This document shows positions 1-62,764 of a DNA stretch of 62,764 nt, one piece after another (within the stretch, counting starts at the first letter, position 1; each line of letters starts with the position of its first letter). The stretch is from a virus. Taxonomy: Duplodnaviria; Caudoviricetes. The translations under genes and the position numbers were made by a program. The stretch is taken from IMG/VR virus record IMGVR_UViG_3300020171_000027, positions 1 to 62,764 of that record; one strand, given 5' to 3'. The notes beneath the pieces are model-generated. The model saw nothing but the letters and a program-made list of their open reading frames with translations. It made no database searches and was not told the DNA's origin.

Positions 1-127
1 ATGCTTGTCATTTGTTCGTGTTGCTTCTGTGTCAACCCACCATATTTGATTTTCTCGTATTGTTTTTTAGTTATTTGTTTAGATGCTAATGCTTCTTCTG
101 GAGTAATATATTCAGGTTCTTTCACCG
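1..127. repeat. Terminal direct repeat, left copy (circular assembly overlap)
   Basis: Bases 1-127 are identical to 62638-62764. The length of 127 is a common assembler k-mer, and the repeat lies inside an open reading frame. Confidence 0.95.
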
Positions 128-1598
128 CTTTCTCAGGCGCAACTTCCTTAACAACCTTACCTTTAACAATCTCCTGTGCTTCTTCCGGCTTCATCTTGTT
201 TATATCTTCAGGGGTATATCCAAGTTCGCCCAAATCTGCTTCGGTTTGCATTGGCTCTATAGCTGGTTTAACTACTCTATTCGTTATAATATCACGAGCT
301 ATTTTAGGCGGCATTCTATAAATATCTTCTTTTGTATAACCAAGGGTTCCTAAGTCTGCCTGAACCTGATTTGTCATTATAAATGGAATACCAGTTGGCT
401 TTTCTTCAATTGTTTTAACCGGCTCGAATATAGCTTGTTTTTGGCGTAACTTTGCTTCTATATCAACAGGACTTGTAAATTTTGGTGCTGTAGCTTTTTC
501 AAAAGCACCTATTGCATCATCAACTGTTGTAGCTTTAGTTATGTTTTCTATATTAGTTTCTTCTTGGACTTTTTCTACTACTTTTAATTGTTCTTCCGAT
601 GGGATTGATTTGCCTGTAAAAACATTAAACCCAGCCCCCATTGCAGCACCTGTTAAAAGTCCAGTTGCTCCTTCCTCGCCAACTCCTTCTAAAAGTGGTT
701 TATCTGTAGCTGCATTAAGCCATACTTTTTCTTGTATTGATTGTGGAAGTTCTTCAAAAATACCTTCTGAAATACCACCACCTATAATTCTTTTTGTAAC
801 ACCAGTTGCAGTTACATTACCCATGCCACCTGCCAAAAAAGTATCAACATCTATAATGCCAAACTTTTTAGCAACACGGCCTCCTACTACTGCAAATAAT
901 GCTGTCCCAACTCCAGAAATAGGTGCTATTGCAGATTGTTTGGCTGTTAAAACACCATCCTCCGTTTGCTGCCTCATTTCTTCTGCCGAAGAACCGGCAC
1001 TTATAATACCTTCACCAACAGCACCTGCCAATAATGGTGATTTTAAAACACCAATTGTCAATAACCCTCTTGCTGTAGCAGCTCCGCCAAACATTGAAGG
1101 AAAAGATTCTATTACAGAATGACCTATTGTGCTTGGATTCTGGATCATTGTCTTAATAGTATTGACAAACCCTTTTGCTTTTTCTACTTTTTTGAATGCA
1201 AGTTTTTGTTTTGGTGAATAAAATTGATCTAAATATTTTTTAGTCGCCTTTAGATCGTAACCAAGATATTCTTCCATACCCCTACCAACTCGTCCTGCAG
1301 TTGGGATATTAAGCAATCCGATAGTTGCTGCACCAAGATTGACAAAGCCTTTAGCTCCAGATATAGTTATATCTTTAGCAACACCACCAAAAGTTCTTTC
1401 TTCTACTGGGATAGAAGACTCATGCTCATTAGCTTTCTCATAAAAAAGATCTTTTACTATAGCTTGTTTTTCTGGAGAAAATGTTGGAAATTGAGGATTA
1501 GACATGACTTCTCGCTCAAACACAAGATCCAAAACAACTTGTTTTTTATCTTCATTAAAGGTTGACCATCTTGGGTCATCTATAAAAGAAAAAATCAA
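1..1598 (-). CDS. N-terminal part of the giant polyvalent internal virion/ejection protein (continues across the junction into 62637..54069)
   Basis: TTG start at 1598 preceded by AAGGA. The parts I translated by hand (MIFSFIDDPRWSTF... and ...KEVAPEKAVKEPEY) are open and in frame with ORF 54069..62762. The joined length is 10,167 nt, about 3,388 aa. The ORF track misses it because it runs off the window edge. Confidence 0.88.
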   Translation of the reverse strand, partial: MIFSFIDDPRWSTFNEDKKQVVLDLVFEREVMSNPQFPTFSPEKQAIVKDLFYEKANEHESSIPVEERTFGGVAKDITISGAKGFVNLGAATIGLLNIPTAGRVGRGMEEYLGYDLKATKKYLDQFYSPKQKLAFKKVEKAKGFVNTIKTMIQNPSTIGHSVIESFPSMFGGAATARGLLTIGVLKSPLLAGAVGEGIISAGSSAEEMRQQTEDGVLTAKQSAIAPISGVGTALFAVVGGRVAKKFGIIDVDTFLAGGMGNVTATGVTKRIIGGGISEGIFEELPQSIQEKVWLNAATDKPLLEGVGEEGATGLLTGAAMGAGFNVFTGKSIPSEEQLKVVEKVQEETNIENITKATTVDDAIGAFEKATAPKFTSPVDIEAKLRQKQAIFEPVKTIEEKPTGIPFIMTNQVQADLGTLGYTKEDIYRMPPKIARDIITNRVVKPAIEPMQTEADLGELGYTPEDINKMKPEEAQEIVKGKVVKEVAPEKAVKEPEYITPEEALASKQITKKQYEKIKYGGLTQKQHEQMTS

Positions 1599-1601
1599 TG
1601 G

Positions 1602-2744
1602 TTATTCCTTTGCATTTTTAACTATTTCTGCAAGTTGTTCGTCCGTCATTTTAGGAAATTGTTTCCTGAGATTGTCAGCCATGTCTTTTATCTCAGACAA
1701 ATTTTTGCCAAAACCAGCCTGTCTTATAGCAGTTTCAAGGACGCCTTCTCCAAATTTACCGCCTGATTCAGATTGCGTCTGAGATGCCCAACCCTGAACT
1801 TTTTCTTTAATTGAAGGTGTTTCGCCTGGAGCTATCGAATATGGTTCATATGCTCCTGTTTGGTATTCTTTTGGCTTATTTAAAATACCAGTAAGATTTT
1901 CCTTGCTTGGTGTTTTGGTAGTTTTTGATAGTAACCCTGGTTGTTCTTTTATAAGTCTCTGATCTGCTTCACTAAATAGAGCTGTAATATCGCTACCAGC
2001 AGCCTGCGGTTCTTTCGGTATAGTAACATCACCCGCTTTTGATGGCACACCTCCAAGTAAACCCTTACGTGGCCCAAAGGTTATTTCTTCAGTCTTTGTT
2101 GCACCTATTCCTAAAAAGCCACCTTCTTTTAATATCTTGCCAGTTTTTTGCCTGACCCAAGAGTCTATCCCAGCGGTATCTAAAATGGCATTAATTTCCT
2201 CATCTGATGCCCCTTCATTTTTCATATCATATGCTTTAGTTAAAGCATCAAGTTTTAGCTTAGAGGCTTGTCCTGTATCATCTTTTTTTTCTGAAGATAG
2301 AATTAGTTTTTTTGCTTCTTCTTCACCAAACACATTAACAAGAAAGTTATATTTTTTCTCAAGATCACTTGTTTTTCCTTTTTCTCTACGATTATAGGTT
2401 TTTTCTTCTTCTCCTGTTTTGCGCTGATATTGTTTTTCTTCTTCTCCTAATCTTTGTTTGTATCGTTTTTCTTCTTCGGCTGATCTTTGCTTGTATTTTG
2501 TTTCTTCTTCGGCTGATTCCAAACCTCGTTGTGTTTTAAAAGCTTCTTGTTCTCTGCCAAACTCCTCTGTAGATTCTACTTTTCTTAATCGACTAAGATT
2601 TTCTTCTCTTTTTCTAATAGATTCCTCTTTTATTCTTTCAGTAGCAGCTCCTCCCCAAGCTTTAAAAGCTCCAGCCATACCTCCACTTAATATTCGCATA
2701 AGCTCATTTTCAGCCATGTTATCCCCTCCTAATTTGTGGCCCAA
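1602..2744 (-). CDS. Putative internal virion (DNA ejection) protein
   Basis: Charged coiled-coil protein with EEEKxY repeats, directly upstream of the giant ejection protein. Likely start is MAENEL at about 2717. Confidence 0.6.
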   Translation of the reverse strand: MGHKLGGDNMAENELMRILSGGMAGAFKAWGGAATERIKEESIRKREENLSRLRKVESTEEFGREQEAFKTQRGLESAEEETKYKQRSAEEEKRYKQRLGEEEKQYQRKTGEEEKTYNRREKGKTSDLEKKYNFLVNVFGEEEAKKLILSSEKKDDTGQASKLKLDALTKAYDMKNEGASDEEINAILDTAGIDSWVRQKTGKILKEGGFLGIGATKTEEITFGPRKGLLGGVPSKAGDVTIPKEPQAAGSDITALFSEADQRLIKEQPGLLSKTTKTPSKENLTGILNKPKEYQTGAYEPYSIAPGETPSIKEKVQGWASQTQSESGGKFGEGVLETAIRQAGFGKNLSEIKDMADNLRKQFPKMTDEQLAEIVKNAKE

Positions 2745-3357
2745 CAGGTTGTTGTGCTACTGGTTGACGTTGCATTGCTGGCTGCTGTACTGGTTGACGT
2801 GGAGGGCGTTGTGCTGATGGCTGTGGCATTGGAGGTCTCGTAGCCTGTGGGGGTACTGCCTGTTGTGGTTGACCACCTTGCTGCATTTGCTGTGTAATCT
2901 TTTGACCTTCTGGTGTTTGCTTTGCCTCTTCAGCCATTTGCATAAGCTGTTCTTTTGTCATTTTCCCAGACTTAATTGCCTCGTTAATATATAAACTTAT
3001 AGCTAATGAGAATGCCTGATATTTCTGCTCATCGGTAAGGGGGGGCATACCAACAGTTTCAGCTAAATTTATAATTTCTCCCAATAATTGATTTGCACCA
3101 GATACTTTTACTGACGTATCTATTTTTATCCCATTACTTTCAGCGCTGTTCTCAATACGCCGAATTACACCCAAGAGTATTTGAGCTATTGAATCAACAG
3201 GTTCTTTGCTGATTCTAAGTTGTTTTATTAAGCTATCTGATACCTTTTTATCATGTATGATAGAAATTCCACTACTCATAAACATATCAAATTGCTCTTG
3301 AATAGCTGGATCCACTGATCCAGTATTACCTTTTGATAATAATCCTACGTTGTCCAT
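2719..3357 (-). CDS. Putative internal virion protein
   Basis: Helical protein with a Q/P-rich C-terminus, inside the ejection-protein cluster. Confidence 0.55.
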   Translation of the reverse strand: MDNVGLLSKGNTGSVDPAIQEQFDMFMSSGISIIHDKKVSDSLIKQLRISKEPVDSIAQILLGVIRRIENSAESNGIKIDTSVKVSGANQLLGEIINLAETVGMPPLTDEQKYQAFSLAISLYINEAIKSGKMTKEQLMQMAEEAKQTPEGQKITQQMQQGGQPQQAVPPQATRPPMPQPSAQRPPRQPVQQPAMQRQPVAQQPVGPQIRRG

Positions 3358-4115
3358 TGTGTGTTTCCTCCAGCTAATAAGCCAGTATTTTTAGCAGCAT
3401 AGCGATTTGAAAGATTTATATGTCTTGCCCACCAGTTAGGCATTCCAATGGAAGCTGATGCCCACTTCGGTTGAGCTTTAGGCTGAGCAGCTTGAGCTTG
3501 AGGTTTAGTGTATGAGACATCACGCACGGTATAGCCACCCTTATAGCCATATTTAGCCCTGCTTTCTTCTTCTAATTTGGCTTTTTCTTTAAGCAAATCT
3601 TTTTCAGCATCGATTTCCATTTTTTGAGCATAAACCGCTCCAGCAGCAGTTGCCAATCCTGTCCCTAATCCCGCATAAATTTGTGCTGATTGGTTTGATA
3701 TCCCTGGCGTAACAGCTTCTACTGGCGCAGGAGGAACAGCAGCACCACCCATGCCAACAGTAGAAGCTGGAGCATTAGCTAAAGTAGTAGGAGGAGCCAT
3801 TGATCCACCGCCAGCGGTAGAATAATCTACTGCATAGTCAATACCTGCTGTGCCTCCGCCTCCAGATACACTACCACCTGCTCCAGCACCTGGCGCTCCG
3901 GCAAACACACTTGCACCTTCAAGCACTCCTGCTGTTAGACCTCCAATCGCTGCTCCATATAAAGCTCCTTCAACAATATCACCGCCAGCAACCACAGCAG
4001 TCGCTGCCCCTATTACCGCACCATAAACAGCGCCATATACAACTGCTGTTGCAACTGCTTGTACTGCCGCAGATGTCGCTACCCATACAACTGCCGCTAC
4101 TATTGCTCCTGGCAT
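3345..4115 (-). CDS. Putative DNA pilot/ejection protein with glycine-zipper hydrophobic N-terminus
   Basis: Ala/Gly/Val-rich GxxxG N-terminus, immediately after the GNAT gene as for P22 gp7-like proteins. Confidence 0.6.
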   Translation of the reverse strand: MPGAIVAAVVWVATSAAVQAVATAVVYGAVYGAVIGAATAVVAGGDIVEGALYGAAIGGLTAGVLEGASVFAGAPGAGAGGSVSGGGGTAGIDYAVDYSTAGGGSMAPPTTLANAPASTVGMGGAAVPPAPVEAVTPGISNQSAQIYAGLGTGLATAAGAVYAQKMEIDAEKDLLKEKAKLEEESRAKYGYKGGYTVRDVSYTKPQAQAAQPKAQPKWASASIGMPNWWARHINLSNRYAAKNTGLLAGGNTQWTT

Positions 4116-4564
4116 TTTAATCCCTCCTTAATAAAGTCAGTTTTCGTTAATCCCCATAATTCTTGGTCATACAACTTCCAATTTTTTAAAAAGGATTTTT
4201 TAATAACCCCTTCACGACTAAACCCAATTTTTTCTACCAATCTAATTGTTAATTTGTTAAATGCAGGAATCATTACTATTACTTTCATATACAGTGTGTT
4301 TTTTACCCCCCATGCGATTACATCCCTTACAAACTCACACCCACTGCCCCATAATTTTGGTGTAAGTGCTATGTGCGCTTGGCAACAAATACTATTAATC
4401 GGGTCAAGCCGGACAACACCATTTTTAGTATCGTCCATTAAGTAAATAAACTTTGCATCCATGTCTGGCTCATATATTTCAGGTGAACAATCATCAGTTA
4501 TCCAGTTATATACTGCTGGATGATTGAAAACCTTAGCGATTGCTTCTTTGTCTTTAACAAGCAT
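4100..4564 (-). CDS. GNAT-fold acetyltransferase-like virion assembly protein
   Basis: Motifs HIALTPKLWGSG and NKLTIRLVEKIGFSREGVIKK. Position matches GNAT-like genes of podoviruses. Probable start is the ATG at 4564. Confidence 0.8.
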   Translation of the reverse strand: MLVKDKEAIAKVFNHPAVYNWITDDCSPEIYEPDMDAKFIYLMDDTKNGVVRLDPINSICCQAHIALTPKLWGSGCEFVRDVIAWGVKNTLYMKVIVMIPAFNKLTIRLVEKIGFSREGVIKKSFLKNWKLYDQELWGLTKTDFIKEGLKCQEQ

Positions 4565-4593
4565 TATGACACCCCTGAAGATGAAGGCAAAGA

Positions 4594-5769
4594 TTAAGAC
4601 AAATGCGAACAAGCATGATAATCCGCAACAGCATCATCATATGCTTTCTGCGCCGCATCACAATTGACTGCTACGAATTCGCCAGCCGCAAAACATGCTT
4701 CCAAAGCTTTCAAAGCGGCATCCATTATTGGCTTATAATATGCCTCACATTCTGATCTGGAGTCAAAATCTTCATCCCCACCTCCACCTCCACCTCCACC
4801 TCCGTCTTCAAAATCTGAGTCATAACCATATATTGCGTATATTAGTTCTAAGTCAGCATAATATTGGTCTTGCAAATCTGCTAAAGCAGCGTCCATTTCA
4901 GATGAAGTCATAGTTGGGTCTGCCATGATATCCGCCATATTATTCTGATACGCTACACTTAATTCGGTAACTGCCGCTGCAAGTGCTGTTGCTTCATCAC
5001 TATCAAGCTCTGCCATAATCGCATCATATTCAAGTTGAGCTATTTCCATCTTTGAATCTTCTATTAAACCTTGGAGCACTAACGCTTGCTCTGCTTCTTG
5101 GACTGAAAGTAACGAAGTTTGTCCTGCCTCCTGTGCTGAAAGTCCACCCATATACCCATATTCTTCTCCTAAAAGTTTACTTGATTGCCCCGCCTCTTGA
5201 GCTGAAAGTTTTCCAGCTTGTTTTGCTTCCTGCGCTGAGAGTCCTCCCATATACCCATATTCTGTGCCTAAAAGCTTGCCTTTTAATCCGTATTCTGTTC
5301 CTAATAGGGCTCCTGTTTGTGCGGCTTCCTGGGCTGATAAAACTCCTTTTAATCCATATTCTGTACCTAATAATCCGCCTGTTTGTTCAAATTCCTGGGC
5401 TGATAATCTTCTGGCTTGCTCTGCTTCCTGTTCAGAGGCTGTGCCCATATACCCATATTCTTCTCCCATAAGCCTACTGCTAATGTCGCCTTGAGTTAGA
5501 TAGTGTCCTGTTTGAATATCACCAGCCTGTGTAGCAAGACCTCTTTCCTGTAAATATCCTGCATCTTGTTGAGCTATAGGTAGAGCAGATTCAATAGCTG
5601 CTGCCTCACTTGCTCCGGCAGCTATTGACGTATTAAGAAGTCCTCTTTCAGCGGCTACCTGTTTACCTCTACTTCTTGCTGCTTCAAGATAAGGACTTGA
5701 GGAACCAAGCAGTCCTTTCATTCTACCTTCAACAGATTCTTCTTCTAATAATTCGTATTTAGTAGCCAT
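4594..5769 (-). CDS. Putative internal virion protein with LSAQEA/LLGxEYG tandem repeats
   Basis: N-terminus with RGLLNTSIAAGA...ALPIAQQDA resembles podovirus core proteins. Internal repeats at about 5090-5470. Confidence 0.6.
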   Translation of the reverse strand: MATKYELLEEESVEGRMKGLLGSSSPYLEAARSRGKQVAAERGLLNTSIAAGASEAAAIESALPIAQQDAGYLQERGLATQAGDIQTGHYLTQGDISSRLMGEEYGYMGTASEQEAEQARRLSAQEFEQTGGLLGTEYGLKGVLSAQEAAQTGALLGTEYGLKGKLLGTEYGYMGGLSAQEAKQAGKLSAQEAGQSSKLLGEEYGYMGGLSAQEAGQTSLLSVQEAEQALVLQGLIEDSKMEIAQLEYDAIMAELDSDEATALAAAVTELSVAYQNNMADIMADPTMTSSEMDAALADLQDQYYADLELIYAIYGYDSDFEDGGGGGGGGGDEDFDSRSECEAYYKPIMDAALKALEACFAAGEFVAVNCDAAQKAYDDAVADYHACSHLS

Positions 5770-5780
5770 GCTTTATCCTT

Positions 5781-6494
5781 TTATTCAATCCAAAATACTT
5801 TACAATATCCAGATCCACCAGCACCACCAGCAACTGAACCGGCATTGCTTCCACCGCCGCCGCCACCAGCGCCTGTATTTGCTGCAGCCGCCGTTCCAGC
5901 AGAAGCGCTGCCACCAGCGCCACCAGCGCCATAACTACCGCCACCACCGCCACCATAATCAGCAGCGCCTGTAACACCTATACCTCCTTTGCCGTATCCA
6001 GGACATGCCCCACCAGCACCACTTGCAGCCGTTTCGTTGCCACCACCGCCACCACCACCTCCAGCACCGCCAATGCTACCAGTTCCAACACTGCCCGCTA
6101 CGCCTTTTGCCCCGCCAGCACCACCTCCACCACCACCTCCTGTACCGCCTGTATTAATAGATCCTTTAGAGCCTAAGGCGCCCCCCAAGGCTGTTAATAG
6201 GCTTCCAAAAGTGGAATTACTTCCAGCAACCCCGTCATTGTCTCCAGCTGCTCCACCAGCTCCACCAGCTCCAATTGTAACAGAAACATTCGCAGAAACC
6301 GGCACAAATTCATATCGTACTTGTCCACCACCACCACCACCAGCACCACCAGCAGCACCAATAGTAGCTCCACCGCCACCGCCACCGCCACCAATTAATA
6401 AAACATAAATTCCAGTAATATTTGATGGTCTTGTCCATGTGCCAGTAGAAGTAAAAGCTTCACATTTTGATTTTGCGTTTATTTGAGGTATCAT
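5781..6494 (-). CDS. Glycine-rich tail-fibre-associated protein
   Basis: FTSTGTWTRP...VLLIGGGGGGG...GGAGGSGYCKVFW, the typical phage glycine-rich domain. Confidence 0.8.
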   Translation of the reverse strand: MIPQINAKSKCEAFTSTGTWTRPSNITGIYVLLIGGGGGGGGATIGAAGGAGGGGGGQVRYEFVPVSANVSVTIGAGGAGGAAGDNDGVAGSNSTFGSLLTALGGALGSKGSINTGGTGGGGGGGAGGAKGVAGSVGTGSIGGAGGGGGGGGNETAASGAGGACPGYGKGGIGVTGAADYGGGGGGSYGAGGAGGSASAGTAAAANTGAGGGGGGSNAGSVAGGAGGSGYCKVFWIE

Positions 6495-6504
6495 ATCATT
6501 TCCT

Positions 6505-6840
6505 TTATGTTGTCACTTTTTCCATACCGCTAAGATGAAAAGATAGTTTATCTGCCGTGCTTGCCTGTATCCTGATTTCTTCTGCTGCATTGGCGTGTAT
6601 GGAATATTCATGCGTTTCACTTGCTGATATTTGCTTATCATACGCAAGCCAATCTTCACCAGTAGCAACGCCGGTTGCAGCACAATGAGCAAGTTGGTAT
6701 GTTCTTGCGGATGTATCTTGGTTACATATTCGTAAGACACCGTTGATTTCTGTTCCAGCTCCTACCAGCAATAAAGCTGCTTCAGCCGTATTCGCCGGTC
6801 TTGCTGATGCTAATAGTTTATATGTTACTACGATAGCCAT
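6505..6840 (-). CDS. Small beta-rich virion structural protein
   Basis: Has an RBS (GGAGA) and lies between tail fibre genes. Confidence 0.55.
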   Translation of the reverse strand: MAIVVTYKLLASARPANTAEAALLLVGAGTEINGVLRICNQDTSARTYQLAHCAATGVATGEDWLAYDKQISASETHEYSIHANAAEEIRIQASTADKLSFHLSGMEKVTT

Positions 6841-6850
6841 AATATTCTCC

Positions 6851-7717
6851 TTACATTATTTGAGATGCAAATGTTACAAATTCTAAACTTTTGGCAGAAA
6901 CAACGCCAGCCGTTACATCAAATTGGCTCGAATCAAACGAAGCTGCTCCTTTGACGGAATCTGAGGCATCATTAATGGCAACCGCTCCGGCAGTTACCGT
7001 AAACTGAGCTGTCGGGAATGAAGCTATTCCTTTATTTGTTATGGTTGCATCTTCACCAGTTATAGTTATTTCTCCAGATGCGGCTGTTATATCAATCCCT
7101 TCACCTTCTGTGAATTTACAAATACCTTTGTTGGTTGTAGAAGCATCTTCACCAGCTATGGTTAAACTCTCATTACCACCGTCATTATTTTCTGTAAAAT
7201 CAATGCCTTCACCAGCTACAAGTTTTCCGTTTAAAAAGCCGGATGTTGTGTCATTTAAACTTACCCAACAACCACTCCCAGTAGAAGCAGCAACCGCTGC
7301 TATATATGCTGAAAACGAACTTAATAGATAGAAAAAGCCGGTTGAAGAACTATATCGTATTCCAATCGGGGCATCTGCAATAATATCGCCAGCCCCTAAT
7401 TCACTGCCGTTAGGTATTTTTATTGACTTAACACCAAGTGAATTAACGTTTATAGTTACTGGCCCAGTATTTGTATTTATAGGTCTAAATGCTACATAAA
7501 GTCCATCTACATAACCCGATGGTGTATATGGTAAATCAACTAAATAAGCATCGACTGCTCCTGTATCAACTGCATATGAGACCGTACCTCTTTTTAATTC
7601 AGTTTCATCAGGAAGAACAGCAAATGCTTCCTCTATTGCTGCATCTAAATTATTAATATCGGCTGATTTTGCCAGTGTTGCAGCAACTATATCTGTTGGT
7701 GAATTATATGTTGACAT
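6851..7717 (-). CDS. Tail fibre (proximal) protein
   Basis: [18 protein letters not shown] motif and three fibre repeats ([27 protein letters not shown]). Follows the nozzle gene. Confidence 0.75.
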
Positions 7718-7718
7718 A

Positions 7719-9782
7719 TTACCTCACATCTCTACGAAGCGTATAATGAATAACAACTCCGTCTATTTTATGTCCTAAGTCTATGGCAGATTTAGAATAA
7801 GCTACAAGCCCTATGTTCGTACCATCCCCGTTTATTGAAAAGGACGGGCGTGATACTACAAAAGAATCGTAATAAAATGATTCCCAGTTATCTGTATCCC
7901 AATACCCACCTGCGCCTTGTGTTTCATGTAGAGCTATTAAATGGCGAGCAATGTCTGGATCTCCATAAGAAAAATTAACATGAAATCTTACAACAGAATA
8001 AGATGTTGCTACCATTTCAATAACAGCTCTTCTATATGTTTTTATCGTTCTTGGTGATTTTGAATTATTAAAAGGAAATCGTAAGGTTGCTTCAATTTCT
8101 TCACCATCAAAGCTACTTCCTTTATCTGCCTGATAAACATTGCCATTAGTTGCGCCAAAAAAAATTACATCTTTACCATTAGGATCTTCACCTGAAATAG
8201 CGCATGCTACGTTTACTGGATATTTGAATTTAAGAAAAGAATGACTTGCATATTCATCGCCTTTGCTAACTGTCATACAAATGCCAGTTCCATCACTCCC
8301 ATATAAACGATATTGATTACGACTTTTATATGTAACTGACGCTACAGCAACCGCTCTCATTAAATCTATTATTGATTGTACTTTATTACTAACAGTGCTA
8401 TGGGCAAAGTTCCCATACTTGTCTGACGATGTAATGTTAATTATTCCTCGATCATCAAGACAATACACCTCACCTATGGTTTGTATAGTTCTGGGAATAG
8501 CACCAGTATCAGGAGAAAGACTGCCTAAAACAAAATCTGCGGATGACGATCCTGTTAGTTGCGAAGTCGAGTTTCGTGTAAAAATTGCTAAGGCATCACC
8601 TGCCTGAATTGAATATCCAACCACATCATCACCAAGACCTATCTCTGTTGCACCTGTCAATGCCGTCCATACATAAGGTGTGCCTATGCCTGAATTTTGA
8701 GACGAACCTTTAAATGAAAAAAATAAATGTTTTTTATGTGCTATTACATGCTCAGGCGTATCTGTGGTCATTCCTGTTACAATTGGAACATATACACTGC
8801 CATCAAACTCAAATCCTCTATTTACACCATCACAACCATACATCCTTTTAGTGTCAGTACTGCCAAAAAAATTATATTCAACTGTTTCATATCTACCACC
8901 AGGCAATAAGGTTATTTGCGTAGCAAGGCTTGTTGATGTGGCTTTTGTAGCTCCTGTTACCTGTAAATCATTCGTAGCATCAAAGGTGCCTGTTATTGAT
9001 CCAAGTATAAGCCTGCCTGCCGCCGTGCCTGCCCACGTTCCAGATTCAAGCACTGTCCGTTTTACAAGACCTGTAGCACCACTAACAAGCTGTGTGACAG
9101 TATCCCCATCATTTATAATACTAATCCCTGTATCAAAACTTAATTCATAATATAAAGTAATAGCTGTCCATCCAGAAGTAGTGGCTTTATATATTAAGCC
9201 TGCCGTTCCACCGGCATTGTCTCTAAAACAATAAACAACACCTTTTAATAATCCTATCCCCCTAATAGCTCCACTCCCTGTTGGGGCTGCTATATCATCT
9301 CGATAAACATCTGCTGCTGCTGCCAGTGCAGTTGCATTCCCAAGTCCTGTAGCTTCACCTTTATCTACAGGAACTGCTGTTATAGATCCTTTGGCAACTC
9401 CTCCAACTGTAAATGTTCCGGTAGCCGTAAATGTTCCAGTTGTTTTTGTAATACATAGAGACGTTGTGCTGTTAATAATAACTATACCAGTTGCGCCACT
9501 TGCTGTTTCAGTAATTGTATCCCCAACAGTAACAGTATCAGTTAAAGTAACTTCACAATAAAGATATGTTGCGTCAGAAGGAGCTGCTTGACCATCGTAT
9601 ATTTCATAACCGTCAAGTCTTCTATAACCACCCGCTACTTCAGCCTCATAGTTTAAACAAGAAATCAAATTGCCAGGCTTGATTGACATGGCTGGAGTTT
9701 CCAGGTTTAAGCCACCAGAAAAAGAAGTATATTCTGTGGTAGTTTTAACACTCGATATTTTCAAACCAGTGGTTCTCCCCAT
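7719..9782 (-). CDS. Tail nozzle / DNA stabilization protein (P22 gp10-like)
   Basis: 687-aa beta-rich protein starting FSGGLNL...NYE...GGYRRLDGY, directly after the adaptor. Confidence 0.75.
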
Positions 9783-10438
9783 CCAATTCGAGGCAATTGA
9801 GAAAATTCCAGTCTTTTTAATATTCTCATGTATTCGTTTTGACCATGAGAATATTTTTCATCTGCCGCTACAAAAGCTCCATAATACATTAGAGCACGCC
9901 AAACTATAATTAAATGATACTGGGATGGAATTAATGGTTCATCTGTAGTTAATGTCATTGTTTGTGCTTTTTTATAATATTCGCCTGTTACTGTATAAAC
10001 ATCGTTTGGGATAGCCCATAATGACATTGAATTGTCGGGTTTTATTGTAGCAATTGTTGGACGAAGTGTTTGAATCCGGTTGGAACCAAACATATACACA
10101 CTCTTAAAATTGTTCCACGGAACATATAATAGATACTGCTCATCAGACGTTGATGAATATATTGTTAAATCTGTCTCTTCACTTGTTTTCCATGTAGCTA
10201 AGTCTGATAGAGAAACCGCTTCTGGGGTATAATTTTGAGTGGCTGCTATGGTAGGGAATGTAAAACTGGTTTGTAAAAACTTCCAAGAAGCATGAAGATT
10301 CTGGATATCCTCATAGGCTGAAAGTGTCCAGTCAACTATCTTTTTTAATTCGCCAACTTGACCAGTTACAGCACTCGGCCCAACCCCAGATATGCCTGTC
10401 TCTTGACGTAGCCTCTGACATAATTGTAAAAATGTCAT
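9761..10438 (-). CDS. Head-tail adaptor protein
   Basis: MTFLQLCQRLRQETG N-terminus and PLIPSQYHLIIVWRAL motif, plus synteny. Confidence 0.75.
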   Translation of the reverse strand: MTFLQLCQRLRQETGISGVGPSAVTGQVGELKKIVDWTLSAYEDIQNLHASWKFLQTSFTFPTIAATQNYTPEAVSLSDLATWKTSEETDLTIYSSTSDEQYLLYVPWNNFKSVYMFGSNRIQTLRPTIATIKPDNSMSLWAIPNDVYTVTGEYYKKAQTMTLTTDEPLIPSQYHLIIVWRALMYYGAFVAADEKYSHGQNEYMRILKRLEFSQLPRIGWGEPLV

Positions 10439-10442
10439 TGTT

Positions 10443-10889
10443 TTACCCCGATGCTAAAATTGATTCAAGCCATTGTCTCCCAACAGGGCTTGGGTCATGT
10501 ATTACGCTAAAAGGATAAGTAATAGCGGTGCGCTCAGTCATTTGGATATTTTCTGGTCGTGATGGGTCCATAACCTGCTGAACATACTTAGTCGTTCTAC
10601 ATCTTGCTAATGCTTCGATATATTTTCGTTTTATTTTAGATTGAACGCCTCGAATTATTGGCTGATTTAGACCGTTCACCGTTGGTGTAAGAACATCTAA
10701 TGAACCATCTTCTGTGGTAGGATGTACCACTATTGTTAAACTATCATTCATAAAAGCTTCTAATTCTGCGGCTTTTACAAAGTTATCCTCAGCGACTTTT
10801 TCAATCGGTTCAGTTTCACCGATCTCAGATAAAGGAATTGATTTACCCTTTGGAAGGTTCTCGTTTACTATATCGGTTGTTCTGGACAT
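10443..10889 (-). CDS. Conserved head-region hypothetical protein
   Basis: 148 aa with an RBS (GGAG), between capsid accessory genes and the adaptor. Confidence 0.6.
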   Translation of the reverse strand: MSRTTDIVNENLPKGKSIPLSEIGETEPIEKVAEDNFVKAAELEAFMNDSLTIVVHPTTEDGSLDVLTPTVNGLNQPIIRGVQSKIKRKYIEALARCRTTKYVQQVMDPSRPENIQMTERTAITYPFSVIHDPSPVGRQWLESILASG

Positions 10890-10905
10890 AAATACTCCTT
10901 TTGTT

Positions 10906-10931
10906 TGGGAGAGGGTGTTACGCCCCCTCCC
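10906..10931 (-). terminator. GC-rich hairpin after the capsid accessory genes
   Basis: GGGAGGGGGCG-TAA-CACCCTCTCCC stem-loop on the minus strand. There is no U-tract, so it may be a stability hairpin rather than a terminator. Confidence 0.4.
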
Positions 10932-10942
10932 GTGTGTTTAAT

Positions 10943-11422
10943 TTAAGATGTCAAAGGGCTGACAGGGACACTCATCAAATCAACATAAGTCGCTGTTACA
11001 TCGGTTGCATTAAGCTCGGTTGTTCCGGCTGTAAAAGTAGCTGCATTCGCCAAAACTACCTTAATATACCCAATACAACAGGTGTCCACCGTAGGTGCTG
11101 GAAAATCCAGTACGTACTTTCCTGATGCAAGGTCTGTGGTAAGCCTTTCAGTACCCTTGACTGTACTTATTGTGTGAGATGAATCCAGACACACAAGATA
11201 AATACATGAGGTTAAGACTGCCTGTGTTGTAGCTGCTGTAAGAGCAAGAGCGTCGGCAGCATCGGCTTCGTGGTACATAACACCGTTTATAGCATAGTCC
11301 ACACCAGCCCCATTAGGCGCAGTTATTGACAGTGTTGCTTTATCAGTACCACCAATCGCAAGGGTAGCCTTTGACAAACAAAAAGTTCCACCTCTACTAA
11401 GTTCATTCAAATTTATTGTCAT
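10943..11422 (-). CDS. Putative capsid decoration/cement protein
   Basis: Thr/Ala-rich 159-aa protein with a strong RBS (AAGGAGA), downstream of the major capsid gene. Confidence 0.55.
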   Translation of the reverse strand: MTINLNELSRGGTFCLSKATLAIGGTDKATLSITAPNGAGVDYAINGVMYHEADAADALALTAATTQAVLTSCIYLVCLDSSHTISTVKGTERLTTDLASGKYVLDFPAPTVDTCCIGYIKVVLANAATFTAGTTELNATDVTATYVDLMSVPVSPLTS

Positions 11423-11438
11423 GACATTTTCTCCTTTA

Positions 11439-11858
11439 TTAATTTATAAATTTTTCATATAACGAAAAATGTTCTGCCTTGAGTTTTTCTTCGTCATTAA
11501 GTTTTTTCAAAGCCTTAATGATTATCTGTGTTACAATCTCACCTATCTCAATTTCTTTTTCGCCAACGATAGGAACTATTTCAAAAGCTTCTGGGTTTTT
11601 GTTTGCCATTTCTTTAACTATTTCTGGATCACCCTCGGCTTGTTCACCAGTAGCTTTATTCATTACTGTATAATCGTTCCATCTTAACCGATCGGCTTCT
11701 TGTGTAAAATTAAGATCCCTGTTCTCTTCCTCGGTAAACGATAGTCTTTCTTTCGCTACCCTGAGAAGTTTAAGATTTGTGTAAGACCCCTCAGCCGGAA
11801 GCATGTTAAGTAACATTAATCTTTCTAATACATTTAATTTCATAATATCTCCTGTCAT
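11439..11858 (-). CDS. Hypothetical protein
   Basis: Likely start MKLNVLER at 11843 after AGGAGA. Confidence 0.55.
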   Translation of the reverse strand: MTGDIMKLNVLERLMLLNMLPAEGSYTNLKLLRVAKERLSFTEEENRDLNFTQEADRLRWNDYTVMNKATGEQAEGDPEIVKEMANKNPEAFEIVPIVGEKEIEIGEIVTQIIIKALKKLNDEEKLKAEHFSLYEKFIN

Positions 11859-11938
11859 ATTTCCTGGAAGTTATCACGGGAAACTGCCCAGGAAGCAGCT
11901 TTTCGAGCCATGGACTCTATCCCGTGAGGTTAATTAAT

Positions 11939-14071
11939 TTAGGTAGATTCACCAGCACCTAACAAAATATAATACGGTGTATCTCCAACCAAAATCCTTA
12001 ATGTTGCTGCCGCTGCCACATCTGCACCTGCTGAGTATATATTGCCTGTACCTTCGTTCAACCCCTTGACTGTCATAAGGTAACCAGTGTCCTCAAAAGT
12101 CGCTGTAGCAGTTCCGTCTCCACTGACCTGACACCAGATAAAAGACACAGGACTTGTATAACTTCCGCTCACCTGTGTTACCAACTCAATTTCATGTACT
12201 GCATAAGTACCTGTTGATAACGCATTGCCAGGAAGCAGTAATTCACTAACTACTGCCGAACCAAGACCACTAACCGAACCTGTAGTATCTGAAATTACTG
12301 TATATCCCTTTAGAGCATTAGCCCATCCACCAAGTGCCGCACTGATAGTCGTCTGAAATTCTGCCCTGCCCCCTACACCACCGGCTCCAGTCATAGTGCT
12401 AACCATATGAATCGGTCTGACCGAACCGCCAGTCGCAGCAGTAGTCGTGATAACCTCAATAGCATGGTCATCATTTGCCGCCAATGTCTGGGTAATCCCA
12501 AGTCCAGCAGTTGAAGATGCTCCAGTAATGTAAATGCCATGTGTGTTGGCAGCCGAAATCGCAATGCCGGTTACTATAGAAGTAGCACTCAAGGTTATGC
12601 CAGTGGTAAATGTACCGGTGCCTTGCATTGTTAGGCCGGAAGTAACTATCCCTGTACTTGTGGCATTAATATCAAGACCTGCGTCTAAAGTAATGCCAGT
12701 GGGTATTGTTACACTATGGGCTGCCGTGGCTGCCGCTGTAGCGTGGAACAAGGTTCCAAGAACCTGATCGCCTGAAATGCTAATTCCAGCGGTTTCACAT
12801 GCGGCTGTAATTGAGACTCCTATTGTTGGTGTTGAGGTGGCAATGAGCATTCCAATCGCTTCTGCACCAGTTATATTTATTCCAGCAGTTACACAAGCAC
12901 CTGTTATAGCAATGCCATTTGCGCTTGCACCACCAAGAGCTATCCCAGCAGTTGTACAGGCTGCGGCTATATTAAGGCCATAAGTTCCACATGTGCTTGT
13001 AATTGTGATACCTGCTGCCGTTTGTGCTCCGGTAAGATGAATACCGTTAGTTGTATTTGCACCAATACTGATACCTGTAACGATTGTTCCGCTAAGAACC
13101 ATGTGGGCTGTTACTGCATTACCGCTTAGATTAACGTGGTAGGCTCCAGAAGCTCCACTTACCTGAATACCATCTGTGCAAGCTCCAGCTATCAAGATAC
13201 CGTCTGCACAAACTCCACCGATATTAATACCGGCTGTGGTGCAAGCTGCTGCAAGGTTTAATCCATAAGTTCCGCAGGTTCCTGTTACTGTGATTCCAGC
13301 AGCAGTATTTGTGCCTGTGAGGTGGATTCCATTAGTGGTATTCGACCCTATACTTATACCTGTGACTATCGTACCGCCGAGGATCATATGAGCCGTTACT
13401 GCGTTGCCACTTAGGTTTACATGGTATGCACCTGAAGCACCGCTGACTTGAATTGCGTCAGTACAAACACTGGAAATTAATATACCGTCCACACAGGTTC
13501 CGGAGATTGACATTCCAACTGCTGTCTGTACCCCGGAAATATCAATGGCAAAGTTTGTTGCTGTACCGCTAATTTCAATTCCGGTATCGCCAGATGTCCC
13601 ACTTATGGTTATAGCATTAAGCGTACTTGCACCTGAAACATTAATGGCATTGGCTGTATTTGCCCCTGATAACTGGATACCGTCAGCGCAAGCTGCTGAA
13701 ATCAGAATACCATCTACAGGGGTCGAAGCAGATATTAGAAGTCCAACCGCCTCGGCTCCATCAATTTTAATGGCAGCATTTGAACATGCTCCGGTTAATG
13801 CGATACCGTTTGCTGCCGTACCTTCCCAGTTAATACCAGTAGTACCGCTAAATCCACTTGTAATGTCAATAGCTGTCGTGCCATCTCCTGATATGCTTAT
13901 GCCTGTGGTGAACGCCCCTGCTATAGAAATCGGGGTTGTTGCTGCACCAAAAACAATAGCTTTGAATGTAGTCGGATTATCATCATTCAAAAACTTTGTA
14001 AAAACAGATCGCACTGACCTTCGTGCTCTGGGATCTGCTATATAATTTATATAACTCTGAATTTTGCTCAT
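11939..14071 (-). CDS. Repetitive beta-solenoid capsid fibre / minor head protein
   Basis: 710 aa of roughly 11-12-residue GIxIxG/A repeats with a ~95-aa internal duplication. Directly downstream of the major capsid gene, with RBS AAGGAGG. Confidence 0.6.
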   Translation of the reverse strand: MSKIQSYINYIADPRARRSVRSVFTKFLNDDNPTTFKAIVFGAATTPISIAGAFTTGISISGDGTTAIDITSGFSGTTGINWEGTAANGIALTGACSNAAIKIDGAEAVGLLISASTPVDGILISAACADGIQLSGANTANAINVSGASTLNAITISGTSGDTGIEISGTATNFAIDISGVQTAVGMSISGTCVDGILISSVCTDAIQVSGASGAYHVNLSGNAVTAHMILGGTIVTGISIGSNTTNGIHLTGTNTAAGITVTGTCGTYGLNLAAACTTAGINIGGVCADGILIAGACTDGIQVSGASGAYHVNLSGNAVTAHMVLSGTIVTGISIGANTTNGIHLTGAQTAAGITITSTCGTYGLNIAAACTTAGIALGGASANGIAITGACVTAGINITGAEAIGMLIATSTPTIGVSITAACETAGISISGDQVLGTLFHATAAATAAHSVTIPTGITLDAGLDINATSTGIVTSGLTMQGTGTFTTGITLSATSIVTGIAISAANTHGIYITGASSTAGLGITQTLAANDDHAIEVITTTAATGGSVRPIHMVSTMTGAGGVGGRAEFQTTISAALGGWANALKGYTVISDTTGSVSGLGSAVVSELLLPGNALSTGTYAVHEIELVTQVSGSYTSPVSFIWCQVSGDGTATATFEDTGYLMTVKGLNEGTGNIYSAGADVAAAATLRILVGDTPYYILLGAGEST

Positions 14072-14178
14072 GTGGTTCCTCCTTTAGGTTCCGGGCAAAT
14101 CTTGTTTAACCTTGCGAGCCTTTTTGCTTTCTTGGCTCGCTTGGCTTTGTCAGTTATTTTCTTTAATATTCTACCCAT
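14068..14178 (-). CDS. 36-aa basic peptide MGRILKKITDKAKRAKKAKRLARLNKICPEPKGGTT
   Basis: Its ATG immediately follows the capsid TAA in the same frame, and its TGA overlaps the next ATG (ATGA). Confidence 0.45.
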   Translation of the reverse strand: MGRILKKITDKAKRAKKAKRLARLNKICPEPKGGTT

Positions 14179-15219
14179 TTATGCCAAATCTGTAACGCAC
14201 GTCTCAATCCTGGTCATCCAATTTTCGTTCAACCGAATAGATGCGTACCAGAAATCAGCTCCAACATAACCAAACATACCCGATGGATTAGCATGGTTCT
14301 TGGTTGACGCAGATATAATGGTTGGTGAAATGCCTGAATAACCATGTCCTTTAAGTGCTAAATGACCCCAGGCGCTTTCGGCCATAACCAGCAGCGGATA
14401 AACATCGTTCCTGGTAGTACCTGCTGACAACATTCCATCTGTACCTATTGCCAAACCAGCAGCAAGCCAAGGAGCAAGCAATGGAGAAGTCACAAAACGA
14501 AACTCTTCAACTGCTCCAATTTCTCTCTCGTGTACCGGTTTAATTGCAGAACCATAATCAACCCTCTTGGTAAAGCCTGCAATATTTCTTACATCTGCAC
14601 TACAGTCTGTGTGCATAAAAACAATATAGGAAGATTCAACAGAACTGGTTCCAAAATCAGGGCCGGGCTTAATAGCTGTGGTAACTTTTCTGGCTCTGTT
14701 GGTTTCCATAGTTCTTGCAGCCTGTCTCAATTTGTTTAGAGAAATCGTGCTATTAAGACCAGCTCTTGTGGAACCATTAGCGTAAATTACACTTGAACCA
14801 GCTTTAACCTGACCATAACAAACAAGCTCTGCAACTTCCGCCAGGGTTTCCCCTGTAAGCTTTGCCATATCGTCTGGGATATCTTCTTCGTACATGAGTT
14901 GTGCTTTAGATGAAAATTTAAACAGAACAGCATACTGATTCAGGGTCGAAGTTACATCAGTATAACTAATTGTATTCGCAGTAGGATTTGTTCCTTCTGC
15001 GGTTACAAAATTTGCTGCTGTGATGTTTGGTGTTTCTACTGCGGTTGCATTAAACGGTTTTAGTCTCCTAAAAACCACAGTATCGGTTTTGTTAAGAGGC
15101 TGAACCTTTTGATCTCCAAATGTTCCAAGCACTTGGATTGATTCTACATGTTTTAACATTTTTAGTTCCGCCCTAATCAAATTTCGACTTGCGACGGTAC
15201 CGTAAAGTTGTGTTGCCAT
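14179..15219 (-). CDS. Major capsid protein, N4-gp56 family
   Basis: 346 aa with motifs DTVVFRR, EIGAVEEFRFVTSPLL and ANPSGMFGYVGADFW. Follows the scaffold gene. Confidence 0.9.
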   Translation of the reverse strand: MATQLYGTVASRNLIRAELKMLKHVESIQVLGTFGDQKVQPLNKTDTVVFRRLKPFNATAVETPNITAANFVTAEGTNPTANTISYTDVTSTLNQYAVLFKFSSKAQLMYEEDIPDDMAKLTGETLAEVAELVCYGQVKAGSSVIYANGSTRAGLNSTISLNKLRQAARTMETNRARKVTTAIKPGPDFGTSSVESSYIVFMHTDCSADVRNIAGFTKRVDYGSAIKPVHEREIGAVEEFRFVTSPLLAPWLAAGLAIGTDGMLSAGTTRNDVYPLLVMAESAWGHLALKGHGYSGISPTIISASTKNHANPSGMFGYVGADFWYASIRLNENWMTRIETCVTDLA

Positions 15220-15231
15220 AATTTATCTCCT

Positions 15232-16128
15232 TTAGGGACTGGCCCAAATTTTTTTTGCTTCAGATTTTCTTAACTCCGCATCGGTCATGTCTAATTCCGA
15301 TTTTGGAATTTTCCTTTCTCGTCCAACAACCGTTTCTGAATTTTTCAGTCGCTTCTGTCGTTCAGCAGTAATTTCCGCCAGAGTTTTTGTTGCTTTTTGT
15401 GATTCATAAAACTTATCCAAAACAGTGATAGCATCTTTCGCCAAAGGACTATTTGTTAAAGCCTTTAGGTTATCTGGCTGACTTGCAATCCATTCTTGAT
15501 ATGGTTTACTATCAACAGTGGACTCCCATTCTGGGTACTTAGATCCGACTGAATTTTTTTCAATTGCTGTTGACATTTCTGATAACTTTGTTGTTATCTC
15601 AACCATGTCGTCGTTTAGTTTCTTTTCCAGTAGCTCGGTATTAGGAATCTTTTTTGAAAGCTCTGCACGTGTTTCGGAAAGCTTTGATTCAAGTTTTGAT
15701 TCAATAGCACTTGCCCATTCTGGAAAATCGGTTTTTAATCCTTTCCATTCTTCTTCTGTTTTTGCGGCCTCTGCAATTTGTTCTGCGCTTGGTGCTTCGG
15801 CAACCTTTTTAATCTTCTGCCTTGCAGCAAACAATTCGTTTTGAATTGACCCAACTCTTTTTTCAGCCTGCTTTAGTCTTGTTTCAAACATGGTCAGACT
15901 GTTTAGTTGAGAAGAGAGTTTATCAAAAGACTCTCGTAAAACAGGATTTACTCCTGCCCATGCATCTGGTTCTTCCTTGTGTTCCGTTTCAGGCTCAGGA
16001 GGAATTTCATCGTCCTTTTCAGGAAGACTTTCTTCATTCCAGATTGCGGCTGCGTCTTCTGCTCTTAAAGTCTTAGCCTCTTCTATTTGTTGTTCTTCGG
16101 TCAATTCTTCTATTACTTCTTCTGTCAT
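15232..16128 (-). CDS. Capsid scaffolding protein
   Basis: Acidic coiled-coil protein with LKTDFPEW and YPEWESTV motifs, immediately upstream of the major capsid gene. Confidence 0.75.
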   Translation of the reverse strand: MTEEVIEELTEEQQIEEAKTLRAEDAAAIWNEESLPEKDDEIPPEPETEHKEEPDAWAGVNPVLRESFDKLSSQLNSLTMFETRLKQAEKRVGSIQNELFAARQKIKKVAEAPSAEQIAEAAKTEEEWKGLKTDFPEWASAIESKLESKLSETRAELSKKIPNTELLEKKLNDDMVEITTKLSEMSTAIEKNSVGSKYPEWESTVDSKPYQEWIASQPDNLKALTNSPLAKDAITVLDKFYESQKATKTLAEITAERQKRLKNSETVVGRERKIPKSELDMTDAELRKSEAKKIWASP

Positions 16129-16186
16129 TTAATACTCCCTCTCCGGCTTTCAGACGGATTGCTTGAGGTGGTTACCCAGCTCGTAA

Positions 16187-16236
16187 AATAAAAAAAGGCT
16201 GTTAAAAAGAAACTTTATGTTTCAATCCAACAGCCT
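16187..16236 (-). terminator. Terminator-like hairpin in the scaffold leader
   Basis: AGGCTGTTGGA...TTTAACAGCCT followed by a run of T on the minus strand. Confidence 0.5.
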
Positions 16237-16439
16237 AAATAGGTCTAATTTGGGTTATGTTTTTAGTTTATATTACATCTTTTTCACCATGTTGTTAAAC
16301 TTATCTAATTGCTCTCTTGCAAAATCAGCGTCTTCATTTTTTTCATTTCTGGCAATGACAGTTAATGCGTTTAAAAGAATATATCCAAACGCAACAAAAC
16401 GTGTTTCCCATTCTTTATCCGTCATTCTTTCGATTCTCC

Positions 16440-16643
16440 TTACAATCCTAAATATTGTTTTATTATTACCTTTTCAACACTAAATGGACACGCATTAAGA
16501 TTAAATTCAATTAAATCGTCCTTTGTACTTAAAATATGTTCCACGAACTTTCTCTTTGTCTCACTCGGCATAGAATTAATTATTTCCGGCCACAATGTTT
16601 TATACGCTTCTGGGACTACAAACATTGTACGATTATTTTGCAT
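16440..16643 (-). CDS. Hypothetical accessory protein
   Basis: Strong RBS (AAGGAGA), 67 aa. Confidence 0.55.
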   Translation of the reverse strand: MQNNRTMFVVPEAYKTLWPEIINSMPSETKRKFVEHILSTKDDLIEFNLNACPFSVEKVIIKQYLGL

Positions 16644-16661
16644 AAAATTCTCCTTTATCTT

Positions 16662-17138
16662 TTAATAACACGTCCCATGCTTCATATGTTTTGAAAGATG
16701 CATTGCGTGTTCTAACAACTTTTCTTCTGCTATAGAAAAAAGAGTTTTAGGATCATCTCTGGTTAATAGATTGTGCCCTTTCCATTCGCCGAAAGGAACC
16801 CATATATCAGTTTCCTTAAGGTCTTTGTGTATCCCAAAAGACCAATTATTTTCACACCATGAAAAACCCCGGCAACTACAATATAACACAACATCTTTCC
16901 CAAATAATTTAACTTTACGAGAATACTGATATAATATTGTGCATATATTATCTAACCATTCATTAGTATATACTATAGGCTCAATCGGTTTGGATTCTAT
17001 ATTAATATCTTCATATATAGCAAGTCTTTCGCCGTCTAACAATACCTTCTTTAAGGATGTAAGGCTTTCGTTAGCATCTTTTAGAGAACCTTCAATTTCG
17101 TTTATTTTTTCTTGAATACTTTCTTTTAACATAGCCAC
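16662..17138 (-). CDS. Hypothetical accessory protein
   Basis: 158 aa with AGGAG upstream, co-oriented with the late operon. Confidence 0.55.
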   Translation of the reverse strand: MAMLKESIQEKINEIEGSLKDANESLTSLKKVLLDGERLAIYEDINIESKPIEPIVYTNEWLDNICTILYQYSRKVKLFGKDVVLYCSCRGFSWCENNWSFGIHKDLKETDIWVPFGEWKGHNLLTRDDPKTLFSIAEEKLLEHAMHLSKHMKHGTCY

Positions 17139-17404
17139 TCCTGGCTAACCGTCTCATATGTTTATTATTTTGTCACTCTACTTAACAAAAGACTCACCAT
17201 TTGGGGCTTTACCTTTCTTCCTTTATTTTATCTACTGACATAATGGTGAATAAATATGTCATTATTCTTTAGTAACCTTAATTGAAATAAATATATTCAC
17301 AAATTTCAAAATAGGCGATCTAACTAACTCAGTCGTATAATGAATATCATGTTTTTCTAAAATCTCCTCGATCTCCCTTTGGGTCGCTCTTACCTGTGCC
17401 TCTG

Positions 17405-17671
17405 TCATCGTTTTTTCGGCAACTCCAATAAATCTTTTAATAGACGTATTTTACCACGTATCAGACTTGTTTGTATAATGTCAAGTGATTTCTTATCATT
17501 GAAAATTCTGGCCCTGTCCAATTCGTCGGTTGCCCATTTTTTTATAAACATCCACGTACCAGAGTATGCGTCTAAAACACCATCCCCCATATAAGATTCA
17601 TGTGTTTTAACTTCAATGGATGCTTCTTTTTTCTTTTTAAATATGTTAAACAGCCTATCCTTATTTAACAT
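17405..17671 (-). CDS. Small post-portal protein (Bbp19-like position)
   Basis: TSLIRGKIRLLKDLLELP motif is typical of the small gene that follows podovirus portals. Confidence 0.6.
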   Translation of the reverse strand: MLNKDRLFNIFKKKKEASIEVKTHESYMGDGVLDAYSGTWMFIKKWATDELDRARIFNDKKSLDIIQTSLIRGKIRLLKDLLELPKKR

Positions 17672-17743
17672 AAGATTCCCCTTCTGGTGCTCTTCCTGGA
17701 GGTTCTACAGGCGGCTTTATAGCTTCACCTGCTTTGTTTAATG
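17661..17743 (-). pseudogene. Orphan copy of the portal 3' end (LNKAGEAIKPPVEPPGRAPEGESYVK*)
   Basis: 17701-17743 is identical (43 bp) to 18418-18460, and the rest is a diverged, mostly synonymous copy of the portal end. Confidence 0.9.
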
Positions 17744-17887
17744 CTATAATATTGTAATCTACCACACAAATATGCCATCCACTTCCATCTGTGTTCATGG
17801 TGACAATGAGTAGAACATGACCAACGTACTTTTATCTGTCTTTTCATCACTCTTAACTTCATTGGGTGGTTCTTTATATTATTAAGG

Positions 17888-17932
17888 TTAGTCTTCAAAA
17901 GCATGTCCTGGTTTTGCCCTGGCTGGAGGCTC
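17888..17932 (-). pseudogene. Second, more diverged orphan portal C-terminus (EPPARAKPGHAFED*)
   Basis: Aligns without gaps to the portal end EPKGRAPEGESFVK*, including the stop position. Confidence 0.6.
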
Positions 17933-17951
17933 TGCAATAAGCTCCTTTTTT

Positions 17952-18218
17952 TTATAAAATATAATAATGCTTTTTAGATAACCATGTCGTTTTCCATTTT
18001 TTTCGAGTTAGCCAAAAGCATAAACTATCTCTTTTATTTTCAAGATGTGTTTTTATCCTACACTCAATGTCCCTATAGAAACTTTTAAAAGAATGTGGGT
18101 CATAATCTTTGAATACTTTAGTCGTAAAAGTCAGGGCATCCCTACCAGACAATTTGTTTAGCCTTATTCTATTTTCTATTTCGGCATCTGTTGTTTCCAT
18201 ATTTTTAACCCCTTTCAA
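17952..18218 (-). CDS. Hypothetical cargo protein between portal-end copies
   Basis: Likely start METTDAE at 18200. Confidence 0.5.
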   Translation of the reverse strand: MKGVKNMETTDAEIENRIRLNKLSGRDALTFTTKVFKDYDPHSFKSFYRDIECRIKTHLENKRDSLCFWLTRKKWKTTWLSKKHYYIL

Positions 18219-18378
18219 ATTTAAGACTCATGTTTTTTCTCCCAAATTCGTTCAGATTCGGAAAGGTTCCGTCCATTCTCATAAAATCCTTGCTTAATGC
18301 TATATCTGGAGTCCTTGGAGTATTACGTAAATACCATCCAATTTGGTGACCACAGCTTTTACTAATTACCTTTATCAT
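18205..18378 (-). CDS. 57-aa hypothetical protein coupled to the portal stop
   Basis: TAATG overlap with the portal stop. Translation MIKVISKSCGHQIGWYLRNTPR...KFERG*. Confidence 0.5.
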   Translation of the reverse strand: MIKVISKSCGHQIGWYLRNTPRTPDIALSKDFMRMDGTFPNLNEFGRKNMSLKFERG

Positions 18379-20639
18379 TATTTGACAAAAGACTCTCCTT
18401 CAGGCGCCCTTCCCTTTGGTTCTACAGGCGGCTTTATAGCTTCACCTGCTTTGTTTAATGATAACCTTTCTTGTAAATTTAGTTTAGCGGCGTCCCTTGC
18501 AAGATCAGATTTAATCTGCTCAAGACTAATTCCGGTTTTCTCAGACAGCTCCATTATTTTCATTTGATAATCCATTTGTTTTAATGCTATCTCATGTTGC
18601 CTATCTTTTTCAGCCTGCTCAGCTTTGTGCCGTATTTCAGCTATTTCCATTTCGGCTTTCATCCTAAGTGCTTCGTTTTCTTGTGCTTGCTTTGCTTCTA
18701 ATATTTGCATTTCGCTTTCAGCCCGAATGGTAGCAATGTCCGATGCTCCTTGTAATCCTGGATCTACAACCTGAGCCTCTTCTTCGGATTTTTGTTGATT
18801 AGCCTTGATTTCCTCATCTGAATACAAAACATCTAAGCGTTGAGCCGTAAACATTTGTTTAATAGCTTTTTCCCAGTTTATAATAGCTTTAAATTGAGGA
18901 TCGTTTCGAACAGGTAATAGTTCAGTTAAAATTTTTACTTGCTGATCTTTAACAAGTAAAACAGATGTACCTCTGGCATCTACATTATAATCCCCCTTAA
19001 TGTCAGACTTTTCATTGTATTGCATATTCCAGTGATAATATCTTGTAAGGTGTGGCCTGGTAATTTGGTCATCCCACCGCTTAACACGACCTCTTAACGC
19101 AATATTATTAGCATCTACCATGATATTGGTTGCACCCAATGTCTCAGGAAGTTCACCTTTTTCCCCTTGAAATAACATAGGTAAGGATGTTTCCATATCA
19201 ATGAATTGCAATGCTAATTTAATTATATTCTGTAATTCGATTTGATTATTTTCTACCTGAAATTGTGCAAAAGCTGTTCTGACATCATCAATTTCCCCTA
19301 ATGCTCGCCAAATCTTTTTGCCGGTCAGCTCCCATTTACCATCGTCAGGTTCAATCCCATAACCTAAAACAATATTAGCCCCTGATGAATCTCCTGCATT
19401 ATCCATCATAGCCCGCCATGCTGCTGTAATAATTGCCTGTTGCCAAATCATCATACGTGGCAAACCAATACCCCATAACGATCCAGCAACGTCTGTCCAT
19501 TGAAAAAAATCATAAGGAAGATCGCCAGTATCAAGTATATTTAACATTACTTTAATTGGTCTATCGTTTACAAACACAACGCAAGCCGAAAGAGAAGTAC
19601 CTTTAAATTCATCACAATTACATCCCAACGATTCTAAATCATCTCTATTTACATCTCCATGATACTCCCACTTTTCATATGCTGCACCCTTGTTTATCCT
19701 GTCAGACTGTACTTCAAGATGCCCTTTAGATTGTATAACAACTGTCCTTTTAGGTTCTTCATCTAAAACTTTTTCAATCTGTTCTGAAAAATATCCTTCT
19801 ATCCCAATTAAATCTCTTAATTCCCGTGGTAAAATAAAGTCAGTTTCCCAAATATATGATGCCCGTTTAATATCCTCACAATTTGGATCAGGAAAAATAT
19901 TCCAAGGATTAATTCTTTTAGATGCAGGTTTGAATTGTTCTGAAGTTTTCAGAGTATAAACAGTGTTTTCTCCATCAGATTGAGCCGCCCATGCCTTTTG
20001 TAGTCGCTTAACAACCAGCGGCCCTTTTAAAATACCTGTTCCACGTCTTACCGCATCTTGCACACACTTTCTGTTTTCTGCATTAAAATTACATTCCGTC
20101 AATTGATCGTCAATCTCGGTTTCCATTGCTTCCATTTTGGTCTTAGCTTCTTCTATTTCTTTTTTAGCAACATCTGCAATTGTAACCATAGACCCATCTG
20201 GTTTAGGAATTTCTTGACGGTCTTTGTTTATAGCTGGACTGGTGTTGTTTAATCCTTTAACTAATTCAGGAACAGGTGTAATCCTTAACCCCCAGTTTCG
20301 ATCATCAACGGGCAACTGGATGTCAGAAAATCTTCCTTCTGCTGTTTCGCATTTGCCTCTTACAACATTAACAATAACAATTGATCTTTTTGGACTTGAA
20401 TTAGTTTTAGCGTAAGCTTCACCAGTAGCATAATCAATCATACGTGAACTTTGATTACTGCCATCCATCCCATTAAACACATCCTCATCTTCTCGCCAAC
20501 GCCTTTCAACACCGGAAGCCGCCCTACCTTCTATAGCTTCGTTGCGTTTTTTTAAGAGAGATTCTGCTAATGCCTCAGCTTTACGCATTAATGATTCGTT
20601 CTCAGTATCTTCTGTTTCTACTTCGTATTGATCTTCCAT
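18378..20639 (-). CDS. Portal protein (P22/BPP-1-like)
   Basis: 753 aa with GTGILKGP and SLWGIGLP motifs and a long C-terminal coiled coil. Downstream of the terminase. Confidence 0.9.
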   Translation of the reverse strand: MEDQYEVETEDTENESLMRKAEALAESLLKKRNEAIEGRAASGVERRWREDEDVFNGMDGSNQSSRMIDYATGEAYAKTNSSPKRSIVIVNVVRGKCETAEGRFSDIQLPVDDRNWGLRITPVPELVKGLNNTSPAINKDRQEIPKPDGSMVTIADVAKKEIEEAKTKMEAMETEIDDQLTECNFNAENRKCVQDAVRRGTGILKGPLVVKRLQKAWAAQSDGENTVYTLKTSEQFKPASKRINPWNIFPDPNCEDIKRASYIWETDFILPRELRDLIGIEGYFSEQIEKVLDEEPKRTVVIQSKGHLEVQSDRINKGAAYEKWEYHGDVNRDDLESLGCNCDEFKGTSLSACVVFVNDRPIKVMLNILDTGDLPYDFFQWTDVAGSLWGIGLPRMMIWQQAIITAAWRAMMDNAGDSSGANIVLGYGIEPDDGKWELTGKKIWRALGEIDDVRTAFAQFQVENNQIELQNIIKLALQFIDMETSLPMLFQGEKGELPETLGATNIMVDANNIALRGRVKRWDDQITRPHLTRYYHWNMQYNEKSDIKGDYNVDARGTSVLLVKDQQVKILTELLPVRNDPQFKAIINWEKAIKQMFTAQRLDVLYSDEEIKANQQKSEEEAQVVDPGLQGASDIATIRAESEMQILEAKQAQENEALRMKAEMEIAEIRHKAEQAEKDRQHEIALKQMDYQMKIMELSEKTGISLEQIKSDLARDAAKLNLQERLSLNKAGEAIKPPVEPKGRAPEGESFVK

Positions 20640-20854
20640 TATATTTCAACTCCAGCCACTATCCAGTCTCTAACAGAATAAATGCCATAAGAAATGTTTT
20701 TAGATTTTTCACCTTCAATAAATAAATCAGCCTCTACAATATTTTTAAATTGCTTTCTTCGGCCTTTTTCACCTATAATCCATGAAGTATCGCCCGAAAT
20801 CCTATTAAAACAACAAACGATACACTTTCCGCCTTGTTCGGTTTCTTCAATCAT
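20639..20854 (-). CDS. Hypothetical protein
   Basis: GGAG RBS, and its stop overlaps the portal start (TAATG). Confidence 0.5.
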   Translation of the reverse strand: MIEETEQGGKCIVCCFNRISGDTSWIIGEKGRRKQFKNIVEADLFIEGEKSKNISYGIYSVRDWIVAGVEI

Positions 20855-21025
20855 TTAATACTCCAATACTCATGTAATTCATCAAGTGATGTATTATAAT
20901 CTTGTGGGTTTCCATAAAAAGATATCCATCAATCAACAAATTCTGTAGTTTCATCCTTTCGATGATACTTTTCATACCAAAAATCATTATATTGTTTCAA
21001 CCCGGTACCACCTTTTTTGTCTATA

Positions 21026-22315
21026 TTAATACCCAACTACTGGGTCAAGCGCAGAATAACCCACATGATATGGTCTATATCGAACATCTTCATTTTGCAT
21101 CTTTTCAGCATTGATACAAATATACCTGAAATTATCAGCCCCATGAGAAAACTCATCGTGAAATGGAGCACCCGCCTCCTGAGTTGCAATATTAATTCGT
21201 CTGCGATATCTTTTTAAACATTCAATTAATCTCTCGGTTTTGTTAATGTCAAAATATACTCTACCAAAGGCCATTCTGGTTGCTCTTATTCCATCTTCCA
21301 CATTCAGTTCTGTTATCTCATTCCGTTTTGCAACATCCCAACCTAACTTAGTCATTATCTCTGCGGTACTTTGTCCTGTCTTAATATCTCTTGAATATCC
21401 ATCATGGGGAGGCCAGGCCTTACCCCAATTCAATCTTTTTTCTTTGAGCATTGCAGAATAGTAATCCAAGGTTTTGTGAGAGTCTTCAATATATTCTATT
21501 ATTCTTAAAGCTGACGCCTGTCTTTGTACTAAAGATATTGCCATCGCATCATTCCAGCCAAGATCAAGTATAATATGTACCCTTAGCATTGGATCGTAAG
21601 GAACATTGCAAATACGCCCTTCGTTTATTGCTTTATGTATTTCATGATAATAAATAGCGCCTTCCGCTGCCGGCTTACATTCGCCTTCCCAAATGTTAGG
21701 ATAATTTTCAGGATCGTTTTCTTTACAGTATAATCGTTCTTTTTCGAGGACTTCCGGGAACCACGGGTTATCATGGTAATTAAGTTTGCATATTTGAGTG
21801 TCTGGTGGTGGATTAACTATAAATCTTTGAAATGTTTCGTCTGATTCTAAAGAAGGATTGAAGGTTATCCAGATTTCTGAGTCGTTTTTACGGATTGTTG
21901 GTATTAGAATATCCCATGACCGCTTAGTTATAATATGAGCTTCCTCTGCCCATACATAATCCACACCCTCCATAGACTTGATAGACTCAATTGTCTGTGT
22001 AGATAACCCCGCAAACGTAAACTCACTATCGTTTTTAACCTTAATTACAGCTTCTTGTATCTCAAACAACGGAGAAATACCTAAAACTTGTATCTGATCT
22101 GATAGAAGTTTATGAACTGAATCCCGGATTGATTTCTGAACCTCACGAGCACACAATACCCTGATTGGTTCAACAACAGATTTTAATAACAAAGCCCTGG
22201 CACAACCCCAGGATCTTCCTCCGCCCCTTCCACCATATATAACTTTGTATCGGGACGGCTGAAATAAAAACCCCAACTTGTCAGGGAACATTGCATCTAT
22301 ATTAAGATTTTTCAT
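21026..22315 (-). CDS. terL: Terminase large subunit, PBSX family
   Basis: Walker A variant YGGRGGGRS, CAREVQKSI, Walker B WAEEA, TFNP, nuclease DLGWND and HDEFSHGAD. Confidence 0.95.
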   Translation of the reverse strand: MKNLNIDAMFPDKLGFLFQPSRYKVIYGGRGGGRSWGCARALLLKSVVEPIRVLCAREVQKSIRDSVHKLLSDQIQVLGISPLFEIQEAVIKVKNDSEFTFAGLSTQTIESIKSMEGVDYVWAEEAHIITKRSWDILIPTIRKNDSEIWITFNPSLESDETFQRFIVNPPPDTQICKLNYHDNPWFPEVLEKERLYCKENDPENYPNIWEGECKPAAEGAIYYHEIHKAINEGRICNVPYDPMLRVHIILDLGWNDAMAISLVQRQASALRIIEYIEDSHKTLDYYSAMLKEKRLNWGKAWPPHDGYSRDIKTGQSTAEIMTKLGWDVAKRNEITELNVEDGIRATRMAFGRVYFDINKTERLIECLKRYRRRINIATQEAGAPFHDEFSHGADNFRYICINAEKMQNEDVRYRPYHVGYSALDPVVGY

Positions 22316-22345
22316 TTACCCATTTCTTCGATTGAGGACTCATAT

Positions 22346-22642
22346 TTATTTACCCTTCCTTCTCGCTTGATATGATTTAGGATATCCAAGCACTGGCATC
22401 CCACCTACATGCAAAGGAGACTCTTCTTTGTTAGTATATTTCTTTTTCTTAATAATCTCAGATAGTTTCTCTTCTACCTCTTTTGAGTTGCGTACACCTT
22501 TTTTAGGCTTTTTTATTGATAGGTGTACACTTTTTGTGCTAACAACTCCTAAAACATGCCCAAATTTTGTAATCTCAAACGGCAGGTCTTTTAATTCTTC
22601 TGCTAATCTACCTCTTAATGCTTTTATATTTACCTGTCTCAT
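22346..22642 (-). CDS. Phd/YefM-like DNA-binding domain protein
   Basis: N-terminus MRQVNIKALRGRLAEEL...PFEITKFGHVLGVV follows the Phd/YefM pattern. Confidence 0.5.
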   Translation of the reverse strand: MRQVNIKALRGRLAEELKDLPFEITKFGHVLGVVSTKSVHLSIKKPKKGVRNSKEVEEKLSEIIKKKKYTNKEESPLHVGGMPVLGYPKSYQARRKGK

Positions 22643-22920
22643 TCGTCCTTAATATCTCCATCCACAGGATAATGGTTCTCATATCGCTGCCCATCTTTAT
22701 AATAACTTCCGTCTTTTGGATAGTGATTTTCGTAAACCTGTTGCTTATCGTATTCTTGTTTTAAATAGCTTCCGTCAACAGGATCGTGCTTTTCATACCG
22801 TTCACTATTTTTATAGTAACTACCATCAACCGGGTAATTATCTTTCCAAACCTGCTGTTTATCATCTGCATAACACAGAGTTGAAAATAACATAGCTAAT
22901 ATAACTAATAATGTTTTCAT
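22639..22920 (-). CDS. Small secreted protein with four YPxDGSY-type repeats
   Basis: Signal peptide MKTLLVILAMLFSTLCYA followed by roughly 13-aa tandem repeats. Confidence 0.65.
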   Translation of the reverse strand: MKTLLVILAMLFSTLCYADDKQQVWKDNYPVDGSYYKNSERYEKHDPVDGSYLKQEYDKQQVYENHYPKDGSYYKDGQRYENHYPVDGDIKDE

Positions 22921-22923
22921 TTC

Positions 22924-23328
22924 TCACCCTCCTGGTTTGATGAGAGTTATTGTTATTCCTGAGATTACTTCAAGTCCTCCGGAAACATCTAAACCGCTTT
23001 GGTCTTTCCATTTATGTTTATTCTTTAATGTCATTGCAGCTATTCCGGCAGCCATAATATCTTTTGATTTCATAACTCTATCTTCAAGTATCGCATCAAT
23101 TTCTCGCTTTATGTCTTCTAAATCCAGCGGAAATTTTTCGTCTCTTAAATAAAAATAAGATGAAATAGGTAATAATAAAGCGTATTTACATTTTACTGTT
23201 AATAATGTTTCTGTAATTATACTTGTATCGGCAACTAATATATCTTTAGCCTTCTCGAACAAATCAAGAGCTACCTCAAGTGTGTATATTTCTCTGTTAT
23301 TATTGCCTGGTTGGCCTCCGCTTTTCAT
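22924..23328 (-). CDS. terS: Terminase small subunit
   Basis: GGQPGNNN N-terminus and AAMTLKNKHKWKD motif, upstream of terL. Confidence 0.75.
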   Translation of the reverse strand: MKSGGQPGNNNREIYTLEVALDLFEKAKDILVADTSIITETLLTVKCKYALLLPISSYFYLRDEKFPLDLEDIKREIDAILEDRVMKSKDIMAAGIAAMTLKNKHKWKDQSGLDVSGGLEVISGITITLIKPGG

Positions 23329-24123
23329 TACTTAAACTTCCTGAATAATATTGAGCCGTTAGCTCGTTCACATTTTAATAATTGCTTATGGAACTGAGTG
23401 CCTGGTTCGATCATGCCAAGATTGAATTTGGCTATTTTCCATTTATTTTTATTTAACCAGCGTCTTGCAAGTTTAGGCATCATGTCATCCATCCTATTTT
23501 TTCGTTTATCGTGTGTATGCCAGCCTCAATAACTGGTTCAATTTCGATATATTCGACTGAGCTCATAAAATCCTCAATTGCTATTGCAAGTGCTTGAAAT
23601 GTATTCCTGTTAGCTATTCTGATCAGCTTTTCACGATTTAGTTTCCACGCCATTTCACAAGTTAATTTTTCCACATTTTTTCCTCGTATCGCCTCATTAT
23701 ATCATGCCATGTATTGCGTATTGCTATACCACCAAGTATCATCAACATAATAGCTGTAAAGCCGATCACGCCACGAGCTACAATCCAAATGCAATCAAGT
23801 ATAAAGGTTTGACATGCGCCCAACATAATGATCTATTGCCTCCTCTGCTCTGTGTAATTGCCATAAACATTCCTTTTCGCAGACCGGCTGCATGTCGTCT
23901 GAGTCTCGCCAGTGTGTTTCCGTGCCGCAAATTATGCATTTTGATTTAGTCGATGAACGTACTATGAGATATTGGCATACTTGAATACGATTGAGCGGTT
24001 GAGCGTGTTTATAACACATATCAAAAATCATAAAAGCTCCTTTGAAGGTGTGCCCCGCCTCCCCTACGGAAACGGGGCTGGAGGTAAAAGATGAAGAAAG
24101 ATGGCATTACCACCTTGGTATAA

Positions 24124-24152
24124 TCTGTATCAAAATAAAAAGTGTTTGTCAA
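24124..24152 (-). promoter_or_regulatory. Sigma70-type leftward promoter
   Basis: TTGACA-17 bp-TACAGA with TG extension. Shares TTTTATTTTGATA with the promoter at 26303-26331. Confidence 0.55.
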
Positions 24153-24350
24153 TATTTATTTTCAATAAAAAAACACGTCATAAGTTTTTTAGTGTTTATT
24201 GAATAATAACATATAGTTAGCTTGATTTTCGTTCGTTTTTGCTGTTTTTGCCTAAAAATAATCAATATTTGATTAAAAATAATTTAAAATATTATATTTT
24301 ATAATATCAACAAGTTATAGGCTATTTAGCAAATATGTATAATATTTAGC

Positions 24351-24379
24351 TTGACATTGTGTTATACGTGTTATATGTT
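24351..24379 (+). promoter_or_regulatory. Sigma70-type early rightward promoter
   Basis: TTGACA-17 bp-TATGTT in an AT-rich divergent intergenic region, upstream of a GGAGGT RBS. Confidence 0.7.
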
Positions 24380-24423
24380 TTAGATAACAAAAATAATTAA
24401 CCTTAAACAATGGAGGTAACATC

Positions 24424-24831
24424 ATGGAAATCAAAATAAAAAAACTCGGAGTTGCTCAAGGTACTGTTGGATGGTTGGCGACTGGGCTCGCAAATGGCAC
24501 AATAAAAATCATGGAGTCCACCATCAAGGGTAACGGTAATCATGGTCTGTGGGCAAAAGTCTATACTGAGGGCATTGATGGCAAATTACACGAGTCAATG
24601 TCTCAGTTTTTGGCCGCATACAATCAGTATGGTCTCAGACCCGGTGAATACGATAAAGCATGTACGTATCAGACCTGCGCAGAGTATGAGGATAGGGATT
24701 ATTTGTGGACAGATGCAGCGTGGCAAACACTAATGTCGCTTGCAACCAATTGGTGCGAAATGTGTAACGAAGCAATTAGCACTGAATCCCCAAAAGAGTA
24801 CAACATCAAACGAGTGGAGGTAACACAATGA
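24424..24831 (+). CDS. Early hypothetical protein
   Basis: GGAGGT RBS, first gene after the promoter. Confidence 0.7.
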   Translation: MEIKIKKLGVAQGTVGWLATGLANGTIKIMESTIKGNGNHGLWAKVYTEGIDGKLHESMSQFLAAYNQYGLRPGEYDKACTYQTCAEYEDRDYLWTDAAWQTLMSLATNWCEMCNEAISTESPKEYNIKRVEVTQ

Positions 24832-25242
24832 AAATTAAACTCGGAAAATACGAATTAGAAAATGATTATGAATGTAAATGTACCCTGGATGGATGGGAAA
24901 TTTTTGCAGACACGGTAAACAAAATGAATATTTTACCATCCGATTTTACTGTTGCGGACTGGGGTATGTTTGGTAGTATTATTATCGAACAAAAATAATT
25001 AACCTTATGCGGAGTTTAAGGCTGTTTAATCGAGGAAATAACCATGAAAAAGGAATATTGGTTGCAGGATTTTCAACAATCTTCCGTAAGCGCATTTATT
25101 GACAAATTTGGTCTTGATGCTGGAGCTGAAATGTTAGTTGAATTTGAAAAACATGGCTCACTCGGAAAAGCAATGATAACAATAGCTCATAAAATTAAGT
25201 CACAACATGAAGTGTTAAAATAATAACTAATGGAGGTAAAAC

Positions 25243-25530
25243 ATGAAACATACATCAGGACCATGGAAGATTATCGGAGAAAAAAGCAACATAATTATAA
25301 CAGCAACTTTTTTAAATGGCTCAGACAATTACGGTATGCCGATTGCATATATGCAAACAGAGGCAAACTGCGAAGATTCAATGGCAAACGCCAAACTTAT
25401 GACTGCTGCGCCTGAACTATTGCAGGCCTGCAAAGAGGTTTTAGATATTGTTATTGCCTATCAACACATACCGGCACAATTTCAGGCTTGTCAAATATTA
25501 CAAGATGTTATCAAAAAAGCGGAGGGTTAA
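25243..25530 (+). CDS. Conserved small phage early protein (HTPGPW...ANARLIAAAPELL-type)
   Basis: MKHTSGPWK...ANAKLMTAAPELLQAC, with a GGAGGT RBS. Confidence 0.75.
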   Translation: MKHTSGPWKIIGEKSNIIITATFLNGSDNYGMPIAYMQTEANCEDSMANAKLMTAAPELLQACKEVLDIVIAYQHIPAQFQACQILQDVIKKAEG

Positions 25531-25531
25531 C

Positions 25532-25718
25532 GATGGATAAAATTAAAAAAGACATTATGATTCGTGGCTTATGGAATTCAGTGTGGCAAAAATTCAAGGT
25601 CATCTGTAAAGAGAACGATCCGCCAACAGCAAACTATGGCGTCAAACGCTTAATCCGTAACGCTGTTTTACAGTATGAGGCAGAGCATGGGGAGGTAATA
25701 TGGAACTCAAAAAAATAA
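25532..25718 (+). CDS. Putative ribbon-helix-helix regulator
   Basis: DIMIRGLWNSVWQKFKVIC...GVKRLIRNAV pattern. Start MDKIKK is approximate. Confidence 0.5.
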
Positions 25719-25891
25719 CCGGGGAAGTTTTACCGGATGTTGGTAATCCCTGTAAACTATGTGGCAAAAACGAGGCCGCATGGTTTGCTACAATCAAGAT
25801 TAACTCCTCCGGCACTATCACGTTGCCGCTATGTGTTTTCTGCGTGGACGTGCCGGAAGCTGAAATCATTGAAAGGATATTATCATGCTAA
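25700..25891 (+). CDS. Small Zn-finger-like protein
   Basis: CKLC...CVFC, with a GGAGG RBS. Confidence 0.5.
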   Translation: MELKKITGEVLPDVGNPCKLCGKNEAAWFATIKINSSGTITLPLCVFCVDVPEAEIIERILSC

Positions 25892-26114
25892 ATGAAATAT
25901 ATAAGGAAATCTCTGAGTCGCTTATATTTTTCTTCATTGTGTTCTGTCTGCTCTGTTTATGCCATGTTGCTAATAAGCAAGCTATCCACGATCAAGCAGT
26001 TTATGACGCAATGTTTATTTGCTATGATGTGCCTGTACCGGATGGATTTTCAAAAGCCATGATAAAAACCCCTTGACATTGAGTCTCAGTTCAGCATGAA
26101 TAAAGAATAATAAA

Positions 26115-26157
26115 AATGCCCCTGCTTCATTGGATTATTATCCTCCACAGGGGCATT
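26115..26157. terminator. Hairpin between convergent transcription units
   Basis: 10-bp perfect inverted repeat AATGCCCCTG/CAGGGGCATT with an A-tract on the left. Confidence 0.55.
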
Positions 26158-26398
26158 ATCTTTGCTTCTCGGCATCAAAAATGCATTAATTGATTCTATT
26201 ACAAACTTGTTTTTCTGTAATCACCGCCCTGATATACCTCATAATTTTCTCCTCTTCCGTTGAGTTAATAATATTAATAAAATATCAACCAAAATTAAAT
26301 AACCAATATCAAAATAAAATTACGTTGTCAAGTCTTTTTTTCTTAATTAGATTTCAGTGCTAATCAGAAGGCTGTTTTAGTACCATTATCGGTATTAT

Positions 26399-26677
26399 TC
26401 AGCTCTTTGATACGATTTCCTGCCCCTTCACTCTGTAAAATCCCCTTATTAAATCCATAAGACACTGCTGACATAAATCACATTCAATTTCGTCACTATC
26501 TCCAAAGACAGAAGTATATCCACCCCAGAAACCAATACTGTATGTTTCCTGAAGCTCGAAATCATCAGTGATTTCTTTTTTGCATCTATCACATACAAAC
26601 TTATCAAACACTTCCTGCTCAACTATTTCTTTTTTGTAAATTATCATGTATATATTCCTCCAATGTTCTCGGCTCAA
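26399..26677 (-). CDS. Small Zn-binding phage protein
   Basis: CDRC...GGYTSVFGD...DLCQQC. Confidence 0.65.
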   Translation of the reverse strand: MSREHWRNIYMIIYKKEIVEQEVFDKFVCDRCKKEITDDFELQETYSIGFWGGYTSVFGDSDEIECDLCQQCLMDLIRGFYRVKGQEIVSKS

Positions 26678-27209
26678 AATGTAATGTTCGGTTTTTCTTG
26701 GCTTTGTCGGTCAGTAAGAATTTCCCTGGAGTAAACGTATCTTTAAACAGCCCTGTTTTATTCGATATTATTATTTTGTTAACGTAAACTCCGAACCTCT
26801 GCATCATCCACTTTTGGTTAATGCTAAACTCCCTACCCATATTATACATCGAAAATCCGGCTTTGATTTCGATTATGCTGTAATAATTATTGTTCCCATC
26901 TTCTGTTTCCTGAGCCACAAATGGCACGTTTTTTAGCTGAACCCTATCCGATATTGAATTCCAGAATATACCCCTTGCATTTTTATTCCATATTACTTTA
27001 TAGTCTGGACTATAGATGTGCGGCGATAACAGATTGCTTTCCAGCTCTTTCGTGCGTGTTTTCAGGTGTTTATCATATTTATAAGAAAATGCCGGTGCTA
27101 ACAGATAGGCTTCTGGGTGGTGTTGGAATGAAGCTATATAACCTGCCTTAAATACCTCATCCAGCCAAAAATTCATCCACAATTCTTCAGGGGAATCCAT
27201 TGCGCTCAT
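26619..27209 (-). CDS. PD-(D/E)XK endonuclease (Holliday resolvase-like)
   Basis: DSPEE...YSPDY...IIEIKAG catalytic pattern. Confidence 0.65.
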   Translation of the reverse strand: MSAMDSPEELWMNFWLDEVFKAGYIASFQHHPEAYLLAPAFSYKYDKHLKTRTKELESNLLSPHIYSPDYKVIWNKNARGIFWNSISDRVQLKNVPFVAQETEDGNNNYYSIIEIKAGFSMYNMGREFSINQKWMMQRFGVYVNKIIISNKTGLFKDTFTPGKFLLTDKAKKNRTLHFEPRTLEEYIHDNLQKRNS

Positions 27210-27357
27210 TTCACACCTCCCAATATATTCCCGAGTCTGTTTTTAAGAGCTTCCTCACTAATCATACATAACCGAAACATCTCAATAGCGCTTGACAATT
27301 CCTTGCCTGTTTCGATTATTTGCTGTGCTATTCTGATTAAGTCCATACAGTCTTCAT

Positions 27358-27639
27358 TCATATAGTCCCCCTATTTTCACCTTCATCAGAATTGCCAGTG
27401 AAACATTTATATCCTAAATATGTATGACCGTGCATACGTGGCTCAAGTCCGCATCCGGTACACCAGTCGCTCTTATCCCTTATCGGTTTTTTATAATAAT
27501 ACGGCACGTCCTTTTTCGCCAGTATTCTATCCGGTACTGAACGGGGAATCTTTAACTTGATACCGATAGAGTATGGCTTCATTCCAGAAGCCAACATTTC
27601 TTTGATTTTCTCTTGATTCACTGGTATTTTTTCTCTCAT
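27358..27639 (-). CDS. HTH plus Cys-motif hypothetical protein
   Basis: IKEMLASGMKPYSIGIKLKIPRSV is HTH-like, followed by CTGC. Confidence 0.5.
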   Translation of the reverse strand: MREKIPVNQEKIKEMLASGMKPYSIGIKLKIPRSVPDRILAKKDVPYYYKKPIRDKSDWCTGCGLEPRMHGHTYLGYKCFTGNSDEGENRGTI

Positions 27640-27981
27640 AATAACCTCATATTAGCAAGCTCATCATAAAATACAACATCTTCTTCGGGTATTATTATAC
27701 CAAAACACCCAAGCCCTGTGTGCTTCATATATGACGTTCCGTCTGAGCTTGTTAAAATATCATCATCAAAAATTGTAATCATACGATTTGGCTCTGAATC
27801 GCATGGCCAAGGATATTCTTTTTCTTTATGTTTTATTTTGTAGTATCCAGCTATTTTAAAATCATACCCCATTTTATATCTCCTACATGCTGTTTAAACA
27901 ATCTTGACTTTTAACCCTACCTTACCCATTCACAAACTTTTATTGTGCAACCTACGCTCTCCCAGGCCACTTCTGTGTAGT

Positions 27982-28623
27982 TTAAGAGGCATCCCTTTCA
28001 ACCACTTGCATTCCGATTGACAGAAGATTTATAATTGTGTGGGAAATAGGTACGTAGTCCCGCTCAGACTCTTGCATGATTTTGTTGTAGAGCTTGTCGT
28101 ATTTGCAAAGGTCGATTGTGATTATTCTGGATTCTTTCTGTTGGCCTTCAATTCGTTTGACCGCTGCATCCAGGCTCGGCTCGACATTTCTCAGTGCCTC
28201 ATCTGATATTCCGTGGTTGCGTGTTTTTTTGGCTACAATCTTTTTGGGTCTTGTCTTCCGATTCGGCTTCCATAAACCCTCTACGGGGTGGAACAGATAC
28301 CCTTTTCGCCAGCGATCATAGCATTTTTCGCAGAGACCTCGTCTATTACCCTTGCTTTCGCAGAGAAAACATTCACCAGCCTCTATTTTTAGCCTTATGC
28401 CAAATGGCGTCAATGGACTCTCATCTCTCTTTATTGGCGCATGAAAAATATTGTTTTGTAGATGATCCAATACCTGCGTCACTCTGTATGGCGGTATATG
28501 ATACCATGGCTGATTGCGTTGGTAGGCATGCAGTCTTGGACATAAATCCACACATTCTGCCTTGTCGCCTTTTTCATTCCAGCACCGATGACAAACTGAT
28601 CCTTCGTTAAACATGTCGTTCAT
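27982..28623 (-). CDS. Cys-rich Zn-finger protein
   Basis: CHRC...CVDLC and CFLC...RGLCEKCY, with RBS AAGGAGG. Confidence 0.6.
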   Translation of the reverse strand: MNDMFNEGSVCHRCWNEKGDKAECVDLCPRLHAYQRNQPWYHIPPYRVTQVLDHLQNNIFHAPIKRDESPLTPFGIRLKIEAGECFLCESKGNRRGLCEKCYDRWRKGYLFHPVEGLWKPNRKTRPKKIVAKKTRNHGISDEALRNVEPSLDAAVKRIEGQQKESRIITIDLCKYDKLYNKIMQESERDYVPISHTIINLLSIGMQVVERDAS

Positions 28624-28901
28624 AATTCCTCCTTCATGCCATTAATATCCCCCAGCAAGACCCCTACTCTGTCTAATTGTAATTTTACTCTTGCAACCTT
28701 TTTGACGGCTAAATCTAAAATATATTCATGTGCTTCTTCCCAAGTATCAAAATATCGCTCGTTTTCTGTTGTTTTTAAATGCCGGTTTTTACCTATCCAG
28801 ATACACCTGTCTGTTTCTCTTTCACATTCAATTTTTAATATTTTCGCACATGGTTCTCCTCGCCATTCTTGTGTTTGATATTTTTTCATCTTAACCTCCA
28901 T
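28620..28901 (-). CDS. Hypothetical protein
   Basis: GGAGG RBS before MKKYQ, in an overlapping gene chain. Confidence 0.55.
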   Translation of the reverse strand: MEVKMKKYQTQEWRGEPCAKILKIECERETDRCIWIGKNRHLKTTENERYFDTWEEAHEYILDLAVKKVARVKLQLDRVGVLLGDINGMKEEL

Positions 28902-29121
28902 TTATACGATAACATGAGCCAGGTCTTCTATCTCATCAGCCTCTACATCTCGCACATCAAATAACTCAAAGTTTACTACTTCACCAAAATCCCCTGTCTC
29001 GAACCAAGCTCTTTCATAACTTTCAACCTCGGTTCGTGCTTCTTTCTCGCTGTCTGCTGCTACAACAACTCCGCATTCTATCAGCGCAGTAAATTCGTAT
29101 AGTTTTTTCATCACTCACCTC

Positions 29122-29466
29122 TTATAAAACATACAAATAAATCACATATCCGATACGACAAATTATGTGTAATGCTTGGTCTTGATCTGGATTTGTCCAG
29201 TTTTCACACTTTGCAAAATCAATAATCCAATGTGCAATAGTTTCAAATATACCCAACAATAAATTATTAGTAACTAAATAAACCGCTCCACCAGAAATAA
29301 GAGCATGGGCAGATAACCAATATGGCCAACAAGAAACAAACTTTTGCCCTACTGGTACATAGTCTGGTTTCTTATTCCGATTTTTACCTTTAGCCATTGC
29401 GTCGGTTTGCAACGAAAAATCTGCCAAGGCATGAGCAACAAGTAATTTAAAAAATAATTCTATCAT
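29122..29466 (-). CDS. DUF3307 family membrane protein
   Basis: AHALADFSLQT...HALI...HWIIDFAK...DQALH. Confidence 0.85.
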   Translation of the reverse strand: MIELFFKLLVAHALADFSLQTDAMAKGKNRNKKPDYVPVGQKFVSCWPYWLSAHALISGGAVYLVTNNLLLGIFETIAHWIIDFAKCENWTNPDQDQALHIICRIGYVIYLYVL

Positions 29467-29685
29467 TGTTCACCTCCTATTTAACTTTTTCAACTTTAAA
29501 AGCAATCAAAACCAAGATCCCTTATTCCAGTAGCCATGTGCATGCCGGATGTGTAAAATGTTAGGTCGTATTTCTCCGCCACGTCTCGTATGTCTTGCTC
29601 GAAATCTTTGTTTATTTTTCCACTGTCCTTACATTCATAATACACTTTTAACGTTTTTAATGATAAATCGTCCATCATTCACCTC

Positions 29686-30135
29686 CTATATCTTTAACTT
29701 TTTAGCTATTGCCGATAATAACATCGCCACCTCACTCTCTCTACAACTTTCAAATGGATGAGAAGTATTATTGTATTCATTTCCACCCATAAAAACAATT
29801 CTCTTGCCATGCGCTTCATAAAGTCCCCATCCATCCAAAATTTCTTCTGGCTTTAATAATCCAGGCGGTGTCAAATAAAACCTCCAAGCTCCCAATGCCG
29901 GATAGCCATTATAGCGTGAGCGTTTTTTTCTGTCAGCATAATAGTCTGATCTGTTTGCCTTACACTCTATAAGTATTGATTGGTTAAAAACCCACCCTAT
30001 AGCGTCTGGCCTTTCGCCAGAAGATGTAAGGGCATCCATTTCAACTAATACCACTCTACAATGTATAAAGTTTTTTAACCATTTGGCGGCCCGGCCTACA
30101 AGTTCTGTATGGGTCATATCTTTAACCGTTTTCAA
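29686..30135 (-). CDS. MmcB-like PD-(D/E)XK nuclease-fold protein
   Basis: ERPDAIGW...LIECKANRSDYYAD...RFYLTPPGL. Confidence 0.7.
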   Translation of the reverse strand: MKTVKDMTHTELVGRAAKWLKNFIHCRVVLVEMDALTSSGERPDAIGWVFNQSILIECKANRSDYYADRKKRSRYNGYPALGAWRFYLTPPGLLKPEEILDGWGLYEAHGKRIVFMGGNEYNNTSHPFESCRESEVAMLLSAIAKKLKI

Positions 30136-30434
30136 TCAAATAGCTATAATCATGAGAAGAATCACCGAGACAAGTTGTCTCTTCTGGTTGATGAAATCTT
30201 GTCATTTTTATCCACTCTTTATCAGATATGCCTAATCTATTTGCGATTAATCCTGTTGCTCCATGCCACCAGCCACGACAATCATTACGTGTTACAGTCC
30301 AATATTCTTCCCAATCGGCTGGTGATACCAAATCAATTGGTTTGAAATATTTTTTAAAATGAGCATTCCATACAATTCGATCTATTGTTTTACGTATTTT
30401 ATCTGTCATAATTGCCTCTGTGGTTAGTGGTTAT

Positions 30435-31337
30435 TCATATTGTGTCCGCCCAATCCGAATTAGCTACTTCCGGGACTCTAACATCGACAAGAAAATCTGC
30501 TTTGTATAATCTATTCGCTAACTTATAAGCACTTAGTTGTCCAACCATGTTTGCGTCATTATCGGAGCAGATTATTATCTTTCGGATTCCCTCTGGCGGA
30601 ATAAATCCCTCAAGTATAGTATTTGATATGCAAGCCCAAGTTGGAATATCGAATATCTGCATACATGCAATGGATGTTTCGATACCCTCAGCAACAGCAA
30701 TCGTATCACCCTTGGCAGAAAATAATCGAATAGCACAACCCGACAAAGGCTCAGTGCCGGGTGTAAGTTTCTTTGGACTTTCAATTTCAGCTTTTTGCGG
30801 CTTATCTCTATCTAAATAACAGCGATGCAGGGCAACTGGAATCCCCTTTGAGTTCATAACCATAGCTATCATGCCAGGGTAATGCGTTTTGGTATCGCTA
30901 TGGTATAGCTCGGGACAATATCGGACATTCTCAGGACTCAATACCAGTTTCCTCGAATGTAAATATTTACTTACCGGATCCGAGCCTGTCAATGGCACAC
31001 TATCTTTAAAAATTTTATTGAGTATCTCTTTAACCTTCGCTATGTCTATCTTTTTTTCTGTTTCCATTTTACTGCAACTCCCTACTATTTCTTTGATACG
31101 TTCTATTGTTTCTGGGAATGACCAACCAAGTGTCCGTTGAATAAGTGCTATTGTATCCCCTGGTTGGCATTGATTACAATAAAAACCATTTCCATCTTTT
31201 TCCATTCTGAACCTGTCACGACCGCCACAATAAGGACATGGTTCATGGCGTCCATCTGTTCTGACCTCAATACCAAATGATGATAAAATCCCGAACCACC
31301 GCCCTGAACAGATTGCTTTTAGTTCAGATACTTCCAT
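30435..31337 (-). CDS. DNA primase (P4-alpha-type Zn-binding plus Toprim)
   Basis: HEPCPYCGGRDRFR...CNQC, AEGIETS and SDND. Confidence 0.9.
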   Translation of the reverse strand: MEVSELKAICSGRWFGILSSFGIEVRTDGRHEPCPYCGGRDRFRMEKDGNGFYCNQCQPGDTIALIQRTLGWSFPETIERIKEIVGSCSKMETEKKIDIAKVKEILNKIFKDSVPLTGSDPVSKYLHSRKLVLSPENVRYCPELYHSDTKTHYPGMIAMVMNSKGIPVALHRCYLDRDKPQKAEIESPKKLTPGTEPLSGCAIRLFSAKGDTIAVAEGIETSIACMQIFDIPTWACISNTILEGFIPPEGIRKIIICSDNDANMVGQLSAYKLANRLYKADFLVDVRVPEVANSDWADTI

Positions 31338-31380
31338 TATTAAAACCCTGGTAGCTTCTTTTGTGAATATCTTATCAAAA

Positions 31381-32361
31381 TTATGCTTTCATTCCTGCGT
31401 ATAATTCTGAATAATTATTTAATAAACAGAATCCTTGGTCACTCTGAAAAACCAAACTTGATATGGGCTTACCAGATAATTCATAAGGGTCTCCAGAATA
31501 TATATAACTAAATTCATCAATAAACTTTTGCAGATCATCTTTAGTCGTATTTAAAATTGTATCAATATTATTTTTTGTTATTGCCAATGGTGAATATAAT
31601 TTTCTTTCTTTACGCTCAATTTTTGATAAATCTGGTTCTATGATTTGTATATGCTCACCATGTCCTCCTAATCCACCATCAAAAGCGGGTTTTTGTACTA
31701 TGACTCTCTTGGTAATATCGTTTCCTAATTGACATGCTATTCCACCATAAGATAATTTAATTTTGCCAGTCACACAATCTCCGTTGATTCTCAATTCGTC
31801 TTTAACTCCACTTTTGTTTTTCTTCCATTTTAGTCTTGATGGGTTAACAGGAAAATCATATAAAAAAAACATATTATCACTATCCTTAAAATTTTTTTTA
31901 TTGTTTAAATTAATTCTGGCAGCATAATCATATAATGAAGAAGCATATAATTCAAATAAATCCGGAAAGTGTTTTTCCATAATTTGGCTTGCCTCACTTA
32001 TAGAAATAGCGAAATTAAAATTTTCTTTTTTGAAGTCTTCCATAAGCTTTAATGCATTACCACCCTCCTTCTTTTCTTTAGGAGCTAATTGTATTGTGTT
32101 TGGGTTCTGTCTCTCAAGGGAAATCATAATTAATTTTACTGCCTCGTGTTGTCCTACTTGTTTTATCGCATACCCAGCATGACAAATTACTTCACATTGA
32201 TTCCAGTTATAAAAATATTCTTTCGAGTGGTTTATTTGAATAAGATAAATTCCATGTTCATCAAAGTTAGAAATATATCCATGCGAATTTCCCTCCCTAA
32301 ACCCAATAAAAACTTGTTCTCCATTCTTAAAATATTTATTAAATTCTTTAAAAGTTGTCAT
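31381..32361 (-). CDS. AT-rich hypothetical protein inserted between helicase and primase
   Basis: Start at 32361 after GGTGGAG, 326 aa, no motif recognised. Confidence 0.65.
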   Translation of the reverse strand: MTTFKEFNKYFKNGEQVFIGFREGNSHGYISNFDEHGIYLIQINHSKEYFYNWNQCEVICHAGYAIKQVGQHEAVKLIMISLERQNPNTIQLAPKEKKEGGNALKLMEDFKKENFNFAISISEASQIMEKHFPDLFELYASSLYDYAARINLNNKKNFKDSDNMFFLYDFPVNPSRLKWKKNKSGVKDELRINGDCVTGKIKLSYGGIACQLGNDITKRVIVQKPAFDGGLGGHGEHIQIIEPDLSKIERKERKLYSPLAITKNNIDTILNTTKDDLQKFIDEFSYIYSGDPYELSGKPISSLVFQSDQGFCLLNNYSELYAGMKA

Positions 32362-32380
32362 TTCTCCACCTAATATGGCT

Positions 32381-33895
32381 TCATAATACTTGCTTTTGCC
32401 TACTCTTATGATAAGCAATAGCTCTATGTGTAAGATAGTTTTTAAAACCCTGATCAGGAATTATTGGAGCAACGTCTTTCATTCCTTTAGGCCAGCAACC
32501 CATTTTGGATTTATACAGATGAGAACTCCAGCCAGGTGCATAGTTTTTTAATCGGCGCTGATACTCGCACATGCCCATGAATTTGCGCTTTTCTTCCATT
32601 GTAAAGGTTTTTTTCTTGGTCTTGCCTCTGGTTATTTCCTGTAAATCGGCCTCTAAAACCTCAATTTTTTTACCATAGTTCTTGACTTCATACCCGCATC
32701 GAGGGCAAACTTTTCCCTTGAAAATATGCTGGCATTGATCACAGGCTAATGGCGGTTTTTCTTTTTTAGGTCGTTTCTTTTTCTTATAGGCTTGCTTGCC
32801 TTCTAATGTCCATTCGATATCATCCTCAATAAAACCTAATTCAGGGTTTAAAACACAATTCCCGTGGTCAATCACCATGCACTCAGTTTTTCCACTTTCA
32901 GGATGTGGTCTTAACCCCCTGCCTATACATTGCCGCCAGAGACCGACAGATTTCGTGCAACGAGCCATAATTATACAATTTGCTATAGGTGCATCTAAAA
33001 ACTCCTGAAACAAAGCAACATTAACAATCATTTGTACATCGCCATTATTAAACCTTCGTAAAACATCTGCTCTTTCTAAATCGTCAGAATGAGCATCGAG
33101 ATACTCTACCATAATCCCTTTTTTCTGGAATGAATCACATAAATATCGTCCATGCTTTCGATTGACTGCGAAACAAATTGTTTGGCGGTCGCTGGCCAGT
33201 CGAAACCAGTTCTCAACAATGTCTCCAACTAATTCAGAAGTATTCGACCGTTTTCCAAGCTCTTTAATATCCCAATCACCCCTTACTACTTTAACGCCTT
33301 TCATGTCTGGAGATGACCCGCCATAATATATACACCCAACAAGATGTCCTTCTTTAATTAACCGGCTTATTGGAACAACGTCCACAAGGTCATCATACAT
33401 CTCAGACATGGCAGCGTTTGAGCTTAAACACGGTGTTGCTGTTACTCCTATCGCTATTTTATCACTATACTTAGCCATAACCTCTTTAAAAACAGCACTC
33501 AACGACCTGTGACATTCATCCAGAAGCACCAGTGAAGCGTTTACATAGAATTGATTAAATTCTTCTGGTGCTAATTTCAACCGATTCCGATATGTCCATA
33601 CACTGCAAATTTGTATCGGCTTGTTGAAATCTGTCTCAACCCCGCTCATAATAATACCTGCTTCCATTCCATATTCTTCAAATTTCTCAGCGGTCTGAAA
33701 AGCAAGGTCTCTTCTATGCACAAGCAATAAAACCTTTCCTCCTTTTTCTACTGCCAATCTGCTTATTTCATAGAGTATAGCTGTTTTACCGAGTCCTGTC
33801 GAGCCAACCATTAGAACACGTTTATTCCCAGCCATAACAGAATTTCTGACAGCAGATATAAGCTCTTCTTGATAATCTCTTAAAATTAAACCCAA
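32381..33895 (-). CDS. Superfamily 2 DEAD/DEAH helicase with C-terminal Zn finger
   Basis: LRDYQ, TGLGKT, DECH, TAT, QCIGRGLR and CDQC...CPRC. Confidence 0.92.
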   Translation of the reverse strand: MGLILRDYQEELISAVRNSVMAGNKRVLMVGSTGLGKTAILYEISRLAVEKGGKVLLLVHRRDLAFQTAEKFEEYGMEAGIIMSGVETDFNKPIQICSVWTYRNRLKLAPEEFNQFYVNASLVLLDECHRSLSAVFKEVMAKYSDKIAIGVTATPCLSSNAAMSEMYDDLVDVVPISRLIKEGHLVGCIYYGGSSPDMKGVKVVRGDWDIKELGKRSNTSELVGDIVENWFRLASDRQTICFAVNRKHGRYLCDSFQKKGIMVEYLDAHSDDLERADVLRRFNNGDVQMIVNVALFQEFLDAPIANCIIMARCTKSVGLWRQCIGRGLRPHPESGKTECMVIDHGNCVLNPELGFIEDDIEWTLEGKQAYKKKKRPKKEKPPLACDQCQHIFKGKVCPRCGYEVKNYGKKIEVLEADLQEITRGKTKKKTFTMEEKRKFMGMCEYQRRLKNYAPGWSSHLYKSKMGCWPKGMKDVAPIIPDQGFKNYLTHRAIAYHKSRQKQVL

Positions 33896-34548
33896 TACTT
33901 TAATTCCCCTTGTTTTCTTGCTTTTTCGGCTTCTTTTATGGTATTAAAATATCCCAAACAAATCTGCTTATATTTTACTGTAATAGATGCCATGTATTTT
34001 TCAATTCGCTTGTGCCAACTAACACCATTAATTCCGGTTTTATTATTTTTCAATAATCTACGGTTTCTTACCTGATCTGTCATGGTTGCCCAAATACAAT
34101 TTTCTTTAAAATATCCTAAATTATTATCCTTGCGTTCAACTGTTAATTTTTTTGGGCATTTACCCATATCTTTTAAAAAGTTTTCAAAAATCAACCACCG
34201 GTCACAAACCTTAATGCCACGTCCTCCATACCGATAATAATTTTTATCTTTTATGTTATTACACCGCATAACCATGTGCATCCATGAATTATATGTACGT
34301 GTTTTACTCATACCATGTGTTTTATTATTTTCCCCCTGTTGCTTGGCTACTTCTTTCTGTAAACATCCACATGACATAGAGTTCCCACTACTTCGCCTTA
34401 AACTAATCCCTTTTACAACTCTAACTGTTCCACATTCGCAAAGACATTTCCAATATGTAGCTTTTTGTTTTCCACTCCCAGCATATTCGAGAACTGTCCA
34501 CCTACCAAACTTCTTACCCAACATCTCAATCTTAGCCACAATAATCAC
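33886..34548 (-). mobile_element. Free-standing HNH-AP2 homing endonuclease
   Basis: CLCECG...SCGC, YGGRGIKVCDRW, ERKDNNLGY...NC, and AP2 domain NKTGINGVSW...LGYF. Confidence 0.85.
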
Positions 34549-34745
34549 CCTAAATCCACAAAAAGCGCATCAACGTGGAGGGATAGCTCCACCAAACAGC
34601 ATTGCGCTATTTGGAGTTGATACGCTTTTTCTAATTTTAAGTTTGATTGTTTTGAAACTCTATCCAGTTCCATAAGATTTACCTCAATTCCAACATTGCA
34701 TTTTTCAATAGTCTTGTCAAGCTTTTTTCTGGTCATAATGGTATT

Positions 34746-34906
34746 CCCTTAGTACTGTCATTAGTCCCCCTTAGTACTCAGTAGCCGGTATTATAATATA
34801 TACTCTATAGTAATAAATTTCTTATACATGATAAGAAAACAAATGTAAGATAACAGAGAAAATAACGGACAAAAAACCGTCACATATCCGGAGTCTGTCC
34901 GGATAT
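34746..34906. other. Candidate replication origin
   Basis: CCCTTAGTACT direct repeats (34746, 34768), an AT-rich tract, and the ATATCCGGA/TCCGGATAT inverted repeat at the end of the initiator gene. Confidence 0.4.
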
Positions 34907-35242
34907 TCTGGCCTTCTTCTTTGAATATTCATCTCTATATTTCAATAGTTTAGCACATTCTATGGTTATCAATTTTTTATTATTTTTAACACAAAAACCA
35001 AAATTTTCTGAACAAAAAACCAAAATTTTCTGAAACTTTTTTGGAGAAATTTTAACAGAATTACACCATTGTTTGGCTGTCATAGTTGAAGAAGCTACCT
35101 CTTTTTCTTCCCATTTTAGATCATCTGAAAGTATCTCTAAAATCATCCAATATACTCCATACCCTTCAAATCCAAATTCTGCTAAAAGCAACCTCATTGC
35201 AGGATCATTTCGTGCTGTAGCGACATGTTTGAACCATTGCAT
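34880..35242 (-). CDS. Replication initiator N-terminal (DUF4373/Lin1244-like) protein
   Basis: MQWFKH...ARNDP...FGFEGYGVYWMILE, upstream of helicase and primase. Confidence 0.75.
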   Translation of the reverse strand: MQWFKHVATARNDPAMRLLLAEFGFEGYGVYWMILEILSDDLKWEEKEVASSTMTAKQWCNSVKISPKKFQKILVFCSENFGFCVKNNKKLITIECAKLLKYRDEYSKKKARISGQTPDM

Positions 35243-35409
35243 TTATAAACACCAACCCATTAAACGCAAAGAAAGCCCCAAGAAAACAGGGGTGCGGCCC
35301 TTAGCTATATTGGGAATACAGCCTTTCTTGGAGCTATCTTTATTTTTAAAGTTGTTGATTTGGAATTCCGCACGTTCCATAAGTTTGACCTTTCCTTCTT
35401 TCAAAACCC

Positions 35410-35438
35410 ACAATAAACTGCTTATAAACTAATGTCAA
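35410..35438 (-). promoter_or_regulatory. Sigma70-type promoter for the replication block
   Basis: TTGACA-17 bp-TATTGT. Confidence 0.6.
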
Positions 35439-35641
35439 GAATTATTATCAGATTTCTTAACTGTCTTCATATAAAAAGCAGAATCCTCATCCCCAGGCCA
35501 TTTATACGCAGCCAAACAATTACCTATCATCTCGCATGGACAAAAGTCGTCTAAAGCACACCCACATTCATAGTCTTCAGATACCAGTCCGTCATATCCG
35601 TTTTTTTTAAGATATTCTCTAATTATATCATAAACGTTCAT
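35435..35641 (-). CDS. Small Cys-rich phage protein
   Basis: YLKKNGYDGL...ECGC...CPC...C, starting at a junction repeat. Confidence 0.7.
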   Translation of the reverse strand: MNVYDIIREYLKKNGYDGLVSEDYECGCALDDFCPCEMIGNCLAAYKWPGDEDSAFYMKTVKKSDNNS

Positions 35642-35869
35642 AACTACCTCCTATTAATCTTTATTATCAGATTCTTCTTGTTCATAATCCTTACAATCAT
35701 CCCAAAGGGTTTGATCGTCGTCTTTTTTTGGATCGCCGAATCCAAACCAATGATTGTGTCTGCAATTTACCTCCTCCCCTGTGTCCCTATAAAAGTCGTA
35801 TATTTGGCTTTTACAACTATCACATTTCATAATTACCTCCTATTCGCTATCTGGTGCAGCGGGGAGCAT

Positions 35870-36160
35870 TCACACAACTTCTCTGTATTGTACCATCCAA
35901 CCAGCTCCCATTTCAGTTGGATCACATTTTTCCTGCTTATATTCTTCATATAAATCTTTATCGTATTTCTTCATATCTTCTAAATCAGCCTCCCATGCGA
36001 GCGGACAATTTTTTGAAGCACAAACTCCAGTCTCTCTATATATATTTTTACTTCGCGATAAGCATTGATAAGGTTTTTCTTGTGTATCTCTAAATAATCC
36101 GCAGTCTTCTATTAGGCTATCTATGTGAATCATCATTGACTTAATTTTTCTATATCCCAT
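35870..36160 (-). CDS. Hypothetical Cys-containing protein
   Basis: Starts at a junction repeat. Confidence 0.65.
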   Translation of the reverse strand: MGYRKIKSMMIHIDSLIEDCGLFRDTQEKPYQCLSRSKNIYRETGVCASKNCPLAWEADLEDMKKYDKDLYEEYKQEKCDPTEMGAGWMVQYREVV

Positions 36161-36583
36161 AATTACCTCCTAATTAATGTGTTAGCTCCTCACTTTATTA
36201 TCAGGGCAGGTGCATTCATGCTTTATCTGTATTGGGCAAACATCTTCTGCACAACTGCCCCGACATTCATTTTTATCATTATAACAAACAACTCCTGAAT
36301 GCGGATGCGCTCGTTGACGATAAACACATTGATGATTTTCTACTACTATATTCCAGCCCATAATTACCTCCTATCATTGACATTTTTCAGCACCGTATTC
36401 AAAAATTCAGTACAATCCTTAACAGCCGGAAGCATTTCTTGTCCGAACTGCCGGTAAAGTTCTTTCCCCTCTTTTTTAGATAGCTTTTTTATGTTAAAGC
36501 CTTTTCTTTTTAACCATGATTCAAAAAGCATAATTACCTACGATATTAATTTACTTTTAATTTCTCAATCAATTCTGGCAGCA

Positions 36584-36823
36584 TTAATCAACGGCTAACT
36601 TTTTCATTATTCGCTCACAACTTCTACAGATGTGGCTATCTCCTATCAGGCTTTTTCTCCATTCTCCATTAGGTAAATATATAGCCATAGGTTCATGCTT
36701 TTTGTGTCGTCCACATAAACATTTTTTCCATTTCCCTGAATATAAATGGGTGGTGTTACATAAATCAAAATCAGCCAAAACCAAACCCCTATCCTGAGCC
36801 TTTTCGTAATAATAATCATCCAT
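36584..36823 (-). CDS. Small Zn-finger-like protein
   Basis: H...CLCG...HICRSC, starting at a junction repeat. Confidence 0.6.
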   Translation of the reverse strand: MDDYYYEKAQDRGLVLADFDLCNTTHLYSGKWKKCLCGRHKKHEPMAIYLPNGEWRKSLIGDSHICRSCERIMKKLAVD

Positions 36824-36832
36824 AATTACCTC

Positions 36833-37198
36833 CTATTCATCAAAAAACTCTTTGTTTTCTGCATAAAATATTTCTTTAAGTTTTTCATAATCAATTTTAA
36901 TATTTTTAGCTTTTATTCTATCCTGACAAAAATCAAAAATAGGCACATGAATTACGCTATGAAATAATTGACTTAAATCCCCATACCATTCGTTTAGAGT
37001 TGTCCATTCTGATTTATTAAATTCTATAGAATCTTTGTCCCGTAATCGAAATTTAATATTTGGTAATGGTATCGGTGGCACGTTATCACATATAAACTCT
37101 GCAATTTTTTCTATTGCAAAGATATGCCAAGGAGCTGTTTCTAATGATATGCTTGCAGTTTTGTAATAATTGTTTATTCCGTAATTCCAGCTTTTCAT
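36833..37198 (-). CDS. Hypothetical protein
   Basis: 121 aa. Its TAG stop is part of the junction repeat. Confidence 0.6.
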   Translation of the reverse strand: MKSWNYGINNYYKTASISLETAPWHIFAIEKIAEFICDNVPPIPLPNIKFRLRDKDSIEFNKSEWTTLNEWYGDLSQLFHSVIHVPIFDFCQDRIKAKNIKIDYEKLKEIFYAENKEFFDE

Positions 37199-37359
37199 AA
37201 GTGTATTTTGTTATGCCCTTCGCTTTGCCAGGCTCTAATCATTACAAAGAACCATGTTACACCCGTGGCCTTTGGGTGAAGTTTTCTGTATGTCCCATAT
37301 TGATTCAGGATCATCCCTGGGCTGGGTTGCCTTGTCGCAGGGAGATCGAAGGGCATAGG

Positions 37360-38019
37360 TTATGTAAATAATTTCAACTGACTTGCTTCAGACTCAATGC
37401 GTTTTGCTGCAATCGCACAATATTTCTCTTCTTTTTCGATTCCTATCCATCTTTTTCCTAAAATCTCACACGCAACAGCAGTGGTTCCCGAACCAAGATA
37501 GGGGTCTAATATTAATTTAGCATTTGGAGCAAAGGATAGACACCACATTATAAGCTCAACTGGTTTTTGTGCAGGATGCACTCTTGCCTTACCACGAGCC
37601 TCTCCTTGTCTAAGCATACCGTTCCACATGAATCTAAAAATACGGACAGACATTTTAAGGTTTGTCCATGCCAATTCACAATCAGCAAAATTATTTTTAC
37701 CATTAAGTTTGTCCCAGACCAACCATCCCTTGGCCGGTTCAACATTAAAATAATTACCGCCCCATATTATAGCATTTTTACCTGCAGCTATGGTTGCTTT
37801 TATTTCTTCTTTTGATGCTGGTTTTGAATCCCAATCAAAATTGCCATAGTCGGTTGTTTTTGCTAATTTCCCTCTATTGGCAACCCGATAAGCATTTTCT
37901 TTTAATCCATACGGTGGATCCGCTATAACTAAACATGCTTGTTCCAACTCTGGCAATATATCTTCGCACGACCCCAAATACAAATCCCCCAGCTTTGTGG
38001 AATAATACGGCTTAATCAT
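37360..38019 (-). CDS. DNA N6-adenine/N4-cytosine methyltransferase (beta class)
   Basis: ADPPYG, HPAQKP, LDPYLGSGTT and GIEKE. Confidence 0.93.
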   Translation of the reverse strand: MIKPYYSTKLGDLYLGSCEDILPELEQACLVIADPPYGLKENAYRVANRGKLAKTTDYGNFDWDSKPASKEEIKATIAAGKNAIIWGGNYFNVEPAKGWLVWDKLNGKNNFADCELAWTNLKMSVRIFRFMWNGMLRQGEARGKARVHPAQKPVELIMWCLSFAPNAKLILDPYLGSGTTAVACEILGKRWIGIEKEEKYCAIAAKRIESEASQLKLFT

Positions 38020-38195
38020 TTCTCCTCTAACTCATCAGCAACCTGTTTACAGTAATCTCCGGCCACCGAAAGCCAGACTGCTCTGTACTTGCTCTGTACG
38101 TTTTGTTCAATGGCGTCCTGGATTAATAGCATAGCCTGTTGAAGTTTGCGTGTTTGTTCGTATGTCATGGCTTTTCCTTTTTTCTTTTTTTAAGT

Positions 38196-38879
38196 TCATC
38201 TTATAATAAGCCCTTCTGGAAATTCTTTTATTTGTAGTTCATTCCCATAATTGTCCTTCATCCAGACAGGTATGTTGTTTTTTCGTGCTTCTTCGATTAT
38301 GGTATCAGCCCATTCATCAGGCGGTTTAACAGCACCACGTGTCGAATCAGCCCCAATAATGACCCACTGGATACCGAACAAGTCAGGTTTAACTGGTGCA
38401 AGGAGGGGTTCAAAAGAAATAAATCGACCAGCCATACCTACCTGGGCATAATAAACCAAGTCTCTGATATTGTTTTTAGTTCTTTCCGTACCGTCAACCG
38501 TAGTCCCATACCAGCCATTTTCAATAGCCCTGAAATCTCCGTATCGTTTAGGATTTTTTGTAAGAAACAGGTATGTGTGATGGGATGCAAAAACAGTGCA
38601 AACATCAAGAACATCATCTATCTGTTCAGAATCAACCCAGCCCCCCCACATATCACCGGATGAGCCTGTAAAAATAATAGAAGGTTTTTTGACTCTCATA
38701 GGCTGTGATAATCTTTTTGGATGAAATTTGGGTTTCATAATCCCTGGGAATCTTTTTTCCATTCGCATCATGTAACAGTATGGGCAGGCGTGTAGGCAAC
38801 CTGAAATGGGATTCCATGTATAATCGCAGTAATCTATCTTTCCAATGCCTTGTTTATTCATAACCCTAATCCTCGACAC
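38196..38879 (-). CDS. DUF5131 (phage Gp37/Gp68) radical SAM protein
   Basis: TWNPISGCLHACPYCY (CxxxCxxC), LTKNP, FISFEPLL and WVIIG. Confidence 0.9.
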   Translation of the reverse strand: MSRIRVMNKQGIGKIDYCDYTWNPISGCLHACPYCYMMRMEKRFPGIMKPKFHPKRLSQPMRVKKPSIIFTGSSGDMWGGWVDSEQIDDVLDVCTVFASHHTYLFLTKNPKRYGDFRAIENGWYGTTVDGTERTKNNIRDLVYYAQVGMAGRFISFEPLLAPVKPDLFGIQWVIIGADSTRGAVKPPDEWADTIIEEARKNNIPVWMKDNYGNELQIKEFPEGLIIR

Positions 38880-38979
38880 ACTCTTTCAGCCCATTCCGGC
38901 CCTAAAAACCTGCCATCAGTTCCAACTGTTCTACATTTATAAAACAAGAACTTTAAAAATCTTTTTGATAGTTTTGCTG

Positions 38980-39210
38980 TCATGATTTCACCCTTATTTT
39001 CAGTAATGCCTGTGCTGGTATGTCGTAGGCTTTCATATATTTTAAGATTATTGCAGGGCTGATTGATCTTTGGTTATGAATATGCTTATATAAAGTGCTT
39101 GGAGTAACCTTGCTTTTTTTTGCCATTTGGGTGAGCGTAAGATTATTTTTCTTTTTGTATCGTGCTAAAATATTCAATTTATAATCTCCTTTCAAACGTA
39201 AGTTTATCAA
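38980..39210 (-). CDS. Cro/XRE-family HTH regulator
   Basis: LTLTQMAKKSKVTPSTLYKHIHNQRSIS, first gene of the leftward arm at a divergent promoter pair. Confidence 0.8.
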   Translation of the reverse strand: MINLRLKGDYKLNILARYKKKNNLTLTQMAKKSKVTPSTLYKHIHNQRSISPAIILKYMKAYDIPAQALLKIRVKS

Positions 39211-39300
39211 GGGTTAGCATTTTATTAAGGGCGTGTCAAGAAAAAAAAGTGTTGCCAACTAAAAATAATTGTTGACACGTATTTTGATATGTGCAATGTA
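39210..39300. promoter_or_regulatory. Divergent promoter pair
   Basis: TTGACACG on both strands (39232-39239 minus, 39272-39279 plus) around an A-rich spacer. The -10 boxes are weak. Confidence 0.6.
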
Positions 39301-39809
39301 AGAAGAAACTAAACAATGGAGGTGAATATGGAAACAACAGGATTAAATTTTTTAGAAGCGCATACGGCATTGATCGAAAGTAAGTGCGAGAAGATTGAAG
39401 CCCAAAGGAATCCTGGAATTTATTACTCTTGCAAAGATTTTCTCGGCGAATGGAAATTAATAGGAGTTAAGCAAAAGATTGAGGATGTTGGATGGCTGGA
39501 AGGAGACTGTCCCAATAGGCAAGTGTGCAGGGCAAGACTTACTCAAAAAGCCCAAAATGAAGATGACTTTGGAGTGGGTTGAAAAATGAAATCAATAGCA
39601 ACCATAATATTTTTAACAGCACTAATGACCTCCGTGGTGCTGATTGTAATTAATATTTTATGTCCATGACTGTCGGGGCTGACTGCAAAAAATAGGGAAG
39701 GTTATGTAGTTTGGCAAGGGTCGCAGGAGGCCCCGATTAACAATATCAGGGCAAATTGGCATGTTAATCACTGGTTATAAAGATTTACTAATTAAAGGAG
39801 AATTTTAAA

Positions 39810-40019
39810 ATGTCTAATACATCAAGTTCATCGTCAGGTATAGGAGTATGCGGCTTGTTGGGTGTTGTATTTATTACGCTTAAACTTACAGGATATATTA
39901 CATGGTCTTGGTGGTTGGTTACTTTACCTTTTTGGGGAGGTATAGTTTTTGTATTATTTATTTTAGCCTGTCTCTTTGGTGGCGCATGTATTAGCTATTT
40001 TTGCCGTAAATCTTTATAA
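39810..40019 (+). CDS. Small two-TM phage membrane protein (cassette A1)
   Basis: SSSSGIG..GLLGVVFITLKLTGYITWSWWLVTLPFW, a motif common in phage genomes. RBS AAGGAG. Confidence 0.8.
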   Translation: MSNTSSSSSGIGVCGLLGVVFITLKLTGYITWSWWLVTLPFWGGIVFVLFILACLFGGACISYFCRKSL

Positions 40020-40103
40020 TACAGCACTGGAGACCGACCAGAGAAGGCTATGCGATTTGGCGTAATCATCACGTGGCGGCTCAGTTATATCGTTAGGTGA
40101 CTT

Positions 40104-40367
40104 ATGAGAAAATTAATAACTCTTGTTTCAAGACTAAATGTGTTACTCAGTAGTGAGTATGCTATTATTCGCAGTGATCATAAAGTAATGAGTTCAGAAG
40201 AATATAAAACACTTAGAAAACTTTGCAATGATATTAATTCAGAACTCGAACGTCACCTAACCCAGCAGTGCAGCGGACGGGAAATAGCGGAGGCATTTTG
40301 CTTAGATTGTGGCTTTGATTATGGTTCATCAAATTGTCAGGGCTGTGAACATTATTCCCGCCGCTGA
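40104..40367 (+). CDS. Hypothetical protein (cassette A2) reading through its attC-like site
   Basis: The C-terminal CLDC...CQGC is encoded in the attC loop, and the stop lies in the L' box. Confidence 0.55.
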   Translation: MRKLITLVSRLNVLLSSEYAIIRSDHKVMSSEEYKTLRKLCNDINSELERHLTQQCSGREIAEAFCLDCGFDYGSSNCQGCEHYSRR

Positions 40368-40592
40368 CTTACATCGTTATCTGCTTTGATGGGGGTGTAA
40401 GAAATAGCTGTAAATATATATTGTCTTTCCGGAAAGATTCTATATAGACAGCAAACCGTGACGAAAAAACATAGAGACGTTCTATGCAGATTTCAAATTG
40501 GGTTTCTTACATCTCACATGAGCGCAGATAACACACCACTTGAGCTAATGGAAGGGTATGTGATAAATGTCAAAGATTATTGGAGAGTTAGA

Positions 40593-40889
40593 ATGAAAAG
40601 AATATCAGACGAAAAATTAAACGAGTTGATTGATAACGAAGGCGAGTTATCATCAGGGGCTATTTCTATAATGGGTGTTTTACGATTAGCTCTTGACCTG
40701 CGAGATGCCCGTGCTACAAAAGAGATACCAGACCAGCTATATATATGCCCTGTTTGTAAAGATAGAATATTAAAACCAGGATGCTGTCATAATCCATATT
40801 GTCATGATCGGCAATATATCTATCCGCCAAAATACGGTATTTGCCATAAATGCGGTGAGGTTACAATATTTTGTAAGTGTGAGAAATGA
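40593..40889 (+). CDS. Cys-rich hypothetical protein
   Basis: GGAGAG RBS before the ATG at 40593. Motifs CPVC, CHNPYC and CHKC. Confidence 0.6.
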   Translation: MKRISDEKLNELIDNEGELSSGAISIMGVLRLALDLRDARATKEIPDQLYICPVCKDRILKPGCCHNPYCHDRQYIYPPKYGICHKCGEVTIFCKCEK

Positions 40890-41347
40890 AAGTCTATTTA
40901 CTTAAAACAATATCAGGCTTAATTCCTTCGGACGCTGAATCTGACGAATGGTTTCATAAGCAAAAAACAGGCTCTGTTATATCGGCTGAAGTTAAGCAAG
41001 TTCGGAACTATGAGTTCCATAAAAAACTGTTTGCATTGTTTAACCTCTCCTTCGGATATTGGGAACCTGGTGAGATTGACTCAAAATATAAGAATCCTGA
41101 GAAGAGTTTTGAACGGTTCAGGAAGGATTTAATAATTCTTGCAGGCTACTATAAAACAGAAATTAGATTAGATGGTTCGGTAAGGGTTGAAGCTGAATCA
41201 ATATCGTTTGCTTCAATGGATGCCAATACGTTTGAAAAACTCTATCAGAATGTTTTAACTGTAATAATGAAACGAATACCAGTGCTTGATAAAATGACTA
41301 AAGAAGAGATTGACGATTTGGTTAATAAATTTCTGGCCTTCGCATAA
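40886..41347 (+). CDS. DUF1367 family protein
   Basis: RNYEFHKKLFALF...FERFRKDLIILAGYY...SISFASMD. Confidence 0.85.
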   Translation: MKVYLLKTISGLIPSDAESDEWFHKQKTGSVISAEVKQVRNYEFHKKLFALFNLSFGYWEPGEIDSKYKNPEKSFERFRKDLIILAGYYKTEIRLDGSVRVEAESISFASMDANTFEKLYQNVLTVIMKRIPVLDKMTKEEIDDLVNKFLAFA

Positions 41348-41616
41348 TGCCACCACATGAAAAGATGAAAATATACCGGTCAGTAAAATACTTGAAATGG
41401 ATACGATCAAGACCTTGTATTATATGCAGGAGGCCGTCTCAGGCACACCACGTTCGACGATCTTATTGGGGGAGTGGTATAGGTATCAAACCTCACGACT
41501 ATGTTACGATACCGTTTTGTATTGAATGTCATTCGCCAGATACCGAAAAAGATTTGAATGTAGAGTTGATAATAATTAATTTACTTATGGAATACATAGA
41601 AGGGTTAAAGAAATGA
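41347..41616 (+). CDS. DUF968-like HNH-type Zn-finger protein
   Basis: YLKWIRSRPCIIC...AHH...GIGIKPHD...IPFCIECH. Confidence 0.8.
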   Translation: MPPHEKMKIYRSVKYLKWIRSRPCIICRRPSQAHHVRRSYWGSGIGIKPHDYVTIPFCIECHSPDTEKDLNVELIIINLLMEYIEGLKK

Positions 41617-41898
41617 AGCTCATAATAAAAAAAGATAAAAACCGATCGATATTTCACTGGATACCGTCCATTGTAACAATTAAGTTTCCCAAGGGTGAGT
41701 CGTTAATATTCACTTGGGGATATTATATTTTTGTTTTGAGGGATAAACAATGGAACTAACTAACGACAAACTTCAACTCGCATTTAACGCATGGCTACTG
41801 GACTACCGTTCGTTTGCCTGGGAGGGTTTAGAAGCAGAAGAACGACTGGTTTTAAGCGACTATCACTTTAATAAGTTTATGAAGGAGGTTGAGGAATT

Positions 41899-42147
41899 AT
41901 GAAACTAAATAAACCAAGGATTTCAATAAATGATGATTACGCCGTTCTAAGCACTAAAAATGCCAGTTTCTACTATGGTTATGAGGTTAAAATCAACGAA
42001 ATGTGCTGTTTTGAGGCAAAATTTAATGATGAAAAAATTACCATACCATTTGCAAAGCTGGGAGTTGAAGACGAATGGGATGTGGTTGAATGCCTTATGA
42101 TGGGCATTGGATTAATACTTGCTAAATATAAATTAAAGGAAACTTAA
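41899..42147 (+). CDS. Hypothetical protein
   Basis: GAGG RBS, 82 aa. Confidence 0.55.
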   Translation: MKLNKPRISINDDYAVLSTKNASFYYGYEVKINEMCCFEAKFNDEKITIPFAKLGVEDEWDVVECLMMGIGLILAKYKLKET

Positions 42148-42944
42148 AATGGCTAATTTTATACTTTATAGCGATGCAATAAAATATTGTGAGAGATATG
42201 GTTTTAAAGTTCCTGGCAATATCAGCCCTTTTGGTGTTGCCGAGGCCTTATTGCGTGCTTATAAAGCCGGCTCAAAAAAACATAATGTTAAGGCTGGTCG
42301 AATTCTGCCTGAATTTTGTCAAGATTGTAAAGACGAATTTGGGCATCCTGATAATTGTATTGGATGTGATCATGTTTAAACTTAACAATTTCCGTCTGTC
42401 AATGGTGATTTGTGGTTGTGTTGGGGTGGTGATATTGTGTTTGAGTTATTTATTTTAATTATGAAAAAGCCGCAAAAAATACCAGCGAGTATAGTTAGGA
42501 AATGCTTAAGCCATACTACGGAGGTGATGGAATGGAAAACATGGCAATAAATATTGTGATAGATGATTCCGATATGCCACATCATATCTTTGTTGAAATT
42601 GAAACGGATAACGGAGAGTCGATTAACATTGGAACTTGGAGCGGTAGTGATGATGGTTTGAAAAAAATACGAATTACAGCAGCAGATATCATTAATCATA
42701 TAAAAATATGATATATAGAAAAAAATGAAACAAATGAAACTCACGCCAAAAGAAAAAGCTGAGTTAAAAAGAATCAGCAAGTATTTTCTTGAAGCTACGG
42801 AAATTATAGATGATACAGAGTTGAGAGCAATGGTAAGTGTAAAGATATTATCACGGGTAAGTTGTTTAGCTGATAAGCTGGTTAAGAAATGATTAAGCCT
42901 AAAATAATACTTGACAGAAAAAACAACTTATGATAGGAAAAGAT

Positions 42945-43106
42945 ATGAGCATTAAAAAGCTAACCTGCAAAAAATGTAATTATTCTTGGTGGCCTCGTAC
43001 AGACAAGAAACCAAAGTTGTGTCCGGCATGTAAGAGCCGAAAATATGATGAAGATAAAAAAACGGAGGTAAAGCATGAAAGAAGAAATAGTAATAAACGC
43101 ACTTAG
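42945..43106 (+). CDS. 53-aa Zn-ribbon protein, probably leaderless
   Basis: MSIKKLTCKKCNYSWWPRTDKKPKLCPACKSRKY... Its ATG lies 5 nt after a TTGACA-17 bp-TAGGAA promoter (42911-42939). Below the ORF-track size cut-off. Confidence 0.7.
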   Translation: MSIKKLTCKKCNYSWWPRTDKKPKLCPACKSRKYDEDKKTEVKHERRNSNKRT

Positions 43107-43433
43107 AAAGGCACGGATATACATAAACACCGTGCAAACTTGGCATCGACTGCCGGTTACACAAAAACCGGACATGGATACGTTGCTGGACACGTGGACA
43201 GCAGGCGGGGAAGTTGAGGCTATTGACAGTGCGTTACAAGAGTTTGGGATTATAATATAGGAGGTGAAGGATGAAAATAACAATTAAAATAAGCATCACT
43301 GAGGCAAGAGACATCATCAAAGATCATGTTATACAACAAATCCCTATAAATTTTACAGACAAAGAAATATATGTGTCTGGTTCATATGGTGAGTTTACGG
43401 TTGAGATCACGGAAAAAGCTGAGGAGGTGACAG

Positions 43434-44399
43434 ATGGAATTAATCAGGTATAGTATAAACGAGGCAGAGATTGCAAAGATGTCAGATATTTACATGGGGC
43501 TTACCGTCAAAAGCCTTGACGATGAAGAAGGTCTCGCCGCAGTGCATTCAGCAAGGATGGTTATGGTAAAGCACCGGGTTGGAATTGATAAACTTCGTAA
43601 AAGTTCAAACGAAGAAGCACAGGCATTTATCAAGAACAACAACAATAACGCTAAGAAGTTACTTGCTTTGATTGAGCCGATTGAGAATCACCTAAAAAGT
43701 GAAGAGGGAAAGATCGAGGCTGAAAAGGCAAGGATTAAAGAAGAGGCTGATCGACTTGAAAAAGAAAAGATTCAGTCCCGGGTTGATGCCCTATTTGCCG
43801 TAAATGTTATTTTGCCTTTTATGGACGTGGCTATAATGACAGAGAAAGATTTTGAAAATTTGCGACAAAGATCAGAGGGAGCATTTTTTGCTGAAAAAGC
43901 CAGAATCGCAGAAGAGATCAAAGCCCGTGAAGAGGAAGAAGCCAAACTCGTTGCAGAGAGGGCTGAGATAGAGCGTATTCGTTCCGAGCAGGAAGCCATA
44001 GCAAGGGCACAGACAGAAAGAGAAGAGGCTTTAAAAGCGCAAGAGAAGGACATTGAAGATGCCAAACGTGCCGAAACTGCGAGAAAAGAACTTGAAGCTC
44101 TTGAAAAACGACTTGCCACAGAAGCTAAGATTCAGGCTGAAGCCGATGCCAAAGCAAAGATTGAAAGAGAAGCCAGAGAGAAAAAAGAAAAAGATGAGGC
44201 TGAAGCCGCTGAGAAAGCAAGGCAGTTAGAACTTGCCCCGGACAAAGAGAAGTTACTTTTGTTCGCTGATAAAATTCAAACCTTAACTGAAGGCAATCTT
44301 AGCTTAAAATCAAAAAAAGCCAAGAGAGTGTTCAGCGATACTTTAAAAGCTATTTTGGGAGCTGCTGAATATATCCGCATAGAAACAAAAAAGCTATAA
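43434..44399 (+). CDS. Long coiled-coil protein of the recombination module
   Basis: E/K/A/R-rich 321 aa ending in LAPDKEKL, upstream of ERF. Confidence 0.75.
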   Translation: MELIRYSINEAEIAKMSDIYMGLTVKSLDDEEGLAAVHSARMVMVKHRVGIDKLRKSSNEEAQAFIKNNNNNAKKLLALIEPIENHLKSEEGKIEAEKARIKEEADRLEKEKIQSRVDALFAVNVILPFMDVAIMTEKDFENLRQRSEGAFFAEKARIAEEIKAREEEEAKLVAERAEIERIRSEQEAIARAQTEREEALKAQEKDIEDAKRAETARKELEALEKRLATEAKIQAEADAKAKIEREAREKKEKDEAEAAEKARQLELAPDKEKLLLFADKIQTLTEGNLSLKSKKAKRVFSDTLKAILGAAEYIRIETKKL

Positions 44400-44414
44400 T
44401 GTTTATGGAGGTAA

Positions 44415-45221
44415 ATGATGACTGAAGAACTTACAAAAGAATTAAAGATAGTTGACAAGAGGGTAGGTTTTAATGAAGCCCAGAACCTTCCAACAGCTCC
44501 GACCGATGTTATCATGGCTGCCATACAAAAGGGATATACGCCTGAGTTTATTGAACGAATGATGTCGCTACAAGAAAGGTTTGAGGCGAATGAGGCCCGG
44601 AAGGCATATACTAAGTCAATGTCAAAGTTTAAGGCTAACCCTCCTGAAATTCTTAAAACCAAGCATGTTTCATATCAAAATAGCAAAGGGCAAACAGTAG
44701 AATGGGATCATGCAGTTCTCGGAGAAATTACAGAAGCAATCATTAAAGGTCTATCTGAATACGGATTTTATCACAGATGGGATACAGCCCAACCTGATAA
44801 TTCAAAAGTTGTAACCACATGTATAATCACACATGAACTTGGTCATAGCGAAAGCACTTCGATGTCAGGGCCACCCGACACAAGTGGGGGCAAAGACGCA
44901 TTAAAATCGGTATCATCCACAAATACTTTATTACAAAGGCTAACATTGCTTGCATTGACAGGTCTTGCAGCTAAAGGAATAGATAATGAGAGTCCTGGAG
45001 ATGATAAAATAAGTCTTCTCGAACAATGGGAGATTAAATTAGATGAGGCCGGAGCCGCTGCGAAGTCGGTAGATGAAATAGCAACTTGGTGGAAAAACAA
45101 TTCTTCTACTATCAAGAAAGAACTCTCAAAAGCTGATGCTGCAAAGATATATGAGAAGGTGAAGGTCTATAGTAAAAAGGTAGCTGTGCCTGAGAGGAAA
45201 CCCGGGTCTGATGATAATTAA
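44415..45221 (+). CDS. ERF-family single-strand annealing protein
   Basis: EANEARKAYTKSMSKF, VTTCIITHELGHSE, and SSTNTLLQRLTLLALTGLA. Confidence 0.85.
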   Translation: MMTEELTKELKIVDKRVGFNEAQNLPTAPTDVIMAAIQKGYTPEFIERMMSLQERFEANEARKAYTKSMSKFKANPPEILKTKHVSYQNSKGQTVEWDHAVLGEITEAIIKGLSEYGFYHRWDTAQPDNSKVVTTCIITHELGHSESTSMSGPPDTSGGKDALKSVSSTNTLLQRLTLLALTGLAAKGIDNESPGDDKISLLEQWEIKLDEAGAAAKSVDEIATWWKNNSSTIKKELSKADAAKIYEKVKVYSKKVAVPERKPGSDDN

Positions 45222-45233
45222 GTGGAGGTCTAA

Positions 45234-45845
45234 ATGTCAATTATAATTGATTGCATTCAGGGAGATGAGACTTGGAAAAAATGCAGACTCGGACGACCCA
45301 CCGCATCGAATTTTGGCCGAATATTGACAGCTACAGGAAAAGTATCTGAAAGCCGAACAGCATATATGATAGAGCTTGCGTGTGAGTTTGTATCAGGCAG
45401 AAGTGAAGAAAACTATACATCTTATAGAATGAAAGAAGGCAGCCGACTTGAAGAAGAATCGTGCCAAGTCTTTGCCATGAACCACGAAAACCTTGATGTC
45501 CGTAAAGTTGGGTTTGTTTTCAAAGATGAGCGTAAGCTTTGTGGATGTTCGCCGGATAGGTTGGTTGATGATAATGGAATTTTTGAAACGAAAGATGCAA
45601 AATTCACAATTCAATATGATAGACTTAAAAAAGGCACGATGGTTACACAACATATTCCACAAGTACAGGGTGAAATTTACTGTTGCGAAAGGGAGTATGG
45701 TTTTTTTCAAAGCTATTGTTCCGGGCTCCCAGAGTTATGCATCAAAGTTTACCGTGATGAAAAGTACATATCACAGCTCGGAGAGGAGATTGAGAAATTT
45801 AATTATGAGCTGGCAATCTTAGTAAACAAATTAAAGGCAATGTAA
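45234..45845 (+). CDS. YqaJ/lambda-exonuclease family protein
   Basis: QGDETWKKCRLGRPTAS, GCSPDRLV, ETK and PQVQG. Confidence 0.9.
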   Translation: MSIIIDCIQGDETWKKCRLGRPTASNFGRILTATGKVSESRTAYMIELACEFVSGRSEENYTSYRMKEGSRLEEESCQVFAMNHENLDVRKVGFVFKDERKLCGCSPDRLVDDNGIFETKDAKFTIQYDRLKKGTMVTQHIPQVQGEIYCCEREYGFFQSYCSGLPELCIKVYRDEKYISQLGEEIEKFNYELAILVNKLKAM

Positions 45846-45854
45846 GGAGAATAT

Positions 45855-46289
45855 ATGTCTGATTTAAATCAGTGTAACTTCATAGGCAGGGTTGGCAAAG
45901 ACCCTGAAATCAAATACACACAAGATGGAACAGCCATAGCTAACTTTTCAATAGCTTGTGGAGAGTCCTGGAAAGACAAGGCAGGCAATAAACAAGAAAA
46001 GACGAGTTGGGTTCGCTGCGTCGCTTGGCGTAAATTAGCTGAGATTATTGGTGAGTACGTCCACAAGGGTCAGCAGATTTTCGTATCCGGCAAATTCACC
46101 ACAAGAGAATGGGAGAAAGACGGAATTAAGCGATACATGAGCGAGATAGTTGTTAGCGATATGCAGATGTTAGGTAGCAAATCAGATTCACAAGCCAAGT
46201 CAAAGCCAGAGCCAGAGCAGAGCCAACAACCATCAGCGGATGAGCAGAAAGCATATGGTGCTGGAGACGACGATCAAATTCCCTTTTAA
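45855..46289 (+). CDS. ssb: Single-stranded DNA-binding protein
   Basis: NQCNFIGRVGKDPE OB fold and acidic DDDQIPF tail. Confidence 0.96.
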   Translation: MSDLNQCNFIGRVGKDPEIKYTQDGTAIANFSIACGESWKDKAGNKQEKTSWVRCVAWRKLAEIIGEYVHKGQQIFVSGKFTTREWEKDGIKRYMSEIVVSDMQMLGSKSDSQAKSKPEPEQSQQPSADEQKAYGAGDDDQIPF

Positions 46290-46631
46290 TATTTACAATA
46301 AATGCAAGAGGTTATGATTATGAACGATGATTATAAATATGAAACAGAGCGTTATGATGATATCAATTTAGATGTCGATGACTACACAACCAGAATAGTC
46401 AAATCATTCTATCAAATTGTAGGATTAGTAGATAATATAAATGTATATAAGCGAAGAGCTGAAGAATATCCTGCTGTTATTTCAAAAAAACACGCTAACG
46501 GAGTACAATCGTTTTTGGAGAATGTAGGAGATAACCTTCAGGATTATGAATCTTTATTTAACGAAATGGACGAATAATATCAGGGCAAATTGGCATGTTA
46601 ATTCATGGTTATACAACAAAAGGAGGTTACA

Positions 46632-47009
46632 ATGGATTTAACTGCAAAAAATGTGACAGACATCTTTATGGACTGCTTATTTAGAGATGGTGAAGATACA
46701 TCAAACCCTGTAATAGCCGAAGGAATTACGTCAAAGTTCGGTTTTCATAAGGAGCGACTAAAATCGCACATAGATGATATTGCAAACATGCTTTCTCAAT
46801 TACCGAAAGAGTTTCAAAAAGAGTCCGGTGGAGGAATGTCATTTTTAAACGCCTGTAATAATTTCAATGGTGAACAATGGACTGGACTACATGAAGTAAT
46901 GGAACAACTTTTTGCAGTTGGATTGGCATCTGGAAAGGCTCAGTGTTTAATGCCACGTAACATGTGGGCTGTCTTGCCTGGCGGAATGCCGTATTACGTT
47001 GTTGTATAA
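46632..47009 (+). CDS. Conserved phage hypothetical protein (cassette B1)
   Basis: AGGAGG RBS. Motifs GGGMSFLNAC, GEQWTG and LPGGMPYY. The stop TAA lies in the inverse core site. Confidence 0.8.
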   Translation: MDLTAKNVTDIFMDCLFRDGEDTSNPVIAEGITSKFGFHKERLKSHIDDIANMLSQLPKEFQKESGGGMSFLNACNNFNGEQWTGLHEVMEQLFAVGLASGKAQCLMPRNMWAVLPGGMPYYVVV

Positions 47010-47122
47010 CACACAGATGCAGCGGATTGAGGATTTATAACACACCACTGGAACCAACCAAAGAAGGCCGTGCCGTTTAGCATAGGCATCACTTGCCGCA
47101 ACTGATTACGATGTTATACTAC

Positions 47123-47416
47123 ATGAAATATAGAACACAGTACATAAAGAAAAACTGGAAATTGATAATACATTTATTGCTTGGGACATATTATTTCGGA
47201 GTAAACAATCAATGGTGGGTAGATTTTCCTTCCATGTTTGGAAAACCTTGGTATTTAAAAATTAATCCTTTCCAGATAAGGAGAAATTATAAAGGTATGG
47301 AATTCAGAGCAGTGGCCTGTTATTTTGTTGCAAAACCTTGGCTACTATTTCCTAAACATCCTAAGTATAACCAGCCGCTTGACTCTGACGGCAAAAAGCC
47401 GCCGCAGGTCAGCTAA
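47123..47416 (+). CDS. Hypothetical protein (cassette B2) reading through its attC-like site
   Basis: The C-terminus NQPLDSDGKKPPQVS is the translated attC palindrome. Confidence 0.55.
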   Translation: MKYRTQYIKKNWKLIIHLLLGTYYFGVNNQWWVDFPSMFGKPWYLKINPFQIRRNYKGMEFRAVACYFVAKPWLLFPKHPKYNQPLDSDGKKPPQVS

Positions 47417-47434
47417 ATCGTTAGGAGGCTTTAG

Positions 47435-47671
47435 ATGAAAACAGAATGGGATGTTGCCGATGAAATAATTGAAGAGGCTTATCCTGGATGGAAAAACGTT
47501 CCAAACAGAAGAATTCTACTGAAAAAGACTGAATGGAGCTATAAGGCTATAGAGGATTATTATTGTGGAGAATGTATCCATTTTAAAAATCTACGATGTC
47601 TATATAAAAAAATGAGACTACATCCTATGTCGATAGCTTGTGAGCATTTTAAACAAAACGAGATCATCTAA
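47435..47671 (+). CDS. Small Cys-motif protein
   Basis: Its RBS AGGAGG is supplied by the GTTAGGAGG core site. Motif CGECIHF...C...ACEHF. Confidence 0.6.
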   Translation: MKTEWDVADEIIEEAYPGWKNVPNRRILLKKTEWSYKAIEDYYCGECIHFKNLRCLYKKMRLHPMSIACEHFKQNEII

Positions 47672-47848
47672 TTAAAGGAAGCAATATGAAATCAAAGGTA
47701 GAATTACATGTAAACTTGCATGATGCCTACGCTAAATTATTAAGACTCTGTTTGCTATTAGACTTAGACGCATATTATAAGGATTTGCAAAGAGGCCGGT
47801 TATTTATGTCTAATATGGTAGACCGCTCCGACTATCCCAAAGGACACC

Positions 47849-48313
47849 ATGATAAAAAGAGCAAAGTTTTCAGATGATAGAAAATATCGTTACTCTTTAG
47901 AAAGAATTTGGCTTTGTAGACGGCCCTATGTTTGTTTCGTCTGTTTAAATCCTTCTACGGCTGACGAAAATTTCGAGGATCCTACTATTAGGAGATGTAT
48001 TCGTTTCTCCTCCGATTGGGGTTACGGTGGCCTTGTAATGGTTAATCTGTTTGCTTTTTGTGCAACTAATCCTAAAGACCTCTATAAAGAATCAGAACCT
48101 ATTGGCAATGAAAATGACGATTATTTGCGAAGAATAAGTCTTAATGCTGGCTTGACGATTGCTGCTTGGGGAAACGATGGTAAGCATATGAAACGTGGAG
48201 AAAATGTACTTCGATTGCTAACAAATCCACAATGTTTAATTCGTACAAAAAGCGGCCATCCTGGACATCCATTATTTTTAAAAGCTAACATAAAACCAGT
48301 TCCTTTTTTATAA
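47849..48313 (+). CDS. DUF1643 family protein
   Basis: YRYSLERIW...LNPSTAD...DPTIRRC...NLFA...AAWG...PGHPL. Confidence 0.9.
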   Translation: MIKRAKFSDDRKYRYSLERIWLCRRPYVCFVCLNPSTADENFEDPTIRRCIRFSSDWGYGGLVMVNLFAFCATNPKDLYKESEPIGNENDDYLRRISLNAGLTIAAWGNDGKHMKRGENVLRLLTNPQCLIRTKSGHPGHPLFLKANIKPVPFL

Positions 48314-48384
48314 AGAAAATGATTTATCAGAATTTATCAGGCTGGTAATTAATCGCCGCCGGTGATGGCGAATGTTAGAATGAA

Positions 48385-48855
48385 TTAAGGCTTAACAACC
48401 TGTAACCCATATTTTATCTTATCGTGATTCCTTGATGATATATGTAACCAGCTAACATCATCCTCAATACACGTAATATAGAGATATAATTTTATTTGTT
48501 CTATCGAAAAGGGTTTGCAAGGAAGTTCTTTTATATCCTGTCTTATTTTTTTTGCAGTAGTTTTTAATGGGACTAAATCTAATGCCCTACCAAATTTATG
48601 ATCGCTCAAATACGCACCAACCTTACAATCGAATGGTCTCCAACCCCTGAATTGATGCTTGCCATATTTACGCATTAATTCTAAAGAATACCAAGTATTA
48701 ATTATTATCGGGCCATACATTTCTCTTAAAATATCAGCCGATCTCAAGATTCTGTCGTCAAACATTCGAAAGAGTCTGTTTCCATATCGTTTGTTTTCGG
48801 TATAGAATTGCTCAGGCAAGACTTCTGGTAAGGTAAAGTATCTTGGGATGTACAT
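48385..48855 (-). CDS. Endolysin, peptidase M15 family
   Basis: LREMYGPIIIN...RGWR...SDHKFGRALD...SWLHIS Zn-peptidase motifs, at the end of the late operon. Confidence 0.85.
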   Translation of the reverse strand: MYIPRYFTLPEVLPEQFYTENKRYGNRLFRMFDDRILRSADILREMYGPIIINTWYSLELMRKYGKHQFRGWRPFDCKVGAYLSDHKFGRALDLVPLKTTAKKIRQDIKELPCKPFSIEQIKLYLYITCIEDDVSWLHISSRNHDKIKYGLQVVKP

Positions 48856-48947
48856 TTACATCTCCAGCAATTTTGGGGAAGTGGGAGCCCACTTGGCACA
48901 TAAGCACCACATATTTTACAAATTTTATCTGAATTAACAATATTAAA

Positions 48948-49604
48948 TTATTTCCAATAAAGTTCTTCGGCTTCTTTTCTCGCTATTGCCGCCTCTTCTA
49001 ATGTGTTATAAAGACCTATATAGTATCTTTTATAATTTACTTTAATCTGTACACAATATTTTTTGTTTTTCTTAGCAAAATGGACTCCGCTTACACCAGT
49101 TTTGTTTTTTTTGCTTAATCTTTGATTGCGTCTTTGCGCTGTTCGAGTATCCCAGCAACAATTCTCTTTGAAATATCCCAGTTCGTTATTTTTTCTCTCA
49201 ATGGTCAAACATTCTTCTGATTTTTCTCCCATATCTTCAAGAAAATTCTCAAACTTTAACCAGCGATCACATATAGTAATTCCACGGCCACCATAATGAT
49301 AAAAATTTTTATCTTTTGGATTAGTACATCTTTGTTTTATGTGTCCCCACGCCTCATACGTAGCTGTTTTATGCATTCCGTGTTTTGTAATACTTTCTGT
49401 CCAAAGACAACCACAACTTTTAGTATTACCCCTAAAAAGATTTTTCTTTCCTACAATATGGGTATTCCCACAATCACAGATACATTCAAAATGTAACCTG
49501 CCTTTTATCTTACCAACATCTTTAATTACAGTAAGACGCCCGAACCTATCTCCAGTTTTTATGTTGACTTTTCTTCTGGGATTATTTATAGATACTTTAG
49601 TCAT
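48948..49604 (-). mobile_element. Free-standing HNH-AP2 homing endonuclease in the lysis block
   Basis: CICDCG...KSCGC, YGGRGITICDRW and an AP2 tail. AAGGAGG RBS before MTKV. Confidence 0.85.
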
Positions 49605-49736
49605 GGCAAATTCCTCCTTAATAGGATTTGTTATTGATGAGAAGCAGGCGAAGAACCGATCTTTGTCTGCTTCGTTATTTGTAATAAAGGTTTGTATAGA
49701 AGTCAACATATTATTTCACAAACTTTCTCGACCATT

Positions 49737-50024
49737 TTACAGCTTAGCGCCAAAAATAAACAACTTAACCGCAATATAAAATAAAGAGATAATGCCGGAA
49801 ATAGAAACACCTCTAATAATCCATTTCCAGAAATCTTGCGTTTCTTTCTTGCTTTCGCACATAGCTTTTTTTATGGCTATTATAGTCTCAACCTTTTTTA
49901 ATCTATCATCGCAGACAGTAAACTTCTGATCTATTTTAGTATAAACAGCATTAAAACCAGCGTTCATGAATGAATGTATATTCGATATAGCATCAAGAAC
50001 TTGTTTTTCGCTTTGATTTGTCAT
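49737..50024 (-). CDS. Holin-like protein with C-terminal TM helix
   Basis: Coiled coil followed by a hydrophobic C-terminus, in the lysis block. Confidence 0.5.
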   Translation of the reverse strand: MTNQSEKQVLDAISNIHSFMNAGFNAVYTKIDQKFTVCDDRLKKVETIIAIKKAMCESKKETQDFWKWIIRGVSISGIISLFYIAVKLFIFGAKL

Positions 50025-50034
50025 TGTTTATATC

Positions 50035-50466
50035 CTATTGAGAAGTACTGTTATCGGTTACCGTATCCGTGATGTTATAGCCTTGGTCGATTGTACCAGC
50101 ATTACTTCCGTTGTCATTCGCCGAGTTGATATTTGTGTTATTACCCTGGGCAGCAGAAACAACGTTTTCCATCGCTGAACCGATCATAAATATAGAACCA
50201 ACGATCCCCGCCATCTTGATTAAGCCAGAAGCAACTGCATATCCTGCATGGTCTTTTTCTTGTTGTATCTCTATTTGCTGAGGAGCCGGATATACAGCCA
50301 AGCTTGCAAGTTTGCCGTCTTTATCCAAGGATAGTTCAATAAGTGGTTTACGTTCTGCGGATATTTGAGCCTTTTTCGCATCAAGATAATTATTATAAGC
50401 CCCGTTTGTAGCACAGCCCATCGAAAGAAATGCCACTAATACTATCAAAGTTATTGCTTTTCTCAT
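50035..50466 (-). CDS. Lipoprotein (possible spanin component)
   Basis: Signal peptide with lipobox LSMGC and an internal hydrophobic segment. Confidence 0.6.
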   Translation of the reverse strand: MRKAITLIVLVAFLSMGCATNGAYNNYLDAKKAQISAERKPLIELSLDKDGKLASLAVYPAPQQIEIQQEKDHAGYAVASGLIKMAGIVGSIFMIGSAMENVVSAAQGNNTNINSANDNGSNAGTIDQGYNITDTVTDNSTSQ

Positions 50467-50657
50467 GTTTTGGTCTCCTTTAATTTAACTAAAATTTCCG
50501 GTGTTTCAAGTACTGTTATTAATGACAGACATAATCCGGCAATTAAATCATCAGCGGTATCCGGTGTCTGTTTTGCCTGAGCCTCAAAAGCCAGCGCCAA
50601 TGATTTCAAGATAGGTATAACTATGCGTTCGATTAAGACTAACTGTAGTATGTTCAT
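50463..50657 (-). CDS. Small lysis-block protein
   Basis: AKQTPDTADDLI motif, overlapping both neighbours (ATGA). Confidence 0.55.
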   Translation of the reverse strand: MNILQLVLIERIVIPILKSLALAFEAQAKQTPDTADDLIAGLCLSLITVLETPEILVKLKETKT

Positions 50658-50866
50658 GACGTTGTCTCCTTATCTGTTTTATCGCTGTCACCGAAATAGA
50701 AGCCAATGATTGTTGATATCGCAGTGCCAAGTAAGAACCCTAATATAATATTAACATTGTCTTTATTTGCGGTGGGTATTTCTAAAAATGTAATTGCAAA
50801 TAAATATAGAAACGATACAGCACTAAGAAAAGTAGCTAATTTCTTTCTAAAGGTATGTTTTTCCAT
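50654..50866 (-). CDS. Putative holin (two TM helices)
   Basis: Two hydrophobic segments and IILGFLLGT...IIGFYFGDS. Confidence 0.7.
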   Translation of the reverse strand: MEKHTFRKKLATFLSAVSFLYLFAITFLEIPTANKDNVNIILGFLLGTAISTIIGFYFGDSDKTDKETTS

Positions 50867-51018
50867 GATTTACTCCTTGCTTTCCGTAATTTTAACCTCA
50901 CAATCTAATAAACATTCTTTAGGACTTGCCGCTTTGCTTCTTGAACATACAAGGCATTTATTTAATTTCAGTTCTATTTCTTTAAGGTTTACTTCTTGCC
51001 CTTTTTCTGGTAGTTTAT

Positions 51019-51795
51019 TCATATCAAATATCTTTCCACGCTTTTTGTATCTAAATCTATGACAGGGATAATCAGCTTTCCTTCTTCATTTCTTTCTACT
51101 GTTGATCCCGAGGCATAAATTACGCTTGCATTATATTCCTTTTCTTTTTTAGCCAGCCTTTTTTCATCGTGCTTGTGTCCGAAAAGTAAACAATCTACTC
51201 TGGAATCGCCGGAATCTTTATCCATAATTACATCCTTAAAAGCATCTGCGTCTCTCAATTTCATAAAATAAGATGACGTAAAGAAAGGATGATGATGTAA
51301 ACATAGGACAACCTTATACTCAGGATGGTTCTGTTCAATGTCGTCAAGATGGTAATTTAGATTATTAAGCTGTTGTTTGCCAAGTTCCCCTTGCGCTCCT
51401 ATAAAGTCATCGTGTTTCATTTCTTCCATCATTGAGTCAAGCATGATAAAAGCACAGTCGTCTATAATTTCTACGTGCGGATAATCAGCCCCTTGAGATA
51501 TATACTTTTTGAAGCTCCTTATACAGTCGTTATTTTCGATGAGGCCTATTGCCGAGTAATCATGGTTGCCTGGGCAAGGCAGGATACGAAAGCCCTTAAC
51601 CTCAAGTCTGTCCAGATGATATCTGGCGCATTTGTATTGCCAGAGCTCGCCGTCGTCCGTTATGTCGCCTGTAATTACTATGACCGAAGATTTATGAATA
51701 TCTTTGTTGTCTATTAACCAGTCACGAATAGTTTTTAAGGTTGTATGATTTTTACCTTTACCAATATGTAGATCGCTTAGGTGTAAAATTCTCAT
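51019..51795 (-). CDS. Calcineurin-like metallophosphoesterase
   Basis: All five motifs present: SDLH, TGDITD, PGNHD, LHHHP and FGHKH. Confidence 0.93.
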   Translation of the reverse strand: MRILHLSDLHIGKGKNHTTLKTIRDWLIDNKDIHKSSVIVITGDITDDGELWQYKCARYHLDRLEVKGFRILPCPGNHDYSAIGLIENNDCIRSFKKYISQGADYPHVEIIDDCAFIMLDSMMEEMKHDDFIGAQGELGKQQLNNLNYHLDDIEQNHPEYKVVLCLHHHPFFTSSYFMKLRDADAFKDVIMDKDSGDSRVDCLLFGHKHDEKRLAKKEKEYNASVIYASGSTVERNEEGKLIIPVIDLDTKSVERYLI

Positions 51796-51846
51796 ATCAC
51801 TCTCCCATCACTCAATCCAACCTTCATCATAATTCTCCTGAAAATC

Positions 51847-51978
51847 CTAAAAGGCAGATTGAAAATCAGCGTCGATAACATATTTGTGATGCCTGTCGAA
51901 ATTTCTGACTATTTTCTCGAAGTAAATGCATAAATCCAGCACCGACTTGTATATCGGCAAGTGCTCATAATGTGACAT
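51847..51978 (-). pseudogene. avd: Truncated Avd-like four-helix-bundle gene (DGR accessory remnant)
   Basis: MSHYEHLPIYKSVLDLCIYFEKIVRNFDRHHKYVIDADFQSAF* matches the Avd-like N-terminus but stops at 43 aa. It starts 30 bp after a DUF1566 gene. Confidence 0.8.
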
Positions 51979-52007
51979 TTGATATATGTCCTAAATAATA
52001 AAATAAT

Positions 52008-52808
52008 TTATCCTCGCACGAAGCGACAATAGAACTTACTCAACCGCTTATCGCTGTAGCTCACGACAGCGTCGTAGAAGAACACGAAGAACGCACTTAT
52101 AGTAGTGCTCAGCCTCGACGACGATGTCCAATGATGGCTGTTTGGCGTTGACGGAAAAAATGTTGTGTCAATACATGGATTGTAATTACCAAGATTAACG
52201 ATACTCGCCAATTCATAACAGTTTGGTATCCGCCAGTCGCTGTATCCGCCGAGGCTGTTTGCATTTGCCTGTGCAAGTGCATCCCAGATTAGATCAGCCA
52301 GTGTCGCAAAAGAAGCAGCAATCGGCCCTTCATTAACCAGTGCTTCAACTGTCGTTATGACTGTAGTTGATATAGTTGCAACCGTTACAACTCCGTTATT
52401 GCTTGTCGTTCCAGATATTGTTATTTTTCTGCCAGCGCATAAAGCATCTACGCTATAAGGAGTTTCTGCCGCTGCCGTGATAGTTTTTGCAGCAGAATCG
52501 AACGTGCAGGAGTTAGCCGCAAGTGTCCATTGCTCCCAGAATAGCGTTCCATTCGCTGCCGGGCCTATATCAGCAGTCGGAACATACCTCGCCCACATCA
52601 AGCCGGTTCGATTATCTATTACACAGTTATTACTCAGAGCATGAGTTTTGCCGTTGATAGTAATATTTGTTGTGCCACTATATTGACCAGTAGTATATGC
52701 TTCATAAGACTTCGCAACACCTTTTTCAAGATCTCCATCATCTCCAGTTGCATAACTTACAGTTTGACCTGTTACCAGCGGTCTGCTTGGATTCGGTAAG
52801 TAGCTCAT
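52008..52808 (-). CDS. DUF1566 (Lcl, C-type lectin fold) receptor-binding protein, DGR target
   Basis: TGQTVSYATGDDG, VIDNRTGLMW, LGGYSDWRIPNCYELASIV, WTSS and CRFVRG*. Confidence 0.9.
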   Translation of the reverse strand: MSYLPNPSRPLVTGQTVSYATGDDGDLEKGVAKSYEAYTTGQYSGTTNITINGKTHALSNNCVIDNRTGLMWARYVPTADIGPAANGTLFWEQWTLAANSCTFDSAAKTITAAAETPYSVDALCAGRKITISGTTSNNGVVTVATISTTVITTVEALVNEGPIAASFATLADLIWDALAQANANSLGGYSDWRIPNCYELASIVNLGNYNPCIDTTFFPSTPNSHHWTSSSRLSTTISAFFVFFYDAVVSYSDKRLSKFYCRFVRG

Positions 52809-53095
52809 TTAATCACCTCCGCTATTTTTATATCGACATTAGTAACCTCTGGAGGCTTACCATCAGTGTAATGTTTGATTTCTTTTTTATTTACAACAAC
52901 ACTCTTGCTGTCAAGTCTTTCCTGAACTATTACATCTATCTCACTATCTTTATAATAGGTGTAACTATCCACCCTTTTTCCTGCAGGCGAGGTCTCAGTC
53001 CATTTCTTCATACTTCCATCAAGATTCTTTTCAACTTGAGTCGTAATAACAGGCGGTATCTCAGCCCCGCAAGTCGGGCATATTTCAACTGCCAT
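52805..53095 (-). CDS. Hypothetical tail-associated protein
   Basis: GGAGGG RBS, ATGA overlap with the DUF1566 gene, beta-hairpin-like sequence. Confidence 0.6.
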   Translation of the reverse strand: MAVEICPTCGAEIPPVITTQVEKNLDGSMKKWTETSPAGKRVDSYTYYKDSEIDVIVQERLDSKSVVVNKKEIKHYTDGKPPEVTNVDIKIAEVIK

Positions 53096-53107
53096 AATAA
53101 CCCTCCC

Positions 53108-53665
53108 TTAGTAAATATGAGCATTAACGCTGTCAACATATAGCGTAATACTTTGATAATTCTGATTAATCACATAACTTGCAGCTCCATCAATAGTTCC
53201 GCCACTTTCTAAGGTTACAGTTATATTATTGGCTGCTGCGCCACCGCTCTCATCTTTGATTACAAGTACTCTTGGGTTATCGGTAGTGCCGGTATCTTCA
53301 TCTTCTGTCGAGATTATTACAGCTCTTGCTGCTGCTGTATCAGTCATGGCTATGATATAATCTGTTGTCAAGATAGACGGATTATAGTCTGCTGCGCCTA
53401 CTGCTGTGCGATGAGCATGATAAGCGCCGTTGTTTGTCATTCCGAGTAAGGTTGGTGAGGTTGCCCTTACTGGTGCGCCTGTGCCCGTGGAAGCAGTTAA
53501 AGTATAAGCTCCTGCTGCATCTGATATAGGAATAGCTCCGGCAGCAGCCCCTGTGGTCTGTTTTAATGTCGTAAATGCCCCTGCCGCTGGTGTAGTTTCA
53601 CCAATTATAGTTCCATCTATTGTACCGCCCTGTATAATATAGTCATCATAGTAATATAAACTCAT
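53108..53665 (-). CDS. Tail fibre-like structural protein
   Basis: IQGGTIDGTIIGETTPAAGAFTTL and VIKDESGGAAANNITV...TIDGAASYVI motifs. Confidence 0.7.
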   Translation of the reverse strand: MSLYYYDDYIIQGGTIDGTIIGETTPAAGAFTTLKQTTGAAAGAIPISDAAGAYTLTASTGTGAPVRATSPTLLGMTNNGAYHAHRTAVGAADYNPSILTTDYIIAMTDTAAARAVIISTEDEDTGTTDNPRVLVIKDESGGAAANNITVTLESGGTIDGAASYVINQNYQSITLYVDSVNAHIY

Positions 53666-53678
53666 TTAATTTTCCTCC

Positions 53679-54065
53679 TTAATTGCCGTGTAAATAGATC
53701 GAAACATAAGCGGTGGCAGAACTTAACGGGTCAGTAGAAAGAGTAAGTTTCACGGTGTTCTCTCCGACTAAAGGAACACTTGTAACCATAACGTGTGTTT
53801 CGTTCTCTATCATAACCGTACTCGGACTTTTGTAAATCTCTTTAGAGTCTTTGTTCTCTATTGTAAGTTTTGCCGTACAAGTCGCTCCGGAAATGGTTGG
53901 CATTTCTAAAACTATTCTTTCCGCATGGCCGGTTGCGTCAATTGTAAAACTGTAAACAGTAGTTCCAGAAACAATCGACAAAGACTCTCGTCCTGTCTGG
54001 TATAGTGAATTATGAATCTTTTTTGCTCCGCCGTCGGGTTTTGGATATACAATTATATCTGCCAT
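53679..54065 (-). CDS. Small beta-sandwich structural protein
   Basis: 128 aa directly after the giant protein, with an AGGAG RBS. Confidence 0.55.
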   Translation of the reverse strand: MADIIVYPKPDGGAKKIHNSLYQTGRESLSIVSGTTVYSFTIDATGHAERIVLEMPTISGATCTAKLTIENKDSKEIYKSPSTVMIENETHVMVTSVPLVGENTVKLTLSTDPLSSATAYVSIYLHGN

Positions 54066-54068
54066 AAC

Positions 54069-57000
54069 TTACTCCTTTTCTAAATATCGTTTTATTTTTT
54101 CAGTTCTTTGCTTTTCTAACCGTTGAATCATTTTACTTCTAATTTCTGTCTCTTCCATACTTTTTAATTTATTGATTCTTTTTCTATATATATTTAATCC
54201 ACCTTGAAACTTATTTAATCGTCTTAATTCAGCAAGTTCTTTTCTATACTCACGGCGAAACTCTGCTTTATCCTTGCTTGTTTCAAGAGCGTCATTGATT
54301 TCATTTAATTTAGCTTTTTTCTTTCTTAATTTATTATCCCAAAATTCTTCATCACTTCCAGTAAACTGGCTGATGGCAACAGGTGTAAACTGTTTCTTTA
54401 GCTTTTTAATTCCTTTGTATTCGTCAGTTGTTTTATATTGTTCTCCTTGGAGAATTAAGGTTAGATTAATACCCAATTTTTCAACAAACGAAGCTGTCCT
54501 GCCAGCCGTTAAAAACATACTTGGTTGTAATGCCTGAATTAAAGTAGTGGCCTCTCTGTATGCTTTGTTTATTATTTTACCAACAAAACTTTCATCGTCC
54601 TCATCCCTTACCATGCCAAATGTCAGCATAACAAAAGCTGTAATCTCAACAAGCCGATATAGTTCTACCATAGATTTTTTAAATTCTGCTTCACTTGGTT
54701 TTTGGAAAGTTAGTTTTTTGCCCAAATTACCAAGATTTTGTATTGTCGTTCTTAAAATTGGAATAGCCCATCTCTTATATTGAGTGTAAGCCCTTCCTTC
54801 TGGAGTTGCACCAATAACAGACTTCATCCCTCCAACCATTCTATACCGACCAAGTTCTGTTCTTAACGCAGCTAATTTTTCAGGAGATATTTCTCCTGCT
54901 TTAAATTCTTCTTTAGACAGAGATCCTAATAAAAAGGTTTTATTAGACCTTACAGAAGCATCCTTAAATAAAACAAAAATTCCCTCCATCAACCTATCGC
55001 CAACCTCTTTCGCTGGTTCTGCCAATTCTTCCCAAGGATTTTTTCCTATAAGATTGCGATATTTTTCTATAATTGATTTGCCTTGTTTTGTATTTTGTCT
55101 TAATTTACCAACAACAAATTTTCTTTTCCCAAGTAGCTGATATGTAGTTATTTGCTCTCCAACTTCAGTAGCAACACTTACAGGAATGTTTAACCCCAAA
55201 TCTCTTAAAGATGTAAACATTTTAATCGCTCTTAATGCCGCATCTATTTTTCCGTTTTGCTTTGCAATTAAGGTTATATGACGACCTTTTTGAGTATTGA
55301 TCCATTCTTTTACAAACTTGATTAAATTTCCATGCAATAATAATCCTTTTTTAGTCATACCTTTGGGCGTGAGTGCATGGGCATAAATGTCAATTAAAGG
55401 AGTTATTTCATCTAATGCCTGCTTCTTTTTAAATGTACGCATGTATGTTAAAAAGGCTTTTACAACATTTTCAGTTGGCTTCAGTTTCCCGGTTCTGTGC
55501 ATAGCAAATTTAAAAAACTTATCCATTGCTAAAATTTGACCAGTTTCTTTATCTAATATATTAAAAGCTTGTTCATCGAGCTTATAGGACTCAAACTGTT
55601 CTTTAACGGCTTTGATTATTCCATCTTCTTTGGTAGCTTCTAATATTCCCCTCCGGACATGAGTAAAATAGTTCTCCTTTCCCATATTCATTGCTTCTAT
55701 TTGCAATAAATAATCCCTGGCATCAGAGAAATGTCTGGTCATGTATTCAGCCATTGCCATTTCTGCTTCAGATAACCCAACCTCTGCTTTTTCATTAGCA
55801 GGAGCTTCCATAAACTTTCTAATATTTTTATGTTGAGGAACAAAAAAACCAACGCCCTTTAACTTTTTAGCTAAAGCGAAAATGTCTTTCTCTATTTTTA
55901 AATATTCGGCTTCTGAAACAAGCATTCTTTTTGCTGTTTCTTCAACCATCATTTTATAAAAGATATTCTTTTCAGCCAATCCGGTTTCGTATCTAAATCT
56001 ATCAAATTCCGATACTTTAATACTTTGTAGTTCTTTTACAGGAACTCCGAGCTTTTCAGACAATCGCTCTCTGGCTTCTCTCCAAGTCTTAATTCCTTTT
56101 AATTCTGTTCTATCAACTACTTCTAATTTTCTGACCGAAAGAAACTCATCACCCTTTTGGAATGGTTCTAAGGCTTCATCTAACTTTCTAATCTGCCCAA
56201 CGGTCATATTTTTTAGCGTTGGGAGCTTCATAGCCTTGCGTAAGTTTTCGATATTTAATTCTTTTTCTTGAATTTGCGACATTAATTCGTTCATGGCCTG
56301 GCGTCTTACTTCAACTTTTTCAGCTCTTAATCTTATGCCATCAATATATTGTTTAAATTCATAATTGCTCATAAAACGAATATCTTTACCAGAAATCTGT
56401 CTTAATTCTCTATCAGTTAGATTAAAATGATCTCTGGCTGCCCTGATAAACTCTCTGCGTCTTTTGAGAATTTCCTTTTCGGTTTTTATCTTTTCTAATT
56501 TAGTTTCAGCACTTTTTAGCTTGGCTTCATATCGGTTAAGAACTTTTATGTAATCTACACCATACTCATCTGCTTTTACCCTGCTGAATATCGGAGGCGT
56601 TACATCATCTATAGCGTCAACATTGTCCCTTGTAGCAAAAGCATATAAAACTCCATCCAGATATTCACGAAGCTCGATTATATCTTTAAAATATTTTGAG
56701 GAGCCAAAACCTTCTTTTGACATCTTATCAGATACACCTTTTAGCCAAGATATAACTGTTTTCATAAACCTCTTAAATACACCGGCATCATCTCTCGCAA
56801 AATATTTTAAGAAATCAGGGTCAGCTAAGGCATCGCCTGTAAAATCAGCAAGGAGTTCTGTTTCTATTTGATCACGTGGTAAAGAACTTTCTCCGGGTAA
56901 CATGGTTTTGTCAAAGGCTTCCCTAAATTTTTCAAACTCCACAAAATGCAATCTCGCCTTACTGATAAACGTATTATAGAGCGTTGAATTATCACTTTTG

Positions 57001-60000
57001 ATTTTGTGTAATAATTCATGGCCTGCAAGCTGGACGAATCCTTTGATAGCATTTGGGTCAATGAAAAGATTTCCTTTGTAAGTCTGTCCACCAATTCTTC
57101 TAAATTTTTCTTTTGTTGGGGTAACGGTAATAATTTTTGTTTTGAAAACGGATTCAAAAGCTCTGGCAACGCTTCTGGTAGCATCTGGGACATCTTTTTC
57201 GATGACATAGGCATTCTCCCATTCCTTCCCTAATTGTTTAGCAAGTTGAGTATTTAGGTCTCGTACTAATTTGTCTTGTTCAATGGCAGGCTTGGTAGCG
57301 TACTTAGGTTGTTCTTTTTGTGCTTTGTTCCAGATATCGATTATTTTTGATTCTTTTAATATAGCCTCTTCATTTAAAACAATCATTCCATCTGATGTAT
57401 AAATGCCATCTATCCCTTTATCTTCTATAGCTTCCCAAAAAATATCAAATAATTCTGGACTATCAAAAACTCCCGCTGAATCTACAATATCTTCAGAATC
57501 TAATTCTTCAGATAATTTTTGGGCTGTTTCTTCAATTTCTTCGCTTTGCCTATATGAATCTAATATCTCTTCATTTTCAGGATTTAATAATTGTTCTCTA
57601 AAAGCATCTTTTACTGAACTAATGTTTACAAAGTTAAATTTCCCTATAATATTCGGTACAAATAGATTTTTGCCATACTTGGAAATACTTTCCCTATCTT
57701 CTGCGAACATAGCATAATTAACATCTCTGAATGGACTTTCTGTGTTTGTTCTTCTAAAATATCCAAAACTATCAACAAACTCGTCAGCCGTCTTATACTT
57801 TCGTGCTTCTTGCTCGATAGTTTCTTTCAGCTCAATACTAAAACTCGTTCCCTCACCATCAGTAACAATCCAGTCTTCACGAGGTATGCCCTGAGCTTCG
57901 TAAGGCATGGTTTCTCTGCGTTCTTCTGCGGTTAGTTTTGCACGGGCGGACGTGTCTCTGGCTTCTATTTCACCGGCAAGGTTCATATAGGCTTCTGTTG
58001 CATTTTTAGGAAGTTTATTTTGACGCTGAATTTCTTCCATTGCAGAAACAACAGTAGCATAACCTGGATATTTTTCTTTAAGTCTGTTTTCTTCTACTTT
58101 TAATTGTGCATTTGTATAATCCTTATTATCTGCCAACCATTTATAGATTTCTTGCTCAACTGCTATCCCTTCTTTTGTTTTGTCGTAGTTATCAATGGCT
58201 TCTCTATAGCTTTCTATTAAAGCAGTATCTTTAAAGGCAGTTTTGAATGCCATTTCAGATGGTGATGAGCCACGAGCAAAGCCGGAGATTTCTTGGATGG
58301 CATGTTGGATTTCGTGGAGCAAGGTTTCTTTAAGCTCTTTCCCTTTTGTCATAAAACCACGAGGAAAAACTATCGAATTTGTTTCAGGCTCATATTCCCC
58401 TTTTGAATCTTCAATATAATCACTTCTGATTTTTATTTTACGTAATTCTGGATATGCTTTAAATAAAACCTTATGGTCTATCAAATCATCAAGTGTCTTA
58501 ATCTCTTTTGAGTTAATTTTGATATACGCAGGAGTTCTTTCAGTTTCTTTTATTTCTGCACCACTATCATCAATCTCCCACTTCCAAGTCTCTTCTTTCT
58601 CAACGCCTTTCAGCCATCCAGTTTCTTTCCATACCTCTTTCTCGCTCTTACCTTCCTTGAGCATTTCCTGAGCTCTAACAAGTGCGCCAGTAGGTGCGCC
58701 TATGGCTTTTTTGCCTGCCATTGCGTATCTTATATCGGGATTAGTTGGGTCAAACTCTGTGTTGAATATGGATTTTATTTGGGTAGGTTCAAAGGCTACA
58801 TAGGAAGTTCCACCAAATTCTGTATCTTTCACAATAATCCCATCATACCCTTGTTTTTTTATTTTTTCTATGTTTTTCCCAAGGCTCCAAAAATTTCCTT
58901 TCCATTTTTTAGGGTTTTGTAATGATAAATAAACAGGCATCCCTATATCTGTTGCTGTTTGTTCTGATATGTCTTGATCTGTAAACCAAAAACCAGCCTT
59001 AGCCATTTTTAAACTATTTATATCATCTGTATTTATTTCGGTTGTAAACCCAAGCATTTCTTTGTCAAATACTGTAAAATCTGTATCTGTCCAGTGTATA
59101 ACCATTAATGGCTCGCCCTTTTTATTAACAACCTTACTATCACCAAACCATTTTACAAACTTAGGATTATCTCGAATATTAACAACAGCCTTCTTTAAAG
59201 AGAAACTCACATCCTGAGCAAACTGATTAATGCCTGAAACCTCACCACCCATTTCTCTCTGAAAGATTGCACCAGATTCAAATTGTCTTGTGATGCCTCT
59301 CGAAGTAGTAGTAAACAAATTAACAAACGAGTCTATGAAATCAGCAATCTTATCAAGTATTGTTCTTATCGTGCCTTTGTATTTTGCTCGGTTCCTTACT
59401 TCTGTTTCCATGAAATACGCTTGGTCTTCTTCACCGCCTATGTTTTTTTCGTTCTGTGTCTTAAACTTTCCTTGCCTTACAAGTTGCCTTATCTTGAATT
59501 TAAGCACTCTTAACTCTTTTGGTGTAGCAAGACCTAACTTTCTAATAATATGCCAACCTTCGTGAGCTACCGTCCATTTATCGCCTATTCCTTTGACGAT
59601 CTCAATAGTATCATCCTCGAACTTGCCTGCAATTAACTCACCGTCAGCTCTCATCCGGCCACGTGCTGTCTCAAAGGCCAGCTTGTTTTCGCTTATGTGG
59701 GTTACACTTTTGACTTGGAAGCCGTAACCGGATTTGAGTTTTACCCAGATATTACCGTCTTTGGATAAACCGGATGGAGCTTTGAATATGTCTCGTACTT
59801 GTGATAGGTTTATTTCTGAGTCGGATATTCGTTGTTTGGTGGCATAGAAAGTGTCTTCCATTGGAGTAGTTGAGATAATTTTATCTTTATTAATAATCGC
59901 AACAGTAGTCCCTCTTCCCTCTGGTTCAACAAAACGACCGCCATCGTATCCAGCTTTTTTCAGGTTTTTTATAAAGGCAGGATCTTCAAAAGCTCCCTGT

Positions 60001-62764
60001 ATTTCTCCTTCACCTTCGTCAATCATTTTCCCCCATTCTTTATCTATGCTTTCTACTAATTCTATTGCTTCAACTATATCTTTAGAACGGGCTAATCCTG
60101 TAAAGTCTGCTATTTTAACATCTTCACTTATACGACTTTCTAATATCCTTTCACCGCCCCTAAGTCTTCCGAAATATCCAGCGTCTTCTGCTTTTTCTGA
60201 AAAGAATATGGCTTTAGCTTTAGAAGGTTTCTCCCCAAAAATACCTTGAGCATATCTTTCGCCAAAATCTAATTCTTCAAAATCTCTGGCAGTTGCGTGA
60301 TACAATACTTTTGGGATTTGTTTGGTAGCATACTTAGGCAGTTCTCCGGCTGGTTTTTCGGCAGGCTTGGCTTTCTTTGTTTCTTCAAGTTCATTGAGAT
60401 GTTTTAAAGCCATAGTATAATCATGGTTAGCATCACTCAAGGCATTTTCTAATTCACGACCTGAACGTTTAATTCCTGTTTCTTCATTTATTTGTCCAAG
60501 AGTAAGTGTTTTTGCTTTATAGCTATCTACATAATCTTGAAGTTCAGCAACAGTTTCCATGCGATATTCAACCATAGACCTTGCATGTTCTATGTCTGTG
60601 GCTTCTATTTCTTTATATGCTTCTTCAATATAGTCCTTACCTGCAACTTTCTGAATTGCATCTTTAACAGGCTTAGATATGTTTTGAGAAAGTAACCAGT
60701 TTTGGAATGGGTTTAATTTAATATTGCCGGTTATATTTCTTGCTTCTGTATCAGCAACTTCTTTGAAAAGTCTGTCTATGCCAGCAGGTTTTAGATTTTC
60801 AGGTGCAACACCTAATATTTTCTCAAATTGTTTTACTGGAAGTGCTGCACCTGCTGATTTTTTAGGCTTAAACTTTGGACTTATAATTGAAGAAGGAAAT
60901 GCGCTTTCAACACGTTTTTGGAAATCAAATAATTCGCTACCTTTAATCTCAAATGTTCCATCATTGGGAACTTCAAAAGTATAAACAGTTTTAACGTCAG
61001 TTAAAGGATTAATACCAGCCTTTATAAATTTTCTGGCTTCTTCCATTGTGTTATCAAACTCAGACTCTTTTAATCCACTCTCAATCGCCTTATCAATCTC
61101 AGCTATTAAATATTCTTTCTGTTGTTTTGGGGTTAAGGCGGCTTCTTCTTTTTTAGTAAGGTCAACTGTTACTTCCTTGCCTTCGGGTGTAGTTTCGATT
61201 TCTACTTTTGCCTTAGGTAGTTTGCCAGCTTGAATAGCTTTTTCAACTTGCCTTTGATGAGTTATGGTATATTTTTCTTTCCAATTCATTAAGTATAGAT
61301 TTCTTGCTTCACCTGTAAGTTTTATCTTGCCCTTTAAATCTTCGAGTTTTCCTTGAACATATTCGCTCTCGGTCATTTCGTAGATTTCTTTTGCCTCCGG
61401 TTTTTCGGCAACTTCAACCTTTCGCTTTGCTTCCATACCAGCTATTCTTTTAGCTTGTTCATCCCTCTCCCGTAATCTGCCTCCCTTTTCAAGAGCTACT
61501 ATTTGACTGCTTGGTATTTCGATTGTGTTTTTTGAACCATCGGGTTGAATAACTATAGTATCGGTATCAGATTGTATTTCCTTAACATCACCATAGAATT
61601 CTTGCCCACCTGAGTTTTTAAATTTAACATAATCACCGGCATACAGCTTTGCTTTTTCGGCAACTTCGACTTTTGCTTCTTTTGCTATCGCTGCTTGATA
61701 TTCAGCTTTTTCTTTAGCATTACGTTCACGATATTCCTTAACTTTGTCCTCGGCAGTTTTCTCGCCATATTTGTAAAAACCATAAAGTTCAAATGTAGAG
61801 TCAGGCAAAGACTTCCTTTCTTTATATGCCTTTTCTGAAGCGTCCATGTGTTCTCTTACGGTAGCTTTTCTTTTAGGATCTCTATTCTCTCTTTCAAAAA
61901 CTCCTTTAGATTTGAGATATTCATCTTGTGTCATCTCATAGATTTCTTTGCCTTCGACTTTTGCTTCTTTTGGGGCAGGCTTAGGTATAGGCTCGGTCTC
62001 AATCGTCAATCCTGCGAGGTCTGGCTTCGCCTCTGCTTTCTTTGCGGCTGGTTGTGGCTTTGCTGGCGCTAACTGTCTCCATTTCCCATTTTCAAATATC
62101 TCTATGTCTTGAGGCGGTATTGTGTCACCAAAATACCAAGTCTCTTTTCCTCTTAACCCCATTTGTTGTTCTTTAACATTACCCTTTAATGCACTTTTCT
62201 TTACTCGCAACATCGCTGAACTTAATTCTCCACTTGGCATCTGGCCGCCAAAACCTTCTGTTGCTTTTTCTGATTCTGCAAAGTAAACTCTTTTTAACTC
62301 ATCTGAAACATCGGCTACACCGTGAGGGTATTCTTCAGAATATTCTTTGGAAAGTCCTTCTTTAGTAATTGATTCAATATTCCTTTGAGACGAATTGTGA
62401 TATACATACTTATCATCTTCAGCAACTTCAAGTTTTACGGGTTCTTTCACCGCTTCCGCTTTCTCTGGCGCTGCTTCAGTCTTGACAAATTTATCTCCAA
62501 CTCTTTTATAGCCTTCTGGAATACCAGTAGTGAAACGAGGTTCTCCATTTTCATCAAGCACTTCCGATACGTCAAGAGGCTCTCCACGCTTCACCTTTTG
62601 GCTCACTTCTTGAAACAACTTATTATGTTCTATTGCTATGCTTGTCATTTGTTCGTGTTGCTTCTGTGTCAACCCACCATATTTGATTTTCTCGTATTGT
62701 TTTTTAGTTATTTGTTTAGATGCTAATGCTTCTTCTGGAGTAATATATTCAGGTTCTTTCACCG
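54069..62764 (-). CDS. Giant polyvalent ejection protein, C-terminal part (ART-PolyVal-like, LPD23-like and zincin domains)
   Basis: KWFGDSKVV...PLMVIH...GFWFT...PVYLSLQNP...GYDGII, WKETGW...WKWEIDD...LFKAYPEL, and HExxH motifs HEGWH, HEIQH and HELLH. Confidence 0.88.
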   Translation of the reverse strand, partial: VKEPEYITPEEALASKQITKKQYEKIKYGGLTQKQHEQMTSIAIEHNKLFQEVSQKVKRGEPLDVSEVLDENGEPRFTTGIPEGYKRVGDKFVKTEAAPEKAEAVKEPVKLEVAEDDKYVYHNSSQRNIESITKEGLSKEYSEEYPHGVADVSDELKRVYFAESEKATEGFGGQMPSGELSSAMLRVKKSALKGNVKEQQMGLRGKETWYFGDTIPPQDIEIFENGKWRQLAPAKPQPAAKKAEAKPDLAGLTIETEPIPKPAPKEAKVEGKEIYEMTQDEYLKSKGVFERENRDPKRKATVREHMDASEKAYKERKSLPDSTFELYGFYKYGEKTAEDKVKEYRERNAKEKAEYQAAIAKEAKVEVAEKAKLYAGDYVKFKNSGGQEFYGDVKEIQSDTDTIVIQPDGSKNTIEIPSSQIVALEKGGRLRERDEQAKRIAGMEAKRKVEVAEKPEAKEIYEMTESEYVQGKLEDLKGKIKLTGEARNLYLMNWKEKYTITHQRQVEKAIQAGKLPKAKVEIETTPEGKEVTVDLTKKEEAALTPKQQKEYLIAEIDKAIESGLKESEFDNTMEEARKFIKAGINPLTDVKTVYTFEVPNDGTFEIKGSELFDFQKRVESAFPSSIISPKFKPKKSAGAALPVKQFEKILGVAPENLKPAGIDRLFKEVADTEARNITGNIKLNPFQNWLLSQNISKPVKDAIQKVAGKDYIEEAYKEIEATDIEHARSMVEYRMETVAELQDYVDSYKAKTLTLGQINEETGIKRSGRELENALSDANHDYTMALKHLNELEETKKAKPAEKPAGELPKYATKQIPKVLYHATARDFEELDFGERYAQGIFGEKPSKAKAIFFSEKAEDAGYFGRLRGGERILESRISEDVKIADFTGLARSKDIVEAIELVESIDKEWGKMIDEGEGEIQGAFEDPAFIKNLKKAGYDGGRFVEPEGRGTTVAIINKDKIISTTPMEDTFYATKQRISDSEINLSQVRDIFKAPSGLSKDGNIWVKLKSGYGFQVKSVTHISENKLAFETARGRMRADGELIAGKFEDDTIEIVKGIGDKWTVAHEGWHIIRKLGLATPKELRVLKFKIRQLVRQGKFKTQNEKNIGGEEDQAYFMETEVRNRAKYKGTIRTILDKIADFIDSFVNLFTTTSRGITRQFESGAIFQREMGGEVSGINQFAQDVSFSLKKAVVNIRDNPKFVKWFGDSKVVNKKGEPLMVIHWTDTDFTVFDKEMLGFTTEINTDDINSLKMAKAGFWFTDQDISEQTATDIGMPVYLSLQNPKKWKGNFWSLGKNIEKIKKQGYDGIIVKDTEFGGTSYVAFEPTQIKSIFNTEFDPTNPDIRYAMAGKKAIGAPTGALVRAQEMLKEGKSEKEVWKETGWLKGVEKEETWKWEIDDSGAEIKETERTPAYIKINSKEIKTLDDLIDHKVLFKAYPELRKIKIRSDYIEDSKGEYEPETNSIVFPRGFMTKGKELKETLLHEIQHAIQEISGFARGSSPSEMAFKTAFKDTALIESYREAIDNYDKTKEGIAVEQEIYKWLADNKDYTNAQLKVEENRLKEKYPGYATVVSAMEEIQRQNKLPKNATEAYMNLAGEIEARDTSARAKLTAEERRETMPYEAQGIPREDWIVTDGEGTSFSIELKETIEQEARKYKTADEFVDSFGYFRRTNTESPFRDVNYAMFAEDRESISKYGKNLFVPNIIGKFNFVNISSVKDAFREQLLNPENEEILDSYRQSEEIEETAQKLSEELDSEDIVDSAGVFDSPELFDIFWEAIEDKGIDGIYTSDGMIVLNEEAILKESKIIDIWNKAQKEQPKYATKPAIEQDKLVRDLNTQLAKQLGKEWENAYVIEKDVPDATRSVARAFESVFKTKIITVTPTKEKFRRIGGQTYKGNLFIDPNAIKGFVQLAGHELLHKIKSDNSTLYNTFISKARLHFVEFEKFREAFDKTMLPGESSLPRDQIETELLADFTGDALADPDFLKYFARDDAGVFKRFMKTVISWLKGVSDKMSKEGFGSSKYFKDIIELREYLDGVLYAFATRDNVDAIDDVTPPIFSRVKADEYGVDYIKVLNRYEAKLKSAETKLEKIKTEKEILKRRREFIRAARDHFNLTDRELRQISGKDIRFMSNYEFKQYIDGIRLRAEKVEVRRQAMNELMSQIQEKELNIENLRKAMKLPTLKNMTVGQIRKLDEALEPFQKGDEFLSVRKLEVVDRTELKGIKTWREARERLSEKLGVPVKELQSIKVSEFDRFRYETGLAEKNIFYKMMVEETAKRMLVSEAEYLKIEKDIFALAKKLKGVGFFVPQHKNIRKFMEAPANEKAEVGLSEAEMAMAEYMTRHFSDARDYLLQIEAMNMGKENYFTHVRRGILEATKEDGIIKAVKEQFESYKLDEQAFNILDKETGQILAMDKFFKFAMHRTGKLKPTENVVKAFLTYMRTFKKKQALDEITPLIDIYAHALTPKGMTKKGLLLHGNLIKFVKEWINTQKGRHITLIAKQNGKIDAALRAIKMFTSLRDLGLNIPVSVATEVGEQITTYQLLGKRKFVVGKLRQNTKQGKSIIEKYRNLIGKNPWEELAEPAKEVGDRLMEGIFVLFKDASVRSNKTFLLGSLSKEEFKAGEISPEKLAALRTELGRYRMVGGMKSVIGATPEGRAYTQYKRWAIPILRTTIQNLGNLGKKLTFQKPSEAEFKKSMVELYRLVEITAFVMLTFGMVRDEDDESFVGKIINKAYREATTLIQALQPSMFLTAGRTASFVEKLGINLTLILQGEQYKTTDEYKGIKKLKKQFTPVAISQFTGSDEEFWDNKLRKKKAKLNEINDALETSKDKAEFRREYRKELAELRRLNKFQGGLNIYRKRINKLKSMEETEIRSKMIQRLEKQRTEKIKRYLEKE
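62638..62764. repeat. Terminal direct repeat, right copy (circular assembly overlap)
   Basis: Identical to 1-127. Confidence 0.95.

Follow-up and report, generated by a model that had tools for sequence, protein, structure and literature searches.

Layout of the locus

The window (the whole stretch of DNA analysed, a phage record of 62,764 bp) is 100% complete and has direct terminal repeats. In its rightward early operon the recombination genes NinB, Erf, exonuclease and SSB are flanked by two copies of a 35-nt element, each heading a short array of gene cassettes. Array A has three small single-gene-sized cassettes (A1-A3) and array B has two (B1 and B2). Every cassette opens with the TT of a G|TT crossover and is closed by an attC site. 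The features are given below under the names that the following sections argue for.

38980..39210, minus strand: HTH regulator gene of the XRE/Cro-CI type (Pfam HTH_3, E 1.4e-8), upstream of array A, listed for context only
39742..39776, plus strand: attI copy a, a 35-nt element reading AATATCAGGGCAAAT-N8-TAAT-N3-TGG|TT, crossover between G39774 and T39775
39775..40092, plus strand: cassette A1, with ORF 39810-40019 for a 69-aa small membrane protein, phrog_1374 (PHROG E 2.4e-20)
40014-40098, plus strand: weak, E-type attC of A1 (attC model R2 13.8 bits, E 0.39, ends exactly as predicted)
40093..40376, plus strand: cassette A2, with ORF 40104-40367 (87 aa) continuing into the attC
40255..40382, plus strand: attC of A2, 128 nt, R''-5 nt-L''(AGT[G]CAGCGGACGGG)...L'(CCCGCCGCTGACT)-6 nt-R'
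40377..40592, plus strand: cassette A3, without an ORF, its attC decayed to an E-type left half (40526-40560)
46576..46610, plus strand: attI copy b, a repeat of copy a, crossover between G46608 and T46609
46609..47113, plus strand: cassette B1, with ORF 46633-47009 for a phrog_26039 protein (PHROG E 7.7e-35)
47003-47119, plus strand: truncated attC of B1, broken after ATGCAGCGGA and fused to an A1-like cassette 3' remnant plus E-type attC (E3)
47114..47420, plus strand: cassette B2, with ORF 47123-47416 (97 aa) encoding a member of a small protein family (motif NWKLIIHLLL..FGVNNQW)
47365..47426, plus strand: attC of B2, 62 nt, GTATAAC-CAGCC-GCT[T]GAC...GTCAGC-TAAATC-GTTAGGA

An earlier note on this DNA had judged the cargo of A1 and B1 phage-like, and the PHROG assignments agree with it, the B1 protein having homologues in 19 phage records. 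The cargo families are phage-typical and were not seen as cassettes elsewhere, which we count against an integron reading. Homologues of B2 occur in four viral contigs and 10 bacterial or metagenome-assembled loci, where the covariance model described below found no adjoining attC match.

Both the A2 and the B2 ORF extend into their own attCs, which is unusual. As read from the sequence, the C-terminal CxxC...CxxC of the A2 protein, a zinc-ribbon-like tail, is encoded in the central part of its attC, and the final ~15 residues of the B2 protein are also attC-encoded; ten B2 homologues mostly terminate near R''. The R' core of the B2 attC overlaps with the ribosome-binding site belonging to the gene that follows.

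Inverted repeats at the cassette ends

The earlier note had bounded five units by a GTTA core site and its reverse complement, and all ten arms lie where it placed them. The arms are perfect reverse complements over 10 nt in A2, 9 nt in A3, 12 nt in B1 and 8 nt in B2. In A1 they match at 14 of 15 positions, the outermost base being T and not C, so that cassette start and cassette end share 14 nt of complementarity after one outer mismatch. Short arms alone mean little, because unanchored perfect inverted repeats (at least 9 nt long, 60-700 nt apart, genome-wide) are at chance level, with 197 seen and 199.6 in shuffles. This agreement, which extends to the perfect repeats of 9-10 nt at that spacing, would fit a chance origin, with short GTTA...TAAC inverted repeats in AT-rich DNA selected post hoc, as would the four further GTTA-anchored pairs (8-9 nt) found elsewhere in the genome. 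Anchored pairs are nevertheless clustered: a partner of at least 8 nt was found for 8 of the 240 plus-strand GTTA sites, and four of these eight, with A1 as a fifth, fall in the two regions of ~0.9 kb, i.e. within 1.7 kb of the 62.8-kb genome. The 12- and 14-nt arms are also among the six longest of the genome. Chance is refuted by this clustering together with the attC model hits and comparative data given below, and we leave it next to no probability.

A second claim of the earlier note was that each cassette carries the footprint of insertion as a circle, its R'' matching its own start and not the next core site. Indeed R'' fits the own start better than the downstream core in five of five units; the complementarity to own start and downstream core is 10 and 4 nt in A2, 9 and 4 in A3, 12 and 7 in B1, and 8 and 4 in B2. 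The corresponding pairs in the phage contig G006 are 10/5, 8/4, 6/4, 9/2, 10/7 and 10/6.

attC sites

Covariance model. The search proposed in the earlier note was run with two custom-built models, R1 and R2, made only from attC sites of plasmid class 1 integrons (19 sites for R2). R1 gave the A2 site (40255-40382) 30.8 bits and R2 gave it 32.4 bits (E 1.8e-6); the B2 site (47365-47426), which the note had drawn as its example palindrome, scored 21.5 bits with R1 and was recovered by R2 with identical ends at 30.1 bits (E 8.3e-6). All model hits are on the right strand and have exact ends. The search thus bore out A2 and B2 and, weakly, A1, but not B1 (47003-47119) or A3 (40526-40592), neither of which had an R2 match at E<=10. 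True attCs held out of R1 training scored 28-68 bits. Among the controls, the sole non-attC hit in 145 kb of plasmid reached 10.5 bits, 74.7 kb of bacterial loci yielded nothing at E<=1, and 390 kb of other phage loci gave one hit, which resembles another attC.

Geometry. The layout expected of an attC was read off 18 real sites: R''(7)-5 nt-L'', in which an extrahelical fourth base follows the third position of the arm, then an unpaired spacer and L'-6 nt-R'(7). The R''-L''-loop-L'-R' arrangement claimed in the earlier note is exact in A1 (ACT[G]GAG), A2 (AGT[G]CAG) and B2 (GCT[T]GAC), but B1 is off by one base and A3 has no L' partner. In its L arms the A2 attC is near-identical to two others, one from the R751 dfrB3 cassette and one from an ORF cassette at the locus L090. 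All five units have their core ends, ...TAAC (TAAT in A1) and GTTA, where expected. When the cores are held against the consensus RYYYAAC / GTTRRRY, ACCTAAC and GTTAGGT fit but GTATAAC, GTTATCT and GTTAGGA do not; identical AT-rich cores are found in cassettes beside real integrase genes at the loci L139 and L162 (see below).

Folding. Bottom-strand folds are strongest in A2 (-14.3 kcal/mol), followed by B1 (-12.5), B2 (-9.8), A1 (-6.4) and A3 (-2.9), with z-scores from -1.5 to +0.2 across the five sites (B2 -1.5, A2 -0.5). Real attC controls fold more strongly (-16.6 to -22.9 kcal/mol, z -1.7 to -5.9). The bottom strand of the B2 site folds into a stem of 13 bp in which one arm carries all three single-base bulges.

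The sites are attC-like in sequence and layout, yet of the five attC units proposed in the earlier note two score like real attCs and look intact, A1 is marginal, B1 is truncated and A3 retains a left half only. The E3 site of B1 can be aligned with E1, and the A3 left half with both; E1 and E3, which flank the two arrays on the right, are homologous. The array is probably frozen in part, three of its five attCs being weak or decayed. A CALIN (an attC cluster without an integrase) is defined by at least two close attC sites (within 4 kb in IntegronFinder) with no intI nearby; at E<=1 the model finds two sites in array A (13.8 and 32.4 bits), separated by 157 nt, and one in array B.

The attI element

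The arrays of the earlier note are real, but it left uninterpreted the 35-nt stretch that opens both of them, at 39742 and 46576. Both copies terminate in TGG|TT, with a cassette directly after. The element occurs elsewhere in two other phage contigs, 27 metagenome loci and 10 bacterial loci. The 27 metagenome loci contain 23 attC hits, 22 on the strand of the element and 21 downstream of it. In the metagenome contig L139 the distance from the element to a divergent integron integrase gene (TIGR02249 448.5 bits, cut-off 265) is 77 nt, in the bacterial locus L162 another such gene (450.4 bits) is ~180 nt away, and in both the first cassette begins at the element's G|TT; integrase remnants adjoin it in three further loci (L159, L161 and L166). 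We identify the 35-nt element as attI because in L139 and L162 it has a genuine, divergent integron integrase on one side and the first cassette on the other, with G|TT on the cassette side; the position is that of these homologous copies, the window itself having no intI. The docking element of the phage is the one beside real integron integrases, except that the phage copies are without the extra GGCAAATTTGCCC motif present upstream of attI in L139 and L162. Most probably, then, the locus is an integron cassette platform on a phage that has no integrase, with two attI copies each heading a cassette array.

The same element could be read as an early promoter or operator of 35 nt, with the hairpins as terminators or RNA structures and the units as modules of the moron or PeSL kind, shuffled by the phage's own Erf and exonuclease recombination where short sequences are conserved. 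The PeSL (promoter-early stem-loop) cassettes of T4-type phages, like the morons of lambdoid phages, are small early accessory genes set between a conserved element upstream and a hairpin downstream, and they vary between relatives; their movement is attributed to homologous or illegitimate recombination, and they are not known to have attC structure. The units described here are likewise small accessory genes of the early region that lie between a conserved upstream element and a hairpin and vary among relatives. The element is partly palindromic and neighbours HTH regulator genes in the window and in G006, where the HTH gene between two divergent attI copies encodes a protein 38% identical to that of 38980..39210. 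It also fits a sigma-70 extended -10 promoter, on the opposite (minus) strand only; Erf, exonuclease, SSB and NinB are encoded between the arrays, and the folding z-scores are unremarkable. Against this, a moron or PeSL unit would have its own promoter and a factor-independent terminator, and a terminator scan found no terminator-like site at any hairpin. The hairpins instead score as attC, recovered with exact ends by a model trained on plasmids, and in bacteria the element adjoins integron integrase genes, in the place of an attI. The junctions are site-specific, and homologous recombination cannot give those of B1, because no homology is shared beyond G|TT (see below). We regard such regulatory modules as a distinctly improbable account of the locus. 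The attI element may also, or instead, be an operator or promoter in the phage; a promoter role is compatible with the integron explanation, and attI presumably provides expression as well.

Cassettes in related phages

The B1 cassette (85% identity over 429 nt) recurs in L144, a related metagenomic phage contig, where it is internal to an array and retains a complete 56-nt attC. The earlier note had proposed to see whether breakpoints between relatives fall at G/TT, and the B1 homology of window and L144 does start exactly at G|TT. B1 is preceded by attI in the window and by an attC 3' half in L144, and the upstream flanks share only the G. Four relatives (L140, L143, L144 and L145) have the upstream flanks of the window and different cassettes; in L143 and L145 the upstream flank of attI copy b is shared, with divergence after TGG|TT. 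Contigs from groundwater sequencing runs end just past GTTA, at 40095 and 47423. Three phages with almost no proteins in common all carry arrays anchored on the 35-nt attI.

These comparisons bear on the possibility that a bacterial integron block (attI plus cassettes) was captured once through homologous or illegitimate recombination, duplicated and is now decaying as a passive relic, with no integrase action. The three weak, truncated or halved attCs and the homologous right flanks would suit a relic, and a similar capture is discussed for Vibrio prophages by Qi et al. (PMC9892861). A single capture is, on the other hand, hard to square with attI copies at separate loci whose first cassettes are unrelated, with the different cassettes behind the same upstream flanks, with B1 placed after attI in one phage and after attC in another at an exact G|TT junction lacking upstream homology, with arrays on this attI in three phages that are otherwise nearly unrelated, and with cargo of phage-type gene families. 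We consider the relic unlikely.

Proposed recombination by a host integrase

The earlier note had described a complete genome without a tyrosine recombinase, and searches of the whole 62,764-bp record with TIGR02249 and PF00589 were indeed empty. In the control genomes both profiles matched in 14 of 14; the cut-off was passed by PF00589 in all 14 and by TIGR02249 in none. The IntI gene of a complete integron is accordingly missing from the window, and integrase genes matching this attI were found only in bacterial or metagenome contigs. Since the phage has no integrase, the enzyme of the host is probably borrowed to swap early accessory genes. This action in trans, already suggested in the earlier note, is made much more plausible by the element conserved at the array heads, because both arrays begin at an element that adjoins genuine integron integrase genes; the recombination itself we infer from the sequence comparisons. 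A host integrase would, on these grounds, have carried out the recombination and would still do so. IntI1 recombined five of six phage-borne attCs in vivo, using sites of other phages (Qi et al. 2023, PMC9892861).

The proposed events would run as follows. When the phage replicates in a bacterium with an integron of the matching class, the host integron integrase would act on phage DNA, joining the folded bottom-strand attC of a circular cassette to a phage attI so that the cassette is inserted. It could also recombine two attCs, and a cassette would be excised or moved. New genes would arrive at the first position after attI, and early accessory genes would be swapped in this way.

More tentatively, and at a little short of an even chance, a guild of otherwise unrelated environmental phages, known here from groundwater metagenomes, may have taken over attI, placed it at several positions of the early operon, and come to exploit the host integrase, both taking from and adding to a shared cassette pool that includes phage genes. 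If so, the integron cassette pool would be common to bacteria and their viruses, and phages would gain a fast exchange of early, possibly counter-defence, genes. The environmental integron class that would carry this attI is widespread, with Desulfobacterota, Nitrospirota and Gammaproteobacteria among its bearers.

Comparison with known systems

With the canonical bacterial integron (intI, attI, Pc promoter, cassettes) the locus shares attI, attC geometry, G|TT junctions, cassette orientation and the own-start footprint; it differs in the missing intI, the very short arrays, the phage-type cargo, the decay of three of the five attCs and the AT-rich cores.

The earlier note had considered integron elements rare or absent in phages, but attC clusters in phages have a published precedent: of the 10,705 phage genomes examined by Qi et al. 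(2023, PMC9892861), 21 contained parts of integrons. The CALINs that they describe in virulent and temperate phages are likewise small same-strand cassettes with attC and no integron integrase, and their attCs are recognised by a bacterial integrase given in trans. Unlike the CALINs as described there, the arrays of the window open with a recognisable attI, twice per genome. The calling rule given in that paper (two sites of at least 20 bits within 3 kb) might let the window escape, since 7 kb separate its two good sites. The integrase-less form, anchored on attI and present at several loci, may be new.

M16-3, as presented in a 2023 paper, also has an attI heading an integrase-less cassette array within a phage-derived element. 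It is, however, an inactive prophage with an intact integrase besides, whereas the phage genome of the window is complete, assembled as a circle and without a tyrosine recombinase, and its attI is of a different class.

In the preprint of Loot et al. (10.1101/2022.09.11.507474), which covers genomic attG sites and SALINs (single attC sites without an integrase), the integrase also inserts cassettes elsewhere than in integrons, at sites of the G|TT type (consensus GWT), and small integrase-less clusters may arise by such insertion. Docking in the window is not, as in their account, at a degenerate GWT; it uses a conserved 35-nt element that is identical to a real integron attI and is reused.

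Layout of the arrays

An HTH regulator lies upstream of the rightward early operon that carries both cassette arrays together with genes for NinB, an HNH-like protein, Erf, a YqaJ exonuclease and SSB; the arrays form a genuine phage-borne, integrase-less integron platform. The ten inverted-repeat arms claimed in the earlier note were all found in place. Unanchored inverted repeats occur at chance level (197 vs 199.6 in shuffles). GTTA-anchored ones are rare, with 8 found at the 240 plus-strand GTTA sites, and half of these, together with A1, fall within two stretches of ~0.9 kb. The same element precedes both arrays (39739-39779 and 46573-46613, 90% identity over 41 nt), and the spacers after A1 and B1 (E1 and E3) are homologous, with a partial copy after A3.

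Several other readings of the repeats were considered. A transposon with terminal inverted repeats was rejected because the arms differ from unit to unit, and Xer/dif modules were rejected because no match to the XerD arm of the dif consensus was seen by eye. IS200/IS605-type ends were likewise rejected. An RNA-structure or RNase III reading was dropped since the intergenic elements, folded as RNA from either strand, are no more stable than shuffles.

Cassette A3 (40377-40525) has no ORF of at least 30 aa and includes a 12-nt stretch that is perfectly palindromic, CTTTCCGGAAAG; a small RNA, an operator or a promoter may lie in this cassette. The 12-mer GTTATACAACAA, found at the start of cassette B1, has a third copy at 43328-43339, within ORF 43271-43453, where similarity extends over 17-18 nt allowing one indel, with no partner arm close by. 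In several attCs (window 47420-47428 and sites in two further phage contigs, G002 and G006) the R' core is GTTAGGAGG, so that the crossover site also serves the next gene as its Shine-Dalgarno sequence; these cassettes start just 6-10 nt ahead of start codons.

attC identity of the spacers

Reference attCs came from the real class 1 cassette arrays of R751 and eight other plasmids. The canonical layout, drawn from 18 real sites, is R''(7)-5 nt-L'' followed by L'-6 nt-R'(7), where L'' has an extra base past its position 3. It is matched exactly by the A1, A2 and B2 sites, and the L arms of A2 (CAGCGGACGG / CCGCCGCTGAC) are a near match to those in the attCs of the dfrB3 cassette and of an ORF cassette.

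Because MAFFT misaligned long against short sites, modelling began with 10 short sites and went on to matches aligned by the model itself. Two covariance models were used: R1, built from 10 short real attCs, and R2, built from 19 real attCs and searched against the window with filters off. Among long or divergent real attCs R1 recovered eight, all at 28-68 bits, and missed two, qacE (141 nt) and dfrA1, so a model miss does not rule out an attC. Outside attCs, the best R1 score in 145 kb of control plasmid DNA was 10.5 bits. A negative control of 74.7 kb of bacterial loci gave no attC-model matches at E<=1, and 390 kb of other phage loci gave one, which is probably a true attC site.

The earlier note had read the spacers between units as attC-type palindromes. 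This was upheld for A2 (40255-40382; R1 30.8 bits, R2 32.4 bits) and B2 (47365-47426; R1 21.5 bits, R2 30.1 bits); A1 (40014-40098) scored 13.8 bits with R2, and the B1 and A3 sites had no R2 match in the window even with filters off. Bottom-strand folds of the window sites are weaker than those of the real control attCs.

Two attC-like sites were seen elsewhere. A 43-nt mini-hairpin at 17034-17076 (+), GTCTAAC-AATAC-CTTC...AAGG-CTTTC-GTTAGCA (R2 17.1 bits, E 0.045), lies well away from the arrays, inside ORF 16662-17138 of the minus strand, and is perhaps a decayed single site or a product of chance. The other (37.6 bits, 61% G+C) is at 221-323 (-) of L030, an unrelated 7.5-kb viral contig chosen for its terminase alone.

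The docking element is an attI

The element ahead of both arrays, AATATCAGGGCAAAT-N8-TAAT-N3-TGG|TT (the bar marks the crossover), is an attI. Two copies are present in each of G002 and G006, which have almost no proteins in common with the window, and cassettes come after each of the six phage copies. The exact 26-nt attI pattern and the E-element pattern had no matches in IMG/VR. A metagenome scan yielded 27 further loci with the element, holding 23 attC matches, 22 of them on the element's strand and 21 downstream of it; at least one attC match on the element's strand and downstream was found at 13 of the 27 loci. In the metagenome contig L139 a divergent gene for a full-length integron integrase (TIGR02249 448.5 bits, cut-off 265) is 77 nt away from the element, the first cassette begins at the element's G|TT, and the R'' of its attC agrees with the start of that cassette over 10 nt.

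Bacterial genomes were scanned for the element, allowing at most one mismatch, in three samples of 401 genomes each. It was found in one genome of the gammaproteobacterial class sample, in six from the phylum of a Desulfobacteraceae MAG and in two from the phylum of a Nitrospirota MAG, and the reversed-pattern control gave 0. An integrase homologue adjoins the element in 4 of the 10 bacterial loci so found (intact in L162, at 450.4 bits with TIGR02249; interrupted in L159; fragments only in L166 and L161), and attCs lie downstream in five of the ten. Phage early operons carry copies of a docking site that belongs to a real integron class but lack the enzyme, and the trio of attI, attC and integrase from uncultured bacteria is now defined and open to direct testing.

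A second palindromic motif, GGCAAATTTGCCC, is found ~30 nt upstream of attI in L139 (2040-2075) and L162 (1455-1490), both with intact integrase genes, and is absent from the phage attI copies; it may serve in regulation or as an additional place for integrase to bind.

Cassette exchange among relatives

Relatives hold different cassettes at the same junction, and one cassette was caught in two array positions. The flank upstream of attI copy a is common to the window and the metagenome contigs L140 and L144, and that upstream of copy b to the window, L143 and L145. Breakpoints at G/TT in relatives, to which the earlier note had pointed as a check, are present: all four contigs diverge from the window past TGG|TT, and the homology of cassette B1 between the window and L144 (85% identity over 429 nt) starts at G|TT. 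In L144 this cassette lies deep within the array, where it follows an E-type attC 3' half (GCTCAGTTATATCG|TT), and its own attC is intact; in the window it follows the attI (TTCATGG|TT), and its attC is truncated and has become fused to a remnant resembling A1. Homology between L143 and the window returns at the last R' of array B.

Contigs from groundwater runs have loose ends just past GTTA at 40095 and 47423 and carry many E-type attC variants; they are contigs possibly from other genomes, and uncovered stretches and short-sided joints were left out as evidence.

A host integrase acting in trans, as the earlier note proposed, is a well-motivated hypothesis. If such an enzyme really serves the phage sites, phages could exchange early accessory genes site-specifically without spending coding capacity on it, and virions would take integron cassettes from host to host along with a ready docking site.

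Other phages and precedents

Integrons are regarded as bacterial devices, and attC clusters in phages are a recent and infrequent finding. Of 10,705 phage genomes, Qi et al. (2023, PMC9892861) found 21 with integron parts, including 17 attC clusters without integrase; they also report recombination of phage attCs by IntI1 and one prophage with attI-headed arrays and its own integrase. Loot et al. (10.1101/2022.09.11.507474) showed cassettes inserting at genomic GWT sites. Phage attC clusters are already known and the window platform is a variant form; set against the clusters of PMC9892861, the window, two more phage contigs and many metagenome contigs represent a more organised form. In the literature searched, supplementary tables aside, no report was found of integrase-less phages with several attI copies.

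attC matches of at least 20 bits number 9 in G002 and 10 in G006. G002 (L106-L108), an attC-rich partial phage, also carries a Xer-like tyrosine recombinase, and a diversity-generating-retroelement-type reverse transcriptase beside a tail protein (36866-37954, 43890-44918); the recombinase was rejected as an integron integrase (TIGR02249 25 bits vs cut-off 265). At G002 10844-11145 two successive attCs are each followed by the same 28 nt (GGAGGTGTAAGATGGATTGGTTAGAGAA), so that the 61-aa and 148-aa ORFs have common starts, which looks like a cassette insertion duplicating a gene's 5' end. At 2896-3205 of L096, also from G002, a truncated B2 homologue lies between direct repeats, TTTAATTTTGCTTAAGAGG and TTAGCTTTTCARGCTGAAGAA, that are not attCs.

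Homologues of A1 in Aeromonas and Acinetobacter phages are tightly packed, without cassette flanks. Around B2 homologues no attC match exceeded 9.3 bits in three viral contigs (L095, L097, L098) and none was found at E<=1 in 10 bacterial or MAG loci, nor was the attI element found in five genomes with B2 homologues.

The phage genome

The complete virus record (62,764 bp, 38% G+C, terminal repeat of 127 nt) encodes a terminase, portal, major head protein, primase, helicase and the following large protein:

54069-62762 (-), 2,897-aa ORF entering the 127-nt terminal repeat (1-127 / 62638-62764); PHROG matches weak and only to families without assigned function

Since this ORF enters the assembly's terminal repeat, the real protein may be longer than 2,897 aa. 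By terminase the closest isolates are Pseudomonas F116-like phages, which at 51% identity are too far to name a host; one 89% relative of the terminase is on a 6.7-kb contig in which the attC model finds no site, and the exonuclease has no relative in IMG/VR. Searches of the region against phage records (megablast, blastn) gave short matches only, all within gene A1, and Rfam gave no family at gathering scores in the window.

Long GGT/GGC-rich repeat runs (families D1-D3) at 5800-6400 (-) lie within a tail-fibre-like gene and encode glycine-rich repeats. Two paralogous HNH endonuclease genes (phrog_374), at 33886-34548 (-) and 48948-49709 (-), have a common 118-nt stretch at 73% identity (repeat D8) and are possibly homing endonucleases.

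Follow-up and report, generated by a model that had tools for sequence, protein, structure and literature searches.

The phage record IMGVR_UViG_3300020171_000027 (Duplodnaviria; Caudoviricetes; 62,764 nt, the whole of which is referred to here as the window) carries two copies of a conserved box of about 35 bp, consisting of ATCAGGGCAAATTGGCATGTTAAT, a free 3-nt spacer and TGGTTA, and an integron-type cassette array lies behind each copy. Conservation is confined to this discrete box, which occurs with many different flanks and whose right edge is the cassette crossover point. On balance it is probably an attI-like double-stranded acceptor site that is served in trans.

An exact, non-random repeat, the 27-mer AATATCAGGGCAAATTGGCATGTTAAT, occurred in exactly two exact copies, both on the + strand, at 39742..39768 (copy 1) and 46576..46602 (copy 2); two matches were obtained in none of 100 dinucleotide shuffles of the window, and a third copy was absent from the window at up to three mismatches. 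Copy 1 was followed by CACTG and copy 2 by TCATG, with GTTATA next in each case, which bears out the repeat pair, the 5-nt gap and the GTTATA core reported in a first-pass annotation of this DNA. A repeat search extended the similarity to 41 nt at 90 % identity (39739–39779 vs 46573–46613), beyond which the outer sequence was unrelated on either side, as that annotation had also stated. In copy 1, where the unit conserved across contexts spans approximately 39743–39777, the variable spacer (CAC), the invariant TG and the GTT crossover core occupy 39769..39776 on the + strand; in copy 2 the corresponding spacer (TCA), TG and GTT core occupy 46603..46610 (+ strand), and the copy's first two bases also complete the stop codon of a 91-aa gene (46302–46577). 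Across the four contexts that could be read, the spacer (CAC, TCA, ATC or CAA) and all flanks varied, and 24 nt together with TGGTT were unchanged. The box lacks a left hairpin arm: no significant fold was found at either copy (z = −0.4 and 0.0), and its five upstream flanks were unrelated.

At copies 1 and 2, as well as in two metagenome loci (L021 and L020) that are described below, the box stood at the head of an array, and its terminal GTT core was the starting point of the first cassette. The claim that the 27-mer opens the arrays was correct in that arrays follow both copies, but copy 1 does not begin the + strand block, which starts at a divergent promoter/operator region near 39210–39330. 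The units of the arrays, all on the + strand, began at the joint between G and TT (G/TT) and finished in a folded attC-like site. The first cassette of array 1 (39775..40092), whose start TTATAAAGATT complements its own left box at 9/9 positions, encodes a 69-aa membrane-like protein (39810–40019; phrog_1374) and ends in site E2 (40014–40098), a member of the attC-like family. The second (40093..40376) has a 10-nt inverted repeat (GTTAGGTGAC / GTCACCTAAC; left box 8/9) and an 87-aa Cys-rich ORF (40104–40367), the 3' part of which overlaps the folded attC-like site E3 (40255–40382); its start recurs in a related phage, L025. The third (40377..40587), with a 9-nt inverted repeat (GTTATCTGC / GCAGATAAC), contained no + frame ORF of at least 30 aa and ends in a short attC-like site, E7 (40526–40593). 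In array 2, the first cassette (46609..47113; 12-nt inverted repeat) encodes a 134-aa protein (46605–47009; phrog_26039) and has a composite attC-like region, E4 (47004–47119), and the second (47114..47420), whose left box GTATAAC complements GTTATAC at 47113, carries an ORF within 47093–47416 and the attC-like site E5 (47365–47426; fold z = −2.2).

In an integron cassette, the left box of the attC site (xxxxAAC) complements the first bases of the same cassette (G/TTxxxx), because free cassettes are circular. This relationship was scored in 13 cassettes (five from the window, four from L021, two from L020 and one each from the related phages L024 and L025), which include one orthologous pair, win_d1 and L021_D, by reverse-complementing each left box and comparing the 9 positions that follow its GTT. 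The left box matched the start of its own cassette at 88 of 117 positions, compared with 46 of 117 for the start of the next cassette; shuffled pairings gave a mean of 47.9 (sd 6.6), and 88 was reached in 0 of 20,000. The array units thus obey the circular-permutation rule of cassettes. At both copies, the first 9 positions after the box GTT paired with the left box of the first cassette at 9/9, which places the joint between box and cassette at G/TT.

The attC-like sites constitute one family: R'' pairs with R', a spacer stays unpaired and the L stem is bulged. The consensus fold of 10 sites contained 15 pairs, nine of them with compensatory changes on both sides, and two bulged positions in the left arm; the z-scores of single-sequence folds were mostly weak (−0.2 to −4.45). 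All three window matches of the right-arm motif, and likewise all three of the inner left-arm motif, fell inside the two arrays, and a looser outer left-arm motif (AAC + 6 nt) gave two extra matches in the terminal repeat. Classical attC sites have the boxes RYYYAAC and GTTRRRY and, on the bottom strand, the bulges G and T. AAC and GTT were present at every site here but one (AAT at 40018–40020), many R' boxes (GTTATAC, GTTATCT) have T where GTTRRRY calls for R, and the predicted bottom-strand bulges are C and T, as opposed to the G and T of classical attC. As to the spacing of an attC right arm, which the first-pass annotation had noted at the 27-mer, the inner TTA-to-GTT gap exceeds that of the main attC-like family by 3 nt (period 11 vs 8) and is near the value for the 134-aa cassette of L021, whose attC is short. 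The further statement of that annotation, that no R'' box precedes the repeat, held at copy 2 and not at copy 1, where an R''-like heptamer, GATTAAC, abuts the copy upstream; since neither copy 2 nor L020 has this heptamer, it lies outside the conserved unit.

Searches with a 22-mer of the box matched three metagenome loci (L019, L020 and L021), of which L019 and L020 are the same sequence. In L020 the box was followed by a GC-rich cassette and then by another cassette, which has an inverted repeat of 13 nt and whose 127-nt hairpin site (z = −3.0) ends in GTTAGCC. Contigs of individual sequencing runs provided further contexts. In run X2, two contigs were unrelated to the phage before the box and two after it, aligning only from 39743/39744 to 39777/39778; in run X5, two contigs matched the box only, with unrelated letters after it; and a contig of run X3 carried the 91-aa gene and the box as far as 46602, followed by about 300 unaligned letters. 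In every context the right edge of similarity was GTT(A). At least five unrelated upstream flanks were found, none with a left arm, so that the box is not the interior of a complete attC, and variable cassettes do follow it, with at least six different downstream sequences starting at or just after GTT; both points had been left for other genomes to decide.

The exact 27-mer and the E2/E4 core pattern each gave no matches in the viral contig set, and the box was not found at up to seven substitutions in loci L003–L018. Two sets of matches were rejected as chance: five of the attC-family pattern in the genomes of 185,579 species, which came without a left box, and one of TTGGCATGTTAATNNNTGGTT in viral contigs, to a single AT-rich phage (L022, identical to L023), where the match straddles the junction of two minus-strand genes.

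L021 derives from a relative of the phage (76 nt at 92 % and 429 nt at 85 % identity) and has the box followed by four cassettes, the fourth of which is the 134-aa cassette of the window. The first cassette of array 2 and L021 1748–2168 are 85 % identical, with homology from GTT on, and the position of this cassette within its array differs between the two related phages. In run X5, five contigs diverged after 47423, past the GTTA of E5. Both the 134-aa cassette and the contigs of other runs indicate that cassettes are moved whole, with the breaks falling at G/TT. In L025 a cassette of the same family is inserted without a box in front, and the L024 contig breaks off at the array head; the records behind these two loci contained no match to the box at up to three mismatches.

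No integron integrase and no PF00589 match were found in the six frames of the complete phage, nor any PF00589 match in those of two related records (60 % and 52 % complete). A Pfam scan of 74 ORFs likewise revealed no integrase, and none lay within 2 kb upstream of the box in L020. Adjacency to intI, which the first-pass annotation had coupled to its reading of the box as an attI-like acceptor or a fixed half-site, was accordingly not borne out: it is absent in the phage and absent within 2 kb in L020, and the box pattern had no match in one genome each of 185,579 species. That reading drew its support instead from the flanks and the G/TT joint. The lack of an integrase in cis would also suit an inert passenger (a relict attI, or an attC of which nothing but the right arm survives), imported with ready-made bacterial integron arrays and now functionless in the phage, as would L020, whose composition differs and where the same box is followed by an array with attC sites of textbook appearance. 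We consider this origin unlikely. The 24 nt and TGGTT are invariant, although the homologous flanks of L021 are only 85–92 % identical, and an invariant box amid a varying spacer and varying flanks indicates constraint rather than recent copying. The two arrays, moreover, hold different cassettes, and cassette positions vary between relatives.

A 29/32 look-alike of the box was present in non-coding, motif-rich DNA that follows the RNA polymerase gene in relatives of Erwinia phage Y2; the carriers are Erwinia and Pantoea phages of the Chaseviridae, and the look-alike comes without TGGTT or cassettes. Together with a sigma-70-like arrangement on the reverse strand of both copies (TTAACA-16-TATTGT or TATTAT, with TG before), it would be compatible with an early-region promoter, operator or protein-binding site that is a neighbour of the arrays by chance. 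Pint, for comparison with a leftward promoter in the box, lies inside attI1. Such a purely regulatory role is nevertheless highly improbable, since no + strand promoter match was obtained at the box, a leftward transcript from either copy would be antisense to + strand genes, and the E value of the Erwinia match (0.02) was near that of chance matches in a plasmid search (0.06). It would also leave unexplained both the invariant spacer between the promoter hexamers and the similarity edge at the cassette crossover in every context. By eye, the box also fitted none of the consensus sequences of a sigma-54 promoter, an IHF site or a LexA box.

Between the two copies lies an ERF–YqaJ exonuclease–SSB module (44415..46289, + strand; Pfam and PHROG matches), comprising ERF (44415–45221), a YqaJ-type exonuclease (45234–45845) and SSB (45855–46289); the gene coordinates confirm that the copies bracket it, as had been proposed, together with about 20 further small genes. 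NinB is also encoded by the phage (Pfam/PHROG), and relatives identified through ERF (L012–L015; 46–68 % identity by blastp) share the 321-aa, ERF, exonuclease and NinB genes but are too distant for a comparison of sites. Two direct copies of 27–41 bp that bracket a recombination module, in a phage encoding ERF, YqaJ exonuclease, SSB and NinB, could be taken as a short conserved boundary, comparable to the stem-loop repeats of T4-type phages, at which these proteins of the phage would swap modules between co-infecting phages by homologous recombination, including the 6.8-kb segment between the copies; L021 does join the upstream flank of copy 1 to cassettes that are found in array 2 of the window. 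We give very little credence to this explanation. Similarity always stops at GTT(A) on the right, at the inverted repeat of the first cassette, which is a signature of site-specific exchange, and of the 15 joints listed out of 28, none connects the two copies.

A second type of repeated hairpin, E1 (39667..39741, + strand, identified by its fold), abuts copy 1 upstream and lies outside the conserved box. Three whole or partial E1 copies flank extra ORFs in L021, and joints were observed at 39668, in E1, in sequencing runs X1 and X3. Elsewhere in the window, TATCAG repeats near 48325 were not clearly above chance (a match in 8 of 100 shuffles). No Rfam family and no tRNA gene was detected in the window.

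If the box is an attI-like acceptor, an integron-type tyrosine recombinase that is not encoded by the phage, and is presumably the host's, would bind it; we infer both the identity of this enzyme and its action in trans. The box would be used as duplex DNA, its 3' half (GGCATGTTAAT-N3-TG-GTTA) perhaps mimicking an attC right arm in duplex form. The recombinase would then recombine the box with a free circular cassette at the folded attC-like hairpin of the latter, and the cassette would enter between G and TT of the box GTT, so that new cassettes would accumulate directly behind each box. Early rightward transcription of the phage would read the inserted cassettes, and their insertion may still be ongoing in this phage.

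Classical attI sites (attI1 and others) are double-stranded, stand at the head of the array, offer a GTT core for insertion and have no left hairpin arm; they adjoin a divergently transcribed intI and its promoters. The box shares with them its position at the array head, the terminal GTT core and the lack of a left hairpin arm. It differs in that no intI was found and in that the conserved unit has a sharp, portable left edge. Promoter-early stem-loop (PeSL) repeats of T4-type phages reportedly flank small accessory early genes and probably drive their shuffling, through homologous recombination and with promoter activity of their own. The arrays described here resemble them in having short repeats beside small accessory genes in a phage early region; unlike PeSLs, the exchange points are fixed at G/TT and the units carry folded attC-like sites. 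The closest precedent for a box in two copies, as the prophage is described in the source, is the attI of Shewanella prophage M16-3, in which a Shewanella-type attI opens both arrays, one of them without an adjacent integrase (Qi et al. 2023, PMC9892861). In both cases one short site ending in GTT, about 28 nt long in M16-3, heads two arrays. M16-3 is, by that description, a prophage with an intact IntI and a known Shewanella attI, whereas the phage here is without an integrase, its box is unrelated in sequence to the M16-3 attI, and the box also has many unrelated flanks elsewhere. According to the same paper, clusters of attC sites lacking an integrase (CALINs) in virulent phages have attC sites that are functional with IntI1 in trans (PMC9892861). 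They are like the present arrays in having co-oriented cassettes with attC sites and no intI; unlike for the phage box, no conserved acceptor site appears for them in section 3.4 of PMC9892861.

What is described here is a short putative acceptor site that is intact in several unrelated genomic settings, and twice in one integrase-less phage, with gene cassettes behind it that differ between close relatives. In integron surveys, platforms are defined by the integrase gene, attI is annotated for few known classes, and arrays without an integrase are usually regarded as debris. If the box is active, its sequence would offer a simple means of detecting such platforms in metagenomic data and of retrieving the cognate integrase, and phages could acquire and exchange small early genes with the help of an enzyme of the host; these genes are likely to serve host takeover or anti-defence. 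More tentatively, and with the odds rather against it, the 35-bp box could be a portable docking module, complete in itself and sharply delimited on its left side, that nucleates arrays wherever it lands, the recombinase always acting in trans. In that event the enzyme may not be a classical IntI, the module would spread among phage and bacterial genomes, and phages would sample the host cassette pool through orphan acceptor sites in their early operons without an integrase.

The 27-mer claimed at two sites by the first-pass annotation was present in exactly two copies in the window, at 39742–39768 (copy 1) and 46576–46602 (copy 2), both on the plus strand, and none of 100 shuffles gave two matches. 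The claimed arrangement of 5 nt and then GTTATA behind it was also found, as CACTG and GTTATA at copy 1 and TCATG and GTTATA at copy 2. The repeat around the copies covered 41 nt with 90 % identity, including three further, partly matching bases upstream. When the four readable contexts of this box were aligned, an invariant ATCAGGGCAAATTGGCATGTTAAT was followed by a 3-nt spacer that was different in each (CAC, TCA, ATC and CAA), an invariant TGGTT and then unrelated sequence. The variable spacer inside an invariant unit, together with the identity of only 85–92 % in truly homologous flanks, argues for a box under constraint rather than recently copied.

Contigs of four groundwater sequencing runs (X1, which may be the source sample of the window, X2, X3 and X5) were aligned to positions 39300–48300, and show presence, not frequency. 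At least two contigs of X2 matched only from 39743/39744, with unrelated letters before, and at least two matched only up to 39777/39778, with >250 unrelated letters following; at least two contigs of X5 departed from the window after 39777. A contig of X3 was 89 % identical over a 91-aa gene and copy 2, aligning to 46602 and continuing with ~300 unaligned letters. On sequence comparison, the box is a discrete conserved unit, with its right edge at the cassette crossover point, and heads arrays in at least three independent settings.

Three units were counted behind copy 1 and two behind copy 2, each with integron-cassette anatomy. Each begins at the TT of GTT, mostly has a ribosome-binding site of its own and a single small ORF, and terminates at its 3′ end in a structured element with xxxxAAC as its first bases and GTTxxxx as its last. 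Directly before AAC, the unit has the reverse complement of its own start rather than of the sequence that follows its GTT; a blind scan covering the window recovered the corresponding exact inverted repeats of 10, 9 and 12 nt, and a fourth repeat was 14 nt with AAT replacing AAC. This rule was counted over 13 cassettes, two of them mutual orthologues (five from the window, four from L021 and two from L020, both metagenome loci, and one each from the phage records L024 and L025). Over the nine positions beyond GTT, 88 of 117 matched the start of the same cassette, whereas 46 of 117 matched that of the next; shuffled pairings had a mean of 47.9 (SD 6.6), and 0 of 20 000 reached 88. Such own-start complementarity is the signature expected of units whose free form is a circle that opens between G and TT. 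At least five contigs of X5 departed from the window after 47423, the GTTA of E5, the site that ends the second cassette of array 2.

Contigs of run X1 joined 40591 to 40885 with seven ambiguous letters, bypassing a 98-aa zinc-ribbon-like ORF (region 40592–40885), and other contigs joined 47440 to 47698 (region 47441–47697; the sequence content between the ends was not readable). The genes just past the last attC-like site of each array are therefore also variable between populations. Directly upstream of copy 1, at 39667–39741, lies a hairpin of a second type (left arm ATGACTKTCGGGGYTGACTGCA, right arm GCAGSAGSCCCCGATTAA), whole and partial copies of which occur in L021 at 50–76, 465–548 and 815–830, flanking two extra ORFs. 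Several joints in X1 and X3 fell at 39668, and one returned 42 nt, from 39692 to 39651; this hairpin is possibly a further hot spot for insertion.

A 22-mer from the box matched three metagenome loci (L019, L020 and L021). L021 is a fragment, 2.5 kb long, from a relative of the phage: over its first 76 nt it has 92 % identity with window positions 39617–39692, 818–865 matches the copy 1 region, and 1748–2168 shares 85 % identity with the 134-aa cassette behind copy 2. Of the four cassettes behind its box the first two are new, the third begins with the same 16 nt that, in the window, come behind the final attC-like site of array 2, and the fourth is the 134-aa cassette, preceded there by an attC-like right arm and in the window by the box; the homology begins at GTT in both. 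L019 and L020 are the same sequence, which outside the box has no relation to that of the phage. The first L020 cassette is GC-rich and encodes a 342-aa protein with DUF2726, with a 57-nt hairpin site; the second has a 13-nt start exactly complementary to its own left box and a 127-nt site ending in GTTAGCC (fold z = −3.0). Cassettes behind the box differed between the window, L020 and L021, and contig flanks varied. Upstream of the L020 box, ~300 nt of AT-rich DNA contain, on reading by eye, a TTGACA-17-TATAAA match facing the cassettes. Also upstream, at 2380–2890, is a broken, weak IS200-like or REP-associated transposase remnant with flanking CCCCGG(G)GAATTCCGC-type repeats.

Joint folding of ten attC-like elements gave a consensus in which TAAC pairs with GTTA, with an unpaired spacer of 5–6 nt, a stem with two bulged left-arm positions and a variable loop. 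Nine of its 15 predicted pairs keep pairing despite changes on both sides, and single-site thermodynamic z-scores were mostly weak (−0.2 to −4.45). All three window matches to the right-arm motif and all three to the inner left-arm motif were confined to the two arrays; for the outer left-arm motif, which is looser, two additional matches lay in the terminal repeat. At least some contig joints, several among those listed, linked left and right arms of the family through different loops. L024 has two sites of this family, with a 9-nt inverted repeat in the intervening cassette, and L025 a single cassette, inserted without a box in front, whose start is identical to that of window cassette 2. 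Some R′ boxes of the family, and the identity of one bulged base, differ from the classical attC consensus.

In the contexts compared, the box is not the internal part of a complete attC; it lacks a left arm and forms no fold. Its 3′ half, GGCATGTTAAT-N3-TG-GTTA, resembles an attC-like right arm; that of the main family, GGCTCAGTTATATC-GTTA, has a period 3 nt shorter, and the short site of the L021 134-aa cassette, GGCTGATTAAGGACT-GTTATAC, has about the same spacing as the box. Such a layout, an attC right arm copied as duplex DNA and joined to a constant upstream part, would be expected of an attI-type site.

The window, 62 764 bases long, constitutes a complete virus record and has a direct terminal repeat of 127 nt. 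Among isolated phages, its large terminase is closest to those of Pseudomonas phages of the H66/F116 type (51 % identity), and tailed-phage genes for an SU10-type adaptor and a capsid protein are encoded. A polyvalent protein of 2897 aa with ART-PolyVal (ADP-ribosyltransferase) and LPD23 domains is encoded at 54069–62762 on the minus strand, its ORF extending to two bases from the window end. The minus strand carries most of the genes; a rightward block (~39.3 to 48.3 kb, plus strand) contains NinB, a small HNH protein, ERF, a YqaJ exonuclease, SSB and many small ORFs. Between its start and a 76-aa HTH gene (38980–39210, minus strand), the divergent control region 39210–39330 contains TTGACA-type hexamers together with an inverted repeat (CGTGTCAA ... 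TTGACACG), and is likely to be an operator and promoter pair. At the end of the block, 48325–48384, TATCAGAATTTATCAGGCTGGTAATTAAT is followed by a small GC hairpin and GTTAGAATGAA, an 11-mer also present behind the last attC-like site of array 1 (40587–40597). This stretch is loosely like the left part of the box, the double motif being matched in eight of 100 shuffles, and could represent an acceptor site that is degenerate or empty, a terminator or a chance likeness. Two HNH endonuclease genes (33886–34548 and 48948–49709, minus strand), paralogues that match the AP2 domain weakly, have a 118-nt stretch in common (73 % identity); these and a third small HNH/DUF968 gene (41347–41616) are possible homing endonucleases.

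As direct repeats, the two box copies flank a 6.8-kb segment holding ERF, the exonuclease and SSB, whose exchange they may conceivably mediate, as the first-pass annotation suggested. In L021 the upstream flank of copy 1 is joined to cassettes that sit in array 2 in the window, a joint consistent with box-to-box recombination as well as with the ordinary movement of cassettes. No joint between copies 1 and 2 was among those listed for the four groundwater runs.

The discreteness of the box, its right edge at the crossover, its position at array heads, its lack of a left arm or fold and the likeness of its 3′ half to an attC right arm lead us to regard it, with moderate confidence, as an attI-like acceptor site that an integron-type recombinase would use in trans. 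The acceptor claim of the first-pass annotation thereby gained comparative support, but no enzyme was found. No tyrosine recombinase was detected in the window among 74 ORFs compared with Pfam or in a six-frame search with PF00589, and no intI gene was seen by the box, in any of the three phage records (two of them 60 % and 52 % complete) or within 2 kb upstream of the L020 box. The 27-mer had also been proposed for a search in bacteria, and neither the box pattern nor the attC-family pattern identified a bacterial genome among 185 579 species representatives. Also counting against an attI-like site, the reverse strand of the box is readable as a sigma-70-like promoter, the L025 cassette has no box in front and the attC-like family deviates from the classical consensus. 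A 29/32 look-alike of the box was found in Erwinia and Pantoea Chaseviridae phages, in non-coding DNA with abundant GCATGT motifs, with neither TGGTT nor cassettes behind it; as its E-value (0.02) is not far from the 0.06 of chance matches in a plasmid search, it is probably chance. In Erwinia phage Mauresque (2440–3000; same region in Y2) it lies in a 1.2-kb non-coding region after the RNA polymerase gene, with at least eight copies of GCATGTnA and several of ATATTGTGACAA, one of which matches the box region at the 29 of 32 positions.

Qi et al. (2023; PMC9892861) describe 17 integrase-less attC clusters in phages, virulent ones included, and attC sites that were functional with IntI1 in trans. 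In the Shewanella prophage M16-3 of the same account, a 28-nt Shewanella-type attI heads a complete integron as well as a second array, the same layout of one site heading two arrays as in the window. The window phage differs from M16-3 in having no integrase at all, a new site sequence and a record that is not a prophage, and its box differs from the M16-3 attI in occurring with many unrelated flanks in other DNA. Titles and abstract openings in the literature yielded no description of a portable orphan acceptor site. A bolder and distinctly more tentative reading, which we consider rather unlikely, is that the box may be a portable docking module.

Follow-up and report, generated by a model that had tools for sequence, protein, structure and literature searches.

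Judged by the sequence of its borders, the 157-nt piece at 40376-40532 (+ strand) in the early operon of an uncultured groundwater phage holds up as a unit of an attC-type cassette array in the integron sense, and its sense strand folds as RNA, far better than shuffled controls, into a three-way junction. The reading we prefer, tentatively and at a probability of roughly 0.4, is that this RNA fold is the selected feature of the unit in this genome. The window, by which we mean the whole 62,764-bp stretch of DNA analysed, is a complete virus record with direct terminal repeats in which the piece is single-copy; its large terminase is about 51% identical to that of H66/F116-kind Pseudomonas phages, the sequencing runs containing the stretch are groundwater metagenomes, and no RNA runs are on record among them. 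At its far end (54069-62762, − strand) lies a 2,897-aa ORF with ART-PolyVal and LPD23 domains, a giant polyvalent protein.

The leftward genes of the phage end at an HTH regulator (38980-39210, − strand), and the rightward genes run from about 39316 through a block of small ORFs, NinB, an HNH protein, Erf, a YqaJ-type exonuclease, and SSB. The piece lies within this rightward operon, which starts at the divergent HTH-regulator region, in agreement with an earlier sequence-only reading of the same DNA that had placed it in the early transcript. Neither a tyrosine recombinase nor any other integrase family was found among the 109 ORFs searched with Pfam (E <= 1e-4), an integrase was also absent from the 57 ORFs compared with PHROGs, and ARAGORN found no tRNA or tmRNA genes across the window, 40376-40532 included.

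Between the small ORFs of the early-right operon lie imperfect hairpins that read, in sense-strand order, ...AAC, 5 nt, L'', a variable part, L', 6 nt, GTT..., with single bulged bases in the L'' arm. We compared this architecture by eye with one real attC, that of aadA1 on plasmid R100, which is laid out R''-5-L''...L'-6-R' and bulges at L'' positions 4 and 11. Both the spacers (5 and 6 nt) and the two bulge positions recur at 40253-40382; at 47363-47428 the spacers recur together with three bulges. Under cassette logic the 10-nt word starting at each GTT's G is complementary to R'' in the next unit rather than to R'' in the hairpin it closes. This own-unit complement reaches 8 to 10 of 10 nt in all 10 units examined (5 in the window and 5 in L131, a related metagenome contig), with a mean of 9.2; the 90 non-own combinations average 5.7, and the three that reach 9 include two that involve one word common to the window and L131. 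Same-hairpin combinations (n=7) match over 3 to 9 nt, and the R100 aadA1 cassette, counted by hand, has an own-unit match of 8/10. All 10 R' words start with GTT (GTTA in nine, GTTG in one), and the R'' words end in AAC in nine units and in AAT in one; the strict GTTRRRY consensus fits GTTAGGT alone, most sites reading GTTATNN. The borders of the piece, a G followed by TTATCTGC on one side and GCAGATAAC on the other, obey this logic just as all 10 units do, so that the word cassette, already used in the sequence-only reading, is justified. Because no integrase was found in the phage, we file the array, by the look of its sites, as CALIN-type (attC sites, no integrase) rather than as a complete integron.

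Unit 1 of the first array (39775-40092, + strand) holds an ORF at 39810-40019 and attC1 at about 40010-40098, with an own-border match of 9/10. Unit 2 (40093-40376, + strand) holds an ORF at 40104-40367 between the border words GTTAGGTGAC and GTCACCTAAC, which match over 10/10; the upstream attC-like site, attC2 (40253-40382, + strand), overlaps the 3' end of this ORF and consists of R'' ACCTAAC, a 5-nt spacer, L'' with two bulged bases, L', a 6-nt spacer, and R' GTTATCT. Unit 3 starts at 40377, and its cargo is the piece described here. A second array of the same kind (46608-47427, + strand) lies after SSB in the same operon; its units (46608-47010 and 47113-47371) have own-border complements of 12 nt and 8 nt, and its short, 60-nt-type attC at 47363-47428 has a near-identical counterpart at L131 1167-1230. 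A leader module that is conserved, and that contains the stem CGGGGC...GCCCCGATTAA, stands ahead of the first unit of the arrays (window 39655-39790 and 46573-46612; L131 296-432; and 181-262 of a further metagenome contig, L132) and might be an array entry site or a regulatory element.

The minimum-energy fold of the piece on the + strand, the sense strand for every neighbouring gene, contains 58 pairs, six of them G-U, distributed over three stems: a closing stem, P1, of 28 pairs (5' arm 40376-40405 by the pair table, 3' arm 40502-40532); a long GCTGT...ACAGC hairpin, P2, of 17 pairs (40407-40452); and a second hairpin, P3, whose 13 pairs are broken up by internal loops (40456-40501). The 5' arm of P1 includes the R'-type border word GTTATCTGC at 40376-40384, and the 3' arm ends in the R''-type word GCAGATAAC (40524-40532). 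A Shine-Dalgarno-like GGGGGTG (40391-40397) in the 5' arm has all its bases paired to 40510-40517, and the first two of the three bases of an ATA codon at 40404-40406 are likewise paired within P1. The tip of P2 is a 14-bp perfect palindrome, TCTTTCCGGAAAGA, with inverted TATATA words on either side. The outer stem named in the sequence-only reading (GGTGTAAGAAA at 40394 and TTTCTTACATC at 40503), its long hairpin, and its small CATAGAG/TTCTATG hairpin are all present.

The comparison with shuffled controls that the sequence-only reading had called for came out clearly in favour of the fold: RNA of the + strand folds at -55.1 kcal/mol, compared with -29.2 +/- 3.2 kcal/mol for 200 dinucleotide shuffles, none of which folds as well (z -8.04), the minimum-energy structure accounting for 10% of the ensemble. 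RNA of the − strand folds at -43.5 kcal/mol (z -5.25), 11.6 kcal/mol weaker than the + strand because 6 of the 58 pairs are G-U, and DNA folding gives z -4.8 (+ strand) and z -3.55 (− strand). When the 9-nt end words are removed, z is -4.74 and again 0/200 shuffles are as good; in a 371-nt context, the fold of the piece stays identical.

A scan of the genome in approximately 3,131 windows of 157 nt per strand places the locus in the top four over-folded on the + strand, an excess that is not unique, as other loci on both strands are about as strong. One of these, at 34535-34684 (− strand; scan region 34500-34700), has a three-way-junction-like fold of -54.1 kcal/mol (z -6.72, 0/200 shuffles as good), overlaps a 63-aa ORF (34545-34736) between an HNH gene and a Lin1244_N/replication-initiation-like gene, and could be an origin or another RNA. 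Two more are over-folded on the + strand, each with z -3.8: 25715-25864 (scan region 25701-25900), within a run of small + strand ORFs, and 49545-49694 (scan region 49541-49720), antisense to an HNH gene. An extreme folding energy at L132 1-170 was discarded as spurious, this being a coding tandem repeat of Gly-Tyr-Gly (GYG).

The piece also carries a stop-free frame, P0003 (40401-40547, + strand), of 49 codons without a canonical start. At 147 nt, it is the longest stop-free stretch in the unit, and lies under the 150-bp ORF criterion for gene-less cassettes given in Boucher 2006 (PMC1382264); 2.8% of shuffles are stop-free in that frame. The source record's own gene call here is a 123-aa protein from ATG 40518, without a relative. 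When 1.84 billion representatives were searched in full by HMMER, P0003 retrieved P0004 (47 aa, 77% identical, E 9e-16) along with two further matches that we rejected as repeat-protein artefacts; a word-based search with P0004 then yielded P0007 (54 aa), which is 83% identical to P0004 and, in a four-way alignment, 83% identical to P0003. P0004 comes from one metagenome contig of 5,678 nt (Logan) and P0007 from one of 1,865 nt (JGI/ENA), and each is represented by the predicted protein (gene call) alone. Both start with Met at the position of the window's ATA (40404-40406), two codons past an in-frame TAA and 6 nt past GGGGGTG. Since these relatives were found in protein libraries, only start-bearing copies are visible, an ascertainment bias. 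The earlier statement that the piece has no credible gene of its own is correct in that no frame inside it opens with ATG, GTG, or TTG ahead of GTG 40458, but does not account for the 49-codon stop-free frame and its Met-starting relatives; and P0004 and P0007 are protein-level matches of the kind that a gene-less cassette lacks under the second Boucher criterion (PMC1382264).

The codon-usage score of the frame is 1.75, compared with 0.8 +/- 4.3 for stop-free shuffles (40% of which score at least as high); 97.7% of the in-frame windows taken from confident genes score higher (15.2 +/- 6.8), and the scaled scores of small early genes are 4.5-15. AlphaFold renders the peptide as a single helix (pLDDT 70.8, pTM 0.39), uninformative either way. 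We found no Pfam match or family for the peptide, its two relatives being the sole ones among 1.84 billion representatives, and no usable match in the ESM Atlas. In L131, both border words of unit 3 and their flanks occur at 672 and 831 (GCAGATAAC and its flank recurring at 828-848) with a 62-aa ORF, P0002, in between; this ORF is preceded by a strong ribosome-binding site and reads through the common R'' word, and P0003 is in phase with it. Outside the attC-encoded SADNTPL, the protein similarity of P0003 and P0002 is not significant (308/2000 shuffles as good locally and 62/2000 globally), and at the DNA level the cargo aligns with the L131 ORF no better than shuffles locally (480/500 as good) and weakly better globally (11/500).

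Whether the relatives keep the fold can be judged in part from their proteins. The differences in P0004 (mapped by script) and P0007 (mapped by hand) imply 11 distinct minimal base changes, of which six fall at unpaired positions, three interconvert G-U and A-U, and two have a partner outside the visible part and break a pair unless that unseen partner also changed. One site with three different residues (C, H, and R) falls in an internal loop of the RNA. Pairing is thus spared by 9 of the 11 changes, a proportion without statistical significance (P = 0.14 for 8 or more of P0004's 10 changes) because many transitions are neutral in an A-U-rich fold. When the window is aligned with L131 alone, 37 of the window's 56 pairs are formable with six two-sided changes, and 69/500 shuffles equal this. 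The sequence-only reading had named, as a finding that would count against a structured RNA, homologues that conserve the frame rather than the pairing: frame and start are indeed kept in P0004 and P0007, themselves an ascertainment-biased pair, but 9 of the 11 substitutions spare the pairing, and the point therefore cuts both ways.

Unit 3's own site, attC3 (40524-40544, + strand), is truncated: it retains only R'', the spacer (ACACC, 5 nt), and 7 nt from the start of L'', and forms no hairpin fold. Fused to it, in another frame, are 43 nt left over from the 3' end of a Zn-ribbon gene (40549-40591, + strand), which match L131 2081-2130 and L132 872-920; the Zn-ribbon gene is whole in both contigs. 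As unit 3's own attC is truncated, the region also shows scars of illegitimate recombination. L132 in addition carries a chimera of the N-terminal part of the next window ORF, a 98-aa Zn-ribbon (40592-40884), with the Zn-ribbon tail whose remnant is 40549-40591.

The assemblies of runs X1, X2, and X4 have loose ends at 40549. The assembly of run X1 breaks at unit borders, and some of its contigs lead from 40095 to 40521 or 40528 by way of other content, which gives indirect support to recombination of the sites by an integron integrase. A low-depth X1 contig leads from 40545 through 34 other letters into the 3' half of an attC, and the depth excess over 40384-40457 equals the depth of this contig, which is consistent, as far as contig depth can indicate, with an X1 variant in which the cargo has an intact attC and another neighbour. 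Contigs from X1 and X4 join 40591 to 40885 (7 letters fit both sides), so that the 98-aa ORF is absent in the X1 and X4 variants. In run X2, a low-depth contig (2.1) joins 40378-40411 to 40552, keeping the first 34 nt and skipping 140 nt, which could reflect either a deletion in a variant or a fault of assembly. The metagenome kin that we anchored on NinB share 88-93% (L128-L131) or 62% (L132 and L133) NinB identity with the phage, and the cargo is absent from all of these close kin.

We were unable to find further relatives of the piece. NinB-anchored loci from IMG/VR (80), GTDB (28), and metagenomes (80) contain the cargo in no case, and the border words in L131 only; IMG/VR scanned with the flanking ORFs, GenBank phages searched in near and distant modes, PLSDB plasmids searched in distant mode, and phages searched by tblastn with P0007 gave no relative. 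The two stem words have 6 matches in IMG/VR and 40 in GTDB, all chance by inspection and blast; the hairpin-tip pattern has none in IMG/VR and 16 in GTDB, none extending past the pattern; and the back-translated P0003/P0004 alignment found 0/149 stretches in IMG/VR and 1/71 in GTDB (L253), the latter unrelated in DNA. The Rfam comparison that the sequence-only reading had recommended came back empty, with no match at the gathering score over the whole window (Rfam 15; 4,227 families) and, at E <= 10 over 39200-41000, a single noise match outside the piece. We found no intrinsic terminator in the piece, and no antisense partner in the phage genome, the best complement of 13 nt (E 0.11) being no better than chance.

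Several other identities were considered and rejected. The piece is not itself an attC in either orientation, as it reads GTT...AAC, the reverse of attC's AAC...GTT; nor is it a MITE or transposon, for it has no target duplication and is single-copy, and its "terminal repeats" are cassette words that follow from attC logic; nor a retron, there being no reverse transcriptase. The palindrome is not a repeated operator, its core occurring once in the genome, and ATCGTTA is not a special border motif, its four copies on the + strand being about the chance expectation.

An RNA-level role in the early transcript is, by analogy, the most likely one for the fold. The piece would be transcribed with the operon and would fold into a compact three-way junction whose 28-bp 5'-3' closing stem locks the Shine-Dalgarno-like word and the start position (AUA here, Met in the relatives); given this lock and the AUA, the piece would be a non-translated structured RNA module in this phage. 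RNA rather than DNA would be the active form, acting within the polycistronic early transcript, and the double-stranded closing stem could act like an RNase III substrate, in processing or stability of the transcript, and could also form a barrier that separates the cistrons on either side of it. In favour of the RNA fold as the selected feature, we count i) a fold at z -8 whose interior alone retains z -4.74, and which favours the sense strand; ii) the lack of a start codon, and a codon score no better than that of stop-free shuffles; iii) inferred changes that are mostly unpaired or G-U/A-U; and iv) a cargo that adjoins different attC continuations in the window, P0004, P0007, and the X1 variant, as fits a self-contained module. 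Against it, we count i) a stop-free frame in phase with the L131 ORF; ii) Met-starting relatives at the ATA, as would fit a small gene whose start was lost in the window; iii) the lack of an Rfam family or a terminator, the about equally strong folding of other loci, and the truncated attC3; and iv) the P of 0.14 for pair sparing, and the 69/500 shuffles that match the L131 pairing. We wish to stress that the boldest form of the RNA reading, that of a self-contained folded regulatory or anti-defence RNA that moves between co-occurring phage genomes as an attC cassette, is very unlikely in our estimation.

The main rival, possible though doubtful, is that unit 3 is a start-less allele, whether a pseudogene or very weakly translated, of a small-protein cassette whose 47- to 62-aa peptide is functional in the relatives, the fold being either a by-product or a translational lock, in which 5'-3' pairing covers the ribosome-binding site until coupling or processing opens it. 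Small proteins are the product of most cassettes and of most phage early segments, and a frame of 49 stop-free codons, seen in 2.8% of shuffles, that is in phase with P0002 between common border words and flanks, and opens with Met in P0004 and P0007 6 nt downstream of GGGGGTG, is what such an allele should leave; but coding sequence in this genome very seldom folds at z -8, codon usage is no better than in stop-free random sequence, the similarity to P0002 beyond SADNTPL is not significant, the relatives were drawn from protein libraries and so are ascertained for their starts, the C/H/R variable site sits in an internal loop of the RNA, the AlphaFold helix is uninformative, and the peptide has no family, no Pfam match, and two relatives in 1.84 billion representatives. 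An absence of function is unlikely: the fold would then be a quasi-palindrome that template switching at the pre-existing 9-bp inverted border words, in replication or recombination, created or lengthened, and that survives only by being recent, or a hairpin or cruciform acting at the DNA level on recombination. The closing stem does begin at border words that are complementary by cassette logic alone, in a region whose scars are the truncation of attC3, the fusion to a gene remnant, and, in variants, an indel affecting the next ORF; DNA folds also beat shuffles (z -4.8 and -3.55), and the phage encodes Erf, an exonuclease, SSB, and NinB. The arms, however, are not recent perfect copies, as they contain bulges, and six G-U pairs give the transcribed strand the better fold; at least two other contigs, with different neighbours, retain the cargo at 77-83% identity at the protein level; and the visible changes avoid stems.

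That the unit is a promoter cassette which drives or modulates neighbouring units, as in gene-less Vibrio superintegron cassettes, strikes us as highly improbable. Most of the 29 gene-less Vibrio cassettes reported by Blanco et al. 2024 (PMC11014356) have sense promoter activity, and P2 contains two TATATA words; but the two weak sigma-70-like matches (9/12) inside the piece are on the − strand with none on the + strand, TTGTCT and TATATA are spaced by 14 nt, and the operon already has a promoter region 1.1 kb upstream. Least probable of all is the trans-acting RNA or single-stranded DNA decoy, for example against host defence, borne as a cassette between phages: a strong fold, an early position, and the mobility of the unit are all that point to it, whereas none of 4,227 Rfam families matches and complementarity within the phage genome is at chance (13 nt at best, E 0.11). 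The ssDNA decoy of the sequence-only reading in particular finds no support, as this phage has no known single-stranded DNA route and no data link the piece to a defence system.

Two kinds of RNA offer precedents for such a fold. The RNase III hairpins of the T7 early sites and the lambda N leader are long imperfect double-stranded RNA stems between early cistrons, where cleavage by RNase III separates cistrons and can free a sequestered ribosome-binding site; the piece would resemble them in its long imperfect stem, and differ in being a three-way junction and cassette-mobile. In fold-back mRNAs of the hok type, the ribosome-binding region is paired with the 3' end of its own short message; the ribosome-binding region of the piece would be locked by the 3' end in a similar manner, but no antisense RNA gene was found here, and the peptide is without a clear membrane helix.

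Gene-less cassettes, an integron-borne sRNA, and phage CALINs are already in print (PMC8876359, PMC1382264, PMC11014356, and PMC9892861). The roles proposed for gene-less integron cassettes are promoters or regulatory RNAs, with a Xanthomonas integron sRNA as an example (PMC8876359), and the working definition in Boucher 2006 (PMC1382264) is no ORF >150 bp and no protein-level match. The piece resembles gene-less integron cassettes in being a short unit bounded by attC logic, without a canonical ORF. They have homologues that are either close or none; the piece is unlike them in lying in a phage genome without an integrase, with its own attC truncated, in having a cargo among the strongest folds of its genome, in holding a 49-codon frame with relatives called as proteins, and in showing no evident sense promoter. 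Phage CALINs, as described by Qi et al. 2023 (PMC9892861), are attC arrays without an integrase whose units are oriented like genes, and five of six tested phage attCs recombined with attI1 under IntI1. In comparison with these, the arrays reported here are two in number and belong to the early operon of a groundwater phage that is uncultured, variants found alongside it have other cargo between identical borders, the sites are known by sequence, and section 3.4 of that paper describes no gene-less structured unit. In the open-access texts searched, we found, among the matches listed, no report of a gene-less or structured unit in a phage array.

Integrase-less cassette arrays in phages were reported only in 2023, and gene-less cassettes have been studied so far in bacterial chromosomal integrons, mostly as promoters. 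The case described here is that of an uncultured phage whose early operon is built, in the stretch analysed, from units bounded by attC-like sites and exchanged among co-occurring variants, and in which the most striking property of one unit is its fold, not an obvious gene. At 157 nt, with a defined structure and a natural ATA versus ATG variant, the unit makes a compact test case. With the peptide as its product, unit 3 would exemplify a cassette gene whose own ends pair and lock it. With the fold as its product, RNA modules belong to the shuffled pool on which phages draw; and were the reading as a mobile RNA true, early operons would be assembled by integron-type recombination from a shared pool of RNA modules as well as protein genes.
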